DNA of 64,000 nucleotides from an uncultured Gemmatimonadota bacterium (GTDB taxonomy: Bacteria; SM23-81; DAOVCL01). The stretch covers positions 1 to 64,000 of the forward strand of contig CAZVGK010000016.1 of the NCBI GenBank assembly GCA_964626665.1, read 5' to 3'. The position numbers were made by a program, and so were the translations under genes. A model generated the notes under the pieces. It was not told where the DNA came from. It made no database searches and worked only from the letters and a program-made list of their open reading frames with translations. Each line of letters begins with the position of its first letter. Positions within the stretch are counted from its first letter, which is position 1. Shown in pieces: positions 1-64,000 of the stretch.

Positions 1-144
1 GATTTTTTCCAAAAAACGGCTTGACTCAACTTAGGAAATCTACAATAAAAAATCATTGACGATTCGAGATGTTAAGCGAATTTATGAATAATTCGGGTTA
101 AAGCACTCCTCCTCTCGTCTCTCGTCTCTCGTCTCTCATCTGAT

Positions 145-1134
145 CTACCACTTGATCACCACTGAGCCCCAGGTGAAGCCAGCCCCAAAGGAAACCAGGA
201 GGGAGATGTCTCCCTCCTTAATCAAGCCATTCCTATGGGCTTCGTCCAAAGCAAGGGGAATGGAGGCTGCGGATGTGTTACCATAGCGGTCTATGTTGAC
301 ATAGACCTTCTCCATAGGAAGATGGATCCTCTTAGCCGTGGCCTGAATTATCCTCAGATTGGCCTGATGGGTGATGAGGAGGTCTACATCCTGATTGCTC
401 AAACCAGCCTTCTCCAGCACAACTACCGCTGAATTGCCCATTGCCCTCACCGCCGATTTAAAGACCTCATTTCCCGCCATCTTTATGTAATGCAATTTCT
501 CGTCTATCGTTTGATGGGAGGCAGGTAAGCGGGATCCCCCAGCCGGCAGGTTAAGAAGAGATCCCAAGCTTCCATCTCCCCCTAAGTAGGTGGCCAATAT
601 CCCTTTCTTTCCCTTACCAGCCTGCAGGATGGCTGCCCCTGCCCCATCGCCAAAGAGGACACAGGTGTTCCGATCCCGCCAATCGGTTATCTTGGTCAAG
701 GTCTCCGCTCCAATGACCAGGATCGTGCTATACTCCCCTATATCGATCAAACTCCTGGCCAGGGAAAGGCCATAGAGAAAACCGGAACAGGCTGCCCCTA
801 TATCCAAGACGGCTGCCCTCTTCGCTCCAATCTTATCCTGCACCAGACAGGCGGTAGAGGGAAAATTCATATCCGGAGTAACTGTAGCCACCATAATCAT
901 ATCCAGATCCTCTGCACCAAGTTTGGCATCTTCCAGGGCACGATTTGTAGCCTGAGCAGCCAGATCGGAGGTAGCAGTATTCCCATCTGCTACCCTTCTC
1001 TCCCTTATCCCGGTTCTGGTTCTTATCCATTCATCGGATGTATCCACCATCTTCTCCAAATCGAAGTTGGTCACGATTCTTTCTGGAACCGCCGATCCTG
1101 TGCCCACAATCTCAGCCACTGTTTCTCTTCCCAA
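145..1134 (-). CDS. fabH: 3-oxoacyl-ACP synthase III
   Basis: DTSDEWIRTRTGIRERR, AACSGF (catalytic Cys), HQAN and GNTSAAS motifs; follows plsX. Confidence 0.97.
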   Translation of the reverse strand: MGRETVAEIVGTGSAVPERIVTNFDLEKMVDTSDEWIRTRTGIRERRVADGNTATSDLAAQATNRALEDAKLGAEDLDMIMVATVTPDMNFPSTACLVQDKIGAKRAAVLDIGAACSGFLYGLSLARSLIDIGEYSTILVIGAETLTKITDWRDRNTCVLFGDGAGAAILQAGKGKKGILATYLGGDGSLGSLLNLPAGGSRLPASHQTIDEKLHYIKMAGNEVFKSAVRAMGNSAVVVLEKAGLSNQDVDLLITHQANLRIIQATAKRIHLPMEKVYVNIDRYGNTSAASIPLALDEAHRNGLIKEGDISLLVSFGAGFTWGSVVIKW

Positions 1135-2143
1135 TATTGTTCTCCTTGAGTTTCTCCTTGATCATCTCATTAATACCTTCCCGCACCATCCTTCTGGCCA
1201 CGAGTATAGCATTGCCGATGGCCTTGGGGGACGACTTTCCATGACAGATTATGGAGACTCCATCTACCCCCAAAAGGGGCGCCCCCCCATATTCGGCATA
1301 GTCAAAATCCTTCCTGAAGTTCTCAAACACAGGTTTGAGCAAAAAAGCCCCTAACTTAGATCTGAAGTTGGATCTCAGGTGCTTGTTAAAGTGCGTGGTG
1401 AGTATCCGCTCAATGCTTTCCGTGAATTTAAGGATGACATTGCCTACAAACCCATCACAGACAAGGACATCTACACTCCCCGTGAGCACATCTTTCCCCT
1501 CTAAGTTGCCCACAAAGTTGAGGGAACTCCTCTCCAACAGCCGATAGGCCTCCAAGGTAAGCTCATTCCCCTTAGAGCTCTCCTCCCCAATGCTCAAGAG
1601 GCCTACCCTGGGGTTTTTCCGCCCCAAAATTGAGCGGGCATAGATGGAGCCCATAACCGCAAACTGGTAAAGATTTAGGGGTTTACAATCAGCATTTGCC
1701 CCCACATCTAAGACAATAATAGGCTCCTTTTCAGTGGGGAAAAAGGAAGCAATAGCTGGCCGATCCACCCCCTCCAACCTCTTCAGCGTCCAAACAGAGG
1801 AGGCCATAACCGCCCCAGTGTTGCCCGCACTAACCACAGCCTCCACTTCCCCCTTCTGCTGCAGGGAGAGAGCCACCCCAATGGAGGAGTTCCTCTTCTT
1901 CCTCAGGGCCAAGATGGGCGACTCGTTCATCTGGATGGACTCCGGAGCATGAACAAGGGAAATGGGCAGGGAATCCGTGGAGAAAGACTCCATCTCCCTT
2001 TTAACCACCCCCTCATCCCCTACCAAAACCAACTCCTCACCCTGATTAAGAAGGGAGGCCACCTCAACCACCCCTTCCACCACCACTCTGGGGGCTTCAT
2101 CGCCCCCCATTGCATCCACGGCAATTCTTAGGGAGCTCTTCAA
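1112..2143 (-). CDS. plsX: phosphate acyltransferase PlsX
   Basis: IAVDAMGGD, SAGNTGA, LDVGAN, DGFVGN, HGKS motifs; rpmF-plsX-fabH order. Confidence 0.97.
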   Translation of the reverse strand: MKSSLRIAVDAMGGDEAPRVVVEGVVEVASLLNQGEELVLVGDEGVVKREMESFSTDSLPISLVHAPESIQMNESPILALRKKRNSSIGVALSLQQKGEVEAVVSAGNTGAVMASSVWTLKRLEGVDRPAIASFFPTEKEPIIVLDVGANADCKPLNLYQFAVMGSIYARSILGRKNPRVGLLSIGEESSKGNELTLEAYRLLERSSLNFVGNLEGKDVLTGSVDVLVCDGFVGNVILKFTESIERILTTHFNKHLRSNFRSKLGAFLLKPVFENFRKDFDYAEYGGAPLLGVDGVSIICHGKSSPKAIGNAILVARRMVREGINEMIKEKLKENNIGKRNSG

Positions 2144-2147
2144 GAGA

Positions 2148-2330
2148 TCACTTCTCTTTTATGGTAATTACCTCTCTACCGTTATAGTATCCACAATTTG
2201 GGCAAACCCGATGGGGCAATTTGGGCTGATGACAGTGCGGGCATTCCACAAAATTGACCAAATTCAGCTTCCAGTGGCTTCTCCTGTTGCCCCTGCGGGA
2301 TTTCGATATTCTCCTCTTAGGTAAAGCCAA
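2148..2330 (-). CDS. rpmF: 50S ribosomal protein L32 (zinc-ribbon type)
   Basis: MALPKRRISKSRR...CPHC...HRVCPNCGYYNG; GGAGG Shine-Dalgarno upstream. Confidence 0.97.
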   Translation of the reverse strand: MALPKRRISKSRRGNRRSHWKLNLVNFVECPHCHQPKLPHRVCPNCGYYNGREVITIKEK

Positions 2331-2446
2331 TTTTATACCTCCTGTTTATAGATTGAAAGTTTCACCAATTATGACATCTTAAATTGTGCCACCTGAACAA
2401 TTACATATTTACGGTGGGGTGGTCTCTCATCTCTATCTCTGTCTCT

Positions 2447-5316
2447 CTATCTGATCAGCATCATCTTCTTGGTCCTCTGTACCTTTAATCTCTCACCTTT
2501 TACCTTTAACCTACAGAAATAAACCCCGCTGGAGACCTCCTTACCCGAATCATTCCTCCCATCCCACAGGACTCGATAATTACCTCCAGCCAGCTCCTCA
2601 TCCACCAAGGTTTTAACCTCCTGCCCCAAGATGTTGTAAATCTTTAGGCTAACCGCTGACTGCTGATAGCTGACCCCTGACAACTGATAGCTGATAGCTG
2701 TAGTTGAGTTAAACGGATTGGGGTAATTCTGGAGCAAGGCAAAATCCTTGGTCAGACCAACATCACCCCCCAGTTCTTCCACTTTTTCCCAATCCCAAGT
2801 GACAAGCTTAGCATAGATGTCCCAGCCCTTGGATCGACGCAGATCCATCCAGGCAAAGCTGATCTGGCCACTGTTTGCTGCAACTGATGGATTCCCTTGG
2901 TTTGGATTGAGAACATCCGGCCTTTGATTGACTATATAGTTTGTCCCCCAGGGGGTGCCATCAGGATGGTATCTCTGGGCATAGATGTCATCGTTATCCC
3001 ATCCGTTGCGCTCATCTTGCCAACAGATGACAAAACCGCCAGCCCCATCCATCGCTACTGAGGGAGGGACATATTGATAACTTATTCCCTGATCATCGTT
3101 CACCTGGAAGTTTGACCCCAATGTATCTCCCGAACTGTCATACCGCTGGCAATAGATGTCTTCGTAATCGTTGCGTCCATCTTGCCAACAGATGACAAAA
3201 TCACCATCCCTATTCATTGCTACCGAGGGGTCACCTTGCCAACTTGCTCCCTCATCGTCGTTCACCCGGAAGTTTCCCCCCGGGGGATCTCCTGAACTGC
3301 TGAACCGCTGGGCATAGATGTCCGAGTCACCGTTGCGTTCATCTGTCCAACAGATGACAAAATCGCCATCCTCATCCATCGCTACCGAAGGAGACCACCA
3401 TTGATTACTTGTTCCCTGATCATCGTTCACCCGGAAGTTTCCCCCCAGTGTATCTCCCGAACTGTCATACCGCTGAGCATAGATGTCCGGCTCACCGCTG
3501 CGTTCATCTCTCCAACAGATGAGAAAACCGCCATCCCCATCCATCGCCACTAAGGGATCCCCTTGCTCACTTGTTCCCTGATCATCGTTCACTTGGAAGT
3601 TTGATCTCAGAGTATCTCCCGAACTGTCATACCGTTGGGCATAGATATCCCAGTCCCAACCGTTGCGTTCATCTTGCCAACAGATGACAAAATCGCCCTC
3701 CCTATTCATTGCTACCGAGGGGTGCCATTGAGAGCTTGTTCCCTGATCATCGTTCACTTGGAAGTTTGACCCTAATGTATAACCCGAAATATTATACCGC
3801 TGGGCATAGATATCCCAGTCATCATTGCGTTCATCTTGCCAACAGATGTGAAAACCGCTATCCCCGTCCAACGCTACCGAGGGATACCTTTGATCGCTTG
3901 TTCCCTGATCGTCATTTACCCGGAAGTTTCCCCCCAGGGGATAATCCGAACTGTCATACCGCTGGCAATAGATGTCATCGTTACCGTTGCGTTCATCTCT
4001 CCAACAGATGAGAACACCGCTATCCCCATTTATCTCTACCGAGGGATATCTTTGATCGCTTGTTCCCTGATCATCGTTCACCAAGAAGTTTGACCCTAAT
4101 GTATCACCCGAACTGCTATACCGCTGGGCATAGATGTCCCAGTCATCATTGCGTTCATCTTGCCAACAGATGAGGAAACCGCCATTTCCATCCATCGCTA
4201 CCGAGGGATCCCCTTGCTCACTTGTTCCCTGATCATCGTTCACCCGGAAGTTTCCTCCCAGTGTATCACCCGAATTGTTATACCGCTGGGCATAGATGTC
4301 CCTATTATCCCAACCGTTGCGTCCATCTTGCCAACAGATGAGAACACCGCTATCCCCATTCATTGCTACCGAGGGATACCCTTGATCGCTTGTTCCCTGA
4401 TCGTCGTTCACTTGGAAGTTTGACCCTAATGTATCACCCGAACTGCTATACCGCTGGGCATAGATATCCCAATCATCATTGCGTTCATCTTGCCAACAGA
4501 TGAGGAAACCGCCATACTTATCCATCGCTACTGAGGGGGCCCCTTGGTAACTTATCCCCTGATCATCGTTCACCCAGAAGTTTGACCCTAATGTATCACC
4601 CGAACTGCTATATCGCTGGGCATAGATATCCCCGTTCCAGTACCCATTGCGACCATCCTCCCAACAGATGAGGAATCCGCCATACTTATCCATCGCTACT
4701 GAGGGAGAGTATTGCTCACTTGTTCCTTCATCATCGTTCACCCGGAAGTTTCCCCCCAGGGAATCTCCTGAACTGCTGAACCGCTGGGCATAGATGTCCG
4801 AGTCACCGTTGCGTTCATCTGTCCAACAGATGAGGAAACCCCCATCCGCATCTATTACTACCGAGGGAGAGTATTGCCAACTTATTCCCTGATCATCGTT
4901 CACCAAGAAGTTTGACCCTAATGTATCACCCGAACTGCTATACCGCTGGGCATAAATGTCACCGTTATCCCGACCGTTGCGGAAATCTATCCAACAGAGG
5001 ACAAAATTGCCACCTGGGTCCATAGCAACAGCAGGATGATCCTGCAAACATCCACCCGTAGTGTCATCGTTAACGAGAAAATCGTCTTTGATAATGCCTG
5101 TAATTGAACTCACTTGCACCGGTCTTAGTACCCTCCCCTCTGGCAGGAAACCCGCATTTGATGACCTTCAGCTTCCCCAAACCTATTCTCCCATCCTCTA
5201 ATCTCAGGGCCAAAGTTAAAAGGATTCTGCTGGGCAGAGCAAAGTTCCACTGTTCCCAGAGAGAGCAGGAGCCCAAGCAAAAGCACAAAACTTAACCTGC
5301 GCATTTTCCCACCCAC
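2447..5316 (-). pseudogene. secreted ~14x54-aa repeat (probable double beta-propeller) protein with FlgD-Ig/T9SS-like C-terminal domain; signal-peptide part (5125..5316) is out of frame with the 890-aa body (2447..5119)
   Basis: 13 NFxVNDD...PSVA...CWxDxRN..DIYAQR repeats plus one degenerate copy; QNYPNPFN...GVYFCRL tail; upstream ORF MRRLSFVLLLGLLLSLG is a signal peptide in a different frame. Confidence 0.75.
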
Positions 5317-5339
5317 TCAGTGGTTAAAGGTTTACAACC

Positions 5340-5610
5340 CTCCGTCAAGACAGAGTCCTGACAGGATTATCTATCGGACAGACCTGAAGGTCTGTCCCTA
5401 CGAGCACAGTAGGGACTTTGACTTATCGAAGCGACTGTAGGGACAGGTCTTTAGACCTGTCCAAAGGGCCTGTGCCGTCAGGGCTCCTGCCCTGACGGAT
5501 TTTTTTAACCCCTGATTCTACCTGATCTCTTTCCCCTGATCGTTTGCCTCCATCTATTGTGGGAGAAGTCTCCCGACCTCGATTATTGGCATCAGGAGAT
5601 GCCTCCCACA
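5340..5610. repeat. cluster of REP-like palindromes (GTAGGGACAG..CTGTCCCTAC; GTCAGG..CCTGAC; GTGGGAG..CTCCCAC)
   Basis: hairpins with related copies at ~13640, 15651, 57518, 57618 and 58248. Confidence 0.75.
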
Positions 5611-5671
5611 TCAAAGGAATGTCTTCTCTATATTCTTGTCGTTATGGGAAAGGTTTCCTGACCTTGACGTC

Positions 5672-6196
5672 TTATTTGAGTTCAGATTCCTTCTGCTTTA
5701 AAGATTTTAGCTTCTCCCAATGGGAATCAGGGGCTTCCCTCCGGCAGTTACACTCCCCCTCATTGAGGTCCTGGCCACATACAGGACAGAGTCCTCGACA
5801 GTCGGGACGGCAGAGGGGCTTAAGGGGAAGGGCAAGCAGGATAAGCTGCCGCACCCTCTCCCCTATCTCCAAGGTCTCAGCCTGGGGGGAGAGAAGGAGG
5901 AAGCCCTCCTCCAAATTGTCAGCGATGCCCCCCTGAGGGCTCAACTTGATAATGAGCTTAAAAGGCACCCTTAGAGAAAGGGCAAACTCCTTCAGACACC
6001 TGCTGCACTGCGCATCTACCTGAGTGGTTACCTCTCCTTGCAGAAGAAATCTGTCCCCCTTACGCCTGACCTCTAATTCGCACTGGATTGGTGAGCGAAA
6101 ACGGCCGTCCTTCCAACTGAGACCTAAGGTTTTAAGGTCCTCCCTAAGCGAGACATTCTTTGCTCCCTCCTCTATTTCCCCCAATTTCAATTTCAT
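5672..6196 (-). CDS. yceD: DUF177/YceD family protein
   Basis: CSRCL and LALPLKPLCRPDCRGLCPVCGQDLN motifs; upstream of rpmF. Confidence 0.93.
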   Translation of the reverse strand: MKLKLGEIEEGAKNVSLREDLKTLGLSWKDGRFRSPIQCELEVRRKGDRFLLQGEVTTQVDAQCSRCLKEFALSLRVPFKLIIKLSPQGGIADNLEEGFLLLSPQAETLEIGERVRQLILLALPLKPLCRPDCRGLCPVCGQDLNEGECNCRREAPDSHWEKLKSLKQKESELK

Positions 6197-6202
6197 AGCC
6201 CA

Positions 6203-6231
6203 AAATTAAAGTCTTCTGAAGCACTTGTCAA
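6203..6231 (-). promoter_or_regulatory. sigma70-like promoter 6 nt upstream of the yceD ATG (likely leaderless mRNA)
   Basis: TTGACA-17 nt-TAATTT-6 nt-ATG on the minus strand; no Shine-Dalgarno. Confidence 0.55.
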
Positions 6232-6264
6232 GAAGATAAGAACAGAGGCATCCCTCAGCAAGCA

Positions 6265-6550
6265 TCGAGGAGATTGCATCGGCTTGCCACTTCGCTACCG
6301 CTCAAGGCAAGCCTCGCAATGACAGGCAAAAAGATGGTCATTGTGAGGAGCGGAGTGACCTGTCTGCGTGTCTGCCTGAAGGAGAACACTCGCAGTCAGG
6401 CAACGCACAGGTAGGCGAAGCAATCTCGTTCTACCCGGCTTTAGCCGGGGTAACCTCTTTAGGGCTTTAGTCCTTTGGAGTGCTGTGACCGCGTCACAGC
6501 ATACGTCAACACGGTTGACGCACTCCATATTAACCCGCACTAAAGTAAGG
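6265..6550. repeat. composite palindromic repeat cluster (GAGATTGC..CTCGCAATGAC; TACCCGGCTTTAGCCGGG; GGAGTGCTGTGAC..GTCACAGC..ACTCC; ACCCGCACTAAAGT)
   Basis: near-identical modules recur at 57677-58470. Confidence 0.8.
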
Positions 6551-6641
6551 TTTTGGCCCAAAGGTTCCTGCAGTATTTTCGTCATTCGTCATTAGGAATT
6601 CGTCATTGGCCTGCGCCCCGCACTGAAGCAAGGGGTACAGG

Positions 6642-7979
6642 TTAAGAATATTCTTTGATAATCCCCTGGGCCATTAGGGTCTTAGTCTCCTCTCTGGCCC
6701 TCCTGATAATCTGGGAGGATTTCTCATAGAGCTCTTCCCGGGAGATGGAGAGTCTGGCCACCCCCTGTTCTACAGCTTTCATCCCCACAGCAACTGCCTC
6801 GCGGGGAAAGACCTCCCATTCATCCATATTGGGGACGATATATTCTTCAGTTAGCCCCTTATCCTGGGCACAGCGGGCCAGTTCATTGGCCGCAGCGATA
6901 CACATCTCATCAGTGATGGTCTTGGCCATCACATCAAGGGCCCCCCGAAATATCCCTGGAAACCCCAGGGAGTTGTTCACCTGATTGGGGAAATCGGACC
7001 TACCAGTGGCCACGACCTTAGCCCCGGCCTCCTTGGCCTCCCATGGCCAGATCTCCGGGATGGGATTGGCACAGGTAAAGACAATGGCATCCTTGGCCAT
7101 ATCGGCTACCCACTCTTCCTTGATCACCCCAGGGCCGGATTGGGAAAGGGCGATGCAGACATCAGCCCCTTGCAGGGCCTCAGGAATACCGCCAACTTTC
7201 CCCTCCCGGTTGGTCCTCTGGCAAATCTCCCACTTCGTCTCATTCCCCTTGAGATCCCTCCTCTCCCTATGGAGGATCCCCTTGCTGTCCACCATAATAA
7301 GTTTCCCCTCATCTACCCCAGCAGCCATCAGCACCCGGGCAATGGCTATATTAGCCGCCCCCGCCCCGACCATTGTCACCTTGGCTTCACCCATCCCTTT
7401 GCCCACCACCTTCAGGGCATTGATCAGACCAGCCAAGGTGATGGCCGCTGTGCCCTGCTGATCATCGTGCCAGACCGGGATATCCATCTCCTCACGGAGG
7501 ACATCCAAAATATAGAAGCACTTGGGCTTGGAGATGTCTTCCAAATTTATCCCCCCAAACGAGGGTTTAAGCCATTTCACCGCCTGGATGATCTCATCCG
7601 GGTCCTTGGTATCCAACATTATGGGAAAGGCGTCTACCCCGCCCAGGTACTTAAAAAGGATGGCCTTGCCCTCCATCACCGGCAGGCCAGCCTCCGGCCC
7701 AATATCGCCTAAACCTAAAATCCTGGTCCCATCGGAGACTATGGCCACTTGGTTGGCCTTGTTCGTGTGCTGGAATACGGCCTCTGGGTTCCTCACAATG
7801 TCCTGGCAGGGCTCGGCTACCCCCGGCGTATACCAGATGGCGAAATCATTGAAATCCCTGATGCGACATTTGGGCACCACCTCCAACTTCCCTTGGTAAA
7901 AGGGGTGCATCTTCATCGCATCTTCTCCCGGCTTTTTCGCCCTTTCCAACAACTCCTCTTCAGTCAATTTCTTCTCCAT
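6642..7979 (-). CDS. NAD(P)-dependent malic enzyme
   Basis: YTPGVA, SDGTRILGLGDIG, PVMEGKAILFK, INLEDI, HDDQQGTA, ANPIPEI, ATGRSDFPNQVNN. Confidence 0.95.
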   Translation of the reverse strand: MEKKLTEEELLERAKKPGEDAMKMHPFYQGKLEVVPKCRIRDFNDFAIWYTPGVAEPCQDIVRNPEAVFQHTNKANQVAIVSDGTRILGLGDIGPEAGLPVMEGKAILFKYLGGVDAFPIMLDTKDPDEIIQAVKWLKPSFGGINLEDISKPKCFYILDVLREEMDIPVWHDDQQGTAAITLAGLINALKVVGKGMGEAKVTMVGAGAANIAIARVLMAAGVDEGKLIMVDSKGILHRERRDLKGNETKWEICQRTNREGKVGGIPEALQGADVCIALSQSGPGVIKEEWVADMAKDAIVFTCANPIPEIWPWEAKEAGAKVVATGRSDFPNQVNNSLGFPGIFRGALDVMAKTITDEMCIAAANELARCAQDKGLTEEYIVPNMDEWEVFPREAVAVGMKAVEQGVARLSISREELYEKSSQIIRRAREETKTLMAQGIIKEYS

Positions 7980-7984
7980 CAGTT

Positions 7985-8398
7985 CTACCTCCCAAATTCC
8001 GGGAAGAAGATGGCTATCTCCTTCTCAGCTCTAAGTGGGGAGTCAGAGGCATGCACTAAGTTTTTCTGCTTGGTGCCACCAAGATCCCCCCTGATTGTCC
8101 CCTTCTTGGCCAGGGAGGGATCGGTCTCCCCCACCAAATCCCTTGAATCGCTTATTCCATTATCCTTCTCCAAAAGGAGAACAACTAGCGGGCCTGAGGT
8201 CATAAAATCCACCAGATCCGCGAAGAATGGTTCCCCCTGGTGAACATCATAGAGCAGTTCGGCTTCCTCTCTCTGCAATTTCAACATCTTTAAGTTCACT
8301 ATCTCAAACCCAGCCCTTTCTATCCGCCCTAAAACCTCCCCCACCAATCTCCTCCTCACCCCATCCGGCTTGATGATGCAGAGGGTTCTCTCCATCAA
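7985..8398 (-). CDS. ndk: nucleoside diphosphate kinase
   Basis: ERTLCIIKPDG, FMTSGP, GTIRGD, NLVHASDS. Confidence 0.96.
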   Translation of the reverse strand: MMERTLCIIKPDGVRRRLVGEVLGRIERAGFEIVNLKMLKLQREEAELLYDVHQGEPFFADLVDFMTSGPLVVLLLEKDNGISDSRDLVGETDPSLAKKGTIRGDLGGTKQKNLVHASDSPLRAEKEIAIFFPEFGR

Positions 8399-10047
8399 GC
8401 CGCCCGGGACCTCACCATGCGCTTAACCACCCTGATCCCCTCAGCTACCATATAACCTGCCAAGCCAATAAGAACTATGGAGACAAAGAGAAGGAGCCAA
8501 TTGTGTTGGACCCAAAACCCCCTGGCCTCCAAAACCAGGGCGGCCAAGGTGGTCACCAACATAAAGAGTCCTGGGTAGAAGCTATATCTGATCCTCTTCC
8601 CCAAACCCAAAAGGTAGAGGGTGATGACCAAGAAGACGAGAGCAGCTACCAATTGATTGGCTGCCCCAAAAACAGGCCAGATGACCTTCCAGTTGCCCAG
8701 GGCCAGATAAAGGGCAAACGCAGTGATAAACAGGGTGGAGAAGAACCTGTTGCGCATCGGCTTTATCCTCAGTGCCTGGCCAAAAAGCTCCTCCCCAATG
8801 TAGCGGCCAATCCTGGTGGCCGAATCGAGGGTGGTGAGCACAAATGTCTTCAAAGTGGTGATGGCTATCAGGCTCCCTAAACCACCAAATATCGGCCAGG
8901 TTAGCCGCCCATAGCCCTCCCCAAAGGCCACTATCCATCCTTTGTTCTTCACCAGAAAGGGATAACTAAGGTTTCCCGTTCCCTTCCAGAAAAGCCCGGC
9001 GGCCACAGAGAGCAGGGCCAGAACGGCGAGCACCCCCTCAGTGAGCATAGCCCCATAGCCGATCTTGCGGGCATCTTTCTCATTGGCCAGTTGCTTGGAT
9101 GTCGTGCCGCTGGCCACCATCGCATGGAAGCCGGAGATGGCCCCACAGGCGATGATCACACACATCATCGGCCAGAGGGCCCCACTCTTCCCGGCGAAAC
9201 CCAAGAAGGCCGGGGCGTGAAGCTGTGGATGGGTAAGGAAAACACCTATGTAACCGAAGAACAAGCCAAAGAAAAGGACCAAGGCCGCCAAATAGTCCCG
9301 GGGCTGAAGCAAAATATTCACCGGCAACACTGAAGCGATATAGGAGTAGAGCAAAAGGATTATCGTCCAGATGAGTTGGGAGTTTGGCCCCAGGCCGATG
9401 GGCAAATGATAGCCGGCAACGATTAGCCCAAAGAGAAGGCCCCCTCCGGTAAGAGTAGCTAAAACTTGATTTACCCGCCAACGATAAAGCATCAAACCAA
9501 CGAAGATGGCCACCAGGATGAGGCCAAATGTGGGGATGACCACCTGTGGCTTGGTGGCCAAGGTCTTCCCACCCACCGCGGCAAAAACGGCCACGACCAG
9601 CACCAAGGAGAGCCAGAGGAAGGAGGCGAAGATGAGCTTGGTGCGTTGGCTGACCCTCTCCGCGGCCACATCGGCAATTGACCTCCCCCGGTGCCGCAGA
9701 GAGGCCATCAGGGTGGAGAAATCATGCATCCCCCCAATGAAGATGGAACCCAGGATGATCCAGACCAGAGCCGGAAGCCAGCCCCAGACCGCACAGGCAA
9801 TCACCGGGCCGATTATAGGCCCTGCCCCAGCGATAGAGGAGAAATGATGACCAAAGAGGATCGTCCAGTGCTTGGCTGGGATGTAATCGACGCCATCGGT
9901 GTATTCCAACGCGGGAGTCCTCCTCTGGGGATCAACCCCCAAAAACCTGGCCAAGAAGGAACCATAAAAACTGTAGCCCAACCAGAGGAGGATTAAGGCA
10001 ATACCAGCTATCCAGATGGAGTTCATCTCAGGTTGTCCAATAAACAC
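8395..10047 (-). CDS. cstA: carbon starvation protein A family transporter
   Basis: DGVDYIP, LFGHHFSSIAGAGPIIGP, IACGAISGFH, TTLDSATR, WPVFGAANQL; many TM segments. Confidence 0.93.
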   Translation of the reverse strand: MFIGQPEMNSIWIAGIALILLWLGYSFYGSFLARFLGVDPQRRTPALEYTDGVDYIPAKHWTILFGHHFSSIAGAGPIIGPVIACAVWGWLPALVWIILGSIFIGGMHDFSTLMASLRHRGRSIADVAAERVSQRTKLIFASFLWLSLVLVVAVFAAVGGKTLATKPQVVIPTFGLILVAIFVGLMLYRWRVNQVLATLTGGGLLFGLIVAGYHLPIGLGPNSQLIWTIILLLYSYIASVLPVNILLQPRDYLAALVLFFGLFFGYIGVFLTHPQLHAPAFLGFAGKSGALWPMMCVIIACGAISGFHAMVASGTTSKQLANEKDARKIGYGAMLTEGVLAVLALLSVAAGLFWKGTGNLSYPFLVKNKGWIVAFGEGYGRLTWPIFGGLGSLIAITTLKTFVLTTLDSATRIGRYIGEELFGQALRIKPMRNRFFSTLFITAFALYLALGNWKVIWPVFGAANQLVAALVFLVITLYLLGLGKRIRYSFYPGLFMLVTTLAALVLEARGFWVQHNWLLLFVSIVLIGLAGYMVAEGIRVVKRMVRSRAA

Positions 10048-10168
10048 CGAGAATCACTGCAATAAGGGAAAGAAAAAAATTTTTTCCTAAAATTAGGGGC
10101 CATTTTTACGATCACTTGATGTTTCAGTGATTTCGGTGTCATTGCGCGTTGCCATAGGTTATTTGAGT

Positions 10169-11503
10169 TCATCTGTGGTCACCCCTCTGCAAAAATCCCT
10201 CCACAATCTCCTTTAAATCAGGTTTGCCGATCTCCTGGAGCTCATATCTTACCCTCACCGAGTCCCCCTTTATCCTGAGGACCCGGGAGAGATCTATGGG
10301 AGTAGCCACAATAACGGTGTCCGCGCCAGCGGCGTTTATGGTCGATTCCAGATCCTTGATCTGTTTCTCACTATAGCCCATTGCCGGAAGGATATTTCCT
10401 GTCCCTGGGTATTTGACAAAAGTTTCTGCGATGCTTCTCACCGCATAGGGTCTGGGATCAATGATCTCAGCCGCACCATATTTCTGGGCAGCCACCAGGC
10501 CGGCACCATATTTCATCCCTCCGTGGGTCAAGGTAGGCCCATCCTCCACCACCAACACCCTCTTCCCGGCGATCAGCTCCGGTTTGTCCACAAAGAGGGG
10601 AGAGGCCCCATCAACTATCCACGCTGAGGGGTTCAACCTCCTGATATTAGCTCTCACCTTTTCAATATCAGCAAAGCTGGCCCTATCCTCCTTGTTGATC
10701 ACCACCACATCGGCCATCCTCAGATTGGTCTCTCCAGGGTAATAGGTGGTCTCATGGCCAGCTCGCAGGGGATCAACCACAGTAATCAGCAGATCGGGTT
10801 GGTAGAAGGACATATCGTTATTCCCTCCATCCCAGAGGATGACCTCAGCCTCTTTCTCGGCTTCCTGGAGGATGGCCCCATAGTCCACCCCCGCGTAGAC
10901 CACATTCCCCCTATCAATATGGGGCTCATACTCCTCCCTCTCTTCTATGGTGCAATTTTGTTTATCCAGGTCGGCCAGACTGGCAAACCTCTGCACCTTC
11001 TGTTTAGCAAGATCACCATAGGGCATAGGATGTCTGATCACTACTACCTTCTTCCCTAAATGGGTCAATATCTCAGAAATCCGGCGAGTTGTCTGGCTCT
11101 TGCCACAACCGGTGCGCACAGCACAGATGGCCACAACTGGGAGACTGCTCTTTAACATTGTATCCTGGGGACCAAGAAGGCTAAATGAGGCTCCAGCCGC
11201 CTGCACCTGGGAAACCAGGTTCATTACATACTGGTGGGAGACATCCGAATAGGCAAAGAAAACCTCTTCAACTTTCTCCCTTTTGATCAACTCGGATAGT
11301 TCCCTCTGCGAATAGATGGGAATACCCTGAGGGTATAGCCTACCGGCAAGCTCCGATGGATAACTTCTCCTTTCTATATTAGGAATCTGCGTGGCCGTGA
11401 AGGCCACCACCTGGTAGCTTTCCTTTTCCCTGAAGTAAACATTGAAATTGTGAAAATCCCTCCCCGCAGCTCCCATAATGATAATCCTTCTTCTCTTGGA
11501 CAT
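10169..11503 (-). CDS. cyclic 2,3-diphosphoglycerate synthetase-like P-loop protein (predicted GTPase)
   Basis: MGAAGRDFHNFN, AVRTGCGKSQT (P-loop), IEEREEYE, WDGGNND, VEDGPTLTHG. Confidence 0.85.
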   Translation of the reverse strand: MSKRRRIIIMGAAGRDFHNFNVYFREKESYQVVAFTATQIPNIERRSYPSELAGRLYPQGIPIYSQRELSELIKREKVEEVFFAYSDVSHQYVMNLVSQVQAAGASFSLLGPQDTMLKSSLPVVAICAVRTGCGKSQTTRRISEILTHLGKKVVVIRHPMPYGDLAKQKVQRFASLADLDKQNCTIEEREEYEPHIDRGNVVYAGVDYGAILQEAEKEAEVILWDGGNNDMSFYQPDLLITVVDPLRAGHETTYYPGETNLRMADVVVINKEDRASFADIEKVRANIRRLNPSAWIVDGASPLFVDKPELIAGKRVLVVEDGPTLTHGGMKYGAGLVAAQKYGAAEIIDPRPYAVRSIAETFVKYPGTGNILPAMGYSEKQIKDLESTINAAGADTVIVATPIDLSRVLRIKGDSVRVRYELQEIGKPDLKEIVEGFLQRGDHR

Positions 11504-11688
11504 AACAGCCTCCTAAATAGCGAAAACCTCAAATACCAAGTCTGATAACCCTACGGTTACATCGTAACAGTTTACCACTAATAACCGCGAAATAGCAGAG
11601 AAAAACAGGGATCCGGGATAACCAGTATAAACCTCATTCTTAATTCTTAATTGCTTTTCCCCGTGCTTATCCGTGGTGAACTATTATT

Positions 11689-13251
11689 TCACACCTTCTC
11701 GGAGATGGCCTTGGCCTGCAGGTAGAGAAGCAGATAGTCCCTGCCCCCGGCCTTGGAGTCTGTCCCTGACATATTAAATCCACCAAATGGATGCACCCCG
11801 ACCAGAGCGCCTGTGCACTTACGGTTGATGTAGAGGTTGCCCACATGAAACTCCCTCTTAGCCCTATTGATCTTCCCCCTGTCTTGAGTGTAGAGGGCAC
11901 CGGTAAGCCCATATTCCGTACCATTGACAATCTGCAAGGCCTGAGCAAAATCATTGGCCTTGAGCACCGCCAAGACCGGGCCGAATATCTCCTCCTGAGC
12001 TATCCGGGAGGATGAGTCCACATCGGCAATTATCGTTGGCTGGAGGAAGTAGCCATTCCCCTCCACCCTTTCCCCTCCAAAAAGGAGCCTTCCCTCTTTC
12101 TTCCCTATCTCAATATACTGGGAGATGGAGCTCAGGGCCCTCTCGTTGATCACCGGTCCCATGTTGATCACCGGTCCCATATAGTTCTCTGGGTCCTTGG
12201 CCGGCCCGACCTTTATCCCTTTAGCTCTCTCCACAAGCATATCCAAGAACCGATCATATATCTTGCTGGAGACCACGACCCGGGAACAGGCGGAACACTT
12301 CTGTCCTTGAAATCCATAGGTGGCGGCAATCACCCCCTGGGCCGCCTCCTCTAAATCGGCATCCTCCTCAACAACGATAACATCTTTTCCCCCCATCTCG
12401 GCAACCACCCTCTTGATCCAGATTTGACCAGGGGTATGCTTGGCAGCCAGCTCATTTATCCTTAAACCCACTGCTTTGGATCCGGTGAAGCTGATGAACC
12501 TGGTCTGGGGATGGGAGACCAAGAAATCACCGACCTCAGCGCCACTTCCGGGCAGAAAATTGACCACCCCTGAGGGCAGACCAACATCCTCCAAGATCTC
12601 CATAAATTTAGCTCCAATAGTGGGGGAATCGCTGGAGGGTTTTAAAACGACCGTGTTGCCTGTAACTATTGAGGCCGAGGTCATCCCCACCAAAATGGCC
12701 AAGGGGAAGTTCCAGGGGGGGATAACAATGCCCACACCCAGGGGGATATAGACCAGCTCACTCCTCTCGGTAGGAATTCTTACCAATGGCTGGGGTTGGG
12801 CATATCTGATCATCTCCCGACCATAGAACTCCAGAAAATCTATGGCCTCGGCCACATCAGCATCAGCCTCTGGCCAGGATTTCCCCACCTCATAGACCTC
12901 CCAGGCGGCAAGCTCTAACTTCCTCTTCCCCATCAGCGTGGCGGCCTGAAAAAGGTATTCCGCCCTCTCCTCAGGCTTGACCCACCTCCAGCTTTCAAAG
13001 GTCCTCAGCGCTTCCTCTATCGCTTTTCGGGCCAACTCTTTGTCCGCCTTCTGGTGGATGGCCACCACCTCACCCTTTTGGGAAGGGTTAAATGATTTAA
13101 ACTGTTTGGGGGCTCTCAATCTCTCAGAGCCGATGATAAGCTCATATTCCTCACCCAAATGAGAGGCCACCTCCCCTAAGGCATCCTCCATCCTTTTCCT
13201 GTTCTCCTCTTGGGAGAAGTCAACATAAGATTGATTCTTAAACTCCTGCAT
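11689..13251 (-). CDS. pruA: L-glutamate gamma-semialdehyde (1-pyrroline-5-carboxylate) dehydrogenase
   Basis: EADADVAEAIDF, PPWNFP, FTGS, AEMGGK, GQKCSACSR, EEIFGP, PFGGFNMSGT. Confidence 0.93.
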   Translation of the reverse strand: MQEFKNQSYVDFSQEENRKRMEDALGEVASHLGEEYELIIGSERLRAPKQFKSFNPSQKGEVVAIHQKADKELARKAIEEALRTFESWRWVKPEERAEYLFQAATLMGKRKLELAAWEVYEVGKSWPEADADVAEAIDFLEFYGREMIRYAQPQPLVRIPTERSELVYIPLGVGIVIPPWNFPLAILVGMTSASIVTGNTVVLKPSSDSPTIGAKFMEILEDVGLPSGVVNFLPGSGAEVGDFLVSHPQTRFISFTGSKAVGLRINELAAKHTPGQIWIKRVVAEMGGKDVIVVEEDADLEEAAQGVIAATYGFQGQKCSACSRVVVSSKIYDRFLDMLVERAKGIKVGPAKDPENYMGPVINMGPVINERALSSISQYIEIGKKEGRLLFGGERVEGNGYFLQPTIIADVDSSSRIAQEEIFGPVLAVLKANDFAQALQIVNGTEYGLTGALYTQDRGKINRAKREFHVGNLYINRKCTGALVGVHPFGGFNMSGTDSKAGGRDYLLLYLQAKAISEKV

Positions 13252-13581
13252 CTTCTAAGCTCCTTTCTATTAGCGAAGCTTCGCCTTCCCGGCCCAGGCA
13301 AACCGTCCAGCCAGGGCAGCACAAACTGGGCGAAGCTTCGCATGTAAAATTCACCTCGTTAAATATTTTTTGGTTTTAAGAGGCTGGACCTTTTTTCTAA
13401 TAGTTCTGTTTCTGCGTCTCTGATTCTCGGTTGGACTCACTATTTAACGGGGTGAAGAATTTATAATTAAAAATGAGAAAACCTGCAGCCAAGGGGCCTG
13501 GGGTTAAGCTCATCCTTCACCTCTTTCCTCCTACCCCCAAAACTTGACACAAATTTTAAGAAGTTGCCTTTTGAAGGAGAC

Positions 13582-13788
13582 TACCCTGGATTATTCATAA
13601 ACTGATGACGAATCAGTTATCTAAAGGTTGTCCCGTCATCCCGTAGGGACAGACCGGAACTTGTCCCGACTGCCGCAGGGGGTCGGGAGGTCTGTCCGCT
13701 TCCTTCGGACTCCGCTAAGGCGGAGTCCCTGGTATAAAACCTCTGATAATCGGAGATCCCCCCACTAATTTATGAATGGGTTGAGCTA
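13582..13788. mobile_element. MITE-like element with TA-bounded terminal inverted repeats enclosing a REP-like palindrome
   Basis: ends TACCCTGGATTATTCATAAAC and ATTTATGAATGGGTTGAGCTA; inverted homologue at 15593-15784; same end motif at 81-101 and ~58586-58605. Confidence 0.6.
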
Positions 13789-14050
13789 GTCAGCCAACTG
13801 GTTAAAACCATCAGGGATCAGCAGTGGGGTGGTCATCAGTTGTTGGTTGTCAGTTGTAATCAAACCGAGGTGGCAGAACCCCTGTTCTGCCACCGTCAGA
13901 TCGGGGAATCTGACGGCTCGAGAATTTCCATTTTCCAATTTCAATTTTCAACCCTTCGGGGCAGAAACCCTACCCACCCAGCTAATTCCCTTGTTTTCCT
14001 GATCCCTGTAAGCTGATCTCCGGGAACTGTGAACTGAATTCGATTAGCTG

Positions 14051-14079
14051 AATATAGGGGCTAAAATATGTCCTGTCAA
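14051..14079 (-). promoter_or_regulatory. sigma70-like promoter
   Basis: TTGACA-17 nt-TATATT on the minus strand. Confidence 0.55.
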
Positions 14080-14107
14080 CCTATTCTTGCCCAACAATCC
14101 CCTTCGT

Positions 14108-14869
14108 TTAAAACTCAACCCTTAAACCACCATAGGCCATCCTCACCCCTTTTATCCCTAACCTGTTGGCCAAGGCCTTAATGTGGTTTTCTTAGCCCTC
14201 CAGTTGGAGGGGGATATGGGTAAGGATGGTTTCCCCTATCCCCCGCTGGGAGACAAATCCCAATAGCTCCTCTATATTTATATGCATGCACTCGGTGATC
14301 AAAATATCCGGCGTGGAAACAAAATCCTCTAAATCAGAGAGGGAACCTATATCCCCCGAATAGTCCACTACCTTCCCCTCAGCCTCGATCTCAAAGGAGT
14401 AACTCTCTAAGTTCTGGTGAGGATCCGCCACCCCCTGATAATCCACTAGATGATGGTTGGCAAACACAGAAACCGATAGAACATCATTCGGCAAAATTGG
14501 ATTCCCTTTTAGCGGATGAAACCGCAGGGGAAAAGAGAGCCTCTCCGGAAAAAGATAGAAAGTTCGCGAGCAAACCCCAACTGCGGCCCTGGCCTCAGCC
14601 GGGAGTCAAACCTCAAATGGGGCCTGGCGGTTTGAAAGATACATAAGTTGCAAGAGTAGGGGAAGACCGGAAGAATGATCGGGATGCATATGGGAGATAA
14701 AACCAGCTACAATTGACTCCTGATTAATGTCCATCCGCAAGAGGGATGAGCTGCACCCCTCACCCATATCAAAAAGGTATCCCCTTTCCCCAACCTCGAC
14801 GAGGTAACTGGAGCTTGCCCGCTGGGGAACTGGCATACCAGAGGCCGAACCCAAAACAGTGATTCTCAA
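14108..14869 (-). pseudogene. MBL-fold metallo-hydrolase (RNase Z/BN-like) with two in-frame stop codons
   Basis: ITVLGSASG, LFDMGEG, SHMHPDH, YSGD, ITEC, LTH; frame stays continuous through TGA (14606-14608) and TAA (14192-14194) to TAA at 14108. Confidence 0.85.
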
Positions 14870-14953
14870 CCTACCTCAACTTGAAAATGTTCACTCTATA
14901 TCTCCCCTGAAGGGGGAGATGAGACAAGGGTAAAACCCCATCTTAACCTTCCC

Positions 14954-15175
14954 TTAACGGTCCCTTTCTTGGTCAACCGGTGGGGTTTCCTTGTCCACTG
15001 CGGCGACAAACTCCTCGATCTGATTCAATATCCCTTCATGTGGTGTATTCACGGTAAGGGCATTAAGCCTTTCATCCACATCTATAAAGCAAGTGTAGGT
15101 AATAACGCCTAAATCCTTGATTCTCCTCTCCATATCTTTAACGGAGACAAACTTCAAATAAAATGTCTTGATCAT
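14954..15175 (-). CDS. small protein resembling a single secretin N-terminal (NolW-like) domain
   Basis: MIKTFYLKF...VDERLNALTV...LNQIEEFVAAVD; G-rich SD before ATG 15175; perfect promoter upstream makes the 15334 start unlikely. Confidence 0.6.
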   Translation of the reverse strand: MIKTFYLKFVSVKDMERRIKDLGVITYTCFIDVDERLNALTVNTPHEGILNQIEEFVAAVDKETPPVDQERDR

Positions 15176-15206
15176 GTTCTCCCCTTTCCCTCTCTTAGCT
15201 GAGGCA

Positions 15207-15235
15207 ATTATAGGGAAGGAGAAAATGATTGTCAA
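15207..15235 (-). promoter_or_regulatory. perfect sigma70 consensus promoter
   Basis: TTGACA-17 nt-TATAAT on the minus strand. Confidence 0.8.
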
Positions 15236-15592
15236 GGAATTTTGCGGAATCCAATCTGGAAGATAAAGGCCAGCGGAAAGTCCTCTGGTAGGATTTGGAA
15301 TCGGCGCCCTTTGAACAGGCTCTAACTGAGCCAAGCCACCGCTAATTGGTATTTAAAGGCCTGACCTCAATTTGCCCTGAGCCGGCAGAACCCCTGTTCT
15401 ACAGGAGAAGGTAACATCCCGTTTATTGGGATGCCACCTCAAAGGGAATCGTATAGTTTTGAGGATGTGCTGGCCTAAGCTTTTGAGCACAGTGGTGATA
15501 CTTCTACCTCTTCAGCCGTGGCTAAGGAGGTGGGTGAAATCATCAAAAGGAAGGAAAACCCAAAGGGGGATCAAAAGGTGCCCCCTCCCCTC

Positions 15593-15784
15593 TAGCCCGA
15601 TCTATTCATAAATTCGGAGTAATACCTAAGCATCGTGAAGAGCTTTTTATCGTAGGGACAAGTCTTTAGACTTGTCCGAGGGAGCGGACAGACCTAAAGG
15701 TCTGTCCCTACACGAGAATACAGAATCCCACTGATCCCAAGAGATTACCTCAATCCGCTATCAGTTTATGAGTAATTCAGGCTA
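15593..15784. mobile_element. MITE-like element enclosing a GTAGGGACA..TGTCCCTAC REP doublet
   Basis: ends TAGCCCGATCTATTCATAAA and TTTATGAGTAATTCAGGCTA; inverted relative of 13582-13788. Confidence 0.6.
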
Positions 15785-15947
15785 GAATCCCTGCCCTCAG
15801 CAAGTAACCTAAGATCTACTTAAATTGTAAGCCTGATCCTCACCTTCCTGTTCTTTCCCCCTTGTTAAAAATCTTGCATGACAGAACAGCAGGTAAACGA
15901 AGCCCAGAAAAGACCAAATCTTTTATCAACTTAGGCATTTTATCCCA

Positions 15948-16415
15948 TTATTCATCCATCTCCCCATATTGGGGAGGAGCTTCTCCCACGGACTCCACAA
16001 CAAATGGATACTTTGCCTCTTCGTTAGGGGATTCCATGCCTTTAAGTTCAACAATAAAATGCCACTCATCCCCATAATCGAAAAGAAATAACATTCTCTT
16101 CTTAATTTTGTCAAAAACCTCATTCACCTTCGTTCTTTCTACACCCTTAAACTCACTCCCCTTTCCCATATCGGCAAATATTTCATACCCTTCCTCTGCC
16201 TCTGTCCACCTCTTTATGTTGTCATAAAACCCGAAAGGATGGTCAAAAGCAAAGTCAAAACTGCCCACGATTACCTCTGCCAAGCTATACAATGTGAATC
16301 CATCTGGAATTGCCAAAATTCTATAAGGCATACCCCTAATATGACCATACCAATCGCTCAGTATTACTTTAATCAGGTATATCCTTTCACCTTGTTTTGC
16401 CCTGTGCTTTATCAT
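15948..16415 (-). CDS. plasmid pRiA4b ORF-3-like protein
   Basis: TLYSLAEVI..SFDF.FDHPFGF, FLFDYGDEWHF.VEL, YP.VVESVGEAPPQY. Confidence 0.8.
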   Translation of the reverse strand: MIKHRAKQGERIYLIKVILSDWYGHIRGMPYRILAIPDGFTLYSLAEVIVGSFDFAFDHPFGFYDNIKRWTEAEEGYEIFADMGKGSEFKGVERTKVNEVFDKIKKRMLFLFDYGDEWHFIVELKGMESPNEEAKYPFVVESVGEAPPQYGEMDE

Positions 16416-16852
16416 ATAATTACCCCCTACTGCTGATGATATTAAAATTCCACCTAACCCGTAGCGAATAAGCAGATTTGAGCGGAACGAATACCTGTCT
16501 GATAAGCAAAATGGCCGCTCCAGCTTAGACCCTTGGTTTGTCTAAAGAACCAAGTTCACACCTCGGCTTCGTGGCCTTGCCAGCGCTATTTTGCCTATCT
16601 TGCTCGGGCTTTGCGAGGCTGCAAAGCCCGCAGTGTCTAACACCCGGCGGGCATTCACTAAAGAAGTAACAGTTTAGCCAACTGAGATCTAACCATCATT
16701 ATAGATTATCCGTTAAACACCGAAACCTACTTTGCTCGCTGTGGATGTTATCATCCACAGCGCTCGTCTATAATAATTCACGAAAGTTACTGATTTTCAA
16801 GAATTTGTCTTCTACTTTCCTTGTGGATGATAACATCCACAAGGAGCCCAAG

Positions 16853-16926
16853 AGCCTGCGGTTACCGCTTGCCCAACCAAAAACGCAAATCAGTATGGTG
16901 TCCCCAAAATTATCCCCAAAAATTAT
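16853..16926. repeat. junction repeat A copy 1 (...ACCGCTTGCCCAACCAAAAACGCAAATCAGTATGGTGTCCCCAAAATT) plus micro-duplication
   Basis: direct repeats at 17138-17206 and 18775-18830. Confidence 0.9.
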
Positions 16927-17137
16927 CCATCAGGGGTTACTCTGGCTTGCCGTAGAATGCCCCTCAATGTGCCAATGGCCAGCTCACAGTGCAGAGGAAC
17001 TAAACATCCTACAGCACCTTCCGAGGTTTGCTTTTTGAGCACCACGTGGCTGCCGCATCTTCTCGAAGCCCAAGCTATGGGGGCAAAAATTGGGTGGCAA
17101 AAGTTGTGAATTTACCTCGCTTCTTTTCACTCACTAA

Positions 17138-17206
17138 AGCCTGCGGCTACCGCTTGCCCAACCAAAAACGCAAATCAGTATGGTGTCCCCAAAATTCCCC
17201 AAAATT
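17138..17206. repeat. junction repeat A copy 2 plus CCCCAAAATT duplication; truncates the type III mod gene
   Basis: near-identical to 16853-16913. Confidence 0.9.
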
Positions 17207-17495
17207 CCAGTTTGTTGGTCCAGCCTTTAATTTGTCTGCCCTGAAAATCAGTGGCGAAAAAGTCATCCATCAATCCAGCCGTCTGCTCTTCTTTGCGGGG
17301 TTCGTCGATATATTCGATGGAATGAAAGGGCAGCACCGCATTGGTTACGGTTTCGCTGCGCCCGTTCCAGAACAGGAAAACATCCTCGTCATCAGCATAG
17401 AGTTTGTAAATGTATTCTTTGGGCAGGGGTTTGCCCTGTTTGATTAAATCGTTGATTTCGTTTTTTTCGGATTCGCTCAAATCCAGTTCCGCCAT
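17207..17495 (-). pseudogene. 5' fragment of a type III restriction-modification methyltransferase (Mod)
   Basis: GKPLP..Y...LFWNG....V.NAVLPF.SIE.IDEPR...GWTNKL, breaking off at repeat A where IWGDN would normally follow. Confidence 0.75.
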
Positions 17496-17496
17496 A

Positions 17497-17706
17497 TCAT
17501 TTTCTCATCTTTTCAATTTCATCGACAATTTCATCAAAATCCGGATTGCCGAGCCATTTGTGCCTGTCTTTGGTGTAGTCGCCTTCCCCTTTTTCTGTAA
17601 ATTGCAGAAACCGTATCATTCCGACAATGCCCAAATTTTTGCTCAGTGCATCCAAACCAGCCAATCGAATCTCCTTTGGCGTCATATCTTCAACTTTCAA
17701 TGGCAT
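17497..17706 (-). CDS. putative antitoxin partner of the PIN toxin
   Basis: 69 aa, GLDAL...LG.VG.IRFLQ...G.GDYT.DR; coupled to the PIN gene. Confidence 0.7.
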   Translation of the reverse strand: MPLKVEDMTPKEIRLAGLDALSKNLGIVGMIRFLQFTEKGEGDYTKDRHKWLGNPDFDEIVDEIEKMRK

Positions 17707-18146
17707 TATATTACCTCCTTAATCCACGATAATGGATTATCTGTTTTTACATTAATTTGATCAGCGTGCTTTTTTAACTTTGCTAACAAATTGTCATCAG
17801 TTGTCAGAAAAATATCTGCTTTTCCGACTTCAGCGCTTGCCACATGAAGCGCATCATAGGTTTTCATACCAAATTTTCGTATTTCTTTTGCCCGCGATAT
17901 TATTTTTGTATTCACCCTCAGATAAAGATTCGCTTTTGCAATCAACAAAAGAACTTTGTTTTTCTTTTCAATGTCGGGAATTTTATTTATCTCATAAACA
18001 ATGGCATCGCTATTCATTAAATCCCATTTACCGGACTCAATATATTTCATAATAGTCAATATTGCTTCAGATTCAAGGTGGATTCTATCTTGCGTCTGGT
18101 CATCAAATATTCGATTTAAACAACACACATCAAGGTATATTTTCAT
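17706..18146 (-). CDS. PIN-domain (VapC-like) toxin
   Basis: MKIYLDVCCLNR.FDDQ, DALHVASA, FLTTD acidic motifs. Confidence 0.88.
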   Translation of the reverse strand: MKIYLDVCCLNRIFDDQTQDRIHLESEAILTIMKYIESGKWDLMNSDAIVYEINKIPDIEKKNKVLLLIAKANLYLRVNTKIISRAKEIRKFGMKTYDALHVASAEVGKADIFLTTDDNLLAKLKKHADQINVKTDNPLSWIKEVI

Positions 18147-18149
18147 TAA

Positions 18150-18653
18150 CTAGCCCTTTTCAATGTCAAACAGCTTAATGATTTCATCGAATCTCTTTAT
18201 GTCCTTTTCATTTCTTTCCCATAATTCCTGCTTCACATACAGCGGGAAATATTGGCGTTCATCCTGCACAGCATTGACGTCGTTGCACCAGATTTGCAGG
18301 CGCTTGATTTTGCGCACATCATCCAGATCTTCCCTCCCTTTGGTCTCGGCAATGTAAATATGCCATTCGTTTCGTTTAATCAGGAAGTCGGGGAAGAATT
18401 CATGGATATTGCCATCCTCGCCCTGATATTCGATCTTAAAGCCAAGCGACTGATAATTTTTGGCGAAAGAAACAATATCAGTGCAATCTTCCAGAAAGGC
18501 AGCAAATTCCAGTTCAAACTGGCTGTCGCCGATGATTTTATTGAATACACTCTTCTGCGGAACCAGATAGGGCTGATTATCCGCTACCAGCGGTTTGACT
18601 TTGCGCAGCGAAATGTAATTTTTAATTTGCGCCGAACCTTTATCTCTCCCTAT
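18150..18653 (-). pseudogene. 3' fragment of a type III restriction endonuclease (Res) nuclease domain; no start codon, absent from ORF track
   Basis: manual translation ...KSVFNKIIGDSQFELEFAAFLE..VSFAKNY..FKIEY..FFPDFLIK..IAETKGREDLDD..RLQIWCNDVN..; PD-(D/E)xK motif. Confidence 0.82.
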
Positions 18654-18774
18654 TCAAAACATACGTATAATCATTGTCGGGTGCTCTGCAAAAAGGTTAA
18701 AAATTAAGTAGTCACAATCTTCAGATTGCGTAAGTTGTTGAGTTATTGGTTAGTTTCCGCTTACTAAGGATCTA

Positions 18775-18830
18775 CGGCTACCGCTTGCCCAACCAAAAGC
18801 GCAAATCAGTATGGTGTCCCCAAAATTATC
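18775..18830. repeat. junction repeat A copy 3
   Basis: CGGCTACCGCTTGCCCAACCAAAAGCGCAAATCAGTATGGTGTCCCCAAAATTATC. Confidence 0.9.
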
Positions 18831-18839
18831 TACCTTTAT

Positions 18840-19220
18840 TTATTTTCCAGAAGGAGGACGATGAACGCGCCATCTTCCTTCAGATGCTACAATCATAACA
18901 GGGGGAACACCCTCCAATGCTTCTTGCTCACTTTTCAGTATTTCCCCAACCTCATATGCAATTCTTTCCACATTGATAATCTCATATCGCAGCAGGATAA
19001 CCTTACCTCGTCCATATAAAGAACCGAACTCAAGAATGCCTCCAAAATCTTTATCGCCTGTCAGCAGGATTCTGTTTTCGCTTTCTGCCCATTCAAGCAC
19101 CCGTCGGTCATCACAACCTATAAGTCCAGCTTGAACAGCAGTTACCACATCGTGCCCATACTCTATTAGCTTGAATACGATGTCCGAATGGACATTTTCA
19201 TCAGCCAGAATCCTTGACAT
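18840..19220 (-). CDS. DUF5615 PIN-like toxin
   Basis: ILADENV, GHDV, D..VL..A..E.RILLT.DKDFG. Confidence 0.85.
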   Translation of the reverse strand: MSRILADENVHSDIVFKLIEYGHDVVTAVQAGLIGCDDRRVLEWAESENRILLTGDKDFGGILEFGSLYGRGKVILLRYEIINVERIAYEVGEILKSEQEALEGVPPVMIVASEGRWRVHRPPSGK

Positions 19221-19450
19221 TACGCTTTCTCCAATAGATGTACCTCTTCTCCCTGCATCTGTTTGGCAGCAAACTTAACCGCTGCTTGTGCTCCCTCTTT
19301 AGTCAGTGTGGGATATCCCTTTAATATATCCTCAACAGTCATCCCTGAGGCTAAACACTGAAGAATTAAAGCTACAGAAATGCGTGTCCCTTTGACAATA
19401 GGTTTCCCAGAAAGGATCGCGGGGTCACAAACAATCATTTCATTAACCAT
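19220..19450 (-). CDS. DUF433 antitoxin
   Basis: DPAILSGKPIVKGTRISV..IL..LASG...EDIL..YP.L; AGGAGG before ATG at 19450. Confidence 0.88.
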   Translation of the reverse strand: MVNEMIVCDPAILSGKPIVKGTRISVALILQCLASGMTVEDILKGYPTLTKEGAQAAVKFAAKQMQGEEVHLLEKA

Positions 19451-19649
19451 TTCGGTTACCTCCTTTTTAACCACGGAACAAGGGCCCAATGTCCATTATG
19501 TCACCAATCTTCTCTCAAGTTGGAGCAAAACCCTTGTTCCTATTACTCAAACCTATAATCGGCATTTGGGACTTCGGAATGTGCATAGAGGAACCTGCTG
19601 TCGATCAATGTTGCGTAAATCTCGTTCTGCGGATCCCTTCCAACAGATC

Positions 19650-19762
19650 TTGAACTCATTTGAAAAAGGACGGCGAAAAATGTAGAATGAAGACCTGACC
19701 CCTTTTCCGCCCCCTTAGCGCCCCCTTAGGACCCCTTTTCCGCCCCCTTAGCGCCCCCTTAG
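19650..19762. repeat. junction repeat B copy 1 (...CGAAAAATGTAGAATGAAGACCTGACCCC) followed by a perfect 33-bp tandem duplication
   Basis: second copy at 25887-25947; 19697-19729 = 19730-19762. Confidence 0.9.
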
Positions 19763-19925
19763 TATAACATCAACAAATATAATAAAAGGAATTCCTATTC
19801 TCAATTTATGATTTTATGGACGTCCCCCATTTTACCCGTCCCCTCTTTGCCTTGTGGAAGGAGAGGAACTCTCTGCTTGGCATCGGTCTTTTAAAAGGTA
19901 TTAGGTGAATTTACCGCCCACCTTT

Positions 19926-20993
19926 CTATTTTCCGATCAGTAAAACTTCCTCTGAATGATCGTTACTCAAAACATATTTATAACTTTTTCGCTTTAATTC
20001 CTCTACATTTGATTTGTATTTCTTTAATAGATTTACCAATTCCTCAATAGAAGGGATACCATCTGATCTATAAGAAACAACCAGAATACTATCTGCGAAC
20101 TTCTTGATTAATCTTTCAAAAGCTGAATGAATTCGATTTTTATCAATCCACCGATTCCCCCCTCCTCTCAATTTTTTATGTTTTGTCTGGTAATCAATTA
20201 TCTTTTCCCATTCAGAATATCTAACCAATCCTTCTAAAAAATGATAAAAGCCAAAATAGTCAACTCCTACACCTCTTTTTGAAATATATGGAGTATCAAT
20301 ATAAACCAGATGAAAATCTCCTTCAATATCAAAAACATCCAGATTAAGCGCCGTATTTTGCAAACCATTAGAAAATATAGCTTGATTGGCTTCAGAAACA
20401 AATTTTCTAAAATGTGTCTCAAAGGGAGTATCCCATGTAGTTTTATTTCCAAAATTTCTTTCAACTTTAGAGAATCTTAAATAAAGATTCTTTCTATGAA
20501 AGAGATTAAATGGCCTTTTAATTATACAAGCCTGAAAAAGGGCATAGTAAGCAAGAGCCCTTTTATATAGATTCTCCAATTGGCCTATATTAGTAACAAC
20601 AACATCTATCCATTGATTTTCCTCATCTGCAAAATAAATATCATTGAAAGTATCAGAAACAAAAGTAGGATATTTAACTTCTTTGTGTTTAGTAACCAAA
20701 AAATCTACATCTTTAGAGGTCAGTTTTACAGAATCATTCTCTATCAAAGCAAGCGCAGTAAACCAATTGAATTTTAATATGTCATTGTAAGTAACCTGTT
20801 TCCCTTTTTGTTTAAACATATAAGCAACACACCCTGTTCCACCAAATGCATCAAGAGCAGTATGGAATTGTATATCTTTGATACCTTCCCATATCCAATC
20901 TACTATCTTTAACTTGCTCCCCTGGTACCGCGTAGAAGGAAATACAGGGATTTTTTCAATTAAGGCCATCTGTTTTGAATTAACTTTGCTCAT
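19926..20993 (-). CDS. alpha-class N6-adenine DNA methyltransferase
   Basis: RYQGSK, LDAFGGTG (motif I) N-terminal; YIDTPY (motif IV) C-terminal. Confidence 0.88.
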   Translation of the reverse strand: MSKVNSKQMALIEKIPVFPSTRYQGSKLKIVDWIWEGIKDIQFHTALDAFGGTGCVAYMFKQKGKQVTYNDILKFNWFTALALIENDSVKLTSKDVDFLVTKHKEVKYPTFVSDTFNDIYFADEENQWIDVVVTNIGQLENLYKRALAYYALFQACIIKRPFNLFHRKNLYLRFSKVERNFGNKTTWDTPFETHFRKFVSEANQAIFSNGLQNTALNLDVFDIEGDFHLVYIDTPYISKRGVGVDYFGFYHFLEGLVRYSEWEKIIDYQTKHKKLRGGGNRWIDKNRIHSAFERLIKKFADSILVVSYRSDGIPSIEELVNLLKKYKSNVEELKRKSYKYVLSNDHSEEVLLIGK

Positions 20994-20996
20994 CCT

Positions 20997-21818
20997 TCAC
21001 GCCTTTTTCAATTTCTTATATTGAAAATACTCCTCAAGGTTTTTATAAGGAGCTCCTTTTAGGTCTACGGCCCTGGCCATATCTTTTGTCAGATAATACA
21101 TCCAATAGTCATCAAATACCCCTTCCCCAAGTTTTGCAAAAGGTCCGTTCCCATTTATCAACTCATCAATCTTCACAACTGAACCTATATTCTTTGTATT
21201 ACCACTCCCTGGCCTACCCGTAGCAATTTGGTATTTCTCCTGCACAAAGAAGGTAAAATCCTTTACAACCGAGGTTATTTCTTGAAGGTCCTCAAGACGA
21301 TAAACCTTTCTTTCGTCTAAATGTTCATCTGTACGGGAATAGACTATCCCCAACACTAAGTGTCCAACATACTCCTCATAAGGGAAGGTGATATTCTTCT
21401 TGCTCTTGCGATCACGGAAATAACCTGTAAATGCCCCGAGTGTCATGCCGTTTACTCTCTTCCCGTCCTTTCGATAGGTACTTTTTATATCTAAAGCATA
21501 CTTATTGTTAGCAAGATCAATAAAGGTCATGTCGGGGTAAAAATTCTGTTCTTTGCATAACACCATTTTGTAATTATTCTCTTGGGCAAACTGTGAAATC
21601 TTTGGGAAGAGGAGAATCTCCATTATTTTTGAGACAACTTTAGTATCAACAGAAATCGTATAGATATTTCTTGCAATATCAATAAACCCTTTCACAATCC
21701 AGTCTCCCTCATCGGTTGACATAGCCGAATTGAATCGTTCAACATCCTTTAAAAGCCGACTACGAAACTCTTGCTTTAATCTCCGTTTTTCTCCTAAATT
21801 TGCCATATTTCCCCTCAA
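20997..21818 (-). CDS. EcoRV-family type II restriction endonuclease
   Basis: DTKVVSKIME, QNFYPD, LDIKSTY, TLG.FT.YFR, NITFPY..Y..H..LG..Y.R, GSGNTKNIGS match EcoRV motifs. Confidence 0.85.
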   Translation of the reverse strand: MRGNMANLGEKRRLKQEFRSRLLKDVERFNSAMSTDEGDWIVKGFIDIARNIYTISVDTKVVSKIMEILLFPKISQFAQENNYKMVLCKEQNFYPDMTFIDLANNKYALDIKSTYRKDGKRVNGMTLGAFTGYFRDRKSKKNITFPYEEYVGHLVLGIVYSRTDEHLDERKVYRLEDLQEITSVVKDFTFFVQEKYQIATGRPGSGNTKNIGSVVKIDELINGNGPFAKLGEGVFDDYWMYYLTKDMARAVDLKGAPYKNLEEYFQYKKLKKA

Positions 21819-22659
21819 TCCTATCTTTGATAAGCTGACAATAATTTGGGTCTATCTCGATCATGATACACTTTCGACCTAACCCTTGAGCAACAAAGCC
21901 AGTAGTCCCTGAACCCGCAAATGGATCAAGAATCAAATCTCCTTCATCTGAGCCCGCCAATATTGCGTATTCTAAAATAATCGGCTGCTTGGTAGCAGGA
22001 TGTCTGAATGGATTCTTTCTTGCCCAATATTCCCAAAGATTTTTCATCTGAACCCCGCCGTTCAATTTTTTCATCGCCCAGTAGTTAAACTTAGTTTTAC
22101 CATTGAAATTCTTCTTAGCCCAAAGCATCGTTTCTGTAACTGCCCTAAAACAAGATCCTCTAAAATTAGGTGGAGCATTTATCTTATGAAGGATTATATC
22201 ATTGAGGATCTTAAATCCTAGATCCTGCAGCACAACATTTACTACTCCAATACTGTGATATGTGCCCGTTATCCAGATAGTAGAACCATCTTTTAGGATC
22301 CTCTGGGCTTCTTTTAACCAAGTATGGTGAAACTCAAACTGATATTGAAGAGATTTTGAATAAGCAAACTTTGCCTTTTGAGTATCAAATGTCTCTGCGT
22401 GTCCGTCATTACGCTTAATAATCAATCCAGATTGATTCCCGAAATAAGGGGGATCGGCAAAAATCATGTCAATGCAACGATCAGGAACCCTTTTGAGAAG
22501 ATGCAACGCATTCCCTTTAAAGAGTTTAATCTTTTTTTCAGGACTATAATAAAACGGAGCAAGTTCCTTCTCTCCATATTTTGCTTGTTCCTCAGCACAA
22601 AATATTTTATCTATGCCCCTGAAAATATCAGACATCTTATACATCGTCTTATCTCTCAC
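21760..22659 (-). CDS. beta-class amino (N6A/N4C) DNA methyltransferase
   Basis: IFADPPY N-terminal; HPATK and ILDPFAGSGTT C-terminal. Confidence 0.9.
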   Translation of the reverse strand: MRDKTMYKMSDIFRGIDKIFCAEEQAKYGEKELAPFYYSPEKKIKLFKGNALHLLKRVPDRCIDMIFADPPYFGNQSGLIIKRNDGHAETFDTQKAKFAYSKSLQYQFEFHHTWLKEAQRILKDGSTIWITGTYHSIGVVNVVLQDLGFKILNDIILHKINAPPNFRGSCFRAVTETMLWAKKNFNGKTKFNYWAMKKLNGGVQMKNLWEYWARKNPFRHPATKQPIILEYAILAGSDEGDLILDPFAGSGTTGFVAQGLGRKCIMIEIDPNYCQLIKDRIEGKYGKFRRKTEIKARVS

Positions 22660-22783
22660 AGTTTTTCCCTTTTATTAAAAACAGCAAGTAATTATTCTAT
22701 CTAATGGGGCGGCAGGTAAGCAAAGTCCCGACTTGTTGGGATTTGTAACAGCATAGCCGCTTACTGCCCGATAAGCTGACTAG

Positions 22784-23113
22784 TATTCCATTTAGCCTGG
22801 TGGCTTGCATCGGTTCTCAAGCTCGGTTACACATCAGCTTCGTGGCGTAGTCAGCGCCATTTCGCTTATCGTTTCTAACATAAAAAGATATTTGTGAAGT
22901 AAAAATCTGAATAAGCGCCAAAAGACACAAACCTTTTATTGAAAGACGTTTATCTGGCAACTCAAAGGTAAATCAGCAAAAGGATCTCCGTCTGGCCTGA
23001 GCTTGCCTGGACATCTATACGTCAATCGATTTGCTTTTGAGCCGAAAAGTTAGCCACTTTTGGGAAGGGGAGACACTTCTTGCTTGACTTTAATCTTTTG
23101 AAAGATGTTAAGC
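22784..23113. repeat. 330-bp non-coding repeat C copy 1, ending in GTTAAGC (attC-core-like)
   Basis: aligns without gaps to 25951-26280; partial homologues at 19851-19906 and ~16452-16640. Confidence 0.9.
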
Positions 23114-23128
23114 AACGTGTGGCTATAT

Positions 23129-23405
23129 TTAAGACGATTTAAAATTATCTCCCTTCTCACTTCTCCTATTCAATTTCCCATACTTTTCATTTTCTTCTCG
23201 CAAGTAAAAGCTCTTTTGACCACTCCGTTCAATCCAGTCTCCAACACAAAATTTATTGAAGCGGAATTTTGACCCTTCTAAGTACTCATCAATAATGTCA
23301 GTAGCTATCCAGCGTCGTTTGAGACGTTCGCAAACCTCTCCCGTCACGTTCGAGCCAGCAAATGGGTCAACTACAAGGTCACCTTCATCAGTTAGCATTT
23401 TACGG
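23129..23405 (-). pseudogene. C-terminal fragment of a beta-class (probably N4-cytosine) DNA methyltransferase
   Basis: [28 protein letters not shown]; catalytic SPPY/DPPY half missing. Confidence 0.8.
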
Positions 23406-24281
23406 TTAGAGAATATGTGATCCATTCTTAGATGCAAGACGCCAGACATAGCCATCAAACGTGATTAAACCTCTCTTTTTCAAGCTCTGTTGAGCATTTC
23501 GAACATGATGTTTCCACGCTTTCCCGAATCTTTCACCATGGATAATTAACTCTATCGAGTCATCGCAGAGATCAGGCAATAGTCGTTGTATGTTTGGATG
23601 TAGGTGCCGGGTTGGTAGTGGCTCGTGCGATAAGACGTACAATATGGCTTCTGAGAAAAGGGAATGGGCTGACCTTGCACCAACGAGTGCTTCAGCAAAT
23701 CTGACATTCGCACTTTTCAGTTTTTCATCAAACCGCCTTTTAGCTGAAGCAGCGGCTGACCGTTGAACATTACGATATTCAGCAGATATTTCTTCAGCGA
23801 CTTGGGATAGCTCGTCGATTTGCGCTCCTGAGAGAATGTTGCCAACCCGTGCGTACGCATCCATGTCAGCTTTGATGCGTTGCACCAGAATAGGATCTCG
23901 GATTCCAACACCATACTCGTAATTTGAATTAAGGCCAGAGTAAGTAAGATTAGCGGAACCTACCACAGCTAGTGAAGTGTCAAAAATATAAACCTTTGCG
24001 TGAAAATGCGGAAGGGTTATCATTTCTAAATTTCTCATCAGGTTTTGGAATATCTTTAGTGCATCCATATCGAGAGAACCGCTCAGAACACTTCCAGCTC
24101 TCAAATCAGTTATAACACGCACAATAAGTTCTTTGCCCGATTCCTCAGAAAGCAGACGGTCGCAGACATATTCTGCCTCGGATCTCTTAATAAATGGCGT
24201 GGCAATTATAAGTTCACTTCTCGCGTGATCTAAGGCTCTCTCGAACTGAGATCTCCATGGACTTCTATATAATTCGATCAT
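23406..24281 (-). CDS. phospholipase-D-family (single HKD) nuclease with C-terminal Mrr_N-like winged helix
   Basis: HAKVYIFD...VGSANLT..GL..NYE; C-terminal [18 protein letters not shown]....VWRL. Confidence 0.8.
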
Positions 24282-24287
24282 AGTAAT

Positions 24288-25655
24288 TCAATTAGCTCGC
24301 ATTAGCACGAATGGAATTTGACTTTCTAACACTCTTCGGAACAATTTGGCTCCATTTGCAACGTTCAAAATTTCCTTCCGTCCGATAAGTATTACTTGCT
24401 TTCCATATTCATTACGGACCAGTTCAGCATACTTTTTAGCTGCTTCGCTGATTCTTCCCGTACCAATAATCACCGCCACTTGTGAGCCAAAGTGTATCAT
24501 CAGCCCCACCTCTTTGGCTACATCGTCAAGGGAGACAAATTTGGTGTTTTTGCATTGTATTTGCCATCGAGAGAATATTAGGCGTGCTCCCTCAAAGATT
24601 AAATCAACCTCTGCACCACCTGTGACTTGACCACGAAGACGAGTTGCTACATACTTTAAATCAATTAATCTCATCAGATAGAATGCAAGAGCTTCAAGAG
24701 CTAACCCCTTTACATATCTATCAGCCGACGACAACTCCTTCAATATTTCGGTGAGGGGCTTCCTCAACATAGGGCGAAGATCAGGATGTGCTTGGCTTTG
24801 AAGACATTCAATAAGGGGAGTGATAAGCTCGGATTTCATCTTATCAGTAAGCCTTACCTGGAAAGGCTTGGCGCCTCGCCCAATCTTTTTAGTTCCTCTT
24901 TCCAGATATATATAGCCAGCTTTTTCAATAGGATAGAGCACGGTTTTAGGCAGATTCTTCTCATCGAATTTCACCCCGTATGTTGTACTTGCCAGTTTCT
25001 CCACCTCATTTGACCAGTAAGGTCCGGTTTCTCCCATATTTGCCAGGGTTTTCAGGAAGGCCTTTTGCTCGATAGTAAGCATAGAAAGTTCATCTATTAT
25101 ATCTTCGGACACACCGATAATTTCTTCGAGACGACTGACATCTATTTGCCAATCAGTGGAGGTAACTACTCCTGCCTTCTCAAGCCACAGGCGCATTATG
25201 CTTGGGTGTTTCCCTCCCCGAGGAAAGTAAATGCCTCTTTCCTGAAGCCATTCGCGTAATTTTCGCAGATCTACTCTCTCGCCACGTGCCTGCATATCTT
25301 GAACCGTTTGCACAACTATTAATCCTTTGAGATTTAATAAAATATGTTGTGCAAAAACTTGATATATCTTTTCAGGTGTCCTTTTAAGAGAAAGGAGTCT
25401 CTTCCCAAAATCAGTTAAGTTACCATCGCGGTGAAGAACACCATAGGCTATCATTCCTAATTTACAGTTGTTTGCAAGCTTTCGGCGATTATATTCACTT
25501 GTTGGGTGCGAGTCAAAATACTCGTGTCGTATTGAGTTTTCAAGAGCATGCCAATCTCCACTGTGTCCTTCTGCCATTTCCAAAACACGAATAAGGTCAA
25601 TCTGGCTTGGTGAGAATTCACTTCCAAAGGGAAGATCACTTTTTACCATATTCAA
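24288..25655 (-). CDS. restriction endonuclease with C-terminal Mrr-like PD-(D/E)xK domain
   Basis: KGLALE..A..L...GGAEVDLI...WQIQCKN (QxK variant), V.KEVG. Confidence 0.75.
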   Translation of the reverse strand: MNMVKSDLPFGSEFSPSQIDLIRVLEMAEGHSGDWHALENSIRHEYFDSHPTSEYNRRKLANNCKLGMIAYGVLHRDGNLTDFGKRLLSLKRTPEKIYQVFAQHILLNLKGLIVVQTVQDMQARGERVDLRKLREWLQERGIYFPRGGKHPSIMRLWLEKAGVVTSTDWQIDVSRLEEIIGVSEDIIDELSMLTIEQKAFLKTLANMGETGPYWSNEVEKLASTTYGVKFDEKNLPKTVLYPIEKAGYIYLERGTKKIGRGAKPFQVRLTDKMKSELITPLIECLQSQAHPDLRPMLRKPLTEILKELSSADRYVKGLALEALAFYLMRLIDLKYVATRLRGQVTGGAEVDLIFEGARLIFSRWQIQCKNTKFVSLDDVAKEVGLMIHFGSQVAVIIGTGRISEAAKKYAELVRNEYGKQVILIGRKEILNVANGAKLFRRVLESQIPFVLMRAN

Positions 25656-25886
25656 ATCCCCCGATTATTATATGTTTTAACCTGTATTCTGGAAAGCCAT
25701 AAATTGCTCTATAAGTAGCTGAAATCATTAGAGAGGCCCTCTTGGTTTTTATGAACTACAATCTCCCGCAAAGTTCAAATATATCGCTATTTCAATAAGT
25801 TACAAAACCACCTTCCAGAATACGAATTACATGTTAATGCTGCAATTCGTATGGTATCCCCTCAAAAACAGAAATTGAATACGGTA

Positions 25887-25947
25887 TTGAACCCATTTGA
25901 AAAAGGGCTACGAAAAATGTAGAATGAAGACCTGACCCTTTTTTCGC
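25887..25947. repeat. junction repeat B copy 2
   Basis: TTGAACCCATTTGAAAAAGGGCTACGAAAAATGTAGAATGAAGACCTGACCC matches 19650-19710. Confidence 0.9.
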
Positions 25948-25950
25948 TCT

Positions 25951-26280
25951 TACTCCATTTAGCCTGGTGGCTTATATCGGTTCTCAAGCTCGGTTACACA
26001 TCAGCTTCATGGCATAGTCAGCGCCATTTCGCTTATCGTTTCTAACATAAAAAGATATTTGTGAAGTAAAAATCTGAATAAGCGCCAAAAGACACAAACC
26101 TTTTATTGAAAGACGTTTATCTGGCAACTCAAAGGTAAATCAGCAAAAAGATCTCCGTCTGGCCTGAGCTCATCTGGACATCTGTGCGCCAATCGATTTG
26201 CTTTTGAGGCGAAAAGTTAGCCACTTTTCGGAAGGGAAGACACCTCTTGCTTGACTTAGGCCTTTTAAAAAGTGTTAGGC
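25951..26280. repeat. 330-bp non-coding repeat C copy 2, ending in GTTAGGC
   Basis: near-identical to 22784-23113. Confidence 0.9.
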
Positions 26281-26296
26281 GAACCTCTTCGTTTCC

Positions 26297-27844
26297 TTAA
26301 TATGCTTTTATTGTAACTATGAAAGGTACTATCTTTTTAACTTGATCTTCCAAAGAGTCATTTGTCAGGCTGCTTTTTCTGTGGATGATCTCATCGCCCT
26401 CTGGTAACATTGAAACTATGTTTTTCAGATAATCCACTTTGATTGCAAAATTTACATTTTGGGGGATTATATCCAATTTTTCGTAAAAGTATTTCACATT
26501 AAGGGTGGCGATAACTACTCCCACAATTTCACCTCTACTATTGAAAAGAGGTCCGCCACTGTTACCCGGTTGAACGGGATTGCTAATTTGTAATAGACGT
26601 GGGTCATCAGATATTCCATAAAGTGAGTTGATGACTCCCTTGGATAACTTCGGCGATTTTCCTAATATTTCACCGAGTGGGTAACCTATTGTGAAAACAT
26701 CCTCCCCAACATTTGCATCAGAGGAATTCGCAAACCCGAAGGGGATGGTCAAACTGAATTGCTTGGAGAAATTCACATCCTCTACTCTCAGCAGCACTAT
26801 ATCATTATTTATGTCTTTCAAGGCAACTTTTGTTTGATAAGTTTCATTCTCGTAAGGGAAGGACACCTCAATCTTTTTTGAATCGCTAATTACGTGATAA
26901 TTGGTTACTACCAATCCACTTTGACTTAAAAGAAAACCACTCCCCGAAACAGGAAAGTGCCGACTTTCAGGTGTGACATCTGTACCATAACCCGATTCCA
27001 GATCTTTTGGATAATTTTTTATGAAGGACATTTGCAATGGAGAATTGTCTGGATTTCTAAGTGTCATTGTCAACAGTCCACCCTCACTAATTCTTGAAGT
27101 AGTGCCTTGGTTGGATTTATCTGCCATAAAGTATGTAGTAGCATAAACATTTGGATAGGCACTTGCGACAAACTCCATTTTCACGTCACCCAGCTTCCAG
27201 AGAGGTTTTTCAGTGTTCATAACAGTCGCCACAAAATCCCTTTTGTTCGATAGAGTATCCTTAAATATTCCGACAGTATAGCTATTGTCCGTTGCGGTCC
27301 AGATACCTTCTAATGGGTCAAGGCTGTGCAGATTCGAATCGAAGTATTTGACTAAATCATCTTTGGTCTTCTGGATATCCTCCCACTCAGGATATTGAAC
27401 GTATCCTTCGGAGAAACCAGTGTATTCCTTTGCAATTCCCGAAAACGCCTGTCTTATCGCGCCCACCACATCACCACGTCTACCCCACCCCATTCCATAC
27501 TCACCTTTACCAGTGAAAACATTCTTATGCATATAATAGTCGTCTAATTGAATATGGACGATAGCAGCCGGCACTGAGACAGTATAGCTGTATCTACAAA
27601 GGAGCACTTTGTTCATTTCTCTCTCCGGAAGGCTCTTTATCGTAAATTCATCTAAGACAACAAAACCTTCTTGAGAAAACAACGAAGAGAGTTCCATTTG
27701 CGTTTCATAGACGTCAAACCGCAATGGATTGATGACAACATATTTATAGGCATTTAGACTTGAACCTGGCTTAACCAAATGTTGGCTTGACACACAGCCG
27801 GCAAGGAGAACCAACAGTAAACCAATTAAAGTTAATCGTTTCAT
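26297..27844 (-). CDS. lipoprotein with C-terminal trypsin-like (HtrA-type, no PDZ) serine protease
   Basis: lipobox LLAGC; GSGF, TNYHV, DIVLL, GNSGGPL triad; GGAGG before ATG 27844. Confidence 0.88.
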   Translation of the reverse strand: MKRLTLIGLLLVLLAGCVSSQHLVKPGSSLNAYKYVVINPLRFDVYETQMELSSLFSQEGFVVLDEFTIKSLPEREMNKVLLCRYSYTVSVPAAIVHIQLDDYYMHKNVFTGKGEYGMGWGRRGDVVGAIRQAFSGIAKEYTGFSEGYVQYPEWEDIQKTKDDLVKYFDSNLHSLDPLEGIWTATDNSYTVGIFKDTLSNKRDFVATVMNTEKPLWKLGDVKMEFVASAYPNVYATTYFMADKSNQGTTSRISEGGLLTMTLRNPDNSPLQMSFIKNYPKDLESGYGTDVTPESRHFPVSGSGFLLSQSGLVVTNYHVISDSKKIEVSFPYENETYQTKVALKDINNDIVLLRVEDVNFSKQFSLTIPFGFANSSDANVGEDVFTIGYPLGEILGKSPKLSKGVINSLYGISDDPRLLQISNPVQPGNSGGPLFNSRGEIVGVVIATLNVKYFYEKLDIIPQNVNFAIKVDYLKNIVSMLPEGDEIIHRKSSLTNDSLEDQVKKIVPFIVTIKAY

Positions 27845-27921
27845 AGTATCCTCCAATTAAAGCAAAATTTCGCCCAATGGGTAGACAATCTAGTAACATT
27901 TCCTTGGATGCAAACCCTATT

Positions 27922-28046
27922 TAATGTCTGTCCGAAAATACCCCTATTCTTGTCATTCCGGTGATCTTTAAGCCGGAATCTACTTGAAATTAGCAATGGA
28001 TTCCCGCTAATGGCGTGCGGGAATGACAAATTCGGACAGACACTAT
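27922..28046. mobile_element. small MITE-like palindrome (TGTCTGTCCGAA...TTCGGACAGACA) enclosing GTCATTCC...GGAATGAC hairpins
   Basis: nested inverted repeats seen directly. Confidence 0.65.
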
Positions 28047-28129
28047 TTAGCCTGTAGAATATATATCTCCGCGAGAATGCGGCAGCGGGCTACGGGAAGT
28101 TCACCCGTTAAGGCCTGTGCAACTTAAGT

Positions 28130-29053
28130 TTAGATAGAGCTTTTAGGTAGATATTCTTGAAACCATTTGGGCAGTGCCCGCCAAAAAGGGCCAAATAAAT
28201 CCCAATGTTTTCCTATATGCTCCACATATTTTGCTAAGAGATTCCTAAAATCATTCTCAGATATAGGAAATGCAGATAGCAAGTCGGGATCTCTATTTTT
28301 GAATTTTATTACAATGTCCTCAACTCGATTAAAATAATCTCTCGCAAAATTGGGATAAAAAGGAAATCCCCACCCCCAATCGTTCTCGCCTAAAATCTCA
28401 ATTTTAACGCATTGTAGAAAATTAAATTGACACAAAGAATCAACATAACTGTCATCTACAAGTGAGAAATACCTCTCTCTTATTTGCTCATCCTCTGAAA
28501 GTTTCTTCCGTGCATCTTCAAAAAAGTTTGTTAGATTACCCGCACCCCATCCGTTTTCATACCAAGGGTAATAGAATATTGAGCGATATAATTTTTCGCC
28601 GTCACTTTTCCTGAGCAAGACAACTCGTTCATCACCTAATAATGATACAAAATCATATACATTGTCTACTACAGCAATTGAACCCACAATGAGCATTCTG
28701 ACTGTAGCTTCATATCCTGGCAACAAATGACCCAAGTGTTCTGTTTCGGACGAATAGTTAAATCCAATGTTCTTACTGTAACGTTGATGACGTTGATAGT
28801 ATGTTGATAGGTTAATGACATTTCTGAAGAAGGCTGCGACCTCTTTATATAGATTATCTCTTTTCCGCTCAATTATCAAGGCTGTTAAATCTGTGATCTT
28901 ATTTAAAGTAGGGATGAGCACTCCTGATTTAAATGCCCTGACTTCATCTTTTGAGAGTGTATTTTCAGTATACTTTTGAAGTAACCTTTCCCAATGGATT
29001 TTGATTTCTTTATTGAGGGTTCTTATCTTTTCTACAAAATCGTAACTACTCAT
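28130..29053 (-). CDS. hypothetical protein translationally coupled to the Schlafen/AlbA_2 gene
   Basis: 307-aa ORF; 4-bp ATGA overlap with 29050..29745. Confidence 0.8.
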   Translation of the reverse strand: MSSYDFVEKIRTLNKEIKIHWERLLQKYTENTLSKDEVRAFKSGVLIPTLNKITDLTALIIERKRDNLYKEVAAFFRNVINLSTYYQRHQRYSKNIGFNYSSETEHLGHLLPGYEATVRMLIVGSIAVVDNVYDFVSLLGDERVVLLRKSDGEKLYRSIFYYPWYENGWGAGNLTNFFEDARKKLSEDEQIRERYFSLVDDSYVDSLCQFNFLQCVKIEILGENDWGWGFPFYPNFARDYFNRVEDIVIKFKNRDPDLLSAFPISENDFRNLLAKYVEHIGKHWDLFGPFWRALPKWFQEYLPKSSI

Positions 29054-29745
29054 TTGCTTAACTCCTTAAATGCTTTTTTAAAAAATACTTTTCTCTCTAA
29101 ATCGAACAGTTCTTCGCTTTCCTTTTCCTTCCAGTAAATATTTCTTAACTTGAAAGCTTTCTCATAATATCTCTCTAATAATTCTTCCCAAGAATCAGTA
29201 TCTATAGGCTTAGTCGCCGAATGACGTCTGACATATATAGTGCCAGCGTGCAAGCTGGGTTTATCTTTACTTCCATCTCTATAGCTGTAATTTCCATTTA
29301 TGATGTGAGGTCTACTCCTAAATTCAGGAATATAGATCAAACCTACTCCGATAGATTTGCCTTTGTTATTCTCGAATTTGCCAACATATGTGTGCAAATT
29401 AATAGGTGGTGATATGAATTTTGATAATGTTTGCGAAATTTTAGTTGGGTCTAAATCACTTTGCGTTTTTTCGTTGATTCCGATGACCTCACGAGCCTTA
29501 GGTTCTATACCAATGACAATATATCCTCCACCGACATTGGAGAATGCCGAAACATCTTTACTAAACTCTTGGCATGTCTTTTTATTAGAAGCACTAAATG
29601 TGGATTTATAGTCTACCCTGTTAGTTTCCCTCTTAAAGCTAACTAGCAAAGATAGGTTTTTATCATCAAGAACACCTACTTGTAATCCTCGAGGGTAATC
29701 TATATCTTCATTTTTTTGAAAATCTCTACTTGCAAAATCATTCAT
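29050..29745 (-). CDS. Schlafen/AlbA_2 domain protein
   Basis: RETNRVDYK (E-x4-D-x-K), KDVSAFSNVGGGYIVIGI, IYVRR. Confidence 0.85.
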   Translation of the reverse strand: MNDFASRDFQKNEDIDYPRGLQVGVLDDKNLSLLVSFKRETNRVDYKSTFSASNKKTCQEFSKDVSAFSNVGGGYIVIGIEPKAREVIGINEKTQSDLDPTKISQTLSKFISPPINLHTYVGKFENNKGKSIGVGLIYIPEFRSRPHIINGNYSYRDGSKDKPSLHAGTIYVRRHSATKPIDTDSWEELLERYYEKAFKLRNIYWKEKESEELFDLERKVFFKKAFKELSK

Positions 29746-29996
29746 AAAAATGTCCTCTTATGTTCTTAAGGCGATACCCTAACAGGTTGGCGGATAAGCG
29801 GAATCTTGACTTGTGAAGACTTAGGAGGAGAAATTGGAAAACAGTTCGATGAATTAAATGAGCTCAAATCTATTTAAGCACTCTGTCTTTCAGTCACGGC
29901 GTGAGATGAGCTTCGCAGTAAGAAAATGAAAAGAACCAGACGAGTCGTCTTATCTGGCACAATGCTCTAGACATATCCGCTGGGAGAATGGTGCCT

Positions 29997-32425
29997 CTAC
30001 CCCTCCGCTACCACCCTGGCTACATCGGTGACCTTGTCGCCCGGGGCGAGGTTGATGAGCTTCACTCCCTGGGAGGCGCGGCCACACCTCCTGATCCCTC
30101 CCACCTTTATCCTGATGATCACCCCATTTACCGTGGCCAGCATTATCTCATCCTTCTCCACCACCTCCATAATGGAGACCACCGGGCCATTCTTGGCCGT
30201 TATCTTGGCAGAAACTATCCCCTTCCCCCCTCGGTTGGTTACCCGATAGTCGGAGATCCCGGTTCGCTTGCCGAAGCCATTCTCGGTGACCACTAAAAGA
30301 TCGGCCTCCCTGCGCACCACCACCATCCCCACGACCCAATCGTCCTTTCCCAACTGCATCCCCCTTACCCCACGGGCAGATCTCCCCATACTCCTTACCT
30401 TGGCCTCTGGGAACCTCACCGCCTTGCCCCACCTGCTTCCCAAGATCACCTCTGCCTTTCCATCGGTGAGCTCCGCTCCAATCAATTGGTCATCTCCATC
30501 GATGGAGGCAGCTCTCACCCCTCCCCGGCGGAGATGGGCGAAGTCGCTCAGCGCAACCTTCTTGATCGTCCCCCTCATAGTGGCTAAGATGACGAATCTT
30601 CCGGGATCAAAATCGCCCACCGCTACCGAGGCGGCAACCTTCTCCTCCTTGCCTACCTGCAGGAGGTTGACAATGGGCCTACCCTTGGCTAACCTTCCCC
30701 CGCTGGGTAATTGATAGACCTTCACCCCATAGCACCTCCCCAAGGTGGTGAAGAAAAGAAGCCAGGAATGGGTGGAGGCAATGAATAGATGTTCGACGAA
30801 ATCCTCCTCCTTTGTGCCCATACCCATAAGGCCCTTTCCTCCCCTGTGCTGCCGGCGGTAGCTGGAGATGGGCAACCTCTTTATATACCCGCTGTGGGAT
30901 ATGGTAATGGCCATATCCTCCTCGGCAATGAGGTCCTCCATCTTGAATTCCTCTTCCTCCTCCACGATCTCCGTGCGCCGCTCATCCCCATACTTCTGAC
31001 CCAAACTGAGGAGCTCCTCCCTGATTATCCCCATCCTCTGGGCCCTGTTCTCCAATATCCCCTTTAGCTTGGCGATAAGCTTTATCTTCTCTAAATACTC
31101 CTCCTCTATCTTCTCCCTCTCCAGCCCGGTGAGTCGGGCCAATCTCATATCCAAGACAGCCTGAGCCTGCAGTTCGGATAGGCCGAACCTCTTCATTAGG
31201 GCGGCCTTAGCGAGCTGCGGATTGCGAGACCCCTTGATGATGGCCACTACCTCGTCGATATTCTCCACGGCAACCTTTAGGCCCTCTAAAATGTGGGCCC
31301 TCTCCTCGGCCTTCCTCAGCTCGAACTTCGTCCTCCTGGTAATTACCTCGTGGCGGTGGGCCAGAAACAGACCCAGTATCTCCTTAAGGCTCATTACTTT
31401 CGGTTGGCCAGCGGAGAGACAGAGCAAAATGATGCCAAAGGTTACCTGTAGCTGGGTATGTTTGTAAAGCTGGTTCAAGATCACCTCTGGCTGGGCATCC
31501 CTCTTCAGTTCCACCACTATCCTCATCCCCTCCCGATCAGACTCATCCCGCAGTTCGGCCATCCCTTCCACGAGCTTATCTCTGGCCAGCTTAGCTATAT
31601 CCTCTAAGAGGTGGGTCTTGTTCACCTGATAGGGGATCTCGGAGATAATCAGGCTTACCCTGCCAGTTTCTAACCTCTCTATACTTGCCCTCCCCCTCAG
31701 GGTTATCTTCCCCTTACCGGTGCGGTAGGCCTGGTTGATCCCCCCAGTCCCCGTTATTATGCCCCCGGTGGGAAAATCAGGTCCCTGGATGTATTCCCTC
31801 AGGGCAGCGGCCTCTAGCTGGGGGTCATCGATGAGGGCAACCAGGCCCCCAATGACCTCTGTAAGGTTGTGAGGGGGAATGTTGGTAGCCATACCCACGG
31901 CAATGCCCGAGGAACCATTGCAGAGAAGATTGGGAAATTTCCCCGGCAGGACTACCGGTTCCTTCCTGGTGCTATCGTAGTTGGGGATGAAGTCCACCGT
32001 ATCCTTCTCCAAATCGGCCAACATCTCCATGGCAACGGGGGAGAGCCGGGCCTCGGTGTATCTCATTGCCGCCGGCGCGTCTCCATCTACGGAACCAAAG
32101 TTTCCCTGCCCCTCCACCAGGGGATACCTCATATTGAACTCCTGGGCCATCCTCACCAGGGTGGGATAGATGACCTGCTCCCCATGGGGATGGTAGTTTC
32201 CAGAGGTATCGCCGGCTATCTTCGCACATTTGCGGAAGGAGCTGTTCGGGGTGAGCTTGAGGTCGTTCATCGCCACCAAGATGCGGCGGTGGGAGGGCTT
32301 GAGCCCATCCCGCAGATCGGGAAGGGCCCGGGAGACTATCACGCTCATCGAATAATCTATATAGGAGGATTTCATCTCCTCCTCTATGTTTACCGAAACT
32401 ATCCTCTCCCTCAGCTCGTGTGCCA

Positions 32426-32426
<1 letters not shown>
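29997..32426 (-). CDS. gyrA: DNA gyrase subunit A
   Basis: RALPD.RDGLKP, YHPHG, AAMRYTE, GyrA-box QHRGGKG. Confidence 0.98.
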
Positions 32427-34627
<2,201 letters not shown>

Positions 34628-34628
<1 letters not shown>

Positions 34629-35734
34629 CAGGCAAGCTTAAGGGGCATTACCAGGCAGAGATAGTCCTCCCCTTCCTGGGGAACCTCACTCCGGATCAAC
34701 CCAGGGCTCAGGGGAGTTTTCAGCTCAATTGCTATCCTTTCCCCCTCCATCCGCTTTAAGACCTCTAAGATAAAGTAGGCATTGTATCCCACCTCCATCT
34801 CCTCCCCCTTATACTCCACCGCAATCACCTCCCTGGCCTCCCCGGCCAGCTCCGGGTTGGCCGCCTGCAACTCCATCTCCTTGGGCTTCAAGAGGAACTT
34901 CACCTGATGGGTAGTTTGGTTGGAGAGGATGGAGACCCTCCTGATGGCCGAGCTAAGGAGTTCCCTATCGGCTAAGAGGAGCTTGTCGTTGCCCTGGGGG
35001 ATAACTGCCTCGTAGTCCGGGTAGGGGCCCTCCAACAACCGCGAGTAGAGCTGGGTGGAACCGAGGTTGAAGATAAGGTTGTTCGGCTGCAGGAGAACCT
35101 CCACATCCTTCCCCGGGGCCAACCTGAGCAGGTGTTGCAGAACCTTAGGGGGAACGATCACCCCCTCCTCCACCCCTTCCAGCGAAACCCCTGCCAAACC
35201 TATCTTGGCCAAGCGATGGCCATCCGTGGCCACCATATCCATCCTCTCCCCCTTAATCTGCCAGAGAACCCCATTGAGCACGGGCCTGGCCTGGTCGGTG
35301 GAAACGGCAAACATCGTCTTCTCCACCATCCGAGAGAGGCTGTCTCCCGAGATGGTAAACTTCTTCTCGGATTCCAGCTTGGGGAACTCGGGGAAATCCC
35401 CCCTCTCGGCCTCCGCCAGCTTGTAGACCCCCTGGCCACATCTAATCGTTATCCTCCCCTGTTCTGACTCCACCTCCACCTCTGCGGGGGGGAGTTCCCT
35501 GATGATCTCGGCAAACTTCCTCGCGGGAACGACCATCCCCTCCTGGCCCTCCGGGCTCACATCCACCAACTGTGATATGGAGATGTCCAAATCAGTGGCC
35601 GATAGCTTCAACCTCCCATCCTCCGGCTCCATCAAGAGGTTGGAGAGGATGGGGAGGGTTGTCCTGAGAGGCACTACGCTCAAGACATCCCCTAAGGCCG
35701 AGGTCAAAACATCTTTCTGAGCTTTTATCCTCAT
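34628..35734 (-). CDS. dnaN: DNA polymerase III beta clamp
   Basis: LPILSN, ATDLDI, RPVLNGV, ATDGHRL, EGPYPDY, LVMPL. Confidence 0.97.
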
Positions 35735-35783
35735 CTCCCCTCCTTAAATTAAGCGAGGGCGCAAACCCCCGTTTACCTGATCA

Positions 35784-35812
35784 ATTATAACTCAAAACCC
35801 TGCTCAGGGCAA
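35784..35812 (-). promoter_or_regulatory. sigma70-like promoter for dnaN-DUF721-gyrBA
   Basis: TTGCCC-17 nt-TATAAT on the minus strand. Confidence 0.6.
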
Positions 35813-35943
35813 GGAAAATCGTCACCGTTAACAGGGAAAGGGACCAGTAATCAGTAGTCAGTTGCCGGTAGCCAGTAGCCAGGAACTTCCCCTGACCCCC
35901 GACTCCTGTCAACTGCTTCCTGACCTCTGTAAACTGGTCCCCG

Positions 35944-37095
35944 CTACCCCAACTTCGCGGCCATATCAGTTGCTTCCCAGGTAAAGTCAGGGTCCTCCCG
36001 GCCAAAGTGGCCATAGACCGAGGTCTTCCGGTAGATGGGCCGCAGGAGGTCAAGCATCTCTATTATCCCCTGCGGGGTAAGCTGAAAGTGGGAGCGAACC
36101 AGCTTTACCAGCTCCTCATCCGGTAACTTTCCCGTTCCCTGGGTATCCACCATCACGGAGACCGGCTCGGCCAGGCCAATGGCATAGGCCAACTGCACCA
36201 GACAGCTTTCGGCTAAGCCAGCGGCCACGATGTTCTTGGCTATATAGCGGGCCATATAGGAGGCAGAGCGATCCACCTTAGAGGGATCCTTCCCGGAGAA
36301 TGCCCCTCCTCCATGGGGAACCGTTCCCCCATAGGTGTCCACGATTATCTTCCTTCCGGTCATCCCCGTGTCGGACTGCGGCCCGCCAACCACGAACTTC
36401 CCCGTGGGGTTAACATAGAATTTAGTTGACTTATCAATTAGCTCCGGGGGAACAACCGGTTTGATTACCTCCTGGATAATCCTCTCCTTGGCCTCCTCGG
36501 TTATCTGGCTCCCCGTGGGATCGAGGATAGCCTCTGTGTGCTGACAGGAGATAACAGCCGCCTCTAACCTGCGGGGTTTCCCCCCATCATACTCTATAGT
36601 CACCTGGGATTTGCCATCCGGGCCCAAAAAATCAAGAATCCCTTCCTTTCTTACCTCGGCCAGCCTCTCCACCAACCTGTGGGCCAACCAGATGGGCAGG
36701 GGCATATATTGGGGGGTCTCCTTACAGGCGTATCCCACCATCAGGCCCTGATCCCCTGCCCCTCCCCGGTTTACCCCCTGGGCTATGTCCAGGGACTGGT
36801 GGCCGATGGCATTGAGAATGGCACAGCAGTTGTCAGTAAAGCCAAAGGAGGGATCGGTATAGCCCACATCCTTGATTACCCCCCTCACCAGGGTAGGCAG
36901 GTCCACCCAACCAGTAGTGGTGATCTCCCCCCCCACAGTGACCAGGCCCACGGTGACAAATGTCTCACAGGCCACCCTTCCCTTAATATCCTGCCGCAGA
37001 ACATCGTCTAAGACGGCATCCGATATCTGGTCACAGAGCTTGTCTGGATGTCCCTCGGTAACCGATTCCGAGGTCAAGAACCTTCTCTCGGGCAT
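35944..37095 (-). CDS. metK: S-adenosylmethionine synthetase
   Basis: [44 protein letters not shown]. Confidence 0.98.
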
Positions 37096-37103
37096 CTTCC
37101 CCC

Positions 37104-38090
37104 CTATTTAAGCGATTTGAAATCTATAGTCGATGAGTCACCCACATTCAGCCGGGTAAAATTCCCCTTAACCACTGCATTCTCCCCCACCAAGGAAGAA
37201 TGCAGCAGGCAGTTGGTCACTTCTGCCCGCGCCCCAATAATGGAGTCCGAGATGATAGCCCCCTCTATCTTAGCCCCATCCCCCACTGAGAGGTGGGGAC
37301 CTAAGATGGAGTTCTCCACCCGGGCTGAGGGGGCTAAATAGACCGGTGGGGTAATGACACACCCCTTCCTCTCCTCTGGCCCAGGCATCCCCTGGAGGAG
37401 GTGACGGTTGGTGGCCAGCAGGCTCTCCGGCCGGCCACAATCCCACCAATTTTCCACCGGAAATACGGTCAGCCTTCCCCCCCGCTGCACCATAAGCTGG
37501 AAAGCATCGGTTAGTTGATACTCTCCCTTATTGGTTATCCCCTTCTCCATTAGCTCATTCAGGCAGGAGAAGAGAAGATTTGAGTTGTGGATAAAGTTTA
37601 ACCCCACTATGGCCAGCCCCGGGGAGGAAACCCCCGGCTTCTCCACCAACCTCTTTACCACTCCCCCTTCCAGCTCCACCACTCCAAAGGAGCCGGCATC
37701 CTCCACCCTCTTTACCCCTATTGAACCATCCACCTTGGGATTTATCCCCTCCCTTAAATCACCTTCAAATATAGTATCACCATAGACGATGAGGAGGGAC
37801 CTTTCCTTTACCCTATCCCTGGCCAGCCAGACGGAGTGGCCTAAGCCCTTTAACTCCCTCTGATGGACAAAGCTAATGGGGATCTCATATCTTCCCCTTA
37901 CCCACTCCTGGATCTTCTCGCCCATAGTCCCCACCACCAGGATCACCTCCTCCAGGCCTAACCCCACAATCTCATCTAATATATGGCCTAAGATGGGCTT
38001 GCCGGCCACCTGGAGTAGGGCCTTGGGCAGGCTATGGGTGTGGGGACGCAGCCTCCTCCCCTCTCCAGCGGCGGGGATGAGACCAATCAT
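37104..38090 (-). CDS. sugar-phosphate nucleotidyltransferase (glucose-1-phosphate thymidylyltransferase-like, long form)
   Basis: [12 protein letters not shown]...PK, GLGHSV, YGD, EKP, WWDCG, hexapeptide tail. Confidence 0.9.
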
Positions 38091-39148
38091 AGCTTAGCCA
38101 ATTCCCCCTTAAGCCAGTCTATCCTGGCCACCGGGGTGGGATCAACCCCCTCCAAAATCGCCACCCACCAGCTCACCCAATCTCCTAAATAGATGAGGGA
38201 GAAGACCCTCTCTAAAAGGTTCCCCCCAGAACTTTCTAACCTTAAGACCTCCACCCCCTCCTTCTCCATCATCCCCCTGATGAGCTCCATGCGGGAGAGG
38301 ATCCGGGGATGATAATCCCTATCCTGGAGGAATACGGAGATGACCTTCTCCTTTATCCCTCCCCCTACCTCCCAACCCACGGTCTCATTGTGGTTCATCT
38401 CCGGAAAGAAGCTGGTAAAGGAGAGGGTCTTGGCATTCTCCGCCAATTGTCCCTTCCATCGCACCCCCACCGCCTCAAACGGGCCGGGGGCCGAGTAGAT
38501 AAGGGGAAGCTTCCGGTAAAGTTTCTCCGCTACCCTTTTGGCCAGATTCCCCTGAGCTGGGCTCTGCGGGCGGTATTGTTCCCGCAACCCCCTCAACCTA
38601 TCAGCCAGCCCTGCGGTCGACAAATCCTCCAGACCAAAGAGCTTTCCCAAGCTCAGGAGGATGGGGAAAAAGGAGTAGGCCAAGGCAGCCCGCGGGGGGA
38701 AGCCGGTAGGGATTTTTACCCAGGGACAACCATCCTTAGTGGCCAATTCTCCTAACCTTCCCCCGGTGGTGATGACCATTACCTTCTCCCCCCGGGAGAT
38801 GGCCTCCCGGTAACTGCTCAGGGTCTCCTCAGTGTTGCCAGAATAGCTGGAGCAAATCACCAGCCATCCCCGGTTTACCCACTGGGGCAGGATATAGTCC
38901 CTCACCACTGCAATGGGAAGCGCAAAGGACTGGGAGAGATAACCGCGCACTAAATCTCCCCCAATGGCTGACCCCCCCATGCCCAAAACGGCCACCCCCT
39001 GCAACCCCTTCCATAAGGGGAGCTGTGCATTACGACCAATCTCTATGGCCTCTTTCACCTGTTCGGGAAAACCCAGGAGGTGCTCCACCATCCCGGATTT
39101 GTCCACCTCCCCTGGAAGGGAGGGATTGTCCAAAATATCAACCATCAA
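38087..39148 (-). CDS. bifunctional phosphoglucose/phosphomannose isomerase
   Basis: GMGGSAIGG, SYSGNTEET, PRAA, RWKGQLAENAK, PEMNHNE, GVDP.PV..I..LK. Confidence 0.93.
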   Translation of the reverse strand: MMVDILDNPSLPGEVDKSGMVEHLLGFPEQVKEAIEIGRNAQLPLWKGLQGVAVLGMGGSAIGGDLVRGYLSQSFALPIAVVRDYILPQWVNRGWLVICSSYSGNTEETLSSYREAISRGEKVMVITTGGRLGELATKDGCPWVKIPTGFPPRAALAYSFFPILLSLGKLFGLEDLSTAGLADRLRGLREQYRPQSPAQGNLAKRVAEKLYRKLPLIYSAPGPFEAVGVRWKGQLAENAKTLSFTSFFPEMNHNETVGWEVGGGIKEKVISVFLQDRDYHPRILSRMELIRGMMEKEGVEVLRLESSGGNLLERVFSLIYLGDWVSWWVAILEGVDPTPVARIDWLKGELAKL

Positions 39149-39414
39149 ATAATCTCCTTTCGTATCAGCTCACTGAGGTCAGTTGTCGGTTGTTGCGGAC
39201 TCTTTCTGCTCACTGGAAATTGATCCCTGAAAATCCTTAAAGCTGTGGCAGGGGTCTTTTGACCTATAAAGAGCTGTCAGCCCCGTTCCGACTGGATTCC
39301 TGGCGGAAGAGGTAACTCCTGACAGCACACTCTCGATTCTTTAAACTTTGCGTCCTTTGCGACTTTGCGGTGAATTATTTTATTGCGGCTTTGCCGCGCT
39401 GTGCCAGTCCGTGT

Positions 39415-41163
39415 CTATCCGTGGTGAACTGGGTTTAGCTGGGGGAAGTTATTTTTCAGGAGCCCCTCTAAGTATTTCCTCACCCCCTGTGGGGTGGGGA
39501 TTTTCAGGGCTTCCTGGGCTACCCTTTGGGCCAGGGAGTAGGCTGTCCCCCTGATCACAAACTTTATCTGGGGAATAGCCACCGGGGAGACGCTAAGCTC
39601 ATCTAAACCGAGCCCTAAGAGGGCAATTACGGCTGCGGGGTCCGCCCCCACCTCCCCACAGAGCCCCACCCAGATCCCCTGGCGATGACCCGCCTCCACC
39701 ACCCGGTTGACCAGTTGGAGAACTGCTGGATGCAGGGGCTCATAGAGGTAGGAGACATTGGGGTTTACCCTATCCACAGCCAGGCAGTACTGGGTGAGGT
39801 CGTTTGTGCCTATGCTGAAGAAGTCCACCTCTGAAGCCAGCAGATCGGCCAAGACGGCTGCAGAGGGGACCTCCACCATCATTCCCACCTGCACCCCCTC
39901 ATCAAACTCCCTCCCCTGCTCGCGCAACTCCTCCTTGGCCTCCTCAACTATCCCCTTGGCCTCCCTGATCTCCTCCACCCCGGAGATCATCGGAAACATA
40001 ATCCCCACCCTCCCATAGGCAGAGGCCAGCAGGATGGCGCGCAGCTGGGTCTTAAAGAACCCCTTGTTCTGTAGACAGAGCCTTATCCCCCTCCATCCCA
40101 AAAATGGGTTGACCTCCTGGGGAACCCGAAAATGGGAGACGAACTTATCCCCTCCCAAATCGACGGTCCTGATGATCACCAGACAATCCTTACAGGAACG
40201 AACCACCTGGGAATAGGCCGCAAACTGCTCATCCTCCCCAGGGAGCGTTTCCCTCATAAAGAGATATTCGGTGCGAAAGAGCCCCACCCCCACCCCTCCC
40301 CTTTTTTTAATCTCCGCGGCCTCCTCCGGCGCTTCGATGTTTGCCGAAAGCTCCACCCTCCTTCCATCAAGGGTCACCGCCGGGAGGTCCCTCACCTGGG
40401 AGAGAGTCTCCTCAAACTTAGCAATCCTATCCTTAAGCCGGCGGTACTCTCGCAGGGTCGTGGAGGAGGGGCGAAGGATTACCCTCCCGGTTTGGCCATC
40501 AACTACGAGCATATCCCCAGGCCCGATCTCCCCACATATCTGCTGGGTCCCCACCACTGCTGGTATCTCCAGGGAACGGGCCATAATAGCTGTGTGGGAG
40601 GTTCTTCCCCCCAGTTCGGTGACAAAACCAATTACCTTCTCCTTTCTCATCTGAGCCGTGTCCGAGGGGGAGAGGTCATGGGCAACCACGATCACCTCCT
40701 CCTTTAGCTTGGCCAGGACCTCCCTTTCCGTTCCCAGCAGGTGGGCCATTACGCGGGCCCCCACATCCCGGATATCCGCCACCCTCCCGCGAAAGTGCTC
40801 ATCTTCCATTGCCTCGAAATGGGAGATGATCTCCCCTATCCTCTCCCCAAATATGTGGGCCACGGAGAGCTTTCTCTTCCTTACCTCCTCCTCTACCCCC
40901 TGCAGGAAGACGAGGTCCTCCAACATCAGTAGGTGGGCGCCAAAGATGCCCTCCACCTCGTCTTGAGAATCATCCCGTAGCCTGGTCAGCTCCCCCTTGG
41001 CCCGGGAGAGCGCCTGGCGGAACGCGGCGATCTCCGCCTCCACCTGAGCAGGGGGAACCCTCACCGCGGGGGCCTTAAGCTCATCAACCCCTAAGAGAAA
41101 GACCTTACCTATGGCCACACCAGGGGAGACCCCTATCCCCTCTATCCTCTGTTCACTCCTCAT
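39415..41163 (-). CDS. ptsI: PTS enzyme I
   Basis: GGRTSHTAI (phospho-His), GLFRTEY, RTVDLGGDK, NPFLGWRGIR, SIGTNDLTQY, CGE. Confidence 0.96.
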   Translation of the reverse strand: MRSEQRIEGIGVSPGVAIGKVFLLGVDELKAPAVRVPPAQVEAEIAAFRQALSRAKGELTRLRDDSQDEVEGIFGAHLLMLEDLVFLQGVEEEVRKRKLSVAHIFGERIGEIISHFEAMEDEHFRGRVADIRDVGARVMAHLLGTEREVLAKLKEEVIVVAHDLSPSDTAQMRKEKVIGFVTELGGRTSHTAIMARSLEIPAVVGTQQICGEIGPGDMLVVDGQTGRVILRPSSTTLREYRRLKDRIAKFEETLSQVRDLPAVTLDGRRVELSANIEAPEEAAEIKKRGGVGVGLFRTEYLFMRETLPGEDEQFAAYSQVVRSCKDCLVIIRTVDLGGDKFVSHFRVPQEVNPFLGWRGIRLCLQNKGFFKTQLRAILLASAYGRVGIMFPMISGVEEIREAKGIVEEAKEELREQGREFDEGVQVGMMVEVPSAAVLADLLASEVDFFSIGTNDLTQYCLAVDRVNPNVSYLYEPLHPAVLQLVNRVVEAGHRQGIWVGLCGEVGADPAAVIALLGLGLDELSVSPVAIPQIKFVIRGTAYSLAQRVAQEALKIPTPQGVRKYLEGLLKNNFPQLNPVHHG

Positions 41164-41419
41164 TGAACTTAGCCCTTACCAGATCGCTAAGGGCAGCAAC
41201 GGCCTCCTTCTCATCACTACCTTGAGCGGTGATCTTTAGCTTGCTCCCCATACCGGCGGCCAACATCATCACTCCCATAATGCTCTTGGCATCAACCTCA
41301 TCATCGTCTTTAACCAATTTTATCTCGCTTTCGAACTTAGAGGCTAACTGCACGATAAGTGCGGCAGGTCGCACATGAATCCCCAACTTGTTGGAGATAA
41401 TAACAGTAGCCTCCTCCAC
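41153..41419 (-). CDS. ptsH: phosphocarrier protein HPr
   Basis: GIHVRPAA (His15), DAKSIMGVM (Ser46). Confidence 0.95.
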   Translation of the reverse strand: MEEATVIISNKLGIHVRPAALIVQLASKFESEIKLVKDDDEVDAKSIMGVMMLAAGMGSKLKITAQGSDEKEAVAALSDLVRAKFNEE

Positions 41420-42501
41420 TAAGCCCTCACGAATTGCTTTCCGGAAAGTTGTCTCACCAGGCCCTTAAGCTCCAGGGAGAGAAGAGTGGAGAGCACCCGG
41501 GAGGATGGATACTTAGTTTGACGAATGATCCTGTCCACATGGAGGGGCTCTGAGGAGAGAAGGGCAAAGATGATTGCCTCCTCCCCCTCAAGCTGCGGCG
41601 GAGGCTCATTGGCCAGGGCTTCCCCCACCATCCCCAGTTCCTCTAAGATATCATCGACCCCAGCGACAAGTTTGGCCCCCTCCTTAATCAATTGGTTTGC
41701 CCCCTTGCTGGCACGGGCATTTATGTTCCCCGGTATGGCAAACACCTCCCGCCCTTGCTCCAGGGCAGATTGGGCGGTGATCAAGGCCCCGCTCTTCTGG
41801 CCGGCCTCCACCACGATAACCCCCAAACTCAAACCGCTGATTAGCCTATTCCTCTGGGGAAAGTTCCCAGGTTCGGGAGATGTCCCCAGGGGAAACTCAG
41901 AGAGAACTGCCCCATGGTCCGCAATCTGGTTCATCAGCTCCCTGTTCTCCGGGGGATAGACCACATCGACCCCACATCCTAAAACGGCAATCGTCCTTCC
42001 CCCCGCCTGCAAAGCCCCCCGGTGGGCCGCGGAGTCGATCCCCCGGGCCATGCCGCTAACTATGGTTATCCCCCTTTTGGCCAACTGGAAGGCCAACCTC
42101 TCGGCAACCAACCTCCCATAGACGGTGGCCAACCGGGAGCCCACTATGGCCAGGGCCAGACCATCCCCCTCGGTTAGCTCTCCCCTAAAGTAGAGCAGAG
42201 GTGGCGGGTCATATATCTGGCGGAGGCGCTGGGGATAGAGCTGGGAGGAGAAGGCCAAAAGTTCCACCCCTTTGGCCTCCATCCGGGAGACCTCCTCCTG
42301 TGCCCATTTTCTGTCCCCACCTTTCAGGATGGCGGAGACCCCCCTTTTGTCCATACCGGGAACCGTGGCGAGCTGGGCGGGACTAGCCGCAAAGACCTCC
42401 TGCGGTGCCCCGAACCGGGAGATAAGGGCCGCAAACCTTTTGGGGCCAATCCCCAGGACTGAGGCCAAGCGAAGCCACTCCTCAATTTCTTCTCTCTTCA
42501 T
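41419..42501 (-). CDS. dprA: DNA-processing protein DprA
   Basis: AIVGSR, VSGMARGID..AH, FPQRNRLISGLS, SGALITA, C-terminal winged helix. Confidence 0.96.
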   Translation of the reverse strand: MKREEIEEWLRLASVLGIGPKRFAALISRFGAPQEVFAASPAQLATVPGMDKRGVSAILKGGDRKWAQEEVSRMEAKGVELLAFSSQLYPQRLRQIYDPPPLLYFRGELTEGDGLALAIVGSRLATVYGRLVAERLAFQLAKRGITIVSGMARGIDSAAHRGALQAGGRTIAVLGCGVDVVYPPENRELMNQIADHGAVLSEFPLGTSPEPGNFPQRNRLISGLSLGVIVVEAGQKSGALITAQSALEQGREVFAIPGNINARASKGANQLIKEGAKLVAGVDDILEELGMVGEALANEPPPQLEGEEAIIFALLSSEPLHVDRIIRQTKYPSSRVLSTLLSLELKGLVRQLSGKQFVRA

Positions 42502-43087
42502 CCTGGAGGGCAGCCCCTTTCACCTCTTTACGGAAGGATTTGAGCAGTTTATCCTCTCCCCCTCCCCCCTCTGTGGTGAGAATCTCCTGGACCTTCTCCC
42601 CCAACTGGGGATCGAGCCTGGAGGCCAGGTTCACTATCCGGGCAATCCCCTCTGGCTCCATTCCCTGGAGGAGCTTGGCTAAATTATCGGAGGAGAAGAA
42701 CTTGCTAAGGGCTGAGGCCGCCGCTTGTCTCACCCCGACATTCTCGTCCTCCAGCCTCTGGGCCAGGGGCTCCCAGGCCCGCAGATCCCCTATCTTCCCC
42801 AAGGCCAGGGCGGCACACTCCCTTACATACCAGAGGCCCTTCTCCAGGCTATCGATCAGAGTAGGCACCGCTCCCTTTCCCACCTGAGAAAGGGCCTCCA
42901 CCGCCTGCAGCCTGGTGACATAATCCTCCTTCTCCAAGACGGAGATGAGCTTGGCTATGGCCCTCCTCCCCCCCATCATCCCTAAAGCCTCTATGCCCCT
43001 CTCCCTCTCCTTCCTGTTGCCCCCTAAAAGCTCCAGCACCTGGGAGTAAGTCAACTTCTCCTCTGCCTCATCAATGCTGAACTTCAA
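42482..43087 (-). CDS. HEAT-repeat (PBS-lyase-like) protein
   Basis: repeated VR..AA.ALG.IG motifs. Confidence 0.8.
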   Translation of the reverse strand: MKFSIDEAEEKLTYSQVLELLGGNRKERERGIEALGMMGGRRAIAKLISVLEKEDYVTRLQAVEALSQVGKGAVPTLIDSLEKGLWYVRECAALALGKIGDLRAWEPLAQRLEDENVGVRQAAASALSKFFSSDNLAKLLQGMEPEGIARIVNLASRLDPQLGEKVQEILTTEGGGGEDKLLKSFRKEVKGAALQDEERRN

Positions 43088-44057
43088 TTTCCTCTCCTCT
43101 CTTAAGCATCATCCCTATTTTCCTCAATAAGTCCCCTAAGCCCTCACCGGTCAAGGCCGATATGGGGCAAAAGGATGAGGGAAACCGATTCCGCCCCCTC
43201 ACTAAATCCACCTTGTTCACCGCCACCAAAAAAGGCTTACGGGAGAGCTCCTCGTTAAAAAGCCTCAACTCTCGCCGCAGGGACTCCAAATCCCCCGCCA
43301 GGTTGGCTGACAGGGCCTCCAAGGTAAAGACCAAAACCCTTGTCCTCTCTATATGCCTGAGAAATTGGTCCCCCAAACCTCTGCCCTGGTGGGCACCATC
43401 CACCAACCCAGGTATATCGGCCAAGACAAAACTTTGATATTGGCCTAACTTCACCAAACCCAAATGGGGCCTAAGGGTGGTGAAGGGGTAGTCCCCCACC
43501 TTGGGCCTGGCCGCCGAAAGCCTCCGCAGCAGGGTGGACTTGCCCACATTAGGCCTGCCCACCAGGCCCACATCGGCGATCAGCTTCAGCTCCAAGATTA
43601 TCTCCTTTGCCTCCCCTTCCTTCCCCTTTTCCGATATCCGCGGAGCCCTCTGGGAGGGAGTGGCAAACCTGGCATTCCCCCGTCCTCCCCTTCCCCCCCG
43701 AGCCACAACTACCTGTCCCATCTTCGGGGTGAGATCGACGATAACCTCACCGTCCTTTGCCTCCCTGACCACCGTTCCCGGAGGCACCTTCAGGAACACA
43801 TCCCGACCACTCCTCCCGGTCATCCTCTTCCCCCTCCCATTCCTACCCTTTCCCGCCCGCACTACCTTTATGTGCTTGAAATCCAAAAGGGTGCCCATCT
43901 CTTTATCCACCGCGATGAGCGCATCCCCCCCCTTACCCCCATCACCGCCATCTGGCCCACCTTTGGGGATGAACTTCTCCCGGCGGAAGCTCACACATCC
44001 ATCCCCTCCCCTGCCGCCCTCGACCCAGAGCCTGACCCAATCGACGAAGCCGGTCAT
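43071..44057 (-). CDS. obgE: GTPase Obg/CgtA
   Basis: FRREKFIPKGGPDGGDGG, GRPNVGKST, YPFTT, DIPGL, NKVD, SA. Confidence 0.97.
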   Translation of the reverse strand: MTGFVDWVRLWVEGGRGGDGCVSFRREKFIPKGGPDGGDGGKGGDALIAVDKEMGTLLDFKHIKVVRAGKGRNGRGKRMTGRSGRDVFLKVPPGTVVREAKDGEVIVDLTPKMGQVVVARGGRGGRGNARFATPSQRAPRISEKGKEGEAKEIILELKLIADVGLVGRPNVGKSTLLRRLSAARPKVGDYPFTTLRPHLGLVKLGQYQSFVLADIPGLVDGAHQGRGLGDQFLRHIERTRVLVFTLEALSANLAGDLESLRRELRLFNEELSRKPFLVAVNKVDLVRGRNRFPSSFCPISALTGEGLGDLLRKIGMMLKRGEEIEVQH

Positions 44058-44830
44058 CTCCTGGTGAAGAGGGAGACCAGATCTGCCTTCAGGGTTGCCT
44101 CATCCAGGTCCCTCTGCAACCTCCCCCCCACCACCAAGGATATGGCCCCGGTCTCCTCGGAGACTACAACCACCACCGCATCCGACTGTTCGCTGATGCC
44201 CACCGCTGCCCGATGTCTCATCCCAAAGAGCCGATCATACTTGATGCTTTGGCTCAAGGGAAGGGTGCAACCGGCGGCCAATATCTCCCCTCCTCGCATA
44301 AGAACAGCCCCATCATGCAAGGGACCGGGCGGGGTAAATATGGTCACCAGCAGATCCGCCGAGACCTTGGCTCCTACTACCCTCCCCGTCTCCAGAAGGT
44401 CCTTGAGCCCCACCTCCCTCTCCATAACTATCAGCCCCCCCAACCCCTTCTCCGAGAGCCTCACCGATGCCTTGACCACCTCATCCAGGCTCTCCGTATC
44501 CCCGGGAACAAACAACCGGCGGAAGGGCGGGTTCTGTCCCAACCTGGCTAAGGCTGACCTCAGCTCCGGTTGAAAGAGGATAACAAAGGCAATTACCCCT
44601 ACGGTCAATACCCGGCTGATCATCCACCTCAGGGCATCAAACTGCAGCCAGGCAGCGGCAAACCAGGCGGCCAAAAAGAAGATGGCCCCCACGAGCATCT
44701 GGGCCGCCCGGGTGCCCTTCATCAGCAGAAGAAGGTAGTAGAAGATAAAGGCGACAACGGCCATATCCACCAGGTCGGTAAATCCCACCTTGAGAAAACC
44801 TATCCTAAAGAGTTCCATCTGCCTCCGCAA
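44054..44830 (-). CDS. cdaA: diadenylate cyclase CdaA
   Basis: three TM helices, FQPELR, PLHDGA, GMRHRAA.GISE. Confidence 0.93.
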   Translation of the reverse strand: MRRQMELFRIGFLKVGFTDLVDMAVVAFIFYYLLLLMKGTRAAQMLVGAIFFLAAWFAAAWLQFDALRWMISRVLTVGVIAFVILFQPELRSALARLGQNPPFRRLFVPGDTESLDEVVKASVRLSEKGLGGLIVMEREVGLKDLLETGRVVGAKVSADLLVTIFTPPGPLHDGAVLMRGGEILAAGCTLPLSQSIKYDRLFGMRHRAAVGISEQSDAVVVVVSEETGAISLVVGGRLQRDLDEATLKADLVSLFTRR

Positions 44831-46010
44831 TCGCCCCAGCCATGCGGGCTACCCTAATCATCTCCCGCACATCGTGCACCCTGATGATGTTGGCCCCCTT
44901 GGCCACACCCCAACTAACAGCGGCCGCGGTCCCCTCCAACCTCTCCTCAACGGGGAGGCCGAGAACCTCCCCGATAAAGGATTTGCGGGAGGGACCGATG
45001 AGCAGGGGATAACCCAACCCCTTAAGCTCACCAAGCCTGTGCAGGATTATCAGGTTGTCCTGGGGTCTTTTGCCAAAACCGATCCCCGGGTCAACCACGA
45101 TCCTCTTCCGGGCCACCCCGGCCCGCCGGGCCAGCCGCGCGCCCTTGGCCAGCCAGTCATAGATCTCCCCCATCAGGTCATCATAATGGGGGTTGACCTG
45201 CGTATCCTTTGGCTTGCCCTTTATGTGCATAATCACCAAACCCACCTTGGCTTTGGCCACCACCTCAGCCATCTTAGGGTCAAACCTCAGGCCACTTATA
45301 TCGTTGATCAACCTAGCTCCCGCATCTATCACCCTCTGGGCCACCTGGGACTTATGGGTATCCACCGAGATGACGATCCCTTCCTGCCCGGAGAGTCCCT
45401 CCACTACGGGGAGTACCCTTTCCAGTTCCGTGGAGAGGGGAACAGGATCTGCCCCTGGTCTGGTCGATTCCCCCCCAATATCAATTATATCAGCCCCCTC
45501 ATCTATTAGTTGGTGAGCCCTTTTTAAGGCCTGCTGGGGGGATAAATACCGGCCCCCATCGGAGAAGGAGTCGGGGGTTACATTCAAAACCCCCATTATG
45601 TGAGGGCGCAGAGAAAGATCTAATACCCTTCCCCGACAATCTAAAAGATAACCCCTCCTTGTCTTATGCTCCGCAATAACTCTTTTTAAATCCTGGGCCA
45701 GCCTATCCAGCCCAAATGGCTGGTGAAGAAGCTTCTCCCGCAGCTTCTCCAGTTGCCGCAGGTTACCCAAGAGAAGTAGAGCGGAGCTCTTGGCCTCTCC
45801 GGTGATCACCCCCCTGGCCAGGGCAGCATCCCCCCCTAAACCGAGCATCTCCTGCTTGAGTATGTTTGCCGCCGGCAGGTTTACCTTCTCCACCTTGATC
45901 ACCAGGTGCAGGGCCTTCTGGGCAAGTATCTCCCAGGCCCGGGGATCAACCCCTATCCTTTTTAGCTCCTTGGTGATCTGGGGATAGGTCTCTATCCCCA
46001 GCTCTCTCAC
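44805..46010 (-). CDS. folP: dihydropteroate synthase with N-terminal extension
   Basis: [41 protein letters not shown]. Confidence 0.95.
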
Positions 46011-47883
46011 CCTTGGCCTCCTCTATTATCTCATCCAACCTGTTGCCGTCTATTATCTCCTTCTCCAAGAGCTCCTTTGCTACCCGGTGCAAAAGATCGA
46101 TGTTCTCCTGCAGGAGCCTCTTGGCCCTCCTCTCCGCTCTCTCCACGGTCTCCCTCACCTCATCATCGATGAGCTTGGCCGTCTCCTCGCTGTAATCCCT
46201 CCTCTGGCTGATCTCCCGGCCTAAGAAGATCTCCTCCTTCTTCCCCCCAAAGGTCAAGGGGCCCAACTTCTCGCTCATCCCCCATTCACAGACCATCTTC
46301 CGCGCCAGCTCGGTGGCCCGCTCGATGTCATTGCCCGCTCCAGTGGTCAGTTGTCCGAAGATCAGCTTCTCTGCCTCTCTTCCCCCCAAAAGGTCAACAA
46401 GCTTTGTCTCCAAATACTCTTTGGAATAGTTGTGTTTCTCATCTATGGGGAGGTAATGGGTCACCCCCAAGGCCATCCCCCGAGGGATTATGGTCACCTT
46501 GTGTACCGGGTCTGATCCGGGGATAAGCTTGGCCACCAAAGCATGGCCGGCCTCATGGTAGGCGATGTTCCTCTTCTCCTCCTCACTGATCACCATGCTC
46601 TTCCTCTCAGCCCCCATCATCACCTTATCCTTGGCCCCCTCGAAGTCGGCCATATTCACCTTTTTGTGATTGCGGCGGGCAGCCAAGAGCGCCGCCTCGT
46701 TCACTATATTGGCCAGGTCGGCCCCGGAGAGCCCGGGAGTCCCTCGGGCTAAGACGGAGAGGTCAACACCCCTGGCTAAAGGTATATTCCTGGTGTGCAC
46801 CTTGAAAATTCCCTCCCTTCCCCTTACATCGGGCCGATCCACCACGATCTGACGATCAAACCTCCCTGGCCTTAAGAGGGCCGGATCGAGGACATCCGGT
46901 CGGTTGGTGGCCGCCAGGAGGATCACCCCCTCATTGGTCTCAAAGCCATCCATCTCCACCAAGAGTTGATTTAAGGTCTGCTCCCTCTCGTCATGCCCTC
47001 CCCCCAGGCCGGCCCCCCGGTGCCTGCCCACCGCATCTATCTCATCGATAAAGATAATACAAGGGGCATTCCTCTTCCCCTGTTCAAACAGATCCCGCAC
47101 CCGCGATGCCCCCACCCCAACGAACATCTCCACAAAGTCTGACCCACTCATACTAAAGAAGGGGACACCGGCCTCCCCAGCCACTGCCCTGGCCAGCAGG
47201 GTCTTCCCGGTTCCCGGCGGCCCCAAAAGGAGAACCCCCTTAGGGATTTTCCCCCCCAACCTCTGGAACTTGCGGGGACTTACTAAAAATTCGATCACCT
47301 CCTTCAGCTCCTCCTTGGCCTCATCCGCACCGGCCACATCATCAAAGGTGACCTTGGGCTTGTTCTCCATAAGGAGCTTTGCCCTGCTCTTGCCGAAGGA
47401 GAAGACACCGCGCTGGCTGCCCTGCATCTGCCTGATAAAGAAGAACCAGAGCAGGGCAAAGATAAGAAACGGGGACATCTGGAGCAAAATGGAGAGGAGG
47501 GGGGTGCTCTTAGGCTTGGCATCGATCTCCACCTCCTTCTCCTCCAACTTTCCTAAAAGCTGCGGATCTTTAAGGGGGATATGAACATAAAACTTAACAA
47601 ACTCCTTCCCCTTCACCTCTTCGATGGCTGGGGAGTTCAGCTCCCCGTGAATATCACTCTCCACTATGGTAACCTTCCTCACCTGGGAACCTTTTACCAG
47701 ATCCATAAATTGGGTATAGGTAATGGTAGCCTCCTCCTTGTGGGAGGAGGTGAAGAGCTTGTAAACATAAAGGAAGGCCAGGGTCAAAAGGGCCCAAATA
47801 AGAAGGGTCCTCAATGTTCTCCCCTTCTGTGGCGGTGGGATGGGCCTCCTCGGCCCCCTGGGAGGTGGTGTTTTATCCTTCAT
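45946..47883 (-). CDS. ftsH: ATP-dependent zinc metalloprotease FtsH
   Basis: two TM helices, [26 protein letters not shown]. Confidence 0.98.
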
Positions 47884-48091
47884 GGTTAAACCTCATCAGT
47901 AACTGTTCACCACGGAATCTCACGGAAATAAGCAATTATGAATTAAGAATTAAGTTTATGCTGCTTATTCCTGATTAGTGATTCCTGTTTTTCTGTGTTA
48001 ATCTGTGGTGAAATTACCACGGAATCTCACGGAACTATACAGTCTTTGCTCCTTGTAGATGTTATCATCCACAAGGAGATTTCTTCTTCCT

Positions 48092-48652
48092 TCAATTCTT
48101 GAAGTGGTTCTCTTTTCCCGATCCCTGTAAGCTGTTATCATCCAAGGCTCCAATATAGGGGAGGTTGCGATACCTCTCCATATAGTCAAGGCCATAGCCG
48201 ACCACAAATCTATCGGGGATGACAAAGCCCACATAATCCACCGGGACATCGACCAACCTTCTCCCCCTTTTGTCCAAGAGGGTAACTATGCGCAAGGATA
48301 AGGGATTTCTGGTGAAGAGGTTGTTCCTTATATACTGCCAGGTGAGGCCCGTGTCCACGATATCCTCTACCACCAACACATCCCGACCCTCGATGTTAGT
48401 CCCTAGGTCTTTCAGCAGCCTGACCACGCCGCTGGAGTGGGTTGACGTCCCATAGCTGGAAACTGAGAGAAAATCTATCTCATGGGGGACATCGATGGCT
48501 CTGGTCAGATCGGCCAAGAAGAGAAAGCTCCCCTTCAGGATGGAGACGAGGATAAGCTGCAACCCCTTATAGTCTGAGGAGATCTCCCTCCCCAACTCCT
48601 GCACCCGGGCTTCTATCTTTGGGCCAGGGATCAACGGTTCAATTTTTTCCAT
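48092..48652 (-). CDS. hpt: hypoxanthine phosphoribosyltransferase
   Basis: ILKGS, VSSY, VEDIVDTG.T, FVVGYGLD. Confidence 0.96.
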   Translation of the reverse strand: MEKIEPLIPGPKIEARVQELGREISSDYKGLQLILVSILKGSFLFLADLTRAIDVPHEIDFLSVSSYGTSTHSSGVVRLLKDLGTNIEGRDVLVVEDIVDTGLTWQYIRNNLFTRNPLSLRIVTLLDKRGRRLVDVPVDYVGFVIPDRFVVGYGLDYMERYRNLPYIGALDDNSLQGSGKENHFKN

Positions 48653-50001
48653 TTGGCCACGGCCTTGATGGCCTTTCTCGTCCCCTCCTTGAGCTTAAAT
48701 GGCTCGGCAATCCGATAGCCAACCACCCAGATGATCCCTTGGGGAGAGGTCAAGAGAGGGACCATTCCCCTCTGAGGTCTGGGAATGTGCAGATCAACAA
48801 AGAGATCCTGCAGCTTCTTCCTCCCCTCCAGGCCCAGGGGCTGCATCCTGTCCCCTCTCTCCCATCCCCTTAACTCAAATGGTCCCTCAAGTCTCTCCCA
48901 ATCAAAGTAGGCTACCATCCTGTCCTGCTTCCGGACGAGGTTCAGGGAAGGAGGGGTAACGAACTCGGTCTTTAAGATCAGGCCATCCTCGGCTTCTATC
49001 CTTCCCGGAATCTCCACCCTTATGGAGATTCGCTGGGGCACCTTGCGGTAGAAAAAGAGCTTTCCCTCCTTCCCCTCAGCCAGAACGCCCCCGGGGAGGG
49101 AAATCCTCCCCTGAAAGGGGGAACGGGCCAGCCTCTCCAGATGAGGGAAGGGGAGTTCTCCTTTCCCCAAGAGCCTGAAGGCCTCCTTAAGCACAACCTG
49201 CCTGACAGCCATATCATAAACAAAAAGGGAGGCCAAATCAAGGATTATTTCCCCCCCCCACCCCCTATGGGCCACCTTTTCCAAAATCCCTTTGGCCAAC
49301 TTCAAAAGGTATTTGGTCTGCTCCTGAAGGATCGCCCCCGATCTGGCCAAAGCTTCGGTTATCCTGGGATTATAGGCCCTAAGTTGCGGGAGAAGCCGCC
49401 ATCTGATCCTGTTCCTCATATACCGCAGGTCCTGATTGGAGGAATCCTCCCGGAATGTGCTCCCTCTTTCCTGTAGCCACTTACGCAAATCCCCTCTGCT
49501 GGTCTCTATCAGGGGACGGATGATCTTCCCCCTTACCGGCCTGATCCCGCAAAGACCGGTGGAACCAGCCCCGCGCAGAAGCCTCATTAAGACCGTCTCC
49601 GCCTGATCGTCCTGGGTGTGACCGGTGGCGATCTTCTGGGCCCCAAAGTCAGTGGCAGCTCCCTGGAGAAATCTGTACCGCAGGACCCTGGCTCCCTCCT
49701 CCAGACCAATCCCCCTCTCCCGGCAGAATGATTCCACCTCCCCTTGGCCAATCCTACAGGGGATATCTAAACCCTTACAGAGCCCCTCCACCCACCGGGC
49801 ATCCCCCTCCGACTCCTCCCCCCGCAACCTGTGGTTAAGGTGGGCAGCATATACCCTCAGCCTGTAATCATCCCTCAATTCCAAGAGGAAGTGCAGGAGA
49901 GCCACGGAATCTGAACCCCCGGAAAGGGCCACCAGCACACCGTCCCCCCTTTGCAACATCCCATATTTGGCAATGGTCTCTTTTACCCTTTCTAAAAGCA
50001 T
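48631..50001 (-). CDS. tilS: tRNA(Ile)-lysidine synthetase
   Basis: SGGSDS PP-loop, AR..RY, H..DDQAET, RPL, RN.IR; tilS-hpt-ftsH order. Confidence 0.96.
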   Translation of the reverse strand: MLLERVKETIAKYGMLQRGDGVLVALSGGSDSVALLHFLLELRDDYRLRVYAAHLNHRLRGEESEGDARWVEGLCKGLDIPCRIGQGEVESFCRERGIGLEEGARVLRYRFLQGAATDFGAQKIATGHTQDDQAETVLMRLLRGAGSTGLCGIRPVRGKIIRPLIETSRGDLRKWLQERGSTFREDSSNQDLRYMRNRIRWRLLPQLRAYNPRITEALARSGAILQEQTKYLLKLAKGILEKVAHRGWGGEIILDLASLFVYDMAVRQVVLKEAFRLLGKGELPFPHLERLARSPFQGRISLPGGVLAEGKEGKLFFYRKVPQRISIRVEIPGRIEAEDGLILKTEFVTPPSLNLVRKQDRMVAYFDWERLEGPFELRGWERGDRMQPLGLEGRKKLQDLFVDLHIPRPQRGMVPLLTSPQGIIWVVGYRIAEPFKLKEGTRKAIKAVAKWKKLNR

Positions 50002-50041
50002 AACTACCTAAGATATAAACTTTTTTGTCTTTTTGTCAAAC

Positions 50042-50069
50042 AAAAAAAGGCGACACAAGGTGTCGCCTG
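50042..50069 (-). terminator. intrinsic terminator after the tRNA
   Basis: AGGCGACAC-loop-GTGTCGCCT followed by a T run on the minus strand. Confidence 0.8.
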
Positions 50070-50071
50070 AA

Positions 50072-50145
50072 TAGCGGTGCAGGGATTCGAACCCCGGACC
50101 CACGGATTATGATTCCGCTGCTCTGACCAACTGAGCTACACCGCC
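50072..50145 (-). tRNA. tRNA with CAT anticodon, most likely elongator tRNA-Met; CCA not encoded
   Basis: GGCGGTGTAGCTCAGTTGGTCAGAGCAGCGGAATCATAATCCGTGGGTCCGGGGTTCGAATCCCTGCACCGCTA folds as a cloverleaf. Confidence 0.93.
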
Positions 50146-50154
50146 TCATTCCCC

Positions 50155-50183
50155 AATTTAATCTTAAACAATCCCCCTGTCAA
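50155..50183 (-). promoter_or_regulatory. tRNA promoter
   Basis: TTGACA-17 nt-TAAATT about 10 nt before the tRNA 5' end. Confidence 0.65.
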
Positions 50184-50319
50184 CCATTTTTTCGAGGGTA
50201 AATGACTGAGAACCACACAAGGTTACCACCTTGGGAAAATCATCGGGAATTATGCTATTCCCGTCCCTTTTTCTCCACCCCCTTATGACCTCAGCGATCT
50301 AATAAGCGATTTTTGGAGG

Positions 50320-50874
50320 CTACTTGTTCACCTCTGGAGCAGTGTAGTAGATTTCTATTTCCGCCTTCACCCCTGGGGGAAGCTCTGGGTCTTCAAGCAG
50401 GGTGAAGTTCCTTCCCTTCTTTATTAAGGGCTTCAGTATCAGGCCATAGTTTGGCCTGCCTTTGACCCAGTCAGAGAGGATTCCAGTGATGTCCAGGCTT
50501 ACACTCTGGTTCTCCCCACCAGATATGGTAAATAAGGTCAAGCTACTGTCGTTATAGTCTCCTCCTGGGTTTGCCCAGGGGTAATCCCATCTCACTGAGC
50601 CCACATCCCACTGGGTGATTACCCTGTAACCAGCTATATCCAGAGGTTCCTCTGAGCCGGAGTCAGCCTGAGCTGTAACGAGCAACTGGGCATAGTCAAT
50701 TGTGCTTGCCTCTAACCCAGATGGCAGGTCAAACTGAAGTAAAAACCTTGTGGTATCACCAGAGGATATGGTAGCCAACTCGGTCAACTGAACCTCCAAG
50801 TCTGCCCCCCTTACTTGCAGGGAGAAGCCCACTGCCACAACTATAACCCAAATAAACAGTCCAACTCTTCTCAT
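50320..50874 (-). CDS. secreted DNRLRE/CBM96-like domain protein
   Basis: signal peptide; R.LL.FDL, I..A.L, W....V.W..PW..PGGD, DIT..L..W..G.PNYGL.L. Confidence 0.7.
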   Translation of the reverse strand: MRRVGLFIWVIVVAVGFSLQVRGADLEVQLTELATISSGDTTRFLLQFDLPSGLEASTIDYAQLLVTAQADSGSEEPLDIAGYRVITQWDVGSVRWDYPWANPGGDYNDSSLTLFTISGGENQSVSLDITGILSDWVKGRPNYGLILKPLIKKGRNFTLLEDPELPPGVKAEIEIYYTAPEVNK

Positions 50875-50913
50875 CTTTCTCTCCTTTCGGCTATCTTTTC
50901 TCGTTTCTCATTT

Positions 50914-53900
50914 CTATCGAAGAACCACCATCTTCCTCGTTTTGACAAACTCCCCAGCTTTCAACCTGTAAAAATAGATCCCACTGGAAACATCTTTGCC
51001 CAGGTTATCCCGACCATCCCAGCGAACTGAGTAGTAGCCAGGAGCCTGCTCCCCATCCACCAGAGTCCTTACCAACTGCCCCAAAATGTTGTAGACCTTC
51101 AGGGTGGTGTGGCGCGGTCTCTCCTCTCTATCTCTATCTGGTACGGTGTAGCGGATAAGGGTGGTAGGGTTAAAAGGATTGGGATAGTTCTGGGCCAGGT
51201 CAAACCTGGTGGGAAGCTTCTTCTCAGGTCCATCCTCTACCCCTACATCAGGAAATGGGTCATGGTCTAAGCAGGGTAGATAGTCAACATCACCCCAGAA
51301 ACGGGAAGGATCGGGAGAAGCCGTCCCCCACCAACAGGACTCAGCCATCACCGGATAGAGGTTCTCCTCGCACCAGACCTCATAGTTGGCATCCCGGCTG
51401 TAGATACTATTGCCCCCACTTCCCTCTATCCCTGTATCCCCCAACCGGGGATAGCTGGACTGGTAACAGTAGATACCCTTCTCGGTGTAAGAGTGAACCT
51501 GAGTGGAGTCAACCGTAGGGCTGGAGCCATCATAACAGGAGATACCCTTCTTGCCAACAGTCTCTATTATGCAGCCTTTAATCATCGGATTAGAACCTGA
51601 GGAACAGGAGAGGCCAGAAAACCCATTTCCACCGCTGATCTCGTTATTTAGAATGATGGGAGAGGAGTTCTGCAGGCTGATTCCCACATAGTTATCGTAG
51701 GGGGGCTGATCTTTGGGTTGGATGGAGGCATTGTCTATATTATTGCCCTTAATCAGCATATCAGAACCAGCATAACTTGCCTTTATCCCATACCTGCTGC
51801 CGTTGATCAGATTATCCAGGATAGCCGGTGAGCAGTGATCAGTCCATATCCCGTAGACCCCATTATCCTTGATCCAGCTCTTCTCAACAATAGTGGCACC
51901 ATCCGTATGGTCGCACCTGACCCCATACACTTCATTCTTCTGGATGGTGCAACTGTCTATGGCTACTACGCTCCCAGAGTCTGCCAGAACTCCGCAGTAG
52001 CCATATTCCACCACCGCATGCTTGAGTAGGCCCCAGCTCCCCTGTTTGAACCTTATCCCCCACCAGTCTCCCTGGTTTGAGGAGGTAGAGCTCAAGGTAA
52101 CGGGTTGAGTATTAGTGCCCTGGGCATCCAGGTTCCCCTCTACGATGAGTTCGCAGAGGGTTGTATCCACACCAGAACCCTGGTTGTCTGCCCCGGCGGT
52201 GAACAGAACTTGAGCCCCTGGCTGGATGGTTAAGGTGACACCACTATCCACGGTGACATCACCGCTCACCTGGATCATCCCAGACAGGGTGGCATCCTCA
52301 GCAATAAGGCCAGCTATCCCCGGATAGTAGATGTAGTCGCCAATCCTATAAAAACCAACAGAGGCATCATTTACCACCAGCTCTGTGGCCTGAGGAGCGT
52401 AGACCTTGAATTGATGAGGAGTTTTGCTGTGGATAACCACCTTAGCTCCGGAGTTTATCACACTACCTGTATCCCCGAATGTATCTACCAAAAGAATATC
52501 CCTCATCCACAGATTGGTTCCCTCGGCCATCATAAACCTGGTCACTGTTGAATCCAAGTCCTCTCTGATCAGGCATACCTTAGCATCTGTGGAGAACCAA
52601 TCCTCGGATATGACCCCAGTGGTCTTGAGGATGTTGTAGTCTGTGGTAGTTGACCAGGCGAGTTTGGCGCATCGGCCATTGGTAATGGGCTCAGCAGTCA
52701 CCGTAGGATCCTCCAAGCCAGCTTTATGGGGGAAGAGAACAATCTGGCAGTAGGGATTAATAGTATCGCATTTGATCCTCAAGATGGGATGCATTGACTG
52801 TGTGGTATCAGGTGGAAGAGAATCCTCGCCAAATAGAGGGGAAGGGGTAAACTCTGGGACATACATAGACTGGGTTGTGTAAAAATCCGAGGGAGAGATA
52901 ACATGGATGTTCATATCATTGTGTGAGCCGTGGAGGACTATCGGATTGCCTGACCAATCAAACCAGTTGCCGGATTTAGTATGAAGCAGCCACTGGTATT
53001 GGTGGACGGCGTTGTCCTTGTTGATGTCATCTGCTATCACAAAATAGGGGGGCAAGCCATCACCCCGCACAAAGGTCACCATCCTATCAGCATTCAGTAC
53101 AGGGTTGTTAAACACTGTGGTATCCCTTGCTCCTCCATGTCCGTCAACTATCCACATCCTGTTATAGGCATCAGTAGCATCACCGTGCACATAATCACAG
53201 AAACTTCCAGATACCTGCTCTTCTATCATCCCTGCTGTCATCCATGGTGCATACTCACAGCACTGTCCCTGTCCGTCGATTAGGATCACATTATGATTTC
53301 TCGGAGCTCCATACTTTTTACCGGTATCAATGGCAAATCTTTCCCCATAGGCATAGAGGGTGAAATGGTTTTTGTCACAATGAAAGTTACGGACTGAGTA
53401 GTGACCAGTAGCTGGGTTGTAGGCAGGGCCACACTCTAAGCTGAACATTATCTCCTCTGGGCCCCAGCCGGTTCTGAAGTAAACCAATCCTCTACCTTGG
53501 AAATGCTTGGACAATGGGAGCCTTTCTACCGGGTCCTCTGAGGCCAGGTCATCATTATATTTGAGGATTATCAGGGGAAGTGAACCACATTCACTAGTCC
53601 TGCGGTTGATATCGTCAAAATCAATCAGATTTTTAAAGGTCCAATTCAGAACTGGCTCATTGTAGATTCCCTCCAGAGGCCCCCAACAAAGTGAATATCC
53701 CCAATGACCGTCTACATGTTCAGACCAATGAGGATCGAAATCCCAATAGAAGGATTCGCTCAGGTTGTTATATTTGTGTTTCTCCGGCAAGACCTCATAA
53801 GCAAACCAGTCGCTCATCTTACTCAGAATTCCCTCATTCTCCTGAAACATATCCTGGCCCGTCTTCCTCTTCAAAGCCTCCATAAAGGGGACCACTCCCG

Positions 53901-54669
53901 AAAGGCCAAAGGAAGAGTAGAGACAACCTTCAAAACCTGACCCATCAGTATCAAAGAGTTCCTGCAGATAGCGGTTTATCTTCACTACACAGGTATCCCA
54001 TCTGGCCTCTCCATCATATATCTCACCCTGGACCATCTCCCCATCAAGGACAATCACCCCTAAACCAAGGGCCCCATTTGCCTGGGCTGACGTGTTATTC
54101 CAGTAGTCATCAACAGCCGGGCCACAACTCATGCCCAGATGCCGTCTTTCAATCATATCCATTCTGGACTTGATTGTATCCCTGAAGACCTGTCGTAGAG
54201 AGTCACTCATCAGATCATAGCAGTAATCATAACAGAAGGCAAAGCCAGATAACATAGCAGAATAGTCCAGAATGTCATCAAGGGGACCAGAGCCGTGAGT
54301 AACCTCGGGCGAAGTTGGTTGTACCTTGAAGTAAATACTGTCACAGATTCCATATACTGCTCTATTCCCGAACGAATCGGCCATAACGGGATCTTCATCT
54401 ATTAGGTAGAGAAACCCCAACTTTGCCACACAGTTGTATTCGTGCCTTCCTCGAGATCCTCCTATCCATGGATCATGGTGCAAATAGTGGGCACCCTGGT
54501 GGTTTAAGAGCTCATCCCAGGCCATCTGGGGCGTGCCGCTTTGAATCCTCTCCCTGATGAAATTAACATCGGAAGAGGAGAAAAGCAGACAGGGATGCTC
54601 CCCGGCAAGGCTATAGCTTGCCGTTGTGGCTAAAATAACCACTATCAGAAGGGCTTTCTTTAAAAACAT
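50914..54669 (-). CDS. secreted heparinase II/III-like polysaccharide lyase plus right-handed beta-helix and FlgD-Ig/T9SS-like C-terminal domain
   Basis: SD CAGGAGG before MFLKKALL (54669); HP.LLF, Y.RTGW, H.D.NHF.LYAYGE...DTG, HNVILIDG.GQ; parallel beta-helix repeats; QNYPNPFN tail. Confidence 0.75.
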   Translation of the reverse strand: MFLKKALLIVVILATTASYSLAGEHPCLLFSSSDVNFIRERIQSGTPQMAWDELLNHQGAHYLHHDPWIGGSRGRHEYNCVAKLGFLYLIDEDPVMADSFGNRAVYGICDSIYFKVQPTSPEVTHGSGPLDDILDYSAMLSGFAFCYDYCYDLMSDSLRQVFRDTIKSRMDMIERRHLGMSCGPAVDDYWNNTSAQANGALGLGVIVLDGEMVQGEIYDGEARWDTCVVKINRYLQELFDTDGSGFEGCLYSSFGLSGVVPFMEALKRKTGQDMFQENEGILSKMSDWFAYEVLPEKHKYNNLSESFYWDFDPHWSEHVDGHWGYSLCWGPLEGIYNEPVLNWTFKNLIDFDDINRRTSECGSLPLIILKYNDDLASEDPVERLPLSKHFQGRGLVYFRTGWGPEEIMFSLECGPAYNPATGHYSVRNFHCDKNHFTLYAYGERFAIDTGKKYGAPRNHNVILIDGQGQCCEYAPWMTAGMIEEQVSGSFCDYVHGDATDAYNRMWIVDGHGGARDTTVFNNPVLNADRMVTFVRGDGLPPYFVIADDINKDNAVHQYQWLLHTKSGNWFDWSGNPIVLHGSHNDMNIHVISPSDFYTTQSMYVPEFTPSPLFGEDSLPPDTTQSMHPILRIKCDTINPYCQIVLFPHKAGLEDPTVTAEPITNGRCAKLAWSTTTDYNILKTTGVISEDWFSTDAKVCLIREDLDSTVTRFMMAEGTNLWMRDILLVDTFGDTGSVINSGAKVVIHSKTPHQFKVYAPQATELVVNDASVGFYRIGDYIYYPGIAGLIAEDATLSGMIQVSGDVTVDSGVTLTIQPGAQVLFTAGADNQGSGVDTTLCELIVEGNLDAQGTNTQPVTLSSTSSNQGDWWGIRFKQGSWGLLKHAVVEYGYCGVLADSGSVVAIDSCTIQKNEVYGVRCDHTDGATIVEKSWIKDNGVYGIWTDHCSPAILDNLINGSRYGIKASYAGSDMLIKGNNIDNASIQPKDQPPYDNYVGISLQNSSPIILNNEISGGNGFSGLSCSSGSNPMIKGCIIETVGKKGISCYDGSSPTVDSTQVHSYTEKGIYCYQSSYPRLGDTGIEGSGGNSIYSRDANYEVWCEENLYPVMAESCWWGTASPDPSRFWGDVDYLPCLDHDPFPDVGVEDGPEKKLPTRFDLAQNYPNPFNPTTLIRYTVPDRDREERPRHTTLKVYNILGQLVRTLVDGEQAPGYYSVRWDGRDNLGKDVSSGIYFYRLKAGEFVKTRKMVVLR

Positions 54670-54904
54670 CCTTACCTCCTGTTTAAGGTTTACCCCTCTA
54701 CATCTTACTACCAACCAAATTATCCTACATCTCCCACCTCCTGTTAAAAAGCCTTGAACACGAATTGCACGAATAGACGAATAGCACAAATCTTAATTGA
54801 CAATGGTGAACTGTTATGGTCTTATCAACTATTCATGTTTTCTCTTTATTCCGTGTTACTCCGTGGTTATCCGTAGTGACTATTCCTCTTTGGCCTTTCG
54901 GCTT

Positions 54905-57079
54905 TCACTTCATCACCACCATCTTAATCGTCTGCCGGTAGTCACCTGCCCTGAGAGTGCAGAAGTAGACCCCACTTGCCACCTTTCTCGCATCCCACCT
55001 CACCCTGTATGTCCCAGACCTCTGCCTCTCATTAACCAAAGTCTCCACCGACTCCCCCAGCACATTGTAGACTTTTAAGGTGGTGTGGATGGGAGAATTC
55101 TTAATTCTTAATTCATAATTGATAATTGTGGTGGCGTTGAAGGGGTTGGGATAGTTCTGCTCCAGCCAATACCTCCTGGGCAATACATCTGATGCCCACT
55201 CCGGCTGGACATAGGTGGGGCCGGTATATTTGAGGATGGTGGCTCCACCTCCCACTGCCCAGCCATTCTCCTCATCAATCATAGTTACTGCCTCCAGCCT
55301 GCTCCTTGTCCCTGCCTCTTCCCTGAGCCAGCTTTTTCCTCCATCCCCAGTATGGAGAATCACCCCAGAATCTCCCACTGCCCAACCACTGAGGGAATCC
55401 AGAAAGGAGACATCCCAGAGCATAACCTCGGTCCCACTCTCCTGTCTCTCCCAGTAATTCCCTCCATCGGTGGTGTGAAGTATAGTCCCACTGTCACCAA
55501 CTACCCAGCCATTCCAGATGTCCTTAAAACAGACCCCCAGGAGATCACAATTTGTCCCACTTGGTTGTGGAGACCAATTTTCCCCTCCATCCCCAGTATG
55601 GAGAATAGCTCCATCCTTACCAACTATCCACCCCCTGGAGGTATCAACAAAGGCAACATCATAAAGCTTCCGAGATGCCCCACTCTCCTGACCAAGCCAG
55701 CTTTTACCTCCATCCTTGGTAAACCTGATCACCCCTGAATCCCCCACTGTCCAGCCTCTAAGGGTATCAACAAAGCAAACCTTCTCCAGCGTAACCTTCG
55801 TCCCACTCTCCTGTTCTATCCACTCGATTCCTCCATTTTCCGTGTGAAGGATCGTCCCCAACTTGCCTACTGCCCAGCCATAGTTTGCGTCCGCAAAGCA
55901 GACCCCTTCTAATCGGTTCCCACTCCACCACTGAACCTCCCAGTTCTGGCCTCCATCGGCAGTATGGAGGACACCTCCAGGGTGATAGCCTTCCCGATAA
56001 CTGCCCAATGCCCAACCGGTGTTTTTATCTCTAAAAGAAACATCGTGAAACCGAGGAGCCATCTCGCCACTCTGCTGGATTTCCCAGTCCTTCCCTCCAT
56101 TGGCGGTATGCATTATCCTCCCATAATTTCCTACTGCCCAACCATTGTTGCTATCTGGAAAGCAGACACCAAAGAGGAGAGTGTTGTAATCTTCATCTAT
56201 AAGATGCTGTATATTCCAGGTTGTCCCGCTGTCTGCCGTGTGATAGACAACCCCACAAAAAGGCATCATTCCAATGCTACTTACCGCCCAACCATTCCGC
56301 TCATCGCTAAAAGAGATATCCAAAATGCCCCAAGGAAACGCCTCCTGGTAATCCCACCTCAGACCACCGTTTGTAGTGTGATATATCACCCCCTCTCCTA
56401 ACTCCCAACCTTCACCTGCTGCCCAGCCATTGAGCGAATCGGCAAAGGTGATCTTATATATATTATCCCAGGGGGAGAATGCCCACTCTTCTTCCCAACT
56501 CTCTCCGCCGTCTGTGGAGTGGTAAGCGGTCGGTTCTAGGACAGTTTTGACTCCACCTGCTGCCCAGCCATTGAGCGAATCGGCAAAGGCAATACAGCCG
56601 GGGCAGACATTTCCCCCACTTACCTGAAGAGTCCAGTTCTTACCTCCGTCTGTGGTGCGAAGTATCCCCCCACCTCCCGTTATCCAGCCGTTTAGGGTGT
56701 CCTTGAAGGTAACCCCAGAAAGTAATCCGCCTACCCCAATCTCCTGTCTCTCCCAGTGTTTCCCTCCGTCTCTGGTATGGAGGAGTACCCCTTCTTCTCC
56801 TCCAACCCAACCGTTAACCGAATCAACAAAGCAAATTCCCCAGAGCATAACTCCGGTTCCACTTGGTTGGAGACTCCAGGTTTTACCTCCGTCTCTGGTG
56901 TGGAGGATGACTCCCCCTTCCCCTAACCAGTCTCCCCCTACCGCCCATCCCCTCAGGGTATCTACGAATTCAACTCTCCGAAGAGTGACACCCTGGTTCT
57001 GACAGATCCACCCCCCAGCCAGGCCCCTACTTCCCGGCAAAAGAAGCAAAACCGCCATCCACAAAAATACCTTCCTCAT
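54905..57079 (-). CDS. secreted YCF48/BNR-repeat beta-propeller protein with T9SS-like C-terminal domain
   Basis: repeated F.D...GW.VG..G.IL.T.DGG..W; QNYPNPFN...SGVYFC tail. Confidence 0.88.
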   Translation of the reverse strand: MRKVFLWMAVLLLLPGSRGLAGGWICQNQGVTLRRVEFVDTLRGWAVGGDWLGEGGVILHTRDGGKTWSLQPSGTGVMLWGICFVDSVNGWVGGEEGVLLHTRDGGKHWERQEIGVGGLLSGVTFKDTLNGWITGGGGILRTTDGGKNWTLQVSGGNVCPGCIAFADSLNGWAAGGVKTVLEPTAYHSTDGGESWEEEWAFSPWDNIYKITFADSLNGWAAGEGWELGEGVIYHTTNGGLRWDYQEAFPWGILDISFSDERNGWAVSSIGMMPFCGVVYHTADSGTTWNIQHLIDEDYNTLLFGVCFPDSNNGWAVGNYGRIMHTANGGKDWEIQQSGEMAPRFHDVSFRDKNTGWALGSYREGYHPGGVLHTADGGQNWEVQWWSGNRLEGVCFADANYGWAVGKLGTILHTENGGIEWIEQESGTKVTLEKVCFVDTLRGWTVGDSGVIRFTKDGGKSWLGQESGASRKLYDVAFVDTSRGWIVGKDGAILHTGDGGENWSPQPSGTNCDLLGVCFKDIWNGWVVGDSGTILHTTDGGNYWERQESGTEVMLWDVSFLDSLSGWAVGDSGVILHTGDGGKSWLREEAGTRSRLEAVTMIDEENGWAVGGGATILKYTGPTYVQPEWASDVLPRRYWLEQNYPNPFNATTIINYELRIKNSPIHTTLKVYNVLGESVETLVNERQRSGTYRVRWDARKVASGVYFCTLRAGDYRQTIKMVVMK

Positions 57080-57474
57080 CCTTCAACCCTCCTGCTTAAA
57101 GTTTCACCTACATTAAGACCTGAACACGAATTCCAATTGACAATGATGAACCGTTATGGTCTTCCCCTGCTTTTGTAGGGGTCGGATTCATCCGACCCTC
57201 CCCGTTCTGCCGTCTCATTTTCCTACCTGTCAAATAGTTTTTTCCTTCTATCCCCATTTCGCCCCCAAACAAAAAGGGGCGCATATCACTATCGGCAACC
57301 TACCAGTAAATCCGATAAATGACTGCCACCCCTTGGCCGTGCTAAGCACGGCACCAGCAGCAGCCTTCTTCTTACTGGTAGGTTAGAGGGCAAAGCCCCC
57401 TTTAAGAAAAAGGACTGCTTCTTATGGGCAATACTAAAAGACCCACAGGATCCATCCTTGATCTCTTTAAATGT

Positions 57475-57503
57475 AATATAATAACAGAATCACTAAAAGT
57501 CAA
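57475..57503 (-). promoter_or_regulatory. sigma70-like promoter
   Basis: TTGACT-17 nt-TATATT on the minus strand. Confidence 0.6.
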
Positions 57504-57514
57504 GCTAAATTTTG

Positions 57515-58610
57515 TGCTGTCAGGACTCCTGCCCTGACAGACCCAATGAGGTGAATTTCTATAGGGGTCGGATTCATCCGACCGGCTTCCAAGAACCAAC
57601 AGGCCCCTTTTTTTTGCTGTAGGAGAGGTCTCCTGACCTCGACAATCATCGACATTAGGAGATGCCTCCCACGCTCTTCTACCCGGCTTTAGCCGAGGGT
57701 TGATAGGGCTTTAGCCCCTATGGAGTGCTGTGACTCCTGTCACAGCACTCCATAGTGACCCGCACTAAAGTGCGGTAAAAGTTGGAGATTGCTTCGGCTT
57801 GCCCGTTTGCTGCCGCTCAGGGCAAGCCTCGCAATGACAGACAGAAAAAAAGTCTTGGGATCAAACCTTTAATTACCAATTCAGGTTTCCAGCGGAGCTG
57901 GCAGAAGCCCTCTTCTGCCACCTCTCCCTTTTTGCCGTCAGAATCGGGGTTCTGACGGCCCTGGTTTTTCTACCCGGCTTTAGCTGGGGTAACCTTTTCT
58001 TGGCTTTAGCCCGTTTGGAGTGCTGTGACCGTGTCGCAGCACTCCATAGTGACCCGTACTAAAGTGCGGTAGAAGTTGGAGATTGCTTCGGCTTGCCCGT
58101 TCGCTGCCGCTCAGGGCAAGCCTCGCAATGACAGACAAGGGAATCGTCATTGCGAGGAGCAGAGCGACGAAGCAATCTGGTCCTACACGGTTTTAGCCGA
58201 GGGTTCCAACCGAGGTAGTAGAAACCCCCTTTTGCCACTAGCAATATCGTAGGGACAGACATTTATGTCTGTCCGCACTCCTCGGACAGAGCTGAAGCTC
58301 TGTCCCTACGGCCTTTCTACCCCCGCAAAAACGGGGGGTGGCCTTTTTTGGGCTTCCCCGACCAGTTCCGTGTCGGGACGGGGAGCCCCTTTGGAGTGCT
58401 GTGACTCCTGTCACAGCATACGTCAACAAGGTTGACGCACTCCATAGTGACCCGCACTAAAGTGCGGTAGAAAGGTCCGAGGCGGAAGCCCTGACGGCAC
58501 GGGCACTTGATGGCTGGCCGATAGCGGTCAGATGAGGGCATCTGACCGCTCAATCATTGGTGGCTCGGAGGATCTGGGCAGGAACTTATAAATAATTCGG
58601 GTTAATTGCA
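57515..58610. repeat. ~1.1-kb mosaic of REP-like palindromes including a duplicated ~165-bp module (57677-57843 and 57968-58137)
   Basis: at least six hairpin families with copies elsewhere in the window. Confidence 0.85.
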
Positions 58611-58648
58611 CACAGTTATGAAATTTCGCTGTGCTTTCTCAAAATCTC

Positions 58649-58677
58649 TTGCTTTTTGCTCCCCAGTTTGTTATAGT
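58649..58677 (+). promoter_or_regulatory. purD promoter
   Basis: TTGCTT-17 nt-TATAGT with extended -10 TG. Confidence 0.55.
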
Positions 58678-58701
58678 TTCATCCATCAGGGAGGGTAGAA
58701 G

Positions 58702-59973
58702 ATGAAGGTAATGATAGTAGGGGAAGGAGGAAGGGAACATGCCCTGGCCTGGAAGATAGCCCAAAGCCCCAGGGTGCAGAGATTATATGCTGCCCCAGGA
58801 AATGTGGGTATGGAGCAGATTGCCAAATGCATTGGCATATCCCCTTCCGATCCTCAAAAATTAGCCAATTTTGCCGAGGAGAAAGATGTAGACCTCACCT
58901 TGGTGGGACCTGAGCTTCCCCTCTCCTTAGGCATTGTGGATCTTTTTGCCAAAAGAGGGCTGAGGATATTTGGCCCTTCCCAAAGGGCCGCCAGGATCGA
59001 GTCAAGCAAAGGCTTTGCCAAGGACTTTATGAAAAGATGGGGCATTCCCACTGCTCCCTTTATGCTTTTCACCGACCCCGAGGAGGCCATAGACTACCTG
59101 AAGGGGAGAAAATTTCCCCAGGTGATCAAGGCGGATGGGCTTGCCGCGGGCAAGGGATCCATTATGGCCAGATCCCTGGAGGAGGCTATAACTGCGATAA
59201 AATCAATGATGGTGGAGAGGGTATTTGGCCAATCAGGGGAGAGAGTGGTGATAGAGGACTACCTCCAGGGTAAGGAGGCCACCATCCTGGTGATCAGCGA
59301 TGGAAAATCCTTTATCCCCTTTCCACCAGCCAAGGATTACAAGCCGATATACGATGGGGACAAAGGACCAAACACAGGAGGAATGGGTTCCTATGCTCCT
59401 GCCCAAACTGGAGACGAGGACTTGATGGAGGAAATCAGGGAACGGATAGTCGCTCCCACCATCAAAGGCCTCTCCCAGGAGGGGATCAAATACAAGGGAG
59501 TGCTATATGTCGGGCTTATGCTTACTCAGGAAGGCCCTCAGGTGCTGGAATATAACTGCAGGTTTGGCGATCCGGAAACCCAGACCTTGCTCCCTCTACT
59601 GAAGACGGACCTGGTGGAGATTGCCGATTGGGTTATCGAGGAGAACCTCCAGGGGGAAAAGCTAGAGTGGGAGGAGGAAGCAGCAGTCTGTGTGGTTTTG
59701 GCCTCCGAAGGCTATCCGGGGAGCTATAAAAAAGGAGCGGTGATTACCGGAACGAATAGGGTAGATGAAGGCATCATCCTCTTCCATGCCGGGACGGCAA
59801 AAAGGGGAAATGATCTGGTCACCAATGGAGGTAGGGTTATCGGGGTTACCGCCAAAGGGGCAGACCTGAAAGAGGCTAGGGAAAATGCCTATAAAGGGGT
59901 GAAAGCGATAAGTTTTCCTGGAATGCAGTTCAGAAAGGACATAGCCTTAGAGGAAGAACCGAATGTAGAATGA
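58702..59973 (+). CDS. purD: phosphoribosylamine--glycine ligase
   Basis: GGREHALAW, VGPE, KADGLAAGKG, GPNTGGMG, EYNCRFGDPE, NGGRV. Confidence 0.97.
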   Translation: MKVMIVGEGGREHALAWKIAQSPRVQRLYAAPGNVGMEQIAKCIGISPSDPQKLANFAEEKDVDLTLVGPELPLSLGIVDLFAKRGLRIFGPSQRAARIESSKGFAKDFMKRWGIPTAPFMLFTDPEEAIDYLKGRKFPQVIKADGLAAGKGSIMARSLEEAITAIKSMMVERVFGQSGERVVIEDYLQGKEATILVISDGKSFIPFPPAKDYKPIYDGDKGPNTGGMGSYAPAQTGDEDLMEEIRERIVAPTIKGLSQEGIKYKGVLYVGLMLTQEGPQVLEYNCRFGDPETQTLLPLLKTDLVEIADWVIEENLQGEKLEWEEEAAVCVVLASEGYPGSYKKGAVITGTNRVDEGIILFHAGTAKRGNDLVTNGGRVIGVTAKGADLKEARENAYKGVKAISFPGMQFRKDIALEEEPNVE

Positions 59974-60106
59974 AGAATGTAGAATTAAAAATGCAACTAT
60001 CACTCTGGGGAGGATCGGCAATTGTTTCTGGGGCTCAGCTCCATTGCCAGCCTATTTCTTCCTTCCCTCTTGATTCCCAAACTTTTCCACTGAAGAGGGT
60101 TGGAGA

Positions 60107-60571
60107 ATGGGCAAACCTCTGGTAGGCGTGGTCATGGGGAGCGAATCGGATCGGGAGGTAATGAAGCTTACCGGTCAGATGCTGGCCCGCTTTGACATCG
60201 AACACGAGGTTGTGGTCTCCTCAGCGCACCGCAGCCCAGCTAAGACAAGGGAATACGCCCGCTCCGCTGTCCGCCGCGGGATAAGGGTGATCATCGCCGG
60301 GGCAGGGATGTCGGCCCACCTTCCTGGGGCTCTTGCCTCAGAGACCATACTTCCGGTTATTGGGGTTCCCCTCTCCAGTTCAGCGCTCAGCGGGGTTGAC
60401 TCCCTCCACTCCATCGTGCAGATGCCCACGGGAGTGCCGGTGGCCACTATGGCCATAGGCCCGGCAGGGGCAAAGAATGCCGCCATCCTGGCGGCACAGA
60501 TACTCGCCCTCTCCGATGAGCGCATTAGGAAAAGGCTTGCGGAATACAAGAGGGAGTTAGCGGGTGAGTAG
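60107..60571 (+). CDS. purE: N5-carboxyaminoimidazole ribonucleotide mutase
   Basis: MGSESD, SAHR, AGAG.SAHLPG, PVIGVP, QMP.GVPVA. Confidence 0.97.
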   Translation: MGKPLVGVVMGSESDREVMKLTGQMLARFDIEHEVVVSSAHRSPAKTREYARSAVRRGIRVIIAGAGMSAHLPGALASETILPVIGVPLSSSALSGVDSLHSIVQMPTGVPVATMAIGPAGAKNAAILAAQILALSDERIRKRLAEYKRELAGE

Positions 60572-61439
60572 AGGCTCGCTCTATCAAAAGGAGACCTGCA
60601 CCAGGATAGGCTTAGAGGCCAATGTTCTCCTGACCCTGGGCAAGCTTTGGGCCGGCATCTTCGGCCACTCCCAGGCGATGATTGCCGATGCCCTCCATTC
60701 CCTCTCCGATGTGGTGGCTACCAGTGTGGTCTTCTTGGGCTTGAGGATAGCCAAAAGGCCACCGGACAAGGAACACCCCTATGGGCATGGAGAGGCCGAT
60801 ACCTTGGCTGCCCTTTTTGTCGCCATCATCCTGCTCCTCACCGGGGGATATATGGCCATCTCCACCTTGCAGATATTCATCCATCAGCGGTTTCATGCAC
60901 CCAGTCAAATCGCTCTCTGGGCAGCAGTGGCCTCCATCCTATTGAAGTGGATCCTCTACCGCTATACCTTAGAGGCCGGGAAGATCTCCCACAGCTCTGC
61001 ATTGGTGGCCAATGCCTATGATCACAAATCGGATGCCTACTCCTCAGTGGCCGCCCTGGTGGGGATATTTGGGGCCAGGATGGGCTGGAGATACCTTGAT
61101 CCCTTGGCCGGGCTCTTTATAGCCATCCTCATTTTGAAGCTCTCCTTCCGCCTCTTGCGGTCCAACCTCCATCTGCTCATGGAAGGGGTGCTTGATCCTT
61201 CAATTACCGGCGAGATAGAGGAGATTGCCCTTAAGGTTCCAGGATTAAAGGGGATCAAGGAGACAAAGGTCAGATCCTTAGGCTCAGACTATTTGGTGGA
61301 TATGAAGATATTGGTAGAGGGGAATATGACCGTCTATGAAGGCCACAAGGTGGCCGCAAAGGTTAAAGAGAACCTACTCAGGGGAAACGAGAGGATTAAG
61401 GATGTGATGGTCCATGTCAACCCTTACCTCGGAGGTTAG
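60564..61439 (+). CDS. cation diffusion facilitator transporter (FieF-like)
   Basis: S.A.IADA.HSLSD, PPD.EHPYGHG, DH.SD, C-terminal VHV.P. Confidence 0.93.
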   Translation: MSRGSLYQKETCTRIGLEANVLLTLGKLWAGIFGHSQAMIADALHSLSDVVATSVVFLGLRIAKRPPDKEHPYGHGEADTLAALFVAIILLLTGGYMAISTLQIFIHQRFHAPSQIALWAAVASILLKWILYRYTLEAGKISHSSALVANAYDHKSDAYSSVAALVGIFGARMGWRYLDPLAGLFIAILILKLSFRLLRSNLHLLMEGVLDPSITGEIEEIALKVPGLKGIKETKVRSLGSDYLVDMKILVEGNMTVYEGHKVAAKVKENLLRGNERIKDVMVHVNPYLGG

Positions 61440-62697
61440 CTTGGGGGTAATCTGCCTTTTTGAGGATGCGGGATACCGCAACCTCCTGCCCCTTGTTTAC
61501 ACCAAGGCCGTTTATGAGTTAAGATGTGGGATATTTACCTTAGGGGAGAGGCTACTCTCCCTCTATCCTCACCACCAAGCCTCTCTCCACTGCCGCGATT
61601 ACCTGCTACCTGCGGTAACCGAAAGGTTAAACCTGCCGCCCATCGGGGCATTAGATGAGAGGCCAATCCTCTTCCTTAATGGAAGGCTTCTTCCCCCTAT
61701 AGGCCTTCCCCAAACGATCCCTGCCCAAGGAGAGGAGGCCATCTATCTCTGCAAGGAGACAGTAGTCGGGGCAAGGTTGCAGGGACGGTGGGCCGAGAGG
61801 TTCATCGACTGGTTAAAAGGGGGAGGGGAGGGGATTCCGGAGTTGGGGGATAACCTCCCCACCCAGCAGATAGAGGTAGCAACCATAGAATATCCCTGGG
61901 ATCTGGTCAACTATAATGAGGATTTAATAAGGGAGGACTTTGCTGACTGGGGCAAGGGGGGAATGAGGGAAGGTAAGGTGGACAGCTCAGCCCACATTAC
62001 TTCAGAGGATAGAGTCTACTTGGGGCCGAAAAGCACCATAGAACCCTTCTGTTATCTGGATTCCAGCCGCGGCCCCATCTACATCGATGAGGGAGCCCTG
62101 ATATCCTCGCATAGCAGGGTAGAGGGACCAGCCTACATCGGTAAGGAGGCCATAATAACCGGAGGGAAGATAAGGGAAGGATGTAGCATAGGACCAAGGT
62201 GTCGGGTGGGAGGGGAGGTAGAGGCGAGCATATTTGAGGGGTTTGCCAACAAATACCACACCGGCTTCTTAGGCCATTCCTATATCGGGGAGTGGGTTAA
62301 CTTGGGGGCGTTGACCACCAACAGCGACCTCAAGAACAACTACAAACCAGTGAAGGTGCAGGTTGGGGAGACCCCCATCGATACTGGGGTGATCAAGGTG
62401 GGGTTGTTCATCGCCGATCATAGCAAGACCGGAATCGGCACCCTCTTCAACACGGGGACGGTGGTGGGGGTGGGATGTAACATCTTTGGGGGAGGACTCC
62501 CCCCCAAGTATATCCCCTCCTTCCTTTGGGGAGGAAAAGGTGGCTTTACCGAATATAGGCTTACCAAATTCTTGCAGACAGCCAAAACGGTTATGGCCAG
62601 GAGGGGGGAAGCCCTCTCCCTGCATGAGGAAGAGGTCCTTGGCAAGGTCTTCACCCTAAGCAAAAAGGAGAGGGATGAGTTCCTCAACTCCGCATAA
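61414..62697 (+). CDS. putative sugar nucleotidyltransferase / GlmU-related protein with hexapeptide repeats
   Basis: LFED...NLLPL..T..V.ELR.G, NK.H.GFLGHSY.GEWVNLGA.T.NSDLKN.Y. Confidence 0.85.
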   Translation: MSTLTSEVSLGVICLFEDAGYRNLLPLVYTKAVYELRCGIFTLGERLLSLYPHHQASLHCRDYLLPAVTERLNLPPIGALDERPILFLNGRLLPPIGLPQTIPAQGEEAIYLCKETVVGARLQGRWAERFIDWLKGGGEGIPELGDNLPTQQIEVATIEYPWDLVNYNEDLIREDFADWGKGGMREGKVDSSAHITSEDRVYLGPKSTIEPFCYLDSSRGPIYIDEGALISSHSRVEGPAYIGKEAIITGGKIREGCSIGPRCRVGGEVEASIFEGFANKYHTGFLGHSYIGEWVNLGALTTNSDLKNNYKPVKVQVGETPIDTGVIKVGLFIADHSKTGIGTLFNTGTVVGVGCNIFGGGLPPKYIPSFLWGGKGGFTEYRLTKFLQTAKTVMARRGEALSLHEEEVLGKVFTLSKKERDEFLNSA

Positions 62698-62814
62698 TCC
62701 CTCAAGCAACTTCTCCAGTTTGTTTGACCATACCTCACAAGGAGAAGGTGGCAGAAGAGGATTTCTACCACCTCAGGTGACTTCCTGGCTAATTACTTAG
62801 GTTGGGGGAAATAA

Positions 62815-63813
62815 ATGCCCGAACTTAGGAAAGATCCGGTAATAGGCAGGTGGGTGATTATCTCCACCGAGAGGGGAAAGAGGCCCTCAGACTTTGAGGG
62901 TTTGGGTAAAAAGAGATCCGGAGGGTTCTGCCCCTTCTGCCCAGGGAACGAGGATCAAACCCCTCCGGAGATAAAGGCTATTCGCCCACCCAAATCCCCT
63001 CCAAACAGCCCCGGATGGAGCCTAAGGGTATTTCCCAACAAATTCCCTGCCCTGATGATCGAGGGGAACATAAATCGGGAGGGAATAGGCATATTCGACA
63101 AGATGAACGGGGTCGGGGCCCACGAGGTAATCGTGGAAACCCCTGATCACAACCTTGATATGGCCGACTTAGAGCTGCCCCAGATTAAAGATGTTCTCTT
63201 TACCTATCGGGAGAGGACCCTCGACCTGAAGAAGGATCCCAGGTTCAGGTATATACTCATCTTTAAAAACCAAGGAGAGTTAGCCGGAGCATCCTTAGAG
63301 CACAGCCACAGCCAGCTCATCGCCACTCCCATCGTTCCCAAGAGGGTAATGGAGGAGATAGACGGGGCAAGGAAGTATTATGATTACAAGGAGAGGTGCA
63401 TCTTCTGCGATATAATAGCCCAGGAGACAAGGGATGGGATCAGAATGGTTAGTGAAAATGAAGATTTCCTGGCAATAGAACCCTTTGCCCCCCGTTTCCC
63501 CTTTGAGACCTGGATTATGCCCAAGTTCCATCAGTGCTCCTTTGAAAGGATAGGGGATGAATCCATCACCCTTCTTGCCGGGATCTTGAAAGAGGTTTTG
63601 TCCAAGGTCTGCCAAGGGCTTAATTACCCACCATACAATTTCGTAATTCACACCTCCCCCTGTGTAGACCATCACGAGGAGGAGTATCATTGGCATATAG
63701 AGTTTATGCCCCGCCTCACTCGAGTGGCTGGCTTTGAATGGGGCACCGGCTTTTACATAAACCCCACTCCCCCAGAAGAGGCAGCGGCCTTCCTGCGTGG
63801 GGTGAAGCTTTAG
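62815..63813 (+). CDS. galT: galactose-1-phosphate uridylyltransferase
   Basis: ELRKDP, R.KRP, CPFCPGNE, HEVIVE, GASLEHSHSQ, AGFEWGTG. Confidence 0.93.
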   Translation: MPELRKDPVIGRWVIISTERGKRPSDFEGLGKKRSGGFCPFCPGNEDQTPPEIKAIRPPKSPPNSPGWSLRVFPNKFPALMIEGNINREGIGIFDKMNGVGAHEVIVETPDHNLDMADLELPQIKDVLFTYRERTLDLKKDPRFRYILIFKNQGELAGASLEHSHSQLIATPIVPKRVMEEIDGARKYYDYKERCIFCDIIAQETRDGIRMVSENEDFLAIEPFAPRFPFETWIMPKFHQCSFERIGDESITLLAGILKEVLSKVCQGLNYPPYNFVIHTSPCVDHHEEEYHWHIEFMPRLTRVAGFEWGTGFYINPTPPEEAAAFLRGVKL

Positions 63814-63954
63814 GGCCATAAATGAGAATGGTTCAAAAGAGTGCTGTCAGGAGTTACCTCCTGACAGCACTTGCAGGTTTTGAAGACATTTCCCCCCAAC
63901 TTTAAAGTTCTCAGAGATGGATCAGAAAAAATCAGTTGTTAAAAAGGAGGTAGC

Positions 63955-64000
63955 TTGAGGTCTGATAACCGGGTCCTCATCGTCTCCTCTGAGATGGTTC
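63955..64000 (+). CDS. glgA: 5' end of probable glycogen synthase (truncated by window edge)
   Basis: AGGAGGT SD then TTG-RSDNRVLIVSSEMV, resembling the GlgA N-terminus; follows galT. Confidence 0.55.
   Translation, partial: MRSDNRVLIVSSEMV

Follow-up and report, generated by a model that had tools for sequence, protein, structure and literature searches.

Several described systems resemble the locus reported here. In the IntegronFinder paper (PMC4889954), the variable part of the attC site is given as 20-100 nt. The rAID-1 clusters of Bacteroidales consist of co-oriented accessory genes with skewed GC content and repetitive intergenic sequences, and have been called integron-like (Ross et al., bioRxiv 10.1101/471110). 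Some RM units are described as insertions flanked by direct repeats (up to 417 of 423 bp and 384 of 412 bp), and the direct repeats reported beside RM units range from 46 to ~420 bp (Furuta et al. 2010, PMC2853133). Finally, a 439-bp MITE has been reported in two copies, one on each side of an integron (PMC3934969).

The 64-kb stretch of DNA analysed here (the window) carries gyrB (32426-34330) and gyrA (29997..32426, minus strand; 809 aa, Pfam DNA_topoisoIV 2.1e-159 and DNA_gyraseA_C). A terminator-like hairpin lies 3' of gyrA (29938..29950, minus strand), and AT-rich foreign DNA starts just below it. In our estimate, the chances are about even that this ~14-kb block, which directly follows the gyrA terminator, is a defence and toxin-antitoxin (TA) island that was acquired horizontally, has partly decayed and exchanges its modules through recombination between repeats. 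It is not an integron cassette array. The GC content is 32-44% along ~15.9-29.9 kb (40% overall) compared to ~51-54% in the flanks, and all open reading frames (ORFs) with a family match in the island are on the minus strand. At the left edge (15900..15947, minus strand), GCCTAAG (15936) is followed by a short putative likeness to the 5' module of a repeat described below (repeat A), which was not detected by the profile, and host-type repeats begin by 15790, beyond this edge. The GC profile, the ORF family matches and the hairpin thus agree with the original prediction of an AT-rich block directly after gyrA with all genes on the minus strand, and Pfam, PADLOC and NCBIfam matches support its cargo of RM, TA and other defence genes, in multi-gene units that hold up to three genes. 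The predicted lack of intI in the window was also confirmed, and neither a recombinase, an integrase or an integrase remnant, nor a transposase was found in these 64 kb.

The island comprises approximately eight modules: a type II EcoRV-like RM unit, an Mrr-like and PLD nuclease pair, an SLFN/AlbA_2 pair, a protease, three TA-type units and a PRiA4-like gene. All genes and repeat copies listed below lie on the minus strand. Module 1 (28130..29745) encodes an SLFN/AlbA_2 protein (29050-29745; Pfam SLFN_AlbA_2 6e-19, PADLOC PDC-S50 1.4e-11) and a 307-aa protein without a Pfam or NCBIfam match (28130-29053). Module 2 (26297..27856) is a trypsin/HtrA-like serine protease with a hydrophobic N-terminus (Pfam Trypsin_2 8.7e-27; partial NCBIfam match to degP/HtrA), which probably starts at the ATG at 27844. 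Module 3 (23129..25655) contains an Mrr_cat nuclease-domain protein (24288-25655), a PLD-family nuclease (23406-24281) and a C-terminal fragment of an N6/N4 DNA methyltransferase (23129-23458), as assigned by Pfam, PADLOC (DrmC-like and MTase) and a partial NCBIfam match to DrmC. The type II RM unit, module 4 (19926..22659), is made up of an N6_N4 methyltransferase (21760-22659; Pfam N6_N4_Mtase 1.1e-45), an EcoRV-family endonuclease (20997-21818; Endonuc-EcoRV 5.7e-107) and a D12-class methyltransferase (19926-20993; MethyltransfD12 2.2e-16), with PADLOC matches to MTase_II/REase_II. Module 5 (18840..19489) is a DUF433/DUF5615 pair (Pfam 1e-21 and 1.8e-18), which we take to be a TA-type, PIN-like unit; the DUF433 gene probably starts at the ATG at 19449. 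Module 6 (17175..18653) shows signs of decay, with a restriction-endonuclease fragment that lacks a start codon (18153-18653; Pfam RE_endonuc 1.6e-5), a PIN protein (17706-18146; Pfam 4.7e-6), a 69-aa partner of this protein (17497-17706), and an N-terminal gene fragment (17175-17495) that is closed by a stop codon within copy C2 of repeat C. Judging by its peptide, read by eye, this last fragment, which has no family match, may derive from a methyltransferase. Other signs of decay are the methyltransferase fragment of module 3 and a HicA toxin gene fragment between C2 and C3 (16926..17111; Pfam HicA_toxin 2.1e-8, profile positions 17-57 of 58). The last island gene, module 8, encodes a PRiA4_ORF3-like protein (15948..16415; Pfam 9.7e-15).

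The module junctions are occupied by three non-coding repeat families, A, B and C, in whole, shortened and mosaic copies that are all co-oriented with the genes and, within the window, confined to the island. Repeat A is present in the island as one whole copy, a 330-nt copy and two partial ones, and overall one of six copies is whole. The whole copy, A1 (22692..23117, ~413-426 nt), begins with GCTTAAC 15 nt past a stop codon, its 5' end reading GTTGCTTAAC, and its 3' tail closes with ATTAGATAGAAT, 46 nt ahead of the next start. Copy A2 (25951..26284), recovered by nhmmer, is composed of the first 330 nt of A without the tail, and opens with GCCTAAC 16 nt past the protease stop codon. A2 and A1 form direct repeats around the Mrr/PLD module that are 92.7% identical over 330 nt (22784-23113 in A1). 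Their 24 differences are unevenly spread: 19 fall within the first 131 nt, and the next 134 nt are identical. This is a mosaic pattern of the kind expected after recombination or gene conversion. A3 (16445..16667) is a diverged 3' half with tail, ending in GTTAGGTGGAAT 43 nt ahead of the PRiA4 start (nhmmer E=5.8e-45 as a training row of the profile; blastn core ~80% identical). A4 (19847..19910) is the 5' module alone (~58-64 nt), opens with ACCTAAT 19 nt past the D12 methyltransferase stop codon, and is recovered at E=3.5e-8 when left out of the nhmmer profile. A sequence with weak likeness to the A tail (29771..29833) ends in GTTAGGG (29783) 38 nt ahead of the first cargo gene; it matches the A1 tail at 19 of 30 positions and was not recovered when left out.

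The 5' end of A lies 15-19 nt past a stop codon in three of four copies, and is sharp after three unrelated island genes as well as after a fourth gene in another genome; identity falls from 22-28 of 30 positions within the boundary to 3-8 of 20 beyond it. Leave-one-out profile searches recovered all four copies of the 5' module and one of four tails. The two ends of A resemble a short imperfect inverted repeat (TTC-N2-CTAAY in 3/4 5' ends, RTTAG-N2-3-GAA in 3/4 tails); this likeness is not significant, as the pattern occurs 12 times versus 8.3 +/- 2.7 in shuffles, and an ungapped matrix did not rank the tails. A1 contains no ORF in any frame, no Pfam domain and no Rfam match, its single-sequence fold z-scores are -1.0 to -1.6, and the consensus fold of A (-14 kcal/mol, covariation term +1) gives no support for a conserved structure. 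No target-site duplication was seen at this whole copy. The A1 tail reads TTGCTT-18-TAGAAT, a site that the promoter scan did not list, and the tail may carry the promoter of the downstream module.

Repeat B is present in two copies that bracket modules 3 and 4: a 61-nt copy at 25887..25947, and a copy at 19650-19710 that is 90% identical to it and overlaps six 11-nt periodic repeats (19697-19762; family D3). Both carry a sigma-70-like promoter site on the plus strand, which in the first copy (TTGAAA-17-TAGAAT, 10/12 matches in the scan) is directed into A2. Repeat C (59-74 nt) occurs three times and brackets module 6 and the HicA fragment: C1 (18754..18830) is 89-95% identical to the other two, and C2 (17124..17204) is 95.7% identical to C3 (16853..16921) over 69 nt. 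The spacer between modules 1 and 2 (27857..28129) holds CCTTAAC (28113), ATTGGGC (27878) and a nested palindromic element (27917-28050; inverted repeats I13 and I4), and shows no homology to the A modules.

The only DNA homologue of A found outside the island is on L021, a 3.3-kb foreign MAG contig (putative bin). This contig carries, in the same order and orientation as in the island, the 3' half and tail of A, a SIR2-TPR gene and the A 5' module. In its A-like element, a frame of 81 codons stays open and stops 8 nt ahead of the next gene. At the protein level there was a single hint of homology (P0001): among 5.8 billion proteins, one 72-aa homologue was detected (E=3.4e-11, 54% identity). 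Only 4 of the 20 mismatches between the two ORFs are conservative, there is no match to a Pfam or NCBIfam family, and a profile search found nothing further.

The original prediction was based on heptamers at the ends (GCCTAAG 15936, ACCTAAT 19906, GCTTAAC 23113, GCCTAAC 26280, CCTTAAC 28113) and starts (GTTAGGT 16458, ATTGGGC 19490, ATTAGAT 22705, GTTAAAA 25681, ATTGGGC 27878, GTTAGGG 29783) of the units. All five end and six start heptamers are present on the minus strand at these positions, 11-19 nt past stop codons and ~26-46 nt ahead of likely start codons, respectively (the latter originally given as ~25-45 nt). Strict RYYYAAC is found at only two of five ends and strict GTTRRRY at only one of six starts, and the core-to-core spacers measure 242, 606, 415 and 423 nt rather than the 240-410 nt originally given. 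A loosened end class, VCYTAAB, lies 8-22 nt past 5 of 16 island stop codons compared to 0.29 for random positions, with none of 2000 random draws reaching 5, and is absent from all 34 host genes in the window; this class was defined after the fact, and its sites are not independent because three of the five belong to copies of one repeat. The loose start class RTTRRRN, which is common (7.4 per kb), precedes 5 of 34 host genes and 9 of 16 island starts, where 3.3 would be expected (P=0.002). Strict motifs were seen at 2/16 ends (P=0.026) and 1/16 starts (P=0.39).

To a large extent, the heptamers correspond to the conserved bases with which repeat A begins and ends. Those at 19906, 23113 and 26280 are the opening bases of the conserved 5' module, for which leave-one-out searches gave E-values of 3.5e-8 to 1.4e-18, and those at 22705 and 16458 are the closing bases of the repeat A family. 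Nhmmer profile searches of the window found no repeat homology at 15936, 28113, 19490, 25681 and 27878. The proposed gene-boundary signal is therefore real in so far as three end and two start heptamers bound repeat A, but the remaining sites lack proven repeat homology. When each start heptamer was compared to the reverse complement of the end heptamer of its own unit, 27 of 35 positions matched, a score that 20 of 720 permutations reached, versus 15 of 28 for heptamers within one spacer.

The prediction of a CALIN with long attC sites did not hold. In all four spacers (242-606 nt), 0 of 7 bases pair end to end on either strand, and end-duplex energies are within background, whereas 6 of 7 bases pair in a real aadA1 attC used as control. 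A scan for R/L-box geometry, which picks out the one attC present in 3 kb of In2, gave 3 matches at 50-200 nt versus 2.4 +/- 1.6 in shuffles and 6 at 200-650 nt versus 8.0 +/- 2.4, and none of these are at gene boundaries.

We propose that modules would be joined at the repeats. DNA lying between two copies could be inserted, duplicated, swapped or deleted when these recombine, in the simplest case by homologous recombination, and the process might involve circular or transformed DNA with an A copy, or direct repeats inside the array. Homologous recombination alone accounts neither for the same sharp A ends beside unrelated genes in two genomes, nor for the distance of 15-19 nt to the stop codon in three of four copies. 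The complementarity of heptamers of the same unit also counts against plain recombination, since it is a prediction of a site-specific cassette model.

We consider such a system, a new form of site-specific gene capture, unlikely. It would consist of discrete modules that run from TTAGRT to an A-type site opening with RCYTAAY, and a recombinase encoded elsewhere that cuts at integron-like inverse cores. Its site would not be an attC but a long element of ~0.4 kb that forms no hairpin. The shared A ends beside unrelated cargo would then be expected, as would the uniform orientation of the copies, and the R100 aadA1 attC, a real one, has similar cores (GTCTAAC...GTTAGAT). The tail is found upstream of three units (EcoRV RM, PRiA4 and SIR2-TPR on L021), two of which have a proven 5' module downstream. 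The host carries T9SS-type sorting domains, which presumably places it in the same superphylum as Bacteroidales. However, only one of six A copies is whole and the others are broken at differing internal points, several 'cassettes' are gene fragments, the 64 kb hold no recombinase gene or remnant, leave-one-out searches recovered one of four tails, and the inverted repeat is not significant. The heptamers themselves, with n=5, were picked with the integron model in mind.

That A is a MITE-like, non-autonomous transposable element of the island's intergenic spaces, C perhaps being another, with pairs of copies carrying genes like a composite transposon, seems to us distinctly improbable. Such an element could well be non-coding, ~413 nt long, bounded by ends that resemble short imperfect terminal inverted repeats, and present several times here, with a homologue in an unrelated contig. 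The C copies share 89-96% identity, a truncated gene takes its stop codon from one of them, and the integron flanked on either side by a 439-bp MITE provides a precedent (PMC3934969). Transposition does not fit well with copies that are restricted to the island, have a single orientation and keep a regular distance from stop codons. Five of six are partial, the whole one has no target-site duplication, the inverted repeat lacks statistical support and the window encodes no transposase.

We give a slim chance to A being, or descending from, a gene for a small protein or a non-coding RNA, e.g., a regulator, that travels with defence modules, in which case its conserved ends would be gene or transcript ends and not recombination sites. 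The 81-codon frame on L021 and its 72-aa homologue point this way, as do inter-copy indels that keep the frame (42 nt; 13 residues), three third-position changes that preserve HRCPDELR (read by eye), and the promoter-like sites of both B copies, which face A. Yet in the window copies this frame is closed after ~30 codons, and the A1/A2 differences there are non-synonymous. The scarcity of conservative mismatches, the lack of Pfam, NCBIfam and Rfam matches or further profile hits, and the weak folds likewise argue against it. A classical integron remnant, i.e., a CALIN with unusually long attC sites and IntI encoded elsewhere, is hardly credible, for although the genes are co-oriented, the cargo includes RM and TA genes, AAC/GTT-type heptamers occur near some gene ends and own-unit heptamers are complementary, none of the four spacers folds end to end as a real attC does, they are up to 606 nt long, geometry matches are at chance level, the strict consensus is rare, modules of two to three genes apparently have their own promoter-like sites, and the window contains no intI.

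The island shares features with each of the systems mentioned at the outset. Like integrons and CALINs, it has co-oriented genes with short non-coding flanks, TA, RM and defence cargo, no integrase nearby, and a conserved element after several modules with AAC/GTT-type heptamers at both ends. It differs in that this element, at 242-606 nt, has no end-to-end fold and no L boxes, is conserved in sequence and not in structure, and is present mostly in shortened or mosaic copies, while the modules contain up to three genes and several gene fragments. With the MITE-bracketed integron, as described in PMC3934969, it shares a non-coding element of ~0.4 kb with inverted-repeat-like ends and two direct copies around cargo, but the island shows no target-site duplication, and its copies are mostly partial, in one orientation and island-confined within the window. 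The rAID-1 clusters, as far as the preprint describes them, are likewise co-oriented arrays of accessory genes with skewed GC content and repetitive intergenic sequences. They differ in having a conserved XerD-family recombinase at one end, of which there is none in the 64-kb window, and in carrying immunity genes instead of RM, TA and other defence-type cargo. The RM units of PMC2853133 are matched by a low-GC module of Mrr-like, PLD and methyltransferase-fragment genes between 330-nt direct repeats, with no mobility gene. According to that report, the repeat is a duplicated host target, proven by the empty site in another strain. For the island no empty site was seen, identity between the two copies is uneven and only 92.7%, and the repeat is found again at other junctions and, with different cargo, in a second genome.

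Both gyrB (32426-34330) and gyrA (29997-32426) are encoded on the minus strand, and the island lies downstream of gyrA. Directly below a terminator-like hairpin of gyrA (29938-29950), the GC content drops from ~51-54% to 32-44% and stays low until ~15.9 kb, and over the whole island it is 40%, against 51-54% in the flanks. Every ORF with a family match in this low-GC block is located on the minus strand. Going down from gyrA, there are genes for a SLFN/AlbA_2 protein and a 307-aa protein without a family, a trypsin/HtrA-like protease, an Mrr_cat protein with a PLD-family nuclease and a C-terminal N6/N4 methyltransferase fragment (module 3), and an EcoRV-type RM unit consisting of an N6_N4 methyltransferase, an EcoRV-family endonuclease and a D12 methyltransferase (module 4). 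These are followed by a DUF433/DUF5615 pair, a restriction-endonuclease-domain fragment that lacks a start codon, a PIN protein with a 69-aa partner, an N-terminal gene fragment (17175-17495), a HicA fragment and a PRiA4_ORF3-like protein, with the endonuclease fragment, the PIN pair and the N-terminal fragment together forming module 6; those without a family match are on the minus strand as well. The original prediction that an array of RM, TA and other defence genes follows gyrA was borne out by these family matches and coordinates.

Many of the island genes are fragments, and the stop codon of one of them, the N-terminal fragment at 17175-17495, is supplied by C2, a copy of one of the spacer repeats (family C). 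This fragment had no family match and is putatively part of a methyltransferase. Between 17175 and 18653, the intact PIN pair is preceded by the C-terminal restriction-endonuclease fragment and followed by the putative methyltransferase fragment, and, judging from gene order, this resembles a mod-res unit in circular permutation, as might result from the opening of a circle or tandem duplication within the RM genes. A metallo-beta-lactamase-fold gene at 14192-14869 is broken into two frames (14606-14869 and 14192-14494) and is probably a pseudogene; together with the adjoining short Secretin_N-like ORF (14954-15334), it suggests that decay also occurs just beyond the low-GC block. Around the same left edge of the island (13.7-15.65 kb), two repeats of a host type are inverted to each other. 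These REP/MITE-kind repeats (13576-13710, 15651-15790, 5375-5401 and 58249-58310) form GGGACAGACC...GGTCTGTCCC hairpins and are 82-96% alike.

The spacers between modules, four of which were originally delimited core to core, contain genuine, island-specific repeats, which we assigned to three families. Family A has a single whole copy of ~413-426 nt, A1 (22692-23117, minus strand), and three partial copies, likewise on the minus strand: A2 (25951-26284) corresponds to the first 330 nt with 92.7% identity, A3 (16445-16667) retains the 3' half in diverged form, including the 3' end, here called the tail, and A4 (19847-19910) consists of the first 58-64 nt. The differences in A2 are unevenly distributed, since 19 of the 24 fall in the first 131 nt, after which 134 nt are identical. 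The two B copies (25887-25947 and 19650-19710) are 61 nt long with 90% identity, and the three C copies (18754-18830, 17124-17204 and 16853-16921) share 59-74 nt with 89-96% identity. No copy of A, B or C was found outside the island within the 64-kb window, and nhmmer searches of the window revealed no further diverged copies of the 5' module or the tail of A.

The 5' boundary of A is sharp. When A1, A2, A4 and a copy on the foreign contig L021 were compared, which adjoin four unrelated genes, 22-28 of the 30 positions within the boundary were identical and 3-8 of the 20 beyond it, and leave-one-out profile searches recovered each of the four copies of the 5' module (E values from 3.5e-8 to 1.4e-18). 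The tail is weaker, with three pairs sharing 8 of 10 core bases. As only one of the four tails was recovered in the leave-one-out search, the gyrA-proximal site GTTAGGG at 29783, referred to as tail0, would be only a likeness to the tail of A.

Several smaller features were observed in the spacers. Both B copies carry, on the plus strand and thus opposite to the genes, an identical, strong sigma-70-like site (TTGAAA-17-TAGAAT, 10 of 12 matches; 19660-19688 and 25897-25925) that points into A2, or into a series of 11-nt repeats and A4, i.e., toward the 3' end of the upstream gene; judging from the sequence, an antisense or spacer transcript could start there. We also infer a possible sigma-70 promoter in the tail of A, a site that the promoter scan did not list. 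The 11-nt repeats adjoin B at 19697-19762 and comprise six head-to-tail units of two kinds (GACCCCTTTTC and CGCCCCCTTAG, plus strand), an iteron-like arrangement in which each unit spans one helical turn. Family C opens with AATTTTGGGGACACCA, and a stuttered AATTTTGGGGA precedes two of its copies. The tRNA-3'-end-like GGGGACACCA in C made us consider a tRNA 3' fragment, but ARAGORN detected no tRNA there, no T-arm could be drawn, and this idea was dropped. The spacer before the protease gene holds a nested palindromic element of ~134 nt (27917-28050), with outer arms at 27917-27936 and 28031-28050 and inner arms at 27950-27980 and 27999-28029, which could be a small MITE or structured element. 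Two copies of a 28-30-nt palindrome of the type TGTGGATG.TA.CATCCACA (16818-16847, 48048-48077) lie in the island spacer 16719-16862, and a further one, with 96.7% identity, lies in host DNA at ~48 kb. Two distant host regions (57618-58472 and 5558-6546) have intergenic repeats in common, in pieces of 64-91 nt with 80-92% identity, and there is a tandem-like pair of 170 nt at 57677-58137. Host proteins in the window include some with T9SS-type C-terminal sorting domains; an 890-aa ORF (2447-5119) combines such a tail with approximately ten tandem DNA repeats of ~165-170 nt that are 75-81% alike.

The integron-like reading of the island had been based on five heptamers after unit ends and six before unit starts, each unit being a proposed cassette. 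All 11 heptamers were present where they had been reported. Only two of the five end heptamers fit strict RYYYAAC, and only one of the six start heptamers fits strict GTTRRRY. Among the ends of family A, the consensus fits two of the four 5' ends and two of the four tail-type ends, counting the weakly supported tail0. A opens with the end heptamers located at 23113, 26280 and 19906, and its tail closes with the start heptamers located at 22705 and 16458. Profile searches of the window with the 5' module and the tail found no homology to A at 28113, 15936, 27878, 19490 and 25681. The class VCYTAAB, which covers all five end motifs and was fitted to the data, has 18 occurrences on the island's minus strand; it was found 8-22 nt after the stop codon in five instances for the 16 island stop codons tested, against 0.29 for random positions (none of 2,000 draws reached five), and after none of the stop codons of the 34 host genes in the window. 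The loose start class, also fitted and with a frequency of 7.4 per kb, was present upstream of 9 of the 16 island starts (expected, 3.3; P = 0.002) and of 5 of the 34 host genes. These enrichment figures overstate independence, since the classes were fitted and a single repeat accounts for three of the five end sites.

The defining features of integrons were examined with the aadA1 attC site of plasmid R100 and with In2 as controls. In minimum-energy DNA folds, none of the seven bases of the first and last heptamer paired end to end in any of the four spacers, on either strand, and for the control attC site six of seven paired on both strands. The duplex energies of the 32-nt spacer ends lay within the distribution of random pairs of island segments (fractions 0.29, 0.40, 0.32 and 0.095). 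Our own scan for the R-spacer-L geometry (R''-UCS-L''...L'-UCS-R') with fixed AAC/GTT triplets, compared with 30 shuffles, gave three matches in the island for 50-200 nt (2.4 +/- 1.6 in shuffles) and six for 200-650 nt (8.0 +/- 2.4 in shuffles), every one within coding sequence and none at the proposed cores, and in 3 kb of In2 the same scan picked up the sole attC site without any further match. The core-to-core spacers measured 242, 606, 415 and 423 nt, which does not agree with the predicted 240-410 bp, and according to the IntegronFinder paper (PMC4889954) the variable part of attC is 20-100 nt, so the spacers are too long. The same source defines a CALIN by two or more attC sites (here taken within 4 kb), a description that does not apply because no attC site was found. 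As had been noted originally, intI is absent from the window: no Phage_integrase-type match, and no other tyrosine recombinase, transposase or remnant of either, was detected in 71 window ORFs (27 + 30 + 14) or in the 144 stop-to-stop frames that cover non-coding DNA from 13.2 to 30 kb. Because the tests for the hairpin, the R/L geometry, the core consensus, the size and a recombinase in the window were all negative, the island is not an integron or a CALIN, and the proposal of a CALIN with long attC sites is rejected. The original observation as such is confirmed in part.

To learn more about A, its coding and structural properties were analyzed. Rfam searches of the whole window at the gathering threshold and of the island at E ≤ 1 returned only a tRNA-Met and two chance-level matches, none of them in A. 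Folded as RNA and as DNA, the two strands of A1 gave z-scores of -1.0 to -1.6, and its ends did not pair with each other; RNAalifold found no covariation support in an alignment of four 3' halves of A. There was no Pfam domain in any frame of A, all six frames of A1 and A2 contained stop codons, the substitutions between these two copies showed no third-position bias, and blastn of A1 in distant mode against plasmids and phages gave no match. An 81-codon open frame without a family runs across the A-like element of L021 (3042-3287). Its one homologue among 5.8 billion proteins is P0001, a 72-aa protein on a 909-nt JGI contig with 54% identity, and a profile search found no further protein homologues. 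Their alignment has in-frame indels, and 4 of the 20 mismatches are conservative. Since so few changes are conservative and the A copies of the window close this frame after ~30 codons, A is probably non-coding. An invertible promoter switch was also considered and dropped, as the own ends of A1 match poorly.

Scanning genome contigs with a 19-base core of A yielded 21 loci, of which 20 had no similarity past the pattern (two had matches of 24-26 nt over the pattern only) and were taken as chance. The remaining one, L021, is a 3,332-nt contig from a MAG labelled uncultured Eubacteriales, with the binning unverified for so short a contig, and two parts of it show homology to A. Read in the sense of its genes, it carries a nucleotidyltransferase fragment, an MqsA-like zinc-ribbon ORF, a 3' half of A with a tail that ends in GTTAGATGAAAC 40 nt upstream of a likely start codon, a SIR2_2-TPR protein of 587 aa, and a 5' module of A that is ~80% identical to A2 over 122 nt and continues as diverged A to the next gene. 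L021 and the window have nothing else in common. Gene content had been expected to change exactly at the cores, and in this one comparison it does so at the ends of A and nowhere else, but this is a single case and perhaps another locus.

With middling confidence, we consider the island a decaying, horizontally acquired defence island, the modules of which were joined via repeats specific to the island; the likely engine that would move modules is recombination between copies of these repeats. Several arrangements support such recombination: module 3 lies between A2 and A1, which form direct repeats of 330 nt, modules 3 and 4 are enclosed by copies of B, module 6 and the HicA fragment are enclosed by copies of C, and the repeat copies are mosaic and cut off at differing points. 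The many gene fragments, including the one with its stop codon in C2, and the documented RM units with long flanking direct repeats (PMC2853133) point the same way.

A site-specific process would account for the sharp ends that the A copies have in common. The island would then be a novel gene-cassette array in which multi-gene defence modules are bounded by a conserved, non-hairpin element of ~0.4 kb with integron-like inverse cores at its ends (TTC-RCYTAAY ... RTTAGRT-GAA), at which a recombinase encoded elsewhere captures or exchanges modules. Such an array would be analogous to integrons or to the rAID-1 arrays of Bacteroidales and would stock anti-phage genes beside gyrA in an uncultured lineage. 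Start heptamers match the complement of the end heptamer of their own unit at 27 of 35 positions, compared to 15 of 28 for pairs from the same spacer, and 20 of 720 permutations reach 27 (n = 5, with motifs picked in the original prediction). The rAID-1 arrays are a precedent for cassette arrays other than integrons (bioRxiv 10.1101/471110), but the window has no recombinase of that type. The ends of A resemble a short imperfect inverted repeat, but the window contains 12 instances of the pattern in question, TTC-N2-3-CTAAY, compared with 8.3 +/- 2.7 in shuffles, and an ungapped matrix of the A 5' ends does not rank the window tails among its top matches. On balance, we regard such an array as unlikely. 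That A is a MITE-like element, with this motif, seen by eye at three of the four 5' ends and three of the four tails, as its putative terminal inverted repeats, is likewise unlikely. The counts and the matrix result just given lend this inverted repeat no statistical support, A1 as the sole whole copy is not flanked by a direct repeat that could be a target-site duplication, and within the 64-kb window all A copies are confined to the 14-kb island and have one orientation.

Defence islands themselves are known, but how modules enter or leave those without an integrase is mostly unknown. The module junctions in this island are non-random, as a conserved ~0.4-kb spacer with sharp common ends lies between unrelated RM, TA and defence genes, here and on one other contig. 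If the spacers are recombination substrates, homologous or site-specific, they would provide a concrete, testable handle on island assembly and a sequence tag by which further arrays could be located; should they be mere leftover duplications, the locus would be an ordinary RM/TA graveyard.

Two known systems resemble the island. As described in bioRxiv 10.1101/471110, rAID-1 arrays of Bacteroidales have a conserved XerD-family recombinase at the array head, skewed GC content and repetitive intergenic sequences. The island shares the skewed GC content (40% versus 51-54%) and, with families A, B and C, the repetitive spacers, a likeness in kind; it differs in the recombinase, of which this window has none. 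RM units with flanking direct repeats of up to ~420 bp and without a mobility gene are documented in PMC2853133. The 3.2-kb unit of the island, with its Mrr_cat protein, PLD nuclease and methyltransferase fragment, has a fragmentary modification gene, and it agrees with the definition of a direct-repeat-flanked RM insert (<20 kb, RM homologues, repeats >30 bp, no mobility genes), its flanking repeats being 330 nt long.

Follow-up and report, generated by a model that had tools for sequence, protein, structure and literature searches.

Co-Oriented Solo 3′ Ends of TIRYT Elements in a Gemmatimonadota Defence Island: Stuttered Tips, a Look-Alike Junction and a Plausible Mode of One-Ended Capture

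Introduction

How do short repeats come to stand in a single direction beside cut genes and small duplications, in a stretch of DNA that carries no transposase for them? The question is raised by the window, a 64,000-nt stretch of contig C16 of an uncultured Gemmatimonadota bacterium. An earlier note, made from the sequence alone, had proposed that its repeats A and B are fixed ends of stacked segments captured by a single-strand HUH enzyme, and had linked similar motifs to the flanks of some Y1/TnpA-REP-like genes.

Repeat Families in the Window

Two TIRYT/TIRtron element families are represented in the window by solo 3′ ends, repeats A and B. In these elements, named for TIR-associated tyrosine transposases (Di Nocera, De Gregorio and Rocco 2013, PMC3733652), a RAYT-like Y1 (HUH) single-strand DNA transposase gene lies between terminal inverted repeats with a GGGGWSAS tip. 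The sections of the published accounts used here place TIRYT largely in TnpA-Y1 subclass 2.1 of Quentin et al. 2018 (PMC6006769) and give GGGGWSAS as the signature of TIRYT inverted repeats (PMC3733652, PMC6006769); the tips of repeat A (GGGGACAC) and repeat B (GGGGTCAG) both match it. The window copies hold the terminal transposase codons (or ~33 nt of the gene) and the inverted-repeat tip, nothing more. The element class is already known; new are the arrangement of solo ends in one co-oriented array and the look-alike junction described below.

The solo ends lie in a low-GC defence island bounded by an aldehyde dehydrogenase gene and gyrA. Sequence matching bore out the single direction reported earlier, as every verified A or B copy shares one orientation. 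Repeat A is a 59-nt family (starts 16853, 17138 and 18769; identity 90-98%) with GTATGGTGTCCCC exact at 16893-16905, 17178-17190 and 18809-18821. This 13-mer occurs 11 times in the genome, versus 0 for its reversed control; two-mismatch pattern matches in genomes G001 and G002 were dropped, their frequency being equal to that of the reversed control. Repeat B is a 61-nt family with 90% identity, whose copies share a 25-mer ending in GAAGACCTGACCC at 19677-19701 and 25914-25938. The ends and their neighbours are as follows.

16853-16905 (+): A1, an A-type TIRYT 3′ end standing alone; a partial GTAG-type REP comes first, and GTATGGTGTCCCC forms the tip (16893-16905)
17106-17190 (+): A2, solo A-type 3′ end; tip at 17178-17190, REP-derived left part shared with the copy on contig C46
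18683-18831 (+): A3, full-length REP doublet of the GTAG type ("R") joined to the final ~33 nt of an A-type 3′ end; tip at 18809-18821, then AAAATTATCT, without a stutter
18840-19489 (-): DUF5615 (18840-19220) and DUF433 (19220-19489) gene pair between A3 and B1 (Pfam)
19614-19701 (+): B1, final 23 codons of a B-type TIRYT gene followed by the inverted-repeat tip (19677-19701); the gene stop is the TAG within TGTAG
19813-19843 (+): A-like tip TATGGACGTCCCC with CGTCCCC again 16 nt downstream (weak; sequence match)
25849-25861 (+): degenerate A-type tip GTATGGTATCCCC, one mismatch, abutting the B2 gene remnant
25870-25938 (+): B2, final ~19 codons of a B-type TIRYT gene followed by the tip (25914-25938); 87% identity to C58 3329-3398, and translation

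The degenerate A tip adjoins the B2 gene remnant and thus cuts a B-type transposase gene 19-20 codons before its stop. The DUF5615 stop (18840) is 9 nt past the A3 unit, in agreement with the earlier placement of a junction next to it. Two weaker sites from the same source fared less well. The degenerate B motif GCCTGATCC at 15831 is indistinguishable from chance because it recurs at 49539. CGTCCCC does occur twice, at 19821 and 19837 (with GGACGTCCCC at 19818-19827), yet the pair is weak evidence because the 7-mer is found 5 more times in the window.

Folding of the A and B ends is no stronger than that of shuffled sequence (z −0.8 to −1.1), unlike that of the adjacent REP hairpin (z −8.6). 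The GTAG tag with an imperfect hairpin, the feature of REP/RAYT membership, is absent from both ends and present in other repeat families of the same genome. Co-oriented genes with repeats between them resemble an integron cassette array, which likewise recombines at single-stranded sites, and the earlier note had assumed a cassette layer. However, neither an integrase nor a DDE transposase domain was found in any of the 54 ORFs scanned, and the ends lack an attC-like fold; the integron reading was rejected. That the repeats belong to another system (integron attC sites, or DDE IS ends with target-site duplications) or are assembly artefacts is very improbable, given also the element flanks and assembly data below. 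Nor are repeats A and C supported as tRNA or ncRNA: a search of positions 13000-30000 against Rfam gave no match.

A more serious rival holds that the ends are passive relics, that is, decayed TIRtron insertions trimmed in a recombination-prone island, with stutters arising by slippage at C runs and the ends inert in joining; we regard it as rather unlikely. The island is indeed mosaic, with gene fragments interspersed among several repeat families. Against independent decay, a single chimeric junction to a GTAG-type REP recurs in A1, A2, A3 and the C46 copy, so A1, A2 and A3 are copies of each other, and the junction in four copies indicates copying as solo units.

Y1 Transposases and Complete Elements

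Enzymes for the A and B ends are encoded on other contigs of the same genome, and the window has none. As the earlier note stated, no TIRYT transposase gene was found there: tblastn with the C58 protein gave no match on C16, and no Y1 domain was present among the window ORFs scanned. The suggested link to Y1/TnpA-REP-like genes was confirmed by two loci. On contig C58, a B-type Y1 gene (3349-4317; Pfam Y1_Tnp and Bac_DnaA_C) lies between inverted B motifs (3283-3299/3330-3346 and 4366-4382), with its stop codon inside a B motif; the protein scores 84.1 bits against NCBIfam REP_Tyr_transpos (cut-off 80). On contig C2, an A-type Y1 gene (91362-92023) lies between inverted copies of GTATGGTGTCCCC (A motifs at 91345 and 92066), and the N-terminal half of its product reaches 72.0 bits against the same model, below the cut-off of 80. 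Scores for transpos_IS200 were only 18-21 bits, so NCBIfam favours REP_Tyr_transpos. Pfam Y1_Tnp matches the 323-aa C58 protein, the C2 protein and the 221-aa C21 protein with E-values of 1e-9 to 5e-16, and the aligned proteins all retain the HUH core residues H60, H62 and Y120. The C2 gene, the sole A-type gene of the genome, is frameshifted into ORFs of 137 and 85 codons. Activity at A ends may therefore be past or need another enzyme, and the frameshift also agrees with passive relics.

Gene-less mini elements of ~210 bp occur at C10 81094-81303 and C53 791-1001. The possibility that the motifs are ordinary paired IS ends held in one respect, as intact copies are paired inverted repeats. 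It failed in two others: no matching direct repeats flank the C2 element or the mini elements, that on C10 included, and the window copies, unlike the intact ones, are solo. Among 11 related loci whose flanks were compared with this genome, none was contiguous as an empty site. Both the island and the C10 mini element coincide with breaks in synteny with G001 and G002.

Tip Duplications

Three of the window ends carry tandem units, here called stutters.

16902-16926 (+): A1 stutter, CCCCAAAATTAT then CCCCAAAAATTAT (units 16902-16913 and 16914-16926; one extra A in the second)
17187-17206 (+): A2 stutter, CCCCAAAATT twice (units 17187-17196 and 17197-17206)
19697-19762 (+): B1 stutter, a 33-nt unit twice, its start formed by the final 6 nt of the tip; the 11-mer CGCCCCCTTAG occurs twice per unit

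Both levels of duplication at B1 share one right edge. Of 27 distinct A-type ends, 12 carried a tandem unit, the first copy of which stopped 5-9 nt past CCCC in 11 cases. In CCCC-centred controls, a tandem unit near the tip was found in 14 of 3000 (~0.5%, position-matched), so that stutters are ~80 times commoner at A-type ends (11/27) than at other CCCC runs (14/3000). At loci from other phyla, where 28 of 80 yielded an inverted-repeat pair under criteria chosen for this analysis, a tandem unit was seen at 19 of 54 ends (15 near the tip) against 49 of 1213 in the same-locus control. The outer edge of the stutter lies 5-11 nt past CCCC and is fixed across phyla; the inner edge is variable. What is apparently one mini-element end has different stutters in relatives L002 and L080. 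No common dinucleotide was found at the edges of stutter units.

Both the excess over other C runs and the fixed outer edge argue against slippage in passive relics. The lack of a stutter at A3 and at the C46 copy is more easily accommodated by that reading.

Junctions with Genes and Repeat C

The middle portion of a type III restriction-modification operon lies between A2 and A3, with cut points placed by comparison with the intact operon of sister genome G002.

17209-18647 (-): type III operon piece, truncated at both ends; 74% DNA identity to the intact operon on G002 contig C70
17209-17495 (-): N-terminal 96 codons of mod (G002 C70 comparison)
17497-17706 (-): antitoxin-like ORF within the operon piece
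17706-18146 (-): PIN gene (Pfam PIN)
18150-18647 (-): C-terminal ~165 codons of res (Pfam RE_endonuc)

The cuts fall at 17209 in mod and 18647 in res; a search of this genome for the remaining parts of the operon returned distant paralogues only. At the mod break point, the intact G002 gene reads AATCAGTTTGTTGTCGCCCCAGAT, versus AATCAGTATGGTGTCCCCAAAAT in the A end. The resemblance scores 13, a value reached in 17 of 27,264 control windows for a site noticed before scoring, and it is a single case, being the one junction with a known "before" sequence. The retained mod sequence begins 6 nt past the CCCC of the look-alike, near the outer edge of the stutter. Judged from this comparison, the break is not arbitrary, as the earlier note had assumed, but located at an A-end look-alike, which speaks against passive relics.

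Junctions with repeat C had likewise been described as mid-way in the repeat. This proved correct for 19851-19925, which matches its last ~75 nt, and incorrect for 25951, which is its start, 12 nt past B2. At the B2/repeat C junction, a look-alike match covers only 7 of 8 nt at a different offset and is not claimed. An RHS gene fragment on C2 is also cut by a solo end, at 92500; no look-alike is evident there, and a close intact relative is absent from the comparison.

Homologous recombination or local duplication alone, acting on A units of 60-180 nt and on repeat C (330 nt) with the units as passengers, is an improbable explanation of the locus. In its favour, identity is 90-98% among the A copies and 93% among those of repeat C. 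However, it gives no account of ends joined to unrelated sequence (mod, repeat C and the B gene remnant), and it leaves the stutters and the look-alike site unexplained.

Variants in Public Assemblies

According to Logan contigs, the duplications noted earlier are real: the A2 stutter is unchanged in each of the four public runs compared for it, and the A1 stutter is present in run X1, which may be the source sample. Stutters were also found in a separate metagenome contig (L084). Their presence in four runs and in this contig speaks against an assembly artefact. Contigs break at the 33-nt duplication because they were assembled with k = 31.

Run X19 contains both the reference form and a contig in which an A2-like unit is fused straight to the DUF5615 flank. 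This variant could equally result from homologous recombination between A copies, which would predict it together with a joint through repeat C seen in run X20. Joints 17151→19803 and 17199→19805 (X20, X21) have sides shorter than 30 nt and probably derive from other REP-family copies. Joint 19642→17121 was rejected as a circle, as it corresponds to the C46 locus. No circle junctions were seen in the contigs, in which rare forms are invisible; like the missing empty sites, this fits passive relics. Mini elements in L080, L082 and L087 have one flank in common and the other different.

Discussion

The stutters and the one gene junction suggest that an enzyme may still break and rejoin DNA at these ends. 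We propose that a TIRYT enzyme would nick one strand a few nt outside the CCCC tip. The 3′-OH at the nick would prime short synthesis, and the enzyme, with the other end still bound, would reseal the strand, so that the final 8-47 nt would be repeated head to tail, the outer edge staying fixed and the inner edge varying. Strand exchange of the end with a second end or a look-alike site would join the fixed end to foreign sequence, cutting genes and leaving co-oriented ends between stacked segments. The stutter step is modelled on the amplification proposal for TnpA-REP; its authors envisaged both tandem amplification and the capture of adjacent genes or pieces of genes (Ton-Hoang et al. 2012, PMC3333891). 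In vitro, TnpA-REP cleaves at relaxed sites close to the element that it recognises and carries out strand transfer (PMC3333891).

One-ended capture by an HUH enzyme, as first put forward for this locus, is plausible on this sequence evidence. The stutters, the look-alike junction and the strain variants point indirectly to the predicted TIRYT cleavage and mobility; the literature sections drawn on here report no TIRYT enzyme cutting or moving DNA. The account as a whole, solo TIRYT ends with enzyme-made stutters and joins, seems to us reasonably probable. A bolder version, doubtful and offered tentatively, would make TIRYT ends the recombination sites of a single-strand HUH enzyme, joined to ends or look-alikes anywhere, assembling captured defence modules and pieces of genes into co-oriented arrays, with stuttered tips as the footprint of each nick.

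The likeness to TIRtrons extends to a RAYT-like Y1 gene between inverted repeats with a GGGGWSAS-type tip, a 3′ repeat that overlaps or abuts the stop codon and, in the parts of the published descriptions used, the Bac_DnaA_C domain of the B-type enzyme (as in subclass 2.1) and the occurrence of repeats as singles, dimers and groups. In contrast, the window has gene-less, solo, co-oriented 3′ ends only. Neither tandem tip reiteration nor look-alike-site junctions are mentioned in the sections of the literature drawn on, and the word "duplication" is absent from PMC3733652.

REPtrons and BIMEs of E. coli share a related Y1 enzyme, but TnpA-REP recognition requires GTAG and an imperfect hairpin (PMC3333891), and A and B ends lack both in that role. 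IS200/IS605 elements (IS608, ISDra2) also have a Y1 HUH transposase, act on single-stranded DNA and leave no target-site duplication, although they use subterminal hairpins on one strand without inverted repeats, whereas A and B are inverted repeats without significant folds. The target of IS608 resembles the sequence at its cleaved end, a likeness to the look-alike junction. IS91, ISCR and Helitrons use larger two-tyrosine HUH proteins; no such gene was found in the part of this genome searched. They too combine a fixed end with variable neighbouring DNA and acquire neighbouring genes (comparison drawn in PMC3333891).

If the ends do join foreign DNA, TIRYT elements would help shape defence islands and be a source of gene truncation; if the recombination-site reading were true, they would provide an equivalent of integron or ISCR capture that is based on an HUH enzyme. 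The fixed stutter edge, the look-alike junction and the end-bounded strain differences offer cheap handles for a first biochemical test, indicating the enzyme's cut position, substrate and expected product. TIRYT elements are spread across many bacterial phyla, and the same 13-nt tip occurs in records labelled Geobacter, Phycisphaerae, Bacillota, Actinomycetes, Armatimonadetes and others.

Repeat ends in the low-GC island

The window is located close to gyrB and gyrA and contains a low-GC island at 15.8–29.7 kb (31–46% GC versus 47–57% outside). The island's genes all lie on the minus strand, and their products are toxin-antitoxin, restriction-modification, PLD, Mrr, protease and Schlafen-type proteins. 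GGGG-tipped motifs facing one way and followed by micro-duplications had been described here in the earlier note. Pattern matching recovered them at the positions reported there, a single orientation was shared by all verified copies, and the duplications (stutters) were present beside three of the ends. The proposed degenerate motifs GCCTGATCC at 15831 and a second CGTCCCC were too short to be distinguished from chance.

Repeat ends and stutters in the window
16893, 17178, 18809; same orientation; exact A-type 13-mer GTATGGTGTCCCC (ends A1, A2 and A3)
25849; same orientation as the exact copies; A-type tip with one mismatch to GTATGGTGTCCCC
19677, 25914; same orientation; exact B-type 25-mer ending GAAGACCTGACCC (ends B1 and B2)
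16902; stutter at A1, 12+13 nt
17187; stutter at A2, 10+10 nt
19697; stutter at B1, 33+33 nt, with an 11-mer twice within each 33-nt unit

Across the 3.17-Mb genome, 11 occurrences of the A-type 13-mer were counted, versus 0 of the reversed control. At B1, both nested duplications share one end base. The duplications were also seen in contigs of sequencing runs: the A2 stutter was unchanged in Logan contigs of four salt-marsh runs and the A1 stutter was present in one run; run X1 may be the source sample. Both stutters are also found in L084, a separate contig of metagenomic origin.

Identity of the ends

The B family is represented on contig C58 of the source genome (G000) by a 323-codon gene (3349-4317) located between inverted copies of the B motif. 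Its product contains the Pfam domains Y1_Tnp and Bac_DnaA_C and scored 84.1 bits against the NCBIfam model for REP-associated tyrosine transposase (cut-off 80). The stop codon, TAG within TGTAGAATG, lies inside the B motif; B1 therefore corresponds to the repeat tip preceded by the last 23 codons of such a gene, and B2 to the tip preceded by the last ~19. In the A family, a Y1 gene split by a frameshift is found on C2 between inverted copies of GTATGGTGTCCCC, together with gene-less mini elements of ~210 bp on C10 and C53 and additional solo ends on C2, C5 and C7. Both families are also present in the sister genome G001. The suspected tie of the motifs to HUH enzymes is thus borne out by the Y1 genes on C58 and C2, and the window itself is, as had been stated, devoid of such an enzyme: neither an integrase nor a Y1 gene was detected among the 54 ORFs scanned.

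In the text of Di Nocera and co-authors (PMC3733652), the name TIRtron is given to RAYT-like genes lying between inverted repeats and TIRYT to their enzymes, with GGGGWSAS as the consensus of the repeat tip. According to the text of Quentin and co-authors (PMC6006769), most TIRYT belong to TnpA-Y1 subclass 2.1, a subclass in which part of the members have a DnaA-like domain. Tips A (GGGGACAC) and B (GGGGTCAG) both match this consensus. Folding of the A and B ends was no better than that of shuffled sequence, while the REP hairpin at 16822–16841 gave a z of −8.6. The ends in the window are members of this described kind of element, TIRYT repeat ends.

The A unit is a chimera: the right-hand portion of a GTAG-type REP doublet is joined to the last ~33 nt of an A-type 3' end. 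The junction is identical in A1, A2, A3 and a copy on C46, with differing leftward extent, which makes these four copies of one solo unit and not four independent wrecks. The degenerate A tip at 25849 adjoins the B2 remnant; here, a B-type transposase gene was cut by an A-type end. From the negative plus-strand GC skew and the orientation of the genes, the G-rich strand of all ends may lie on the lagging-strand template. This window contributes an array of co-oriented solo ends, the common chimeric unit and a look-alike junction in a type III operon.

Stutters as a family property

Starting from 57 A-type motif hits, 47 of them with family context, we obtained 27 distinct A-type ends from G000, G001 and metagenome contigs. 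A gapless tandem unit was present at 12 of the 27, and in 11 of these 12 the first unit ended 5–9 nt past the CCCC of the tip. Among control CCCC-centred windows, 283/3000 contained any tandem unit and 14/3000 had one at the matching position.

Species-representative genomes were scanned with four aligned Y1 proteins of G000, and 80 loci from many phyla were retained. The gene was located in 79, and 28 had a GGGG-tipped repeat pair; the other 51 were dropped, having no pair by the criteria used. Tandem units were found at 19 of 54 scorable ends, 15 of them near the tip, compared with 49/1213 other CCCC windows in the same loci. Unit length ranged from 7 to 29 nt in these loci and reached 47 nt on C58. 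The inner edge of the stutters was variable, its position ranging between 22 nt within the repeat and 1 nt beyond it; the outer edge was near-constant, ~5–11 nt outside. What seems to be a single mini-element end differs in its stutters between two relatives (L002 versus L080). Stuttered ends are a property of the family; a literature search returned no description of them for TIRYT in the running text covered, and the word 'duplication' is absent from the running text of PMC3733652.

Type III operon fragment and strain differences

A2 and A3 enclose a 1.44-kb central piece of a type III operon, its genes ordered res'-PIN-antitoxin-mod'. The complete operon is found in sister genome G002, and its remainder is absent from G000. 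At the break, the intact G002 mod reads AATCAGTTTGTTGTCGCCCCAGAT and the A end AATCAGTATGGTGTCCCCAAAAT; the local score of 13 between them was reached by 17/27264 control windows of G000, for a single case spotted prior to testing. Retained mod sequence starts 6 nt past the CCCC of this look-alike, near the position where stutter units end. The cut in mod, taken as arbitrary in the earlier note, is not so placed: it lies at a look-alike of the A end. As a separate observation, a PIN/antitoxin pair sits between res and mod of the intact restriction-modification operon in G002 (C70 1-3664, L017).

One contig of run X19 has 92 nt of an A2-like unit connected straight to the DUF5615 gene flank, and the reference form is present in the same run. 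Gain and loss of the operon fragment with A3 both fit this junction, and homologous recombination can explain the variant. Three metagenome contigs, L080, L082 and L087, carry mini elements that have one flank in common and differ in the other.

Possible mechanism

The identity of the ends, the stutter statistics, the look-alike and the common chimeric junction are established here, and capture by an HUH enzyme at these ends is plausible, its published precedent being a proposed model. The TIRYT enzyme would nick the DNA immediately beyond the tip; primed synthesis and subsequent resealing would then reiterate the tip, and exchange of strands with a second end or with a look-alike site would join the fixed end to other DNA. 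For the related enzyme TnpA-REP, relaxed-site cleavage and strand transfer in vitro are reported in the text of Ton-Hoang and co-authors (PMC3333891), who also proposed this kind of amplification and the capture of flanking genes or gene fragments. Counting against the mechanism are the frameshift in the A-type gene of G000 on C2, the lack of a consistent cleavage dinucleotide at the stutter edges, and a search for empty sites and circle junctions that found none.

Other repeats and loci

C21 carries two intact 221-codon TIRYT-like genes that are almost identical (25817-26482 and 28857-29522). A short hairpin, AATAGG-GACACTT-CCTATT, flanks each of them, and its loop contains GGGACAC, inverted between the two ends. 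The outer flank (C58 3230-3300) of the B-type element, whose enzyme has a DnaA-like domain, contains TGTGGATTT-like words twice, in this single case; such words resemble a DnaA box.

On C2, two solo 5'-type A ends (92487-93425) face each other over a 0.9-kb segment that contains a membrane-protein ORF and a fragment of an RHS-repeat gene truncated after GARYY; another co-oriented end is found 421 bp away from the full element. In G001 (C57 1515-2193, L073), two co-oriented solo B ends 659 bp apart have an identical 9-nt outer flank, and a third, degenerate B tip is located 10 nt ahead of one of them.

Perfect 20–25-nt palindromic REPs occur in the window at 16740-16759, 16822-16841 and 48048-48075, with 112 genome copies at ≤2 mismatches; those at 27505, 27751 and 28373 of C2 flank a separate RAYT-like Y1 gene (27756-28364). 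The GTAG-tagged REP doublet family ('R') has ~36–40 copies, often as inverted pairs ~66 nt apart (window 18683-18795; C10 22994-23098; C35 7099-7205), and no copy near the nine Y1 loci checked had a Y1 gene within 1.5 kb.

Repeat C (330 nt) is present at 22784-23113 and 25951-26280, the two copies being 93% identical, and its tail recurs at 19851-19925. Its last ~75 nt always lie directly 3' of a minus-strand gene stop, and it contains GGGGAGACAC (23067-23076), which matches GGGGWSAS and points the other way from A and B. In run X20, one low-depth contig links 26014 back to 22848 via repeat C and leaves 134 nt ambiguous; this could reflect a circular or tandem copy of the methylase-fragment/PLD/Mrr segment (22848-26014), or the contig could be chimeric.

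Other short repeat families, with 10–60 copies each in G000, were noted at window positions 13270-13975 and 15595-15784 and in L025 (334-501); one of them, ~170 nt in length, is present in >40 copies per sister genome. Two adjoining short ORFs at 14192-14869 each correspond to one half of a metallo-beta-lactamase fold and are probably a broken gene.
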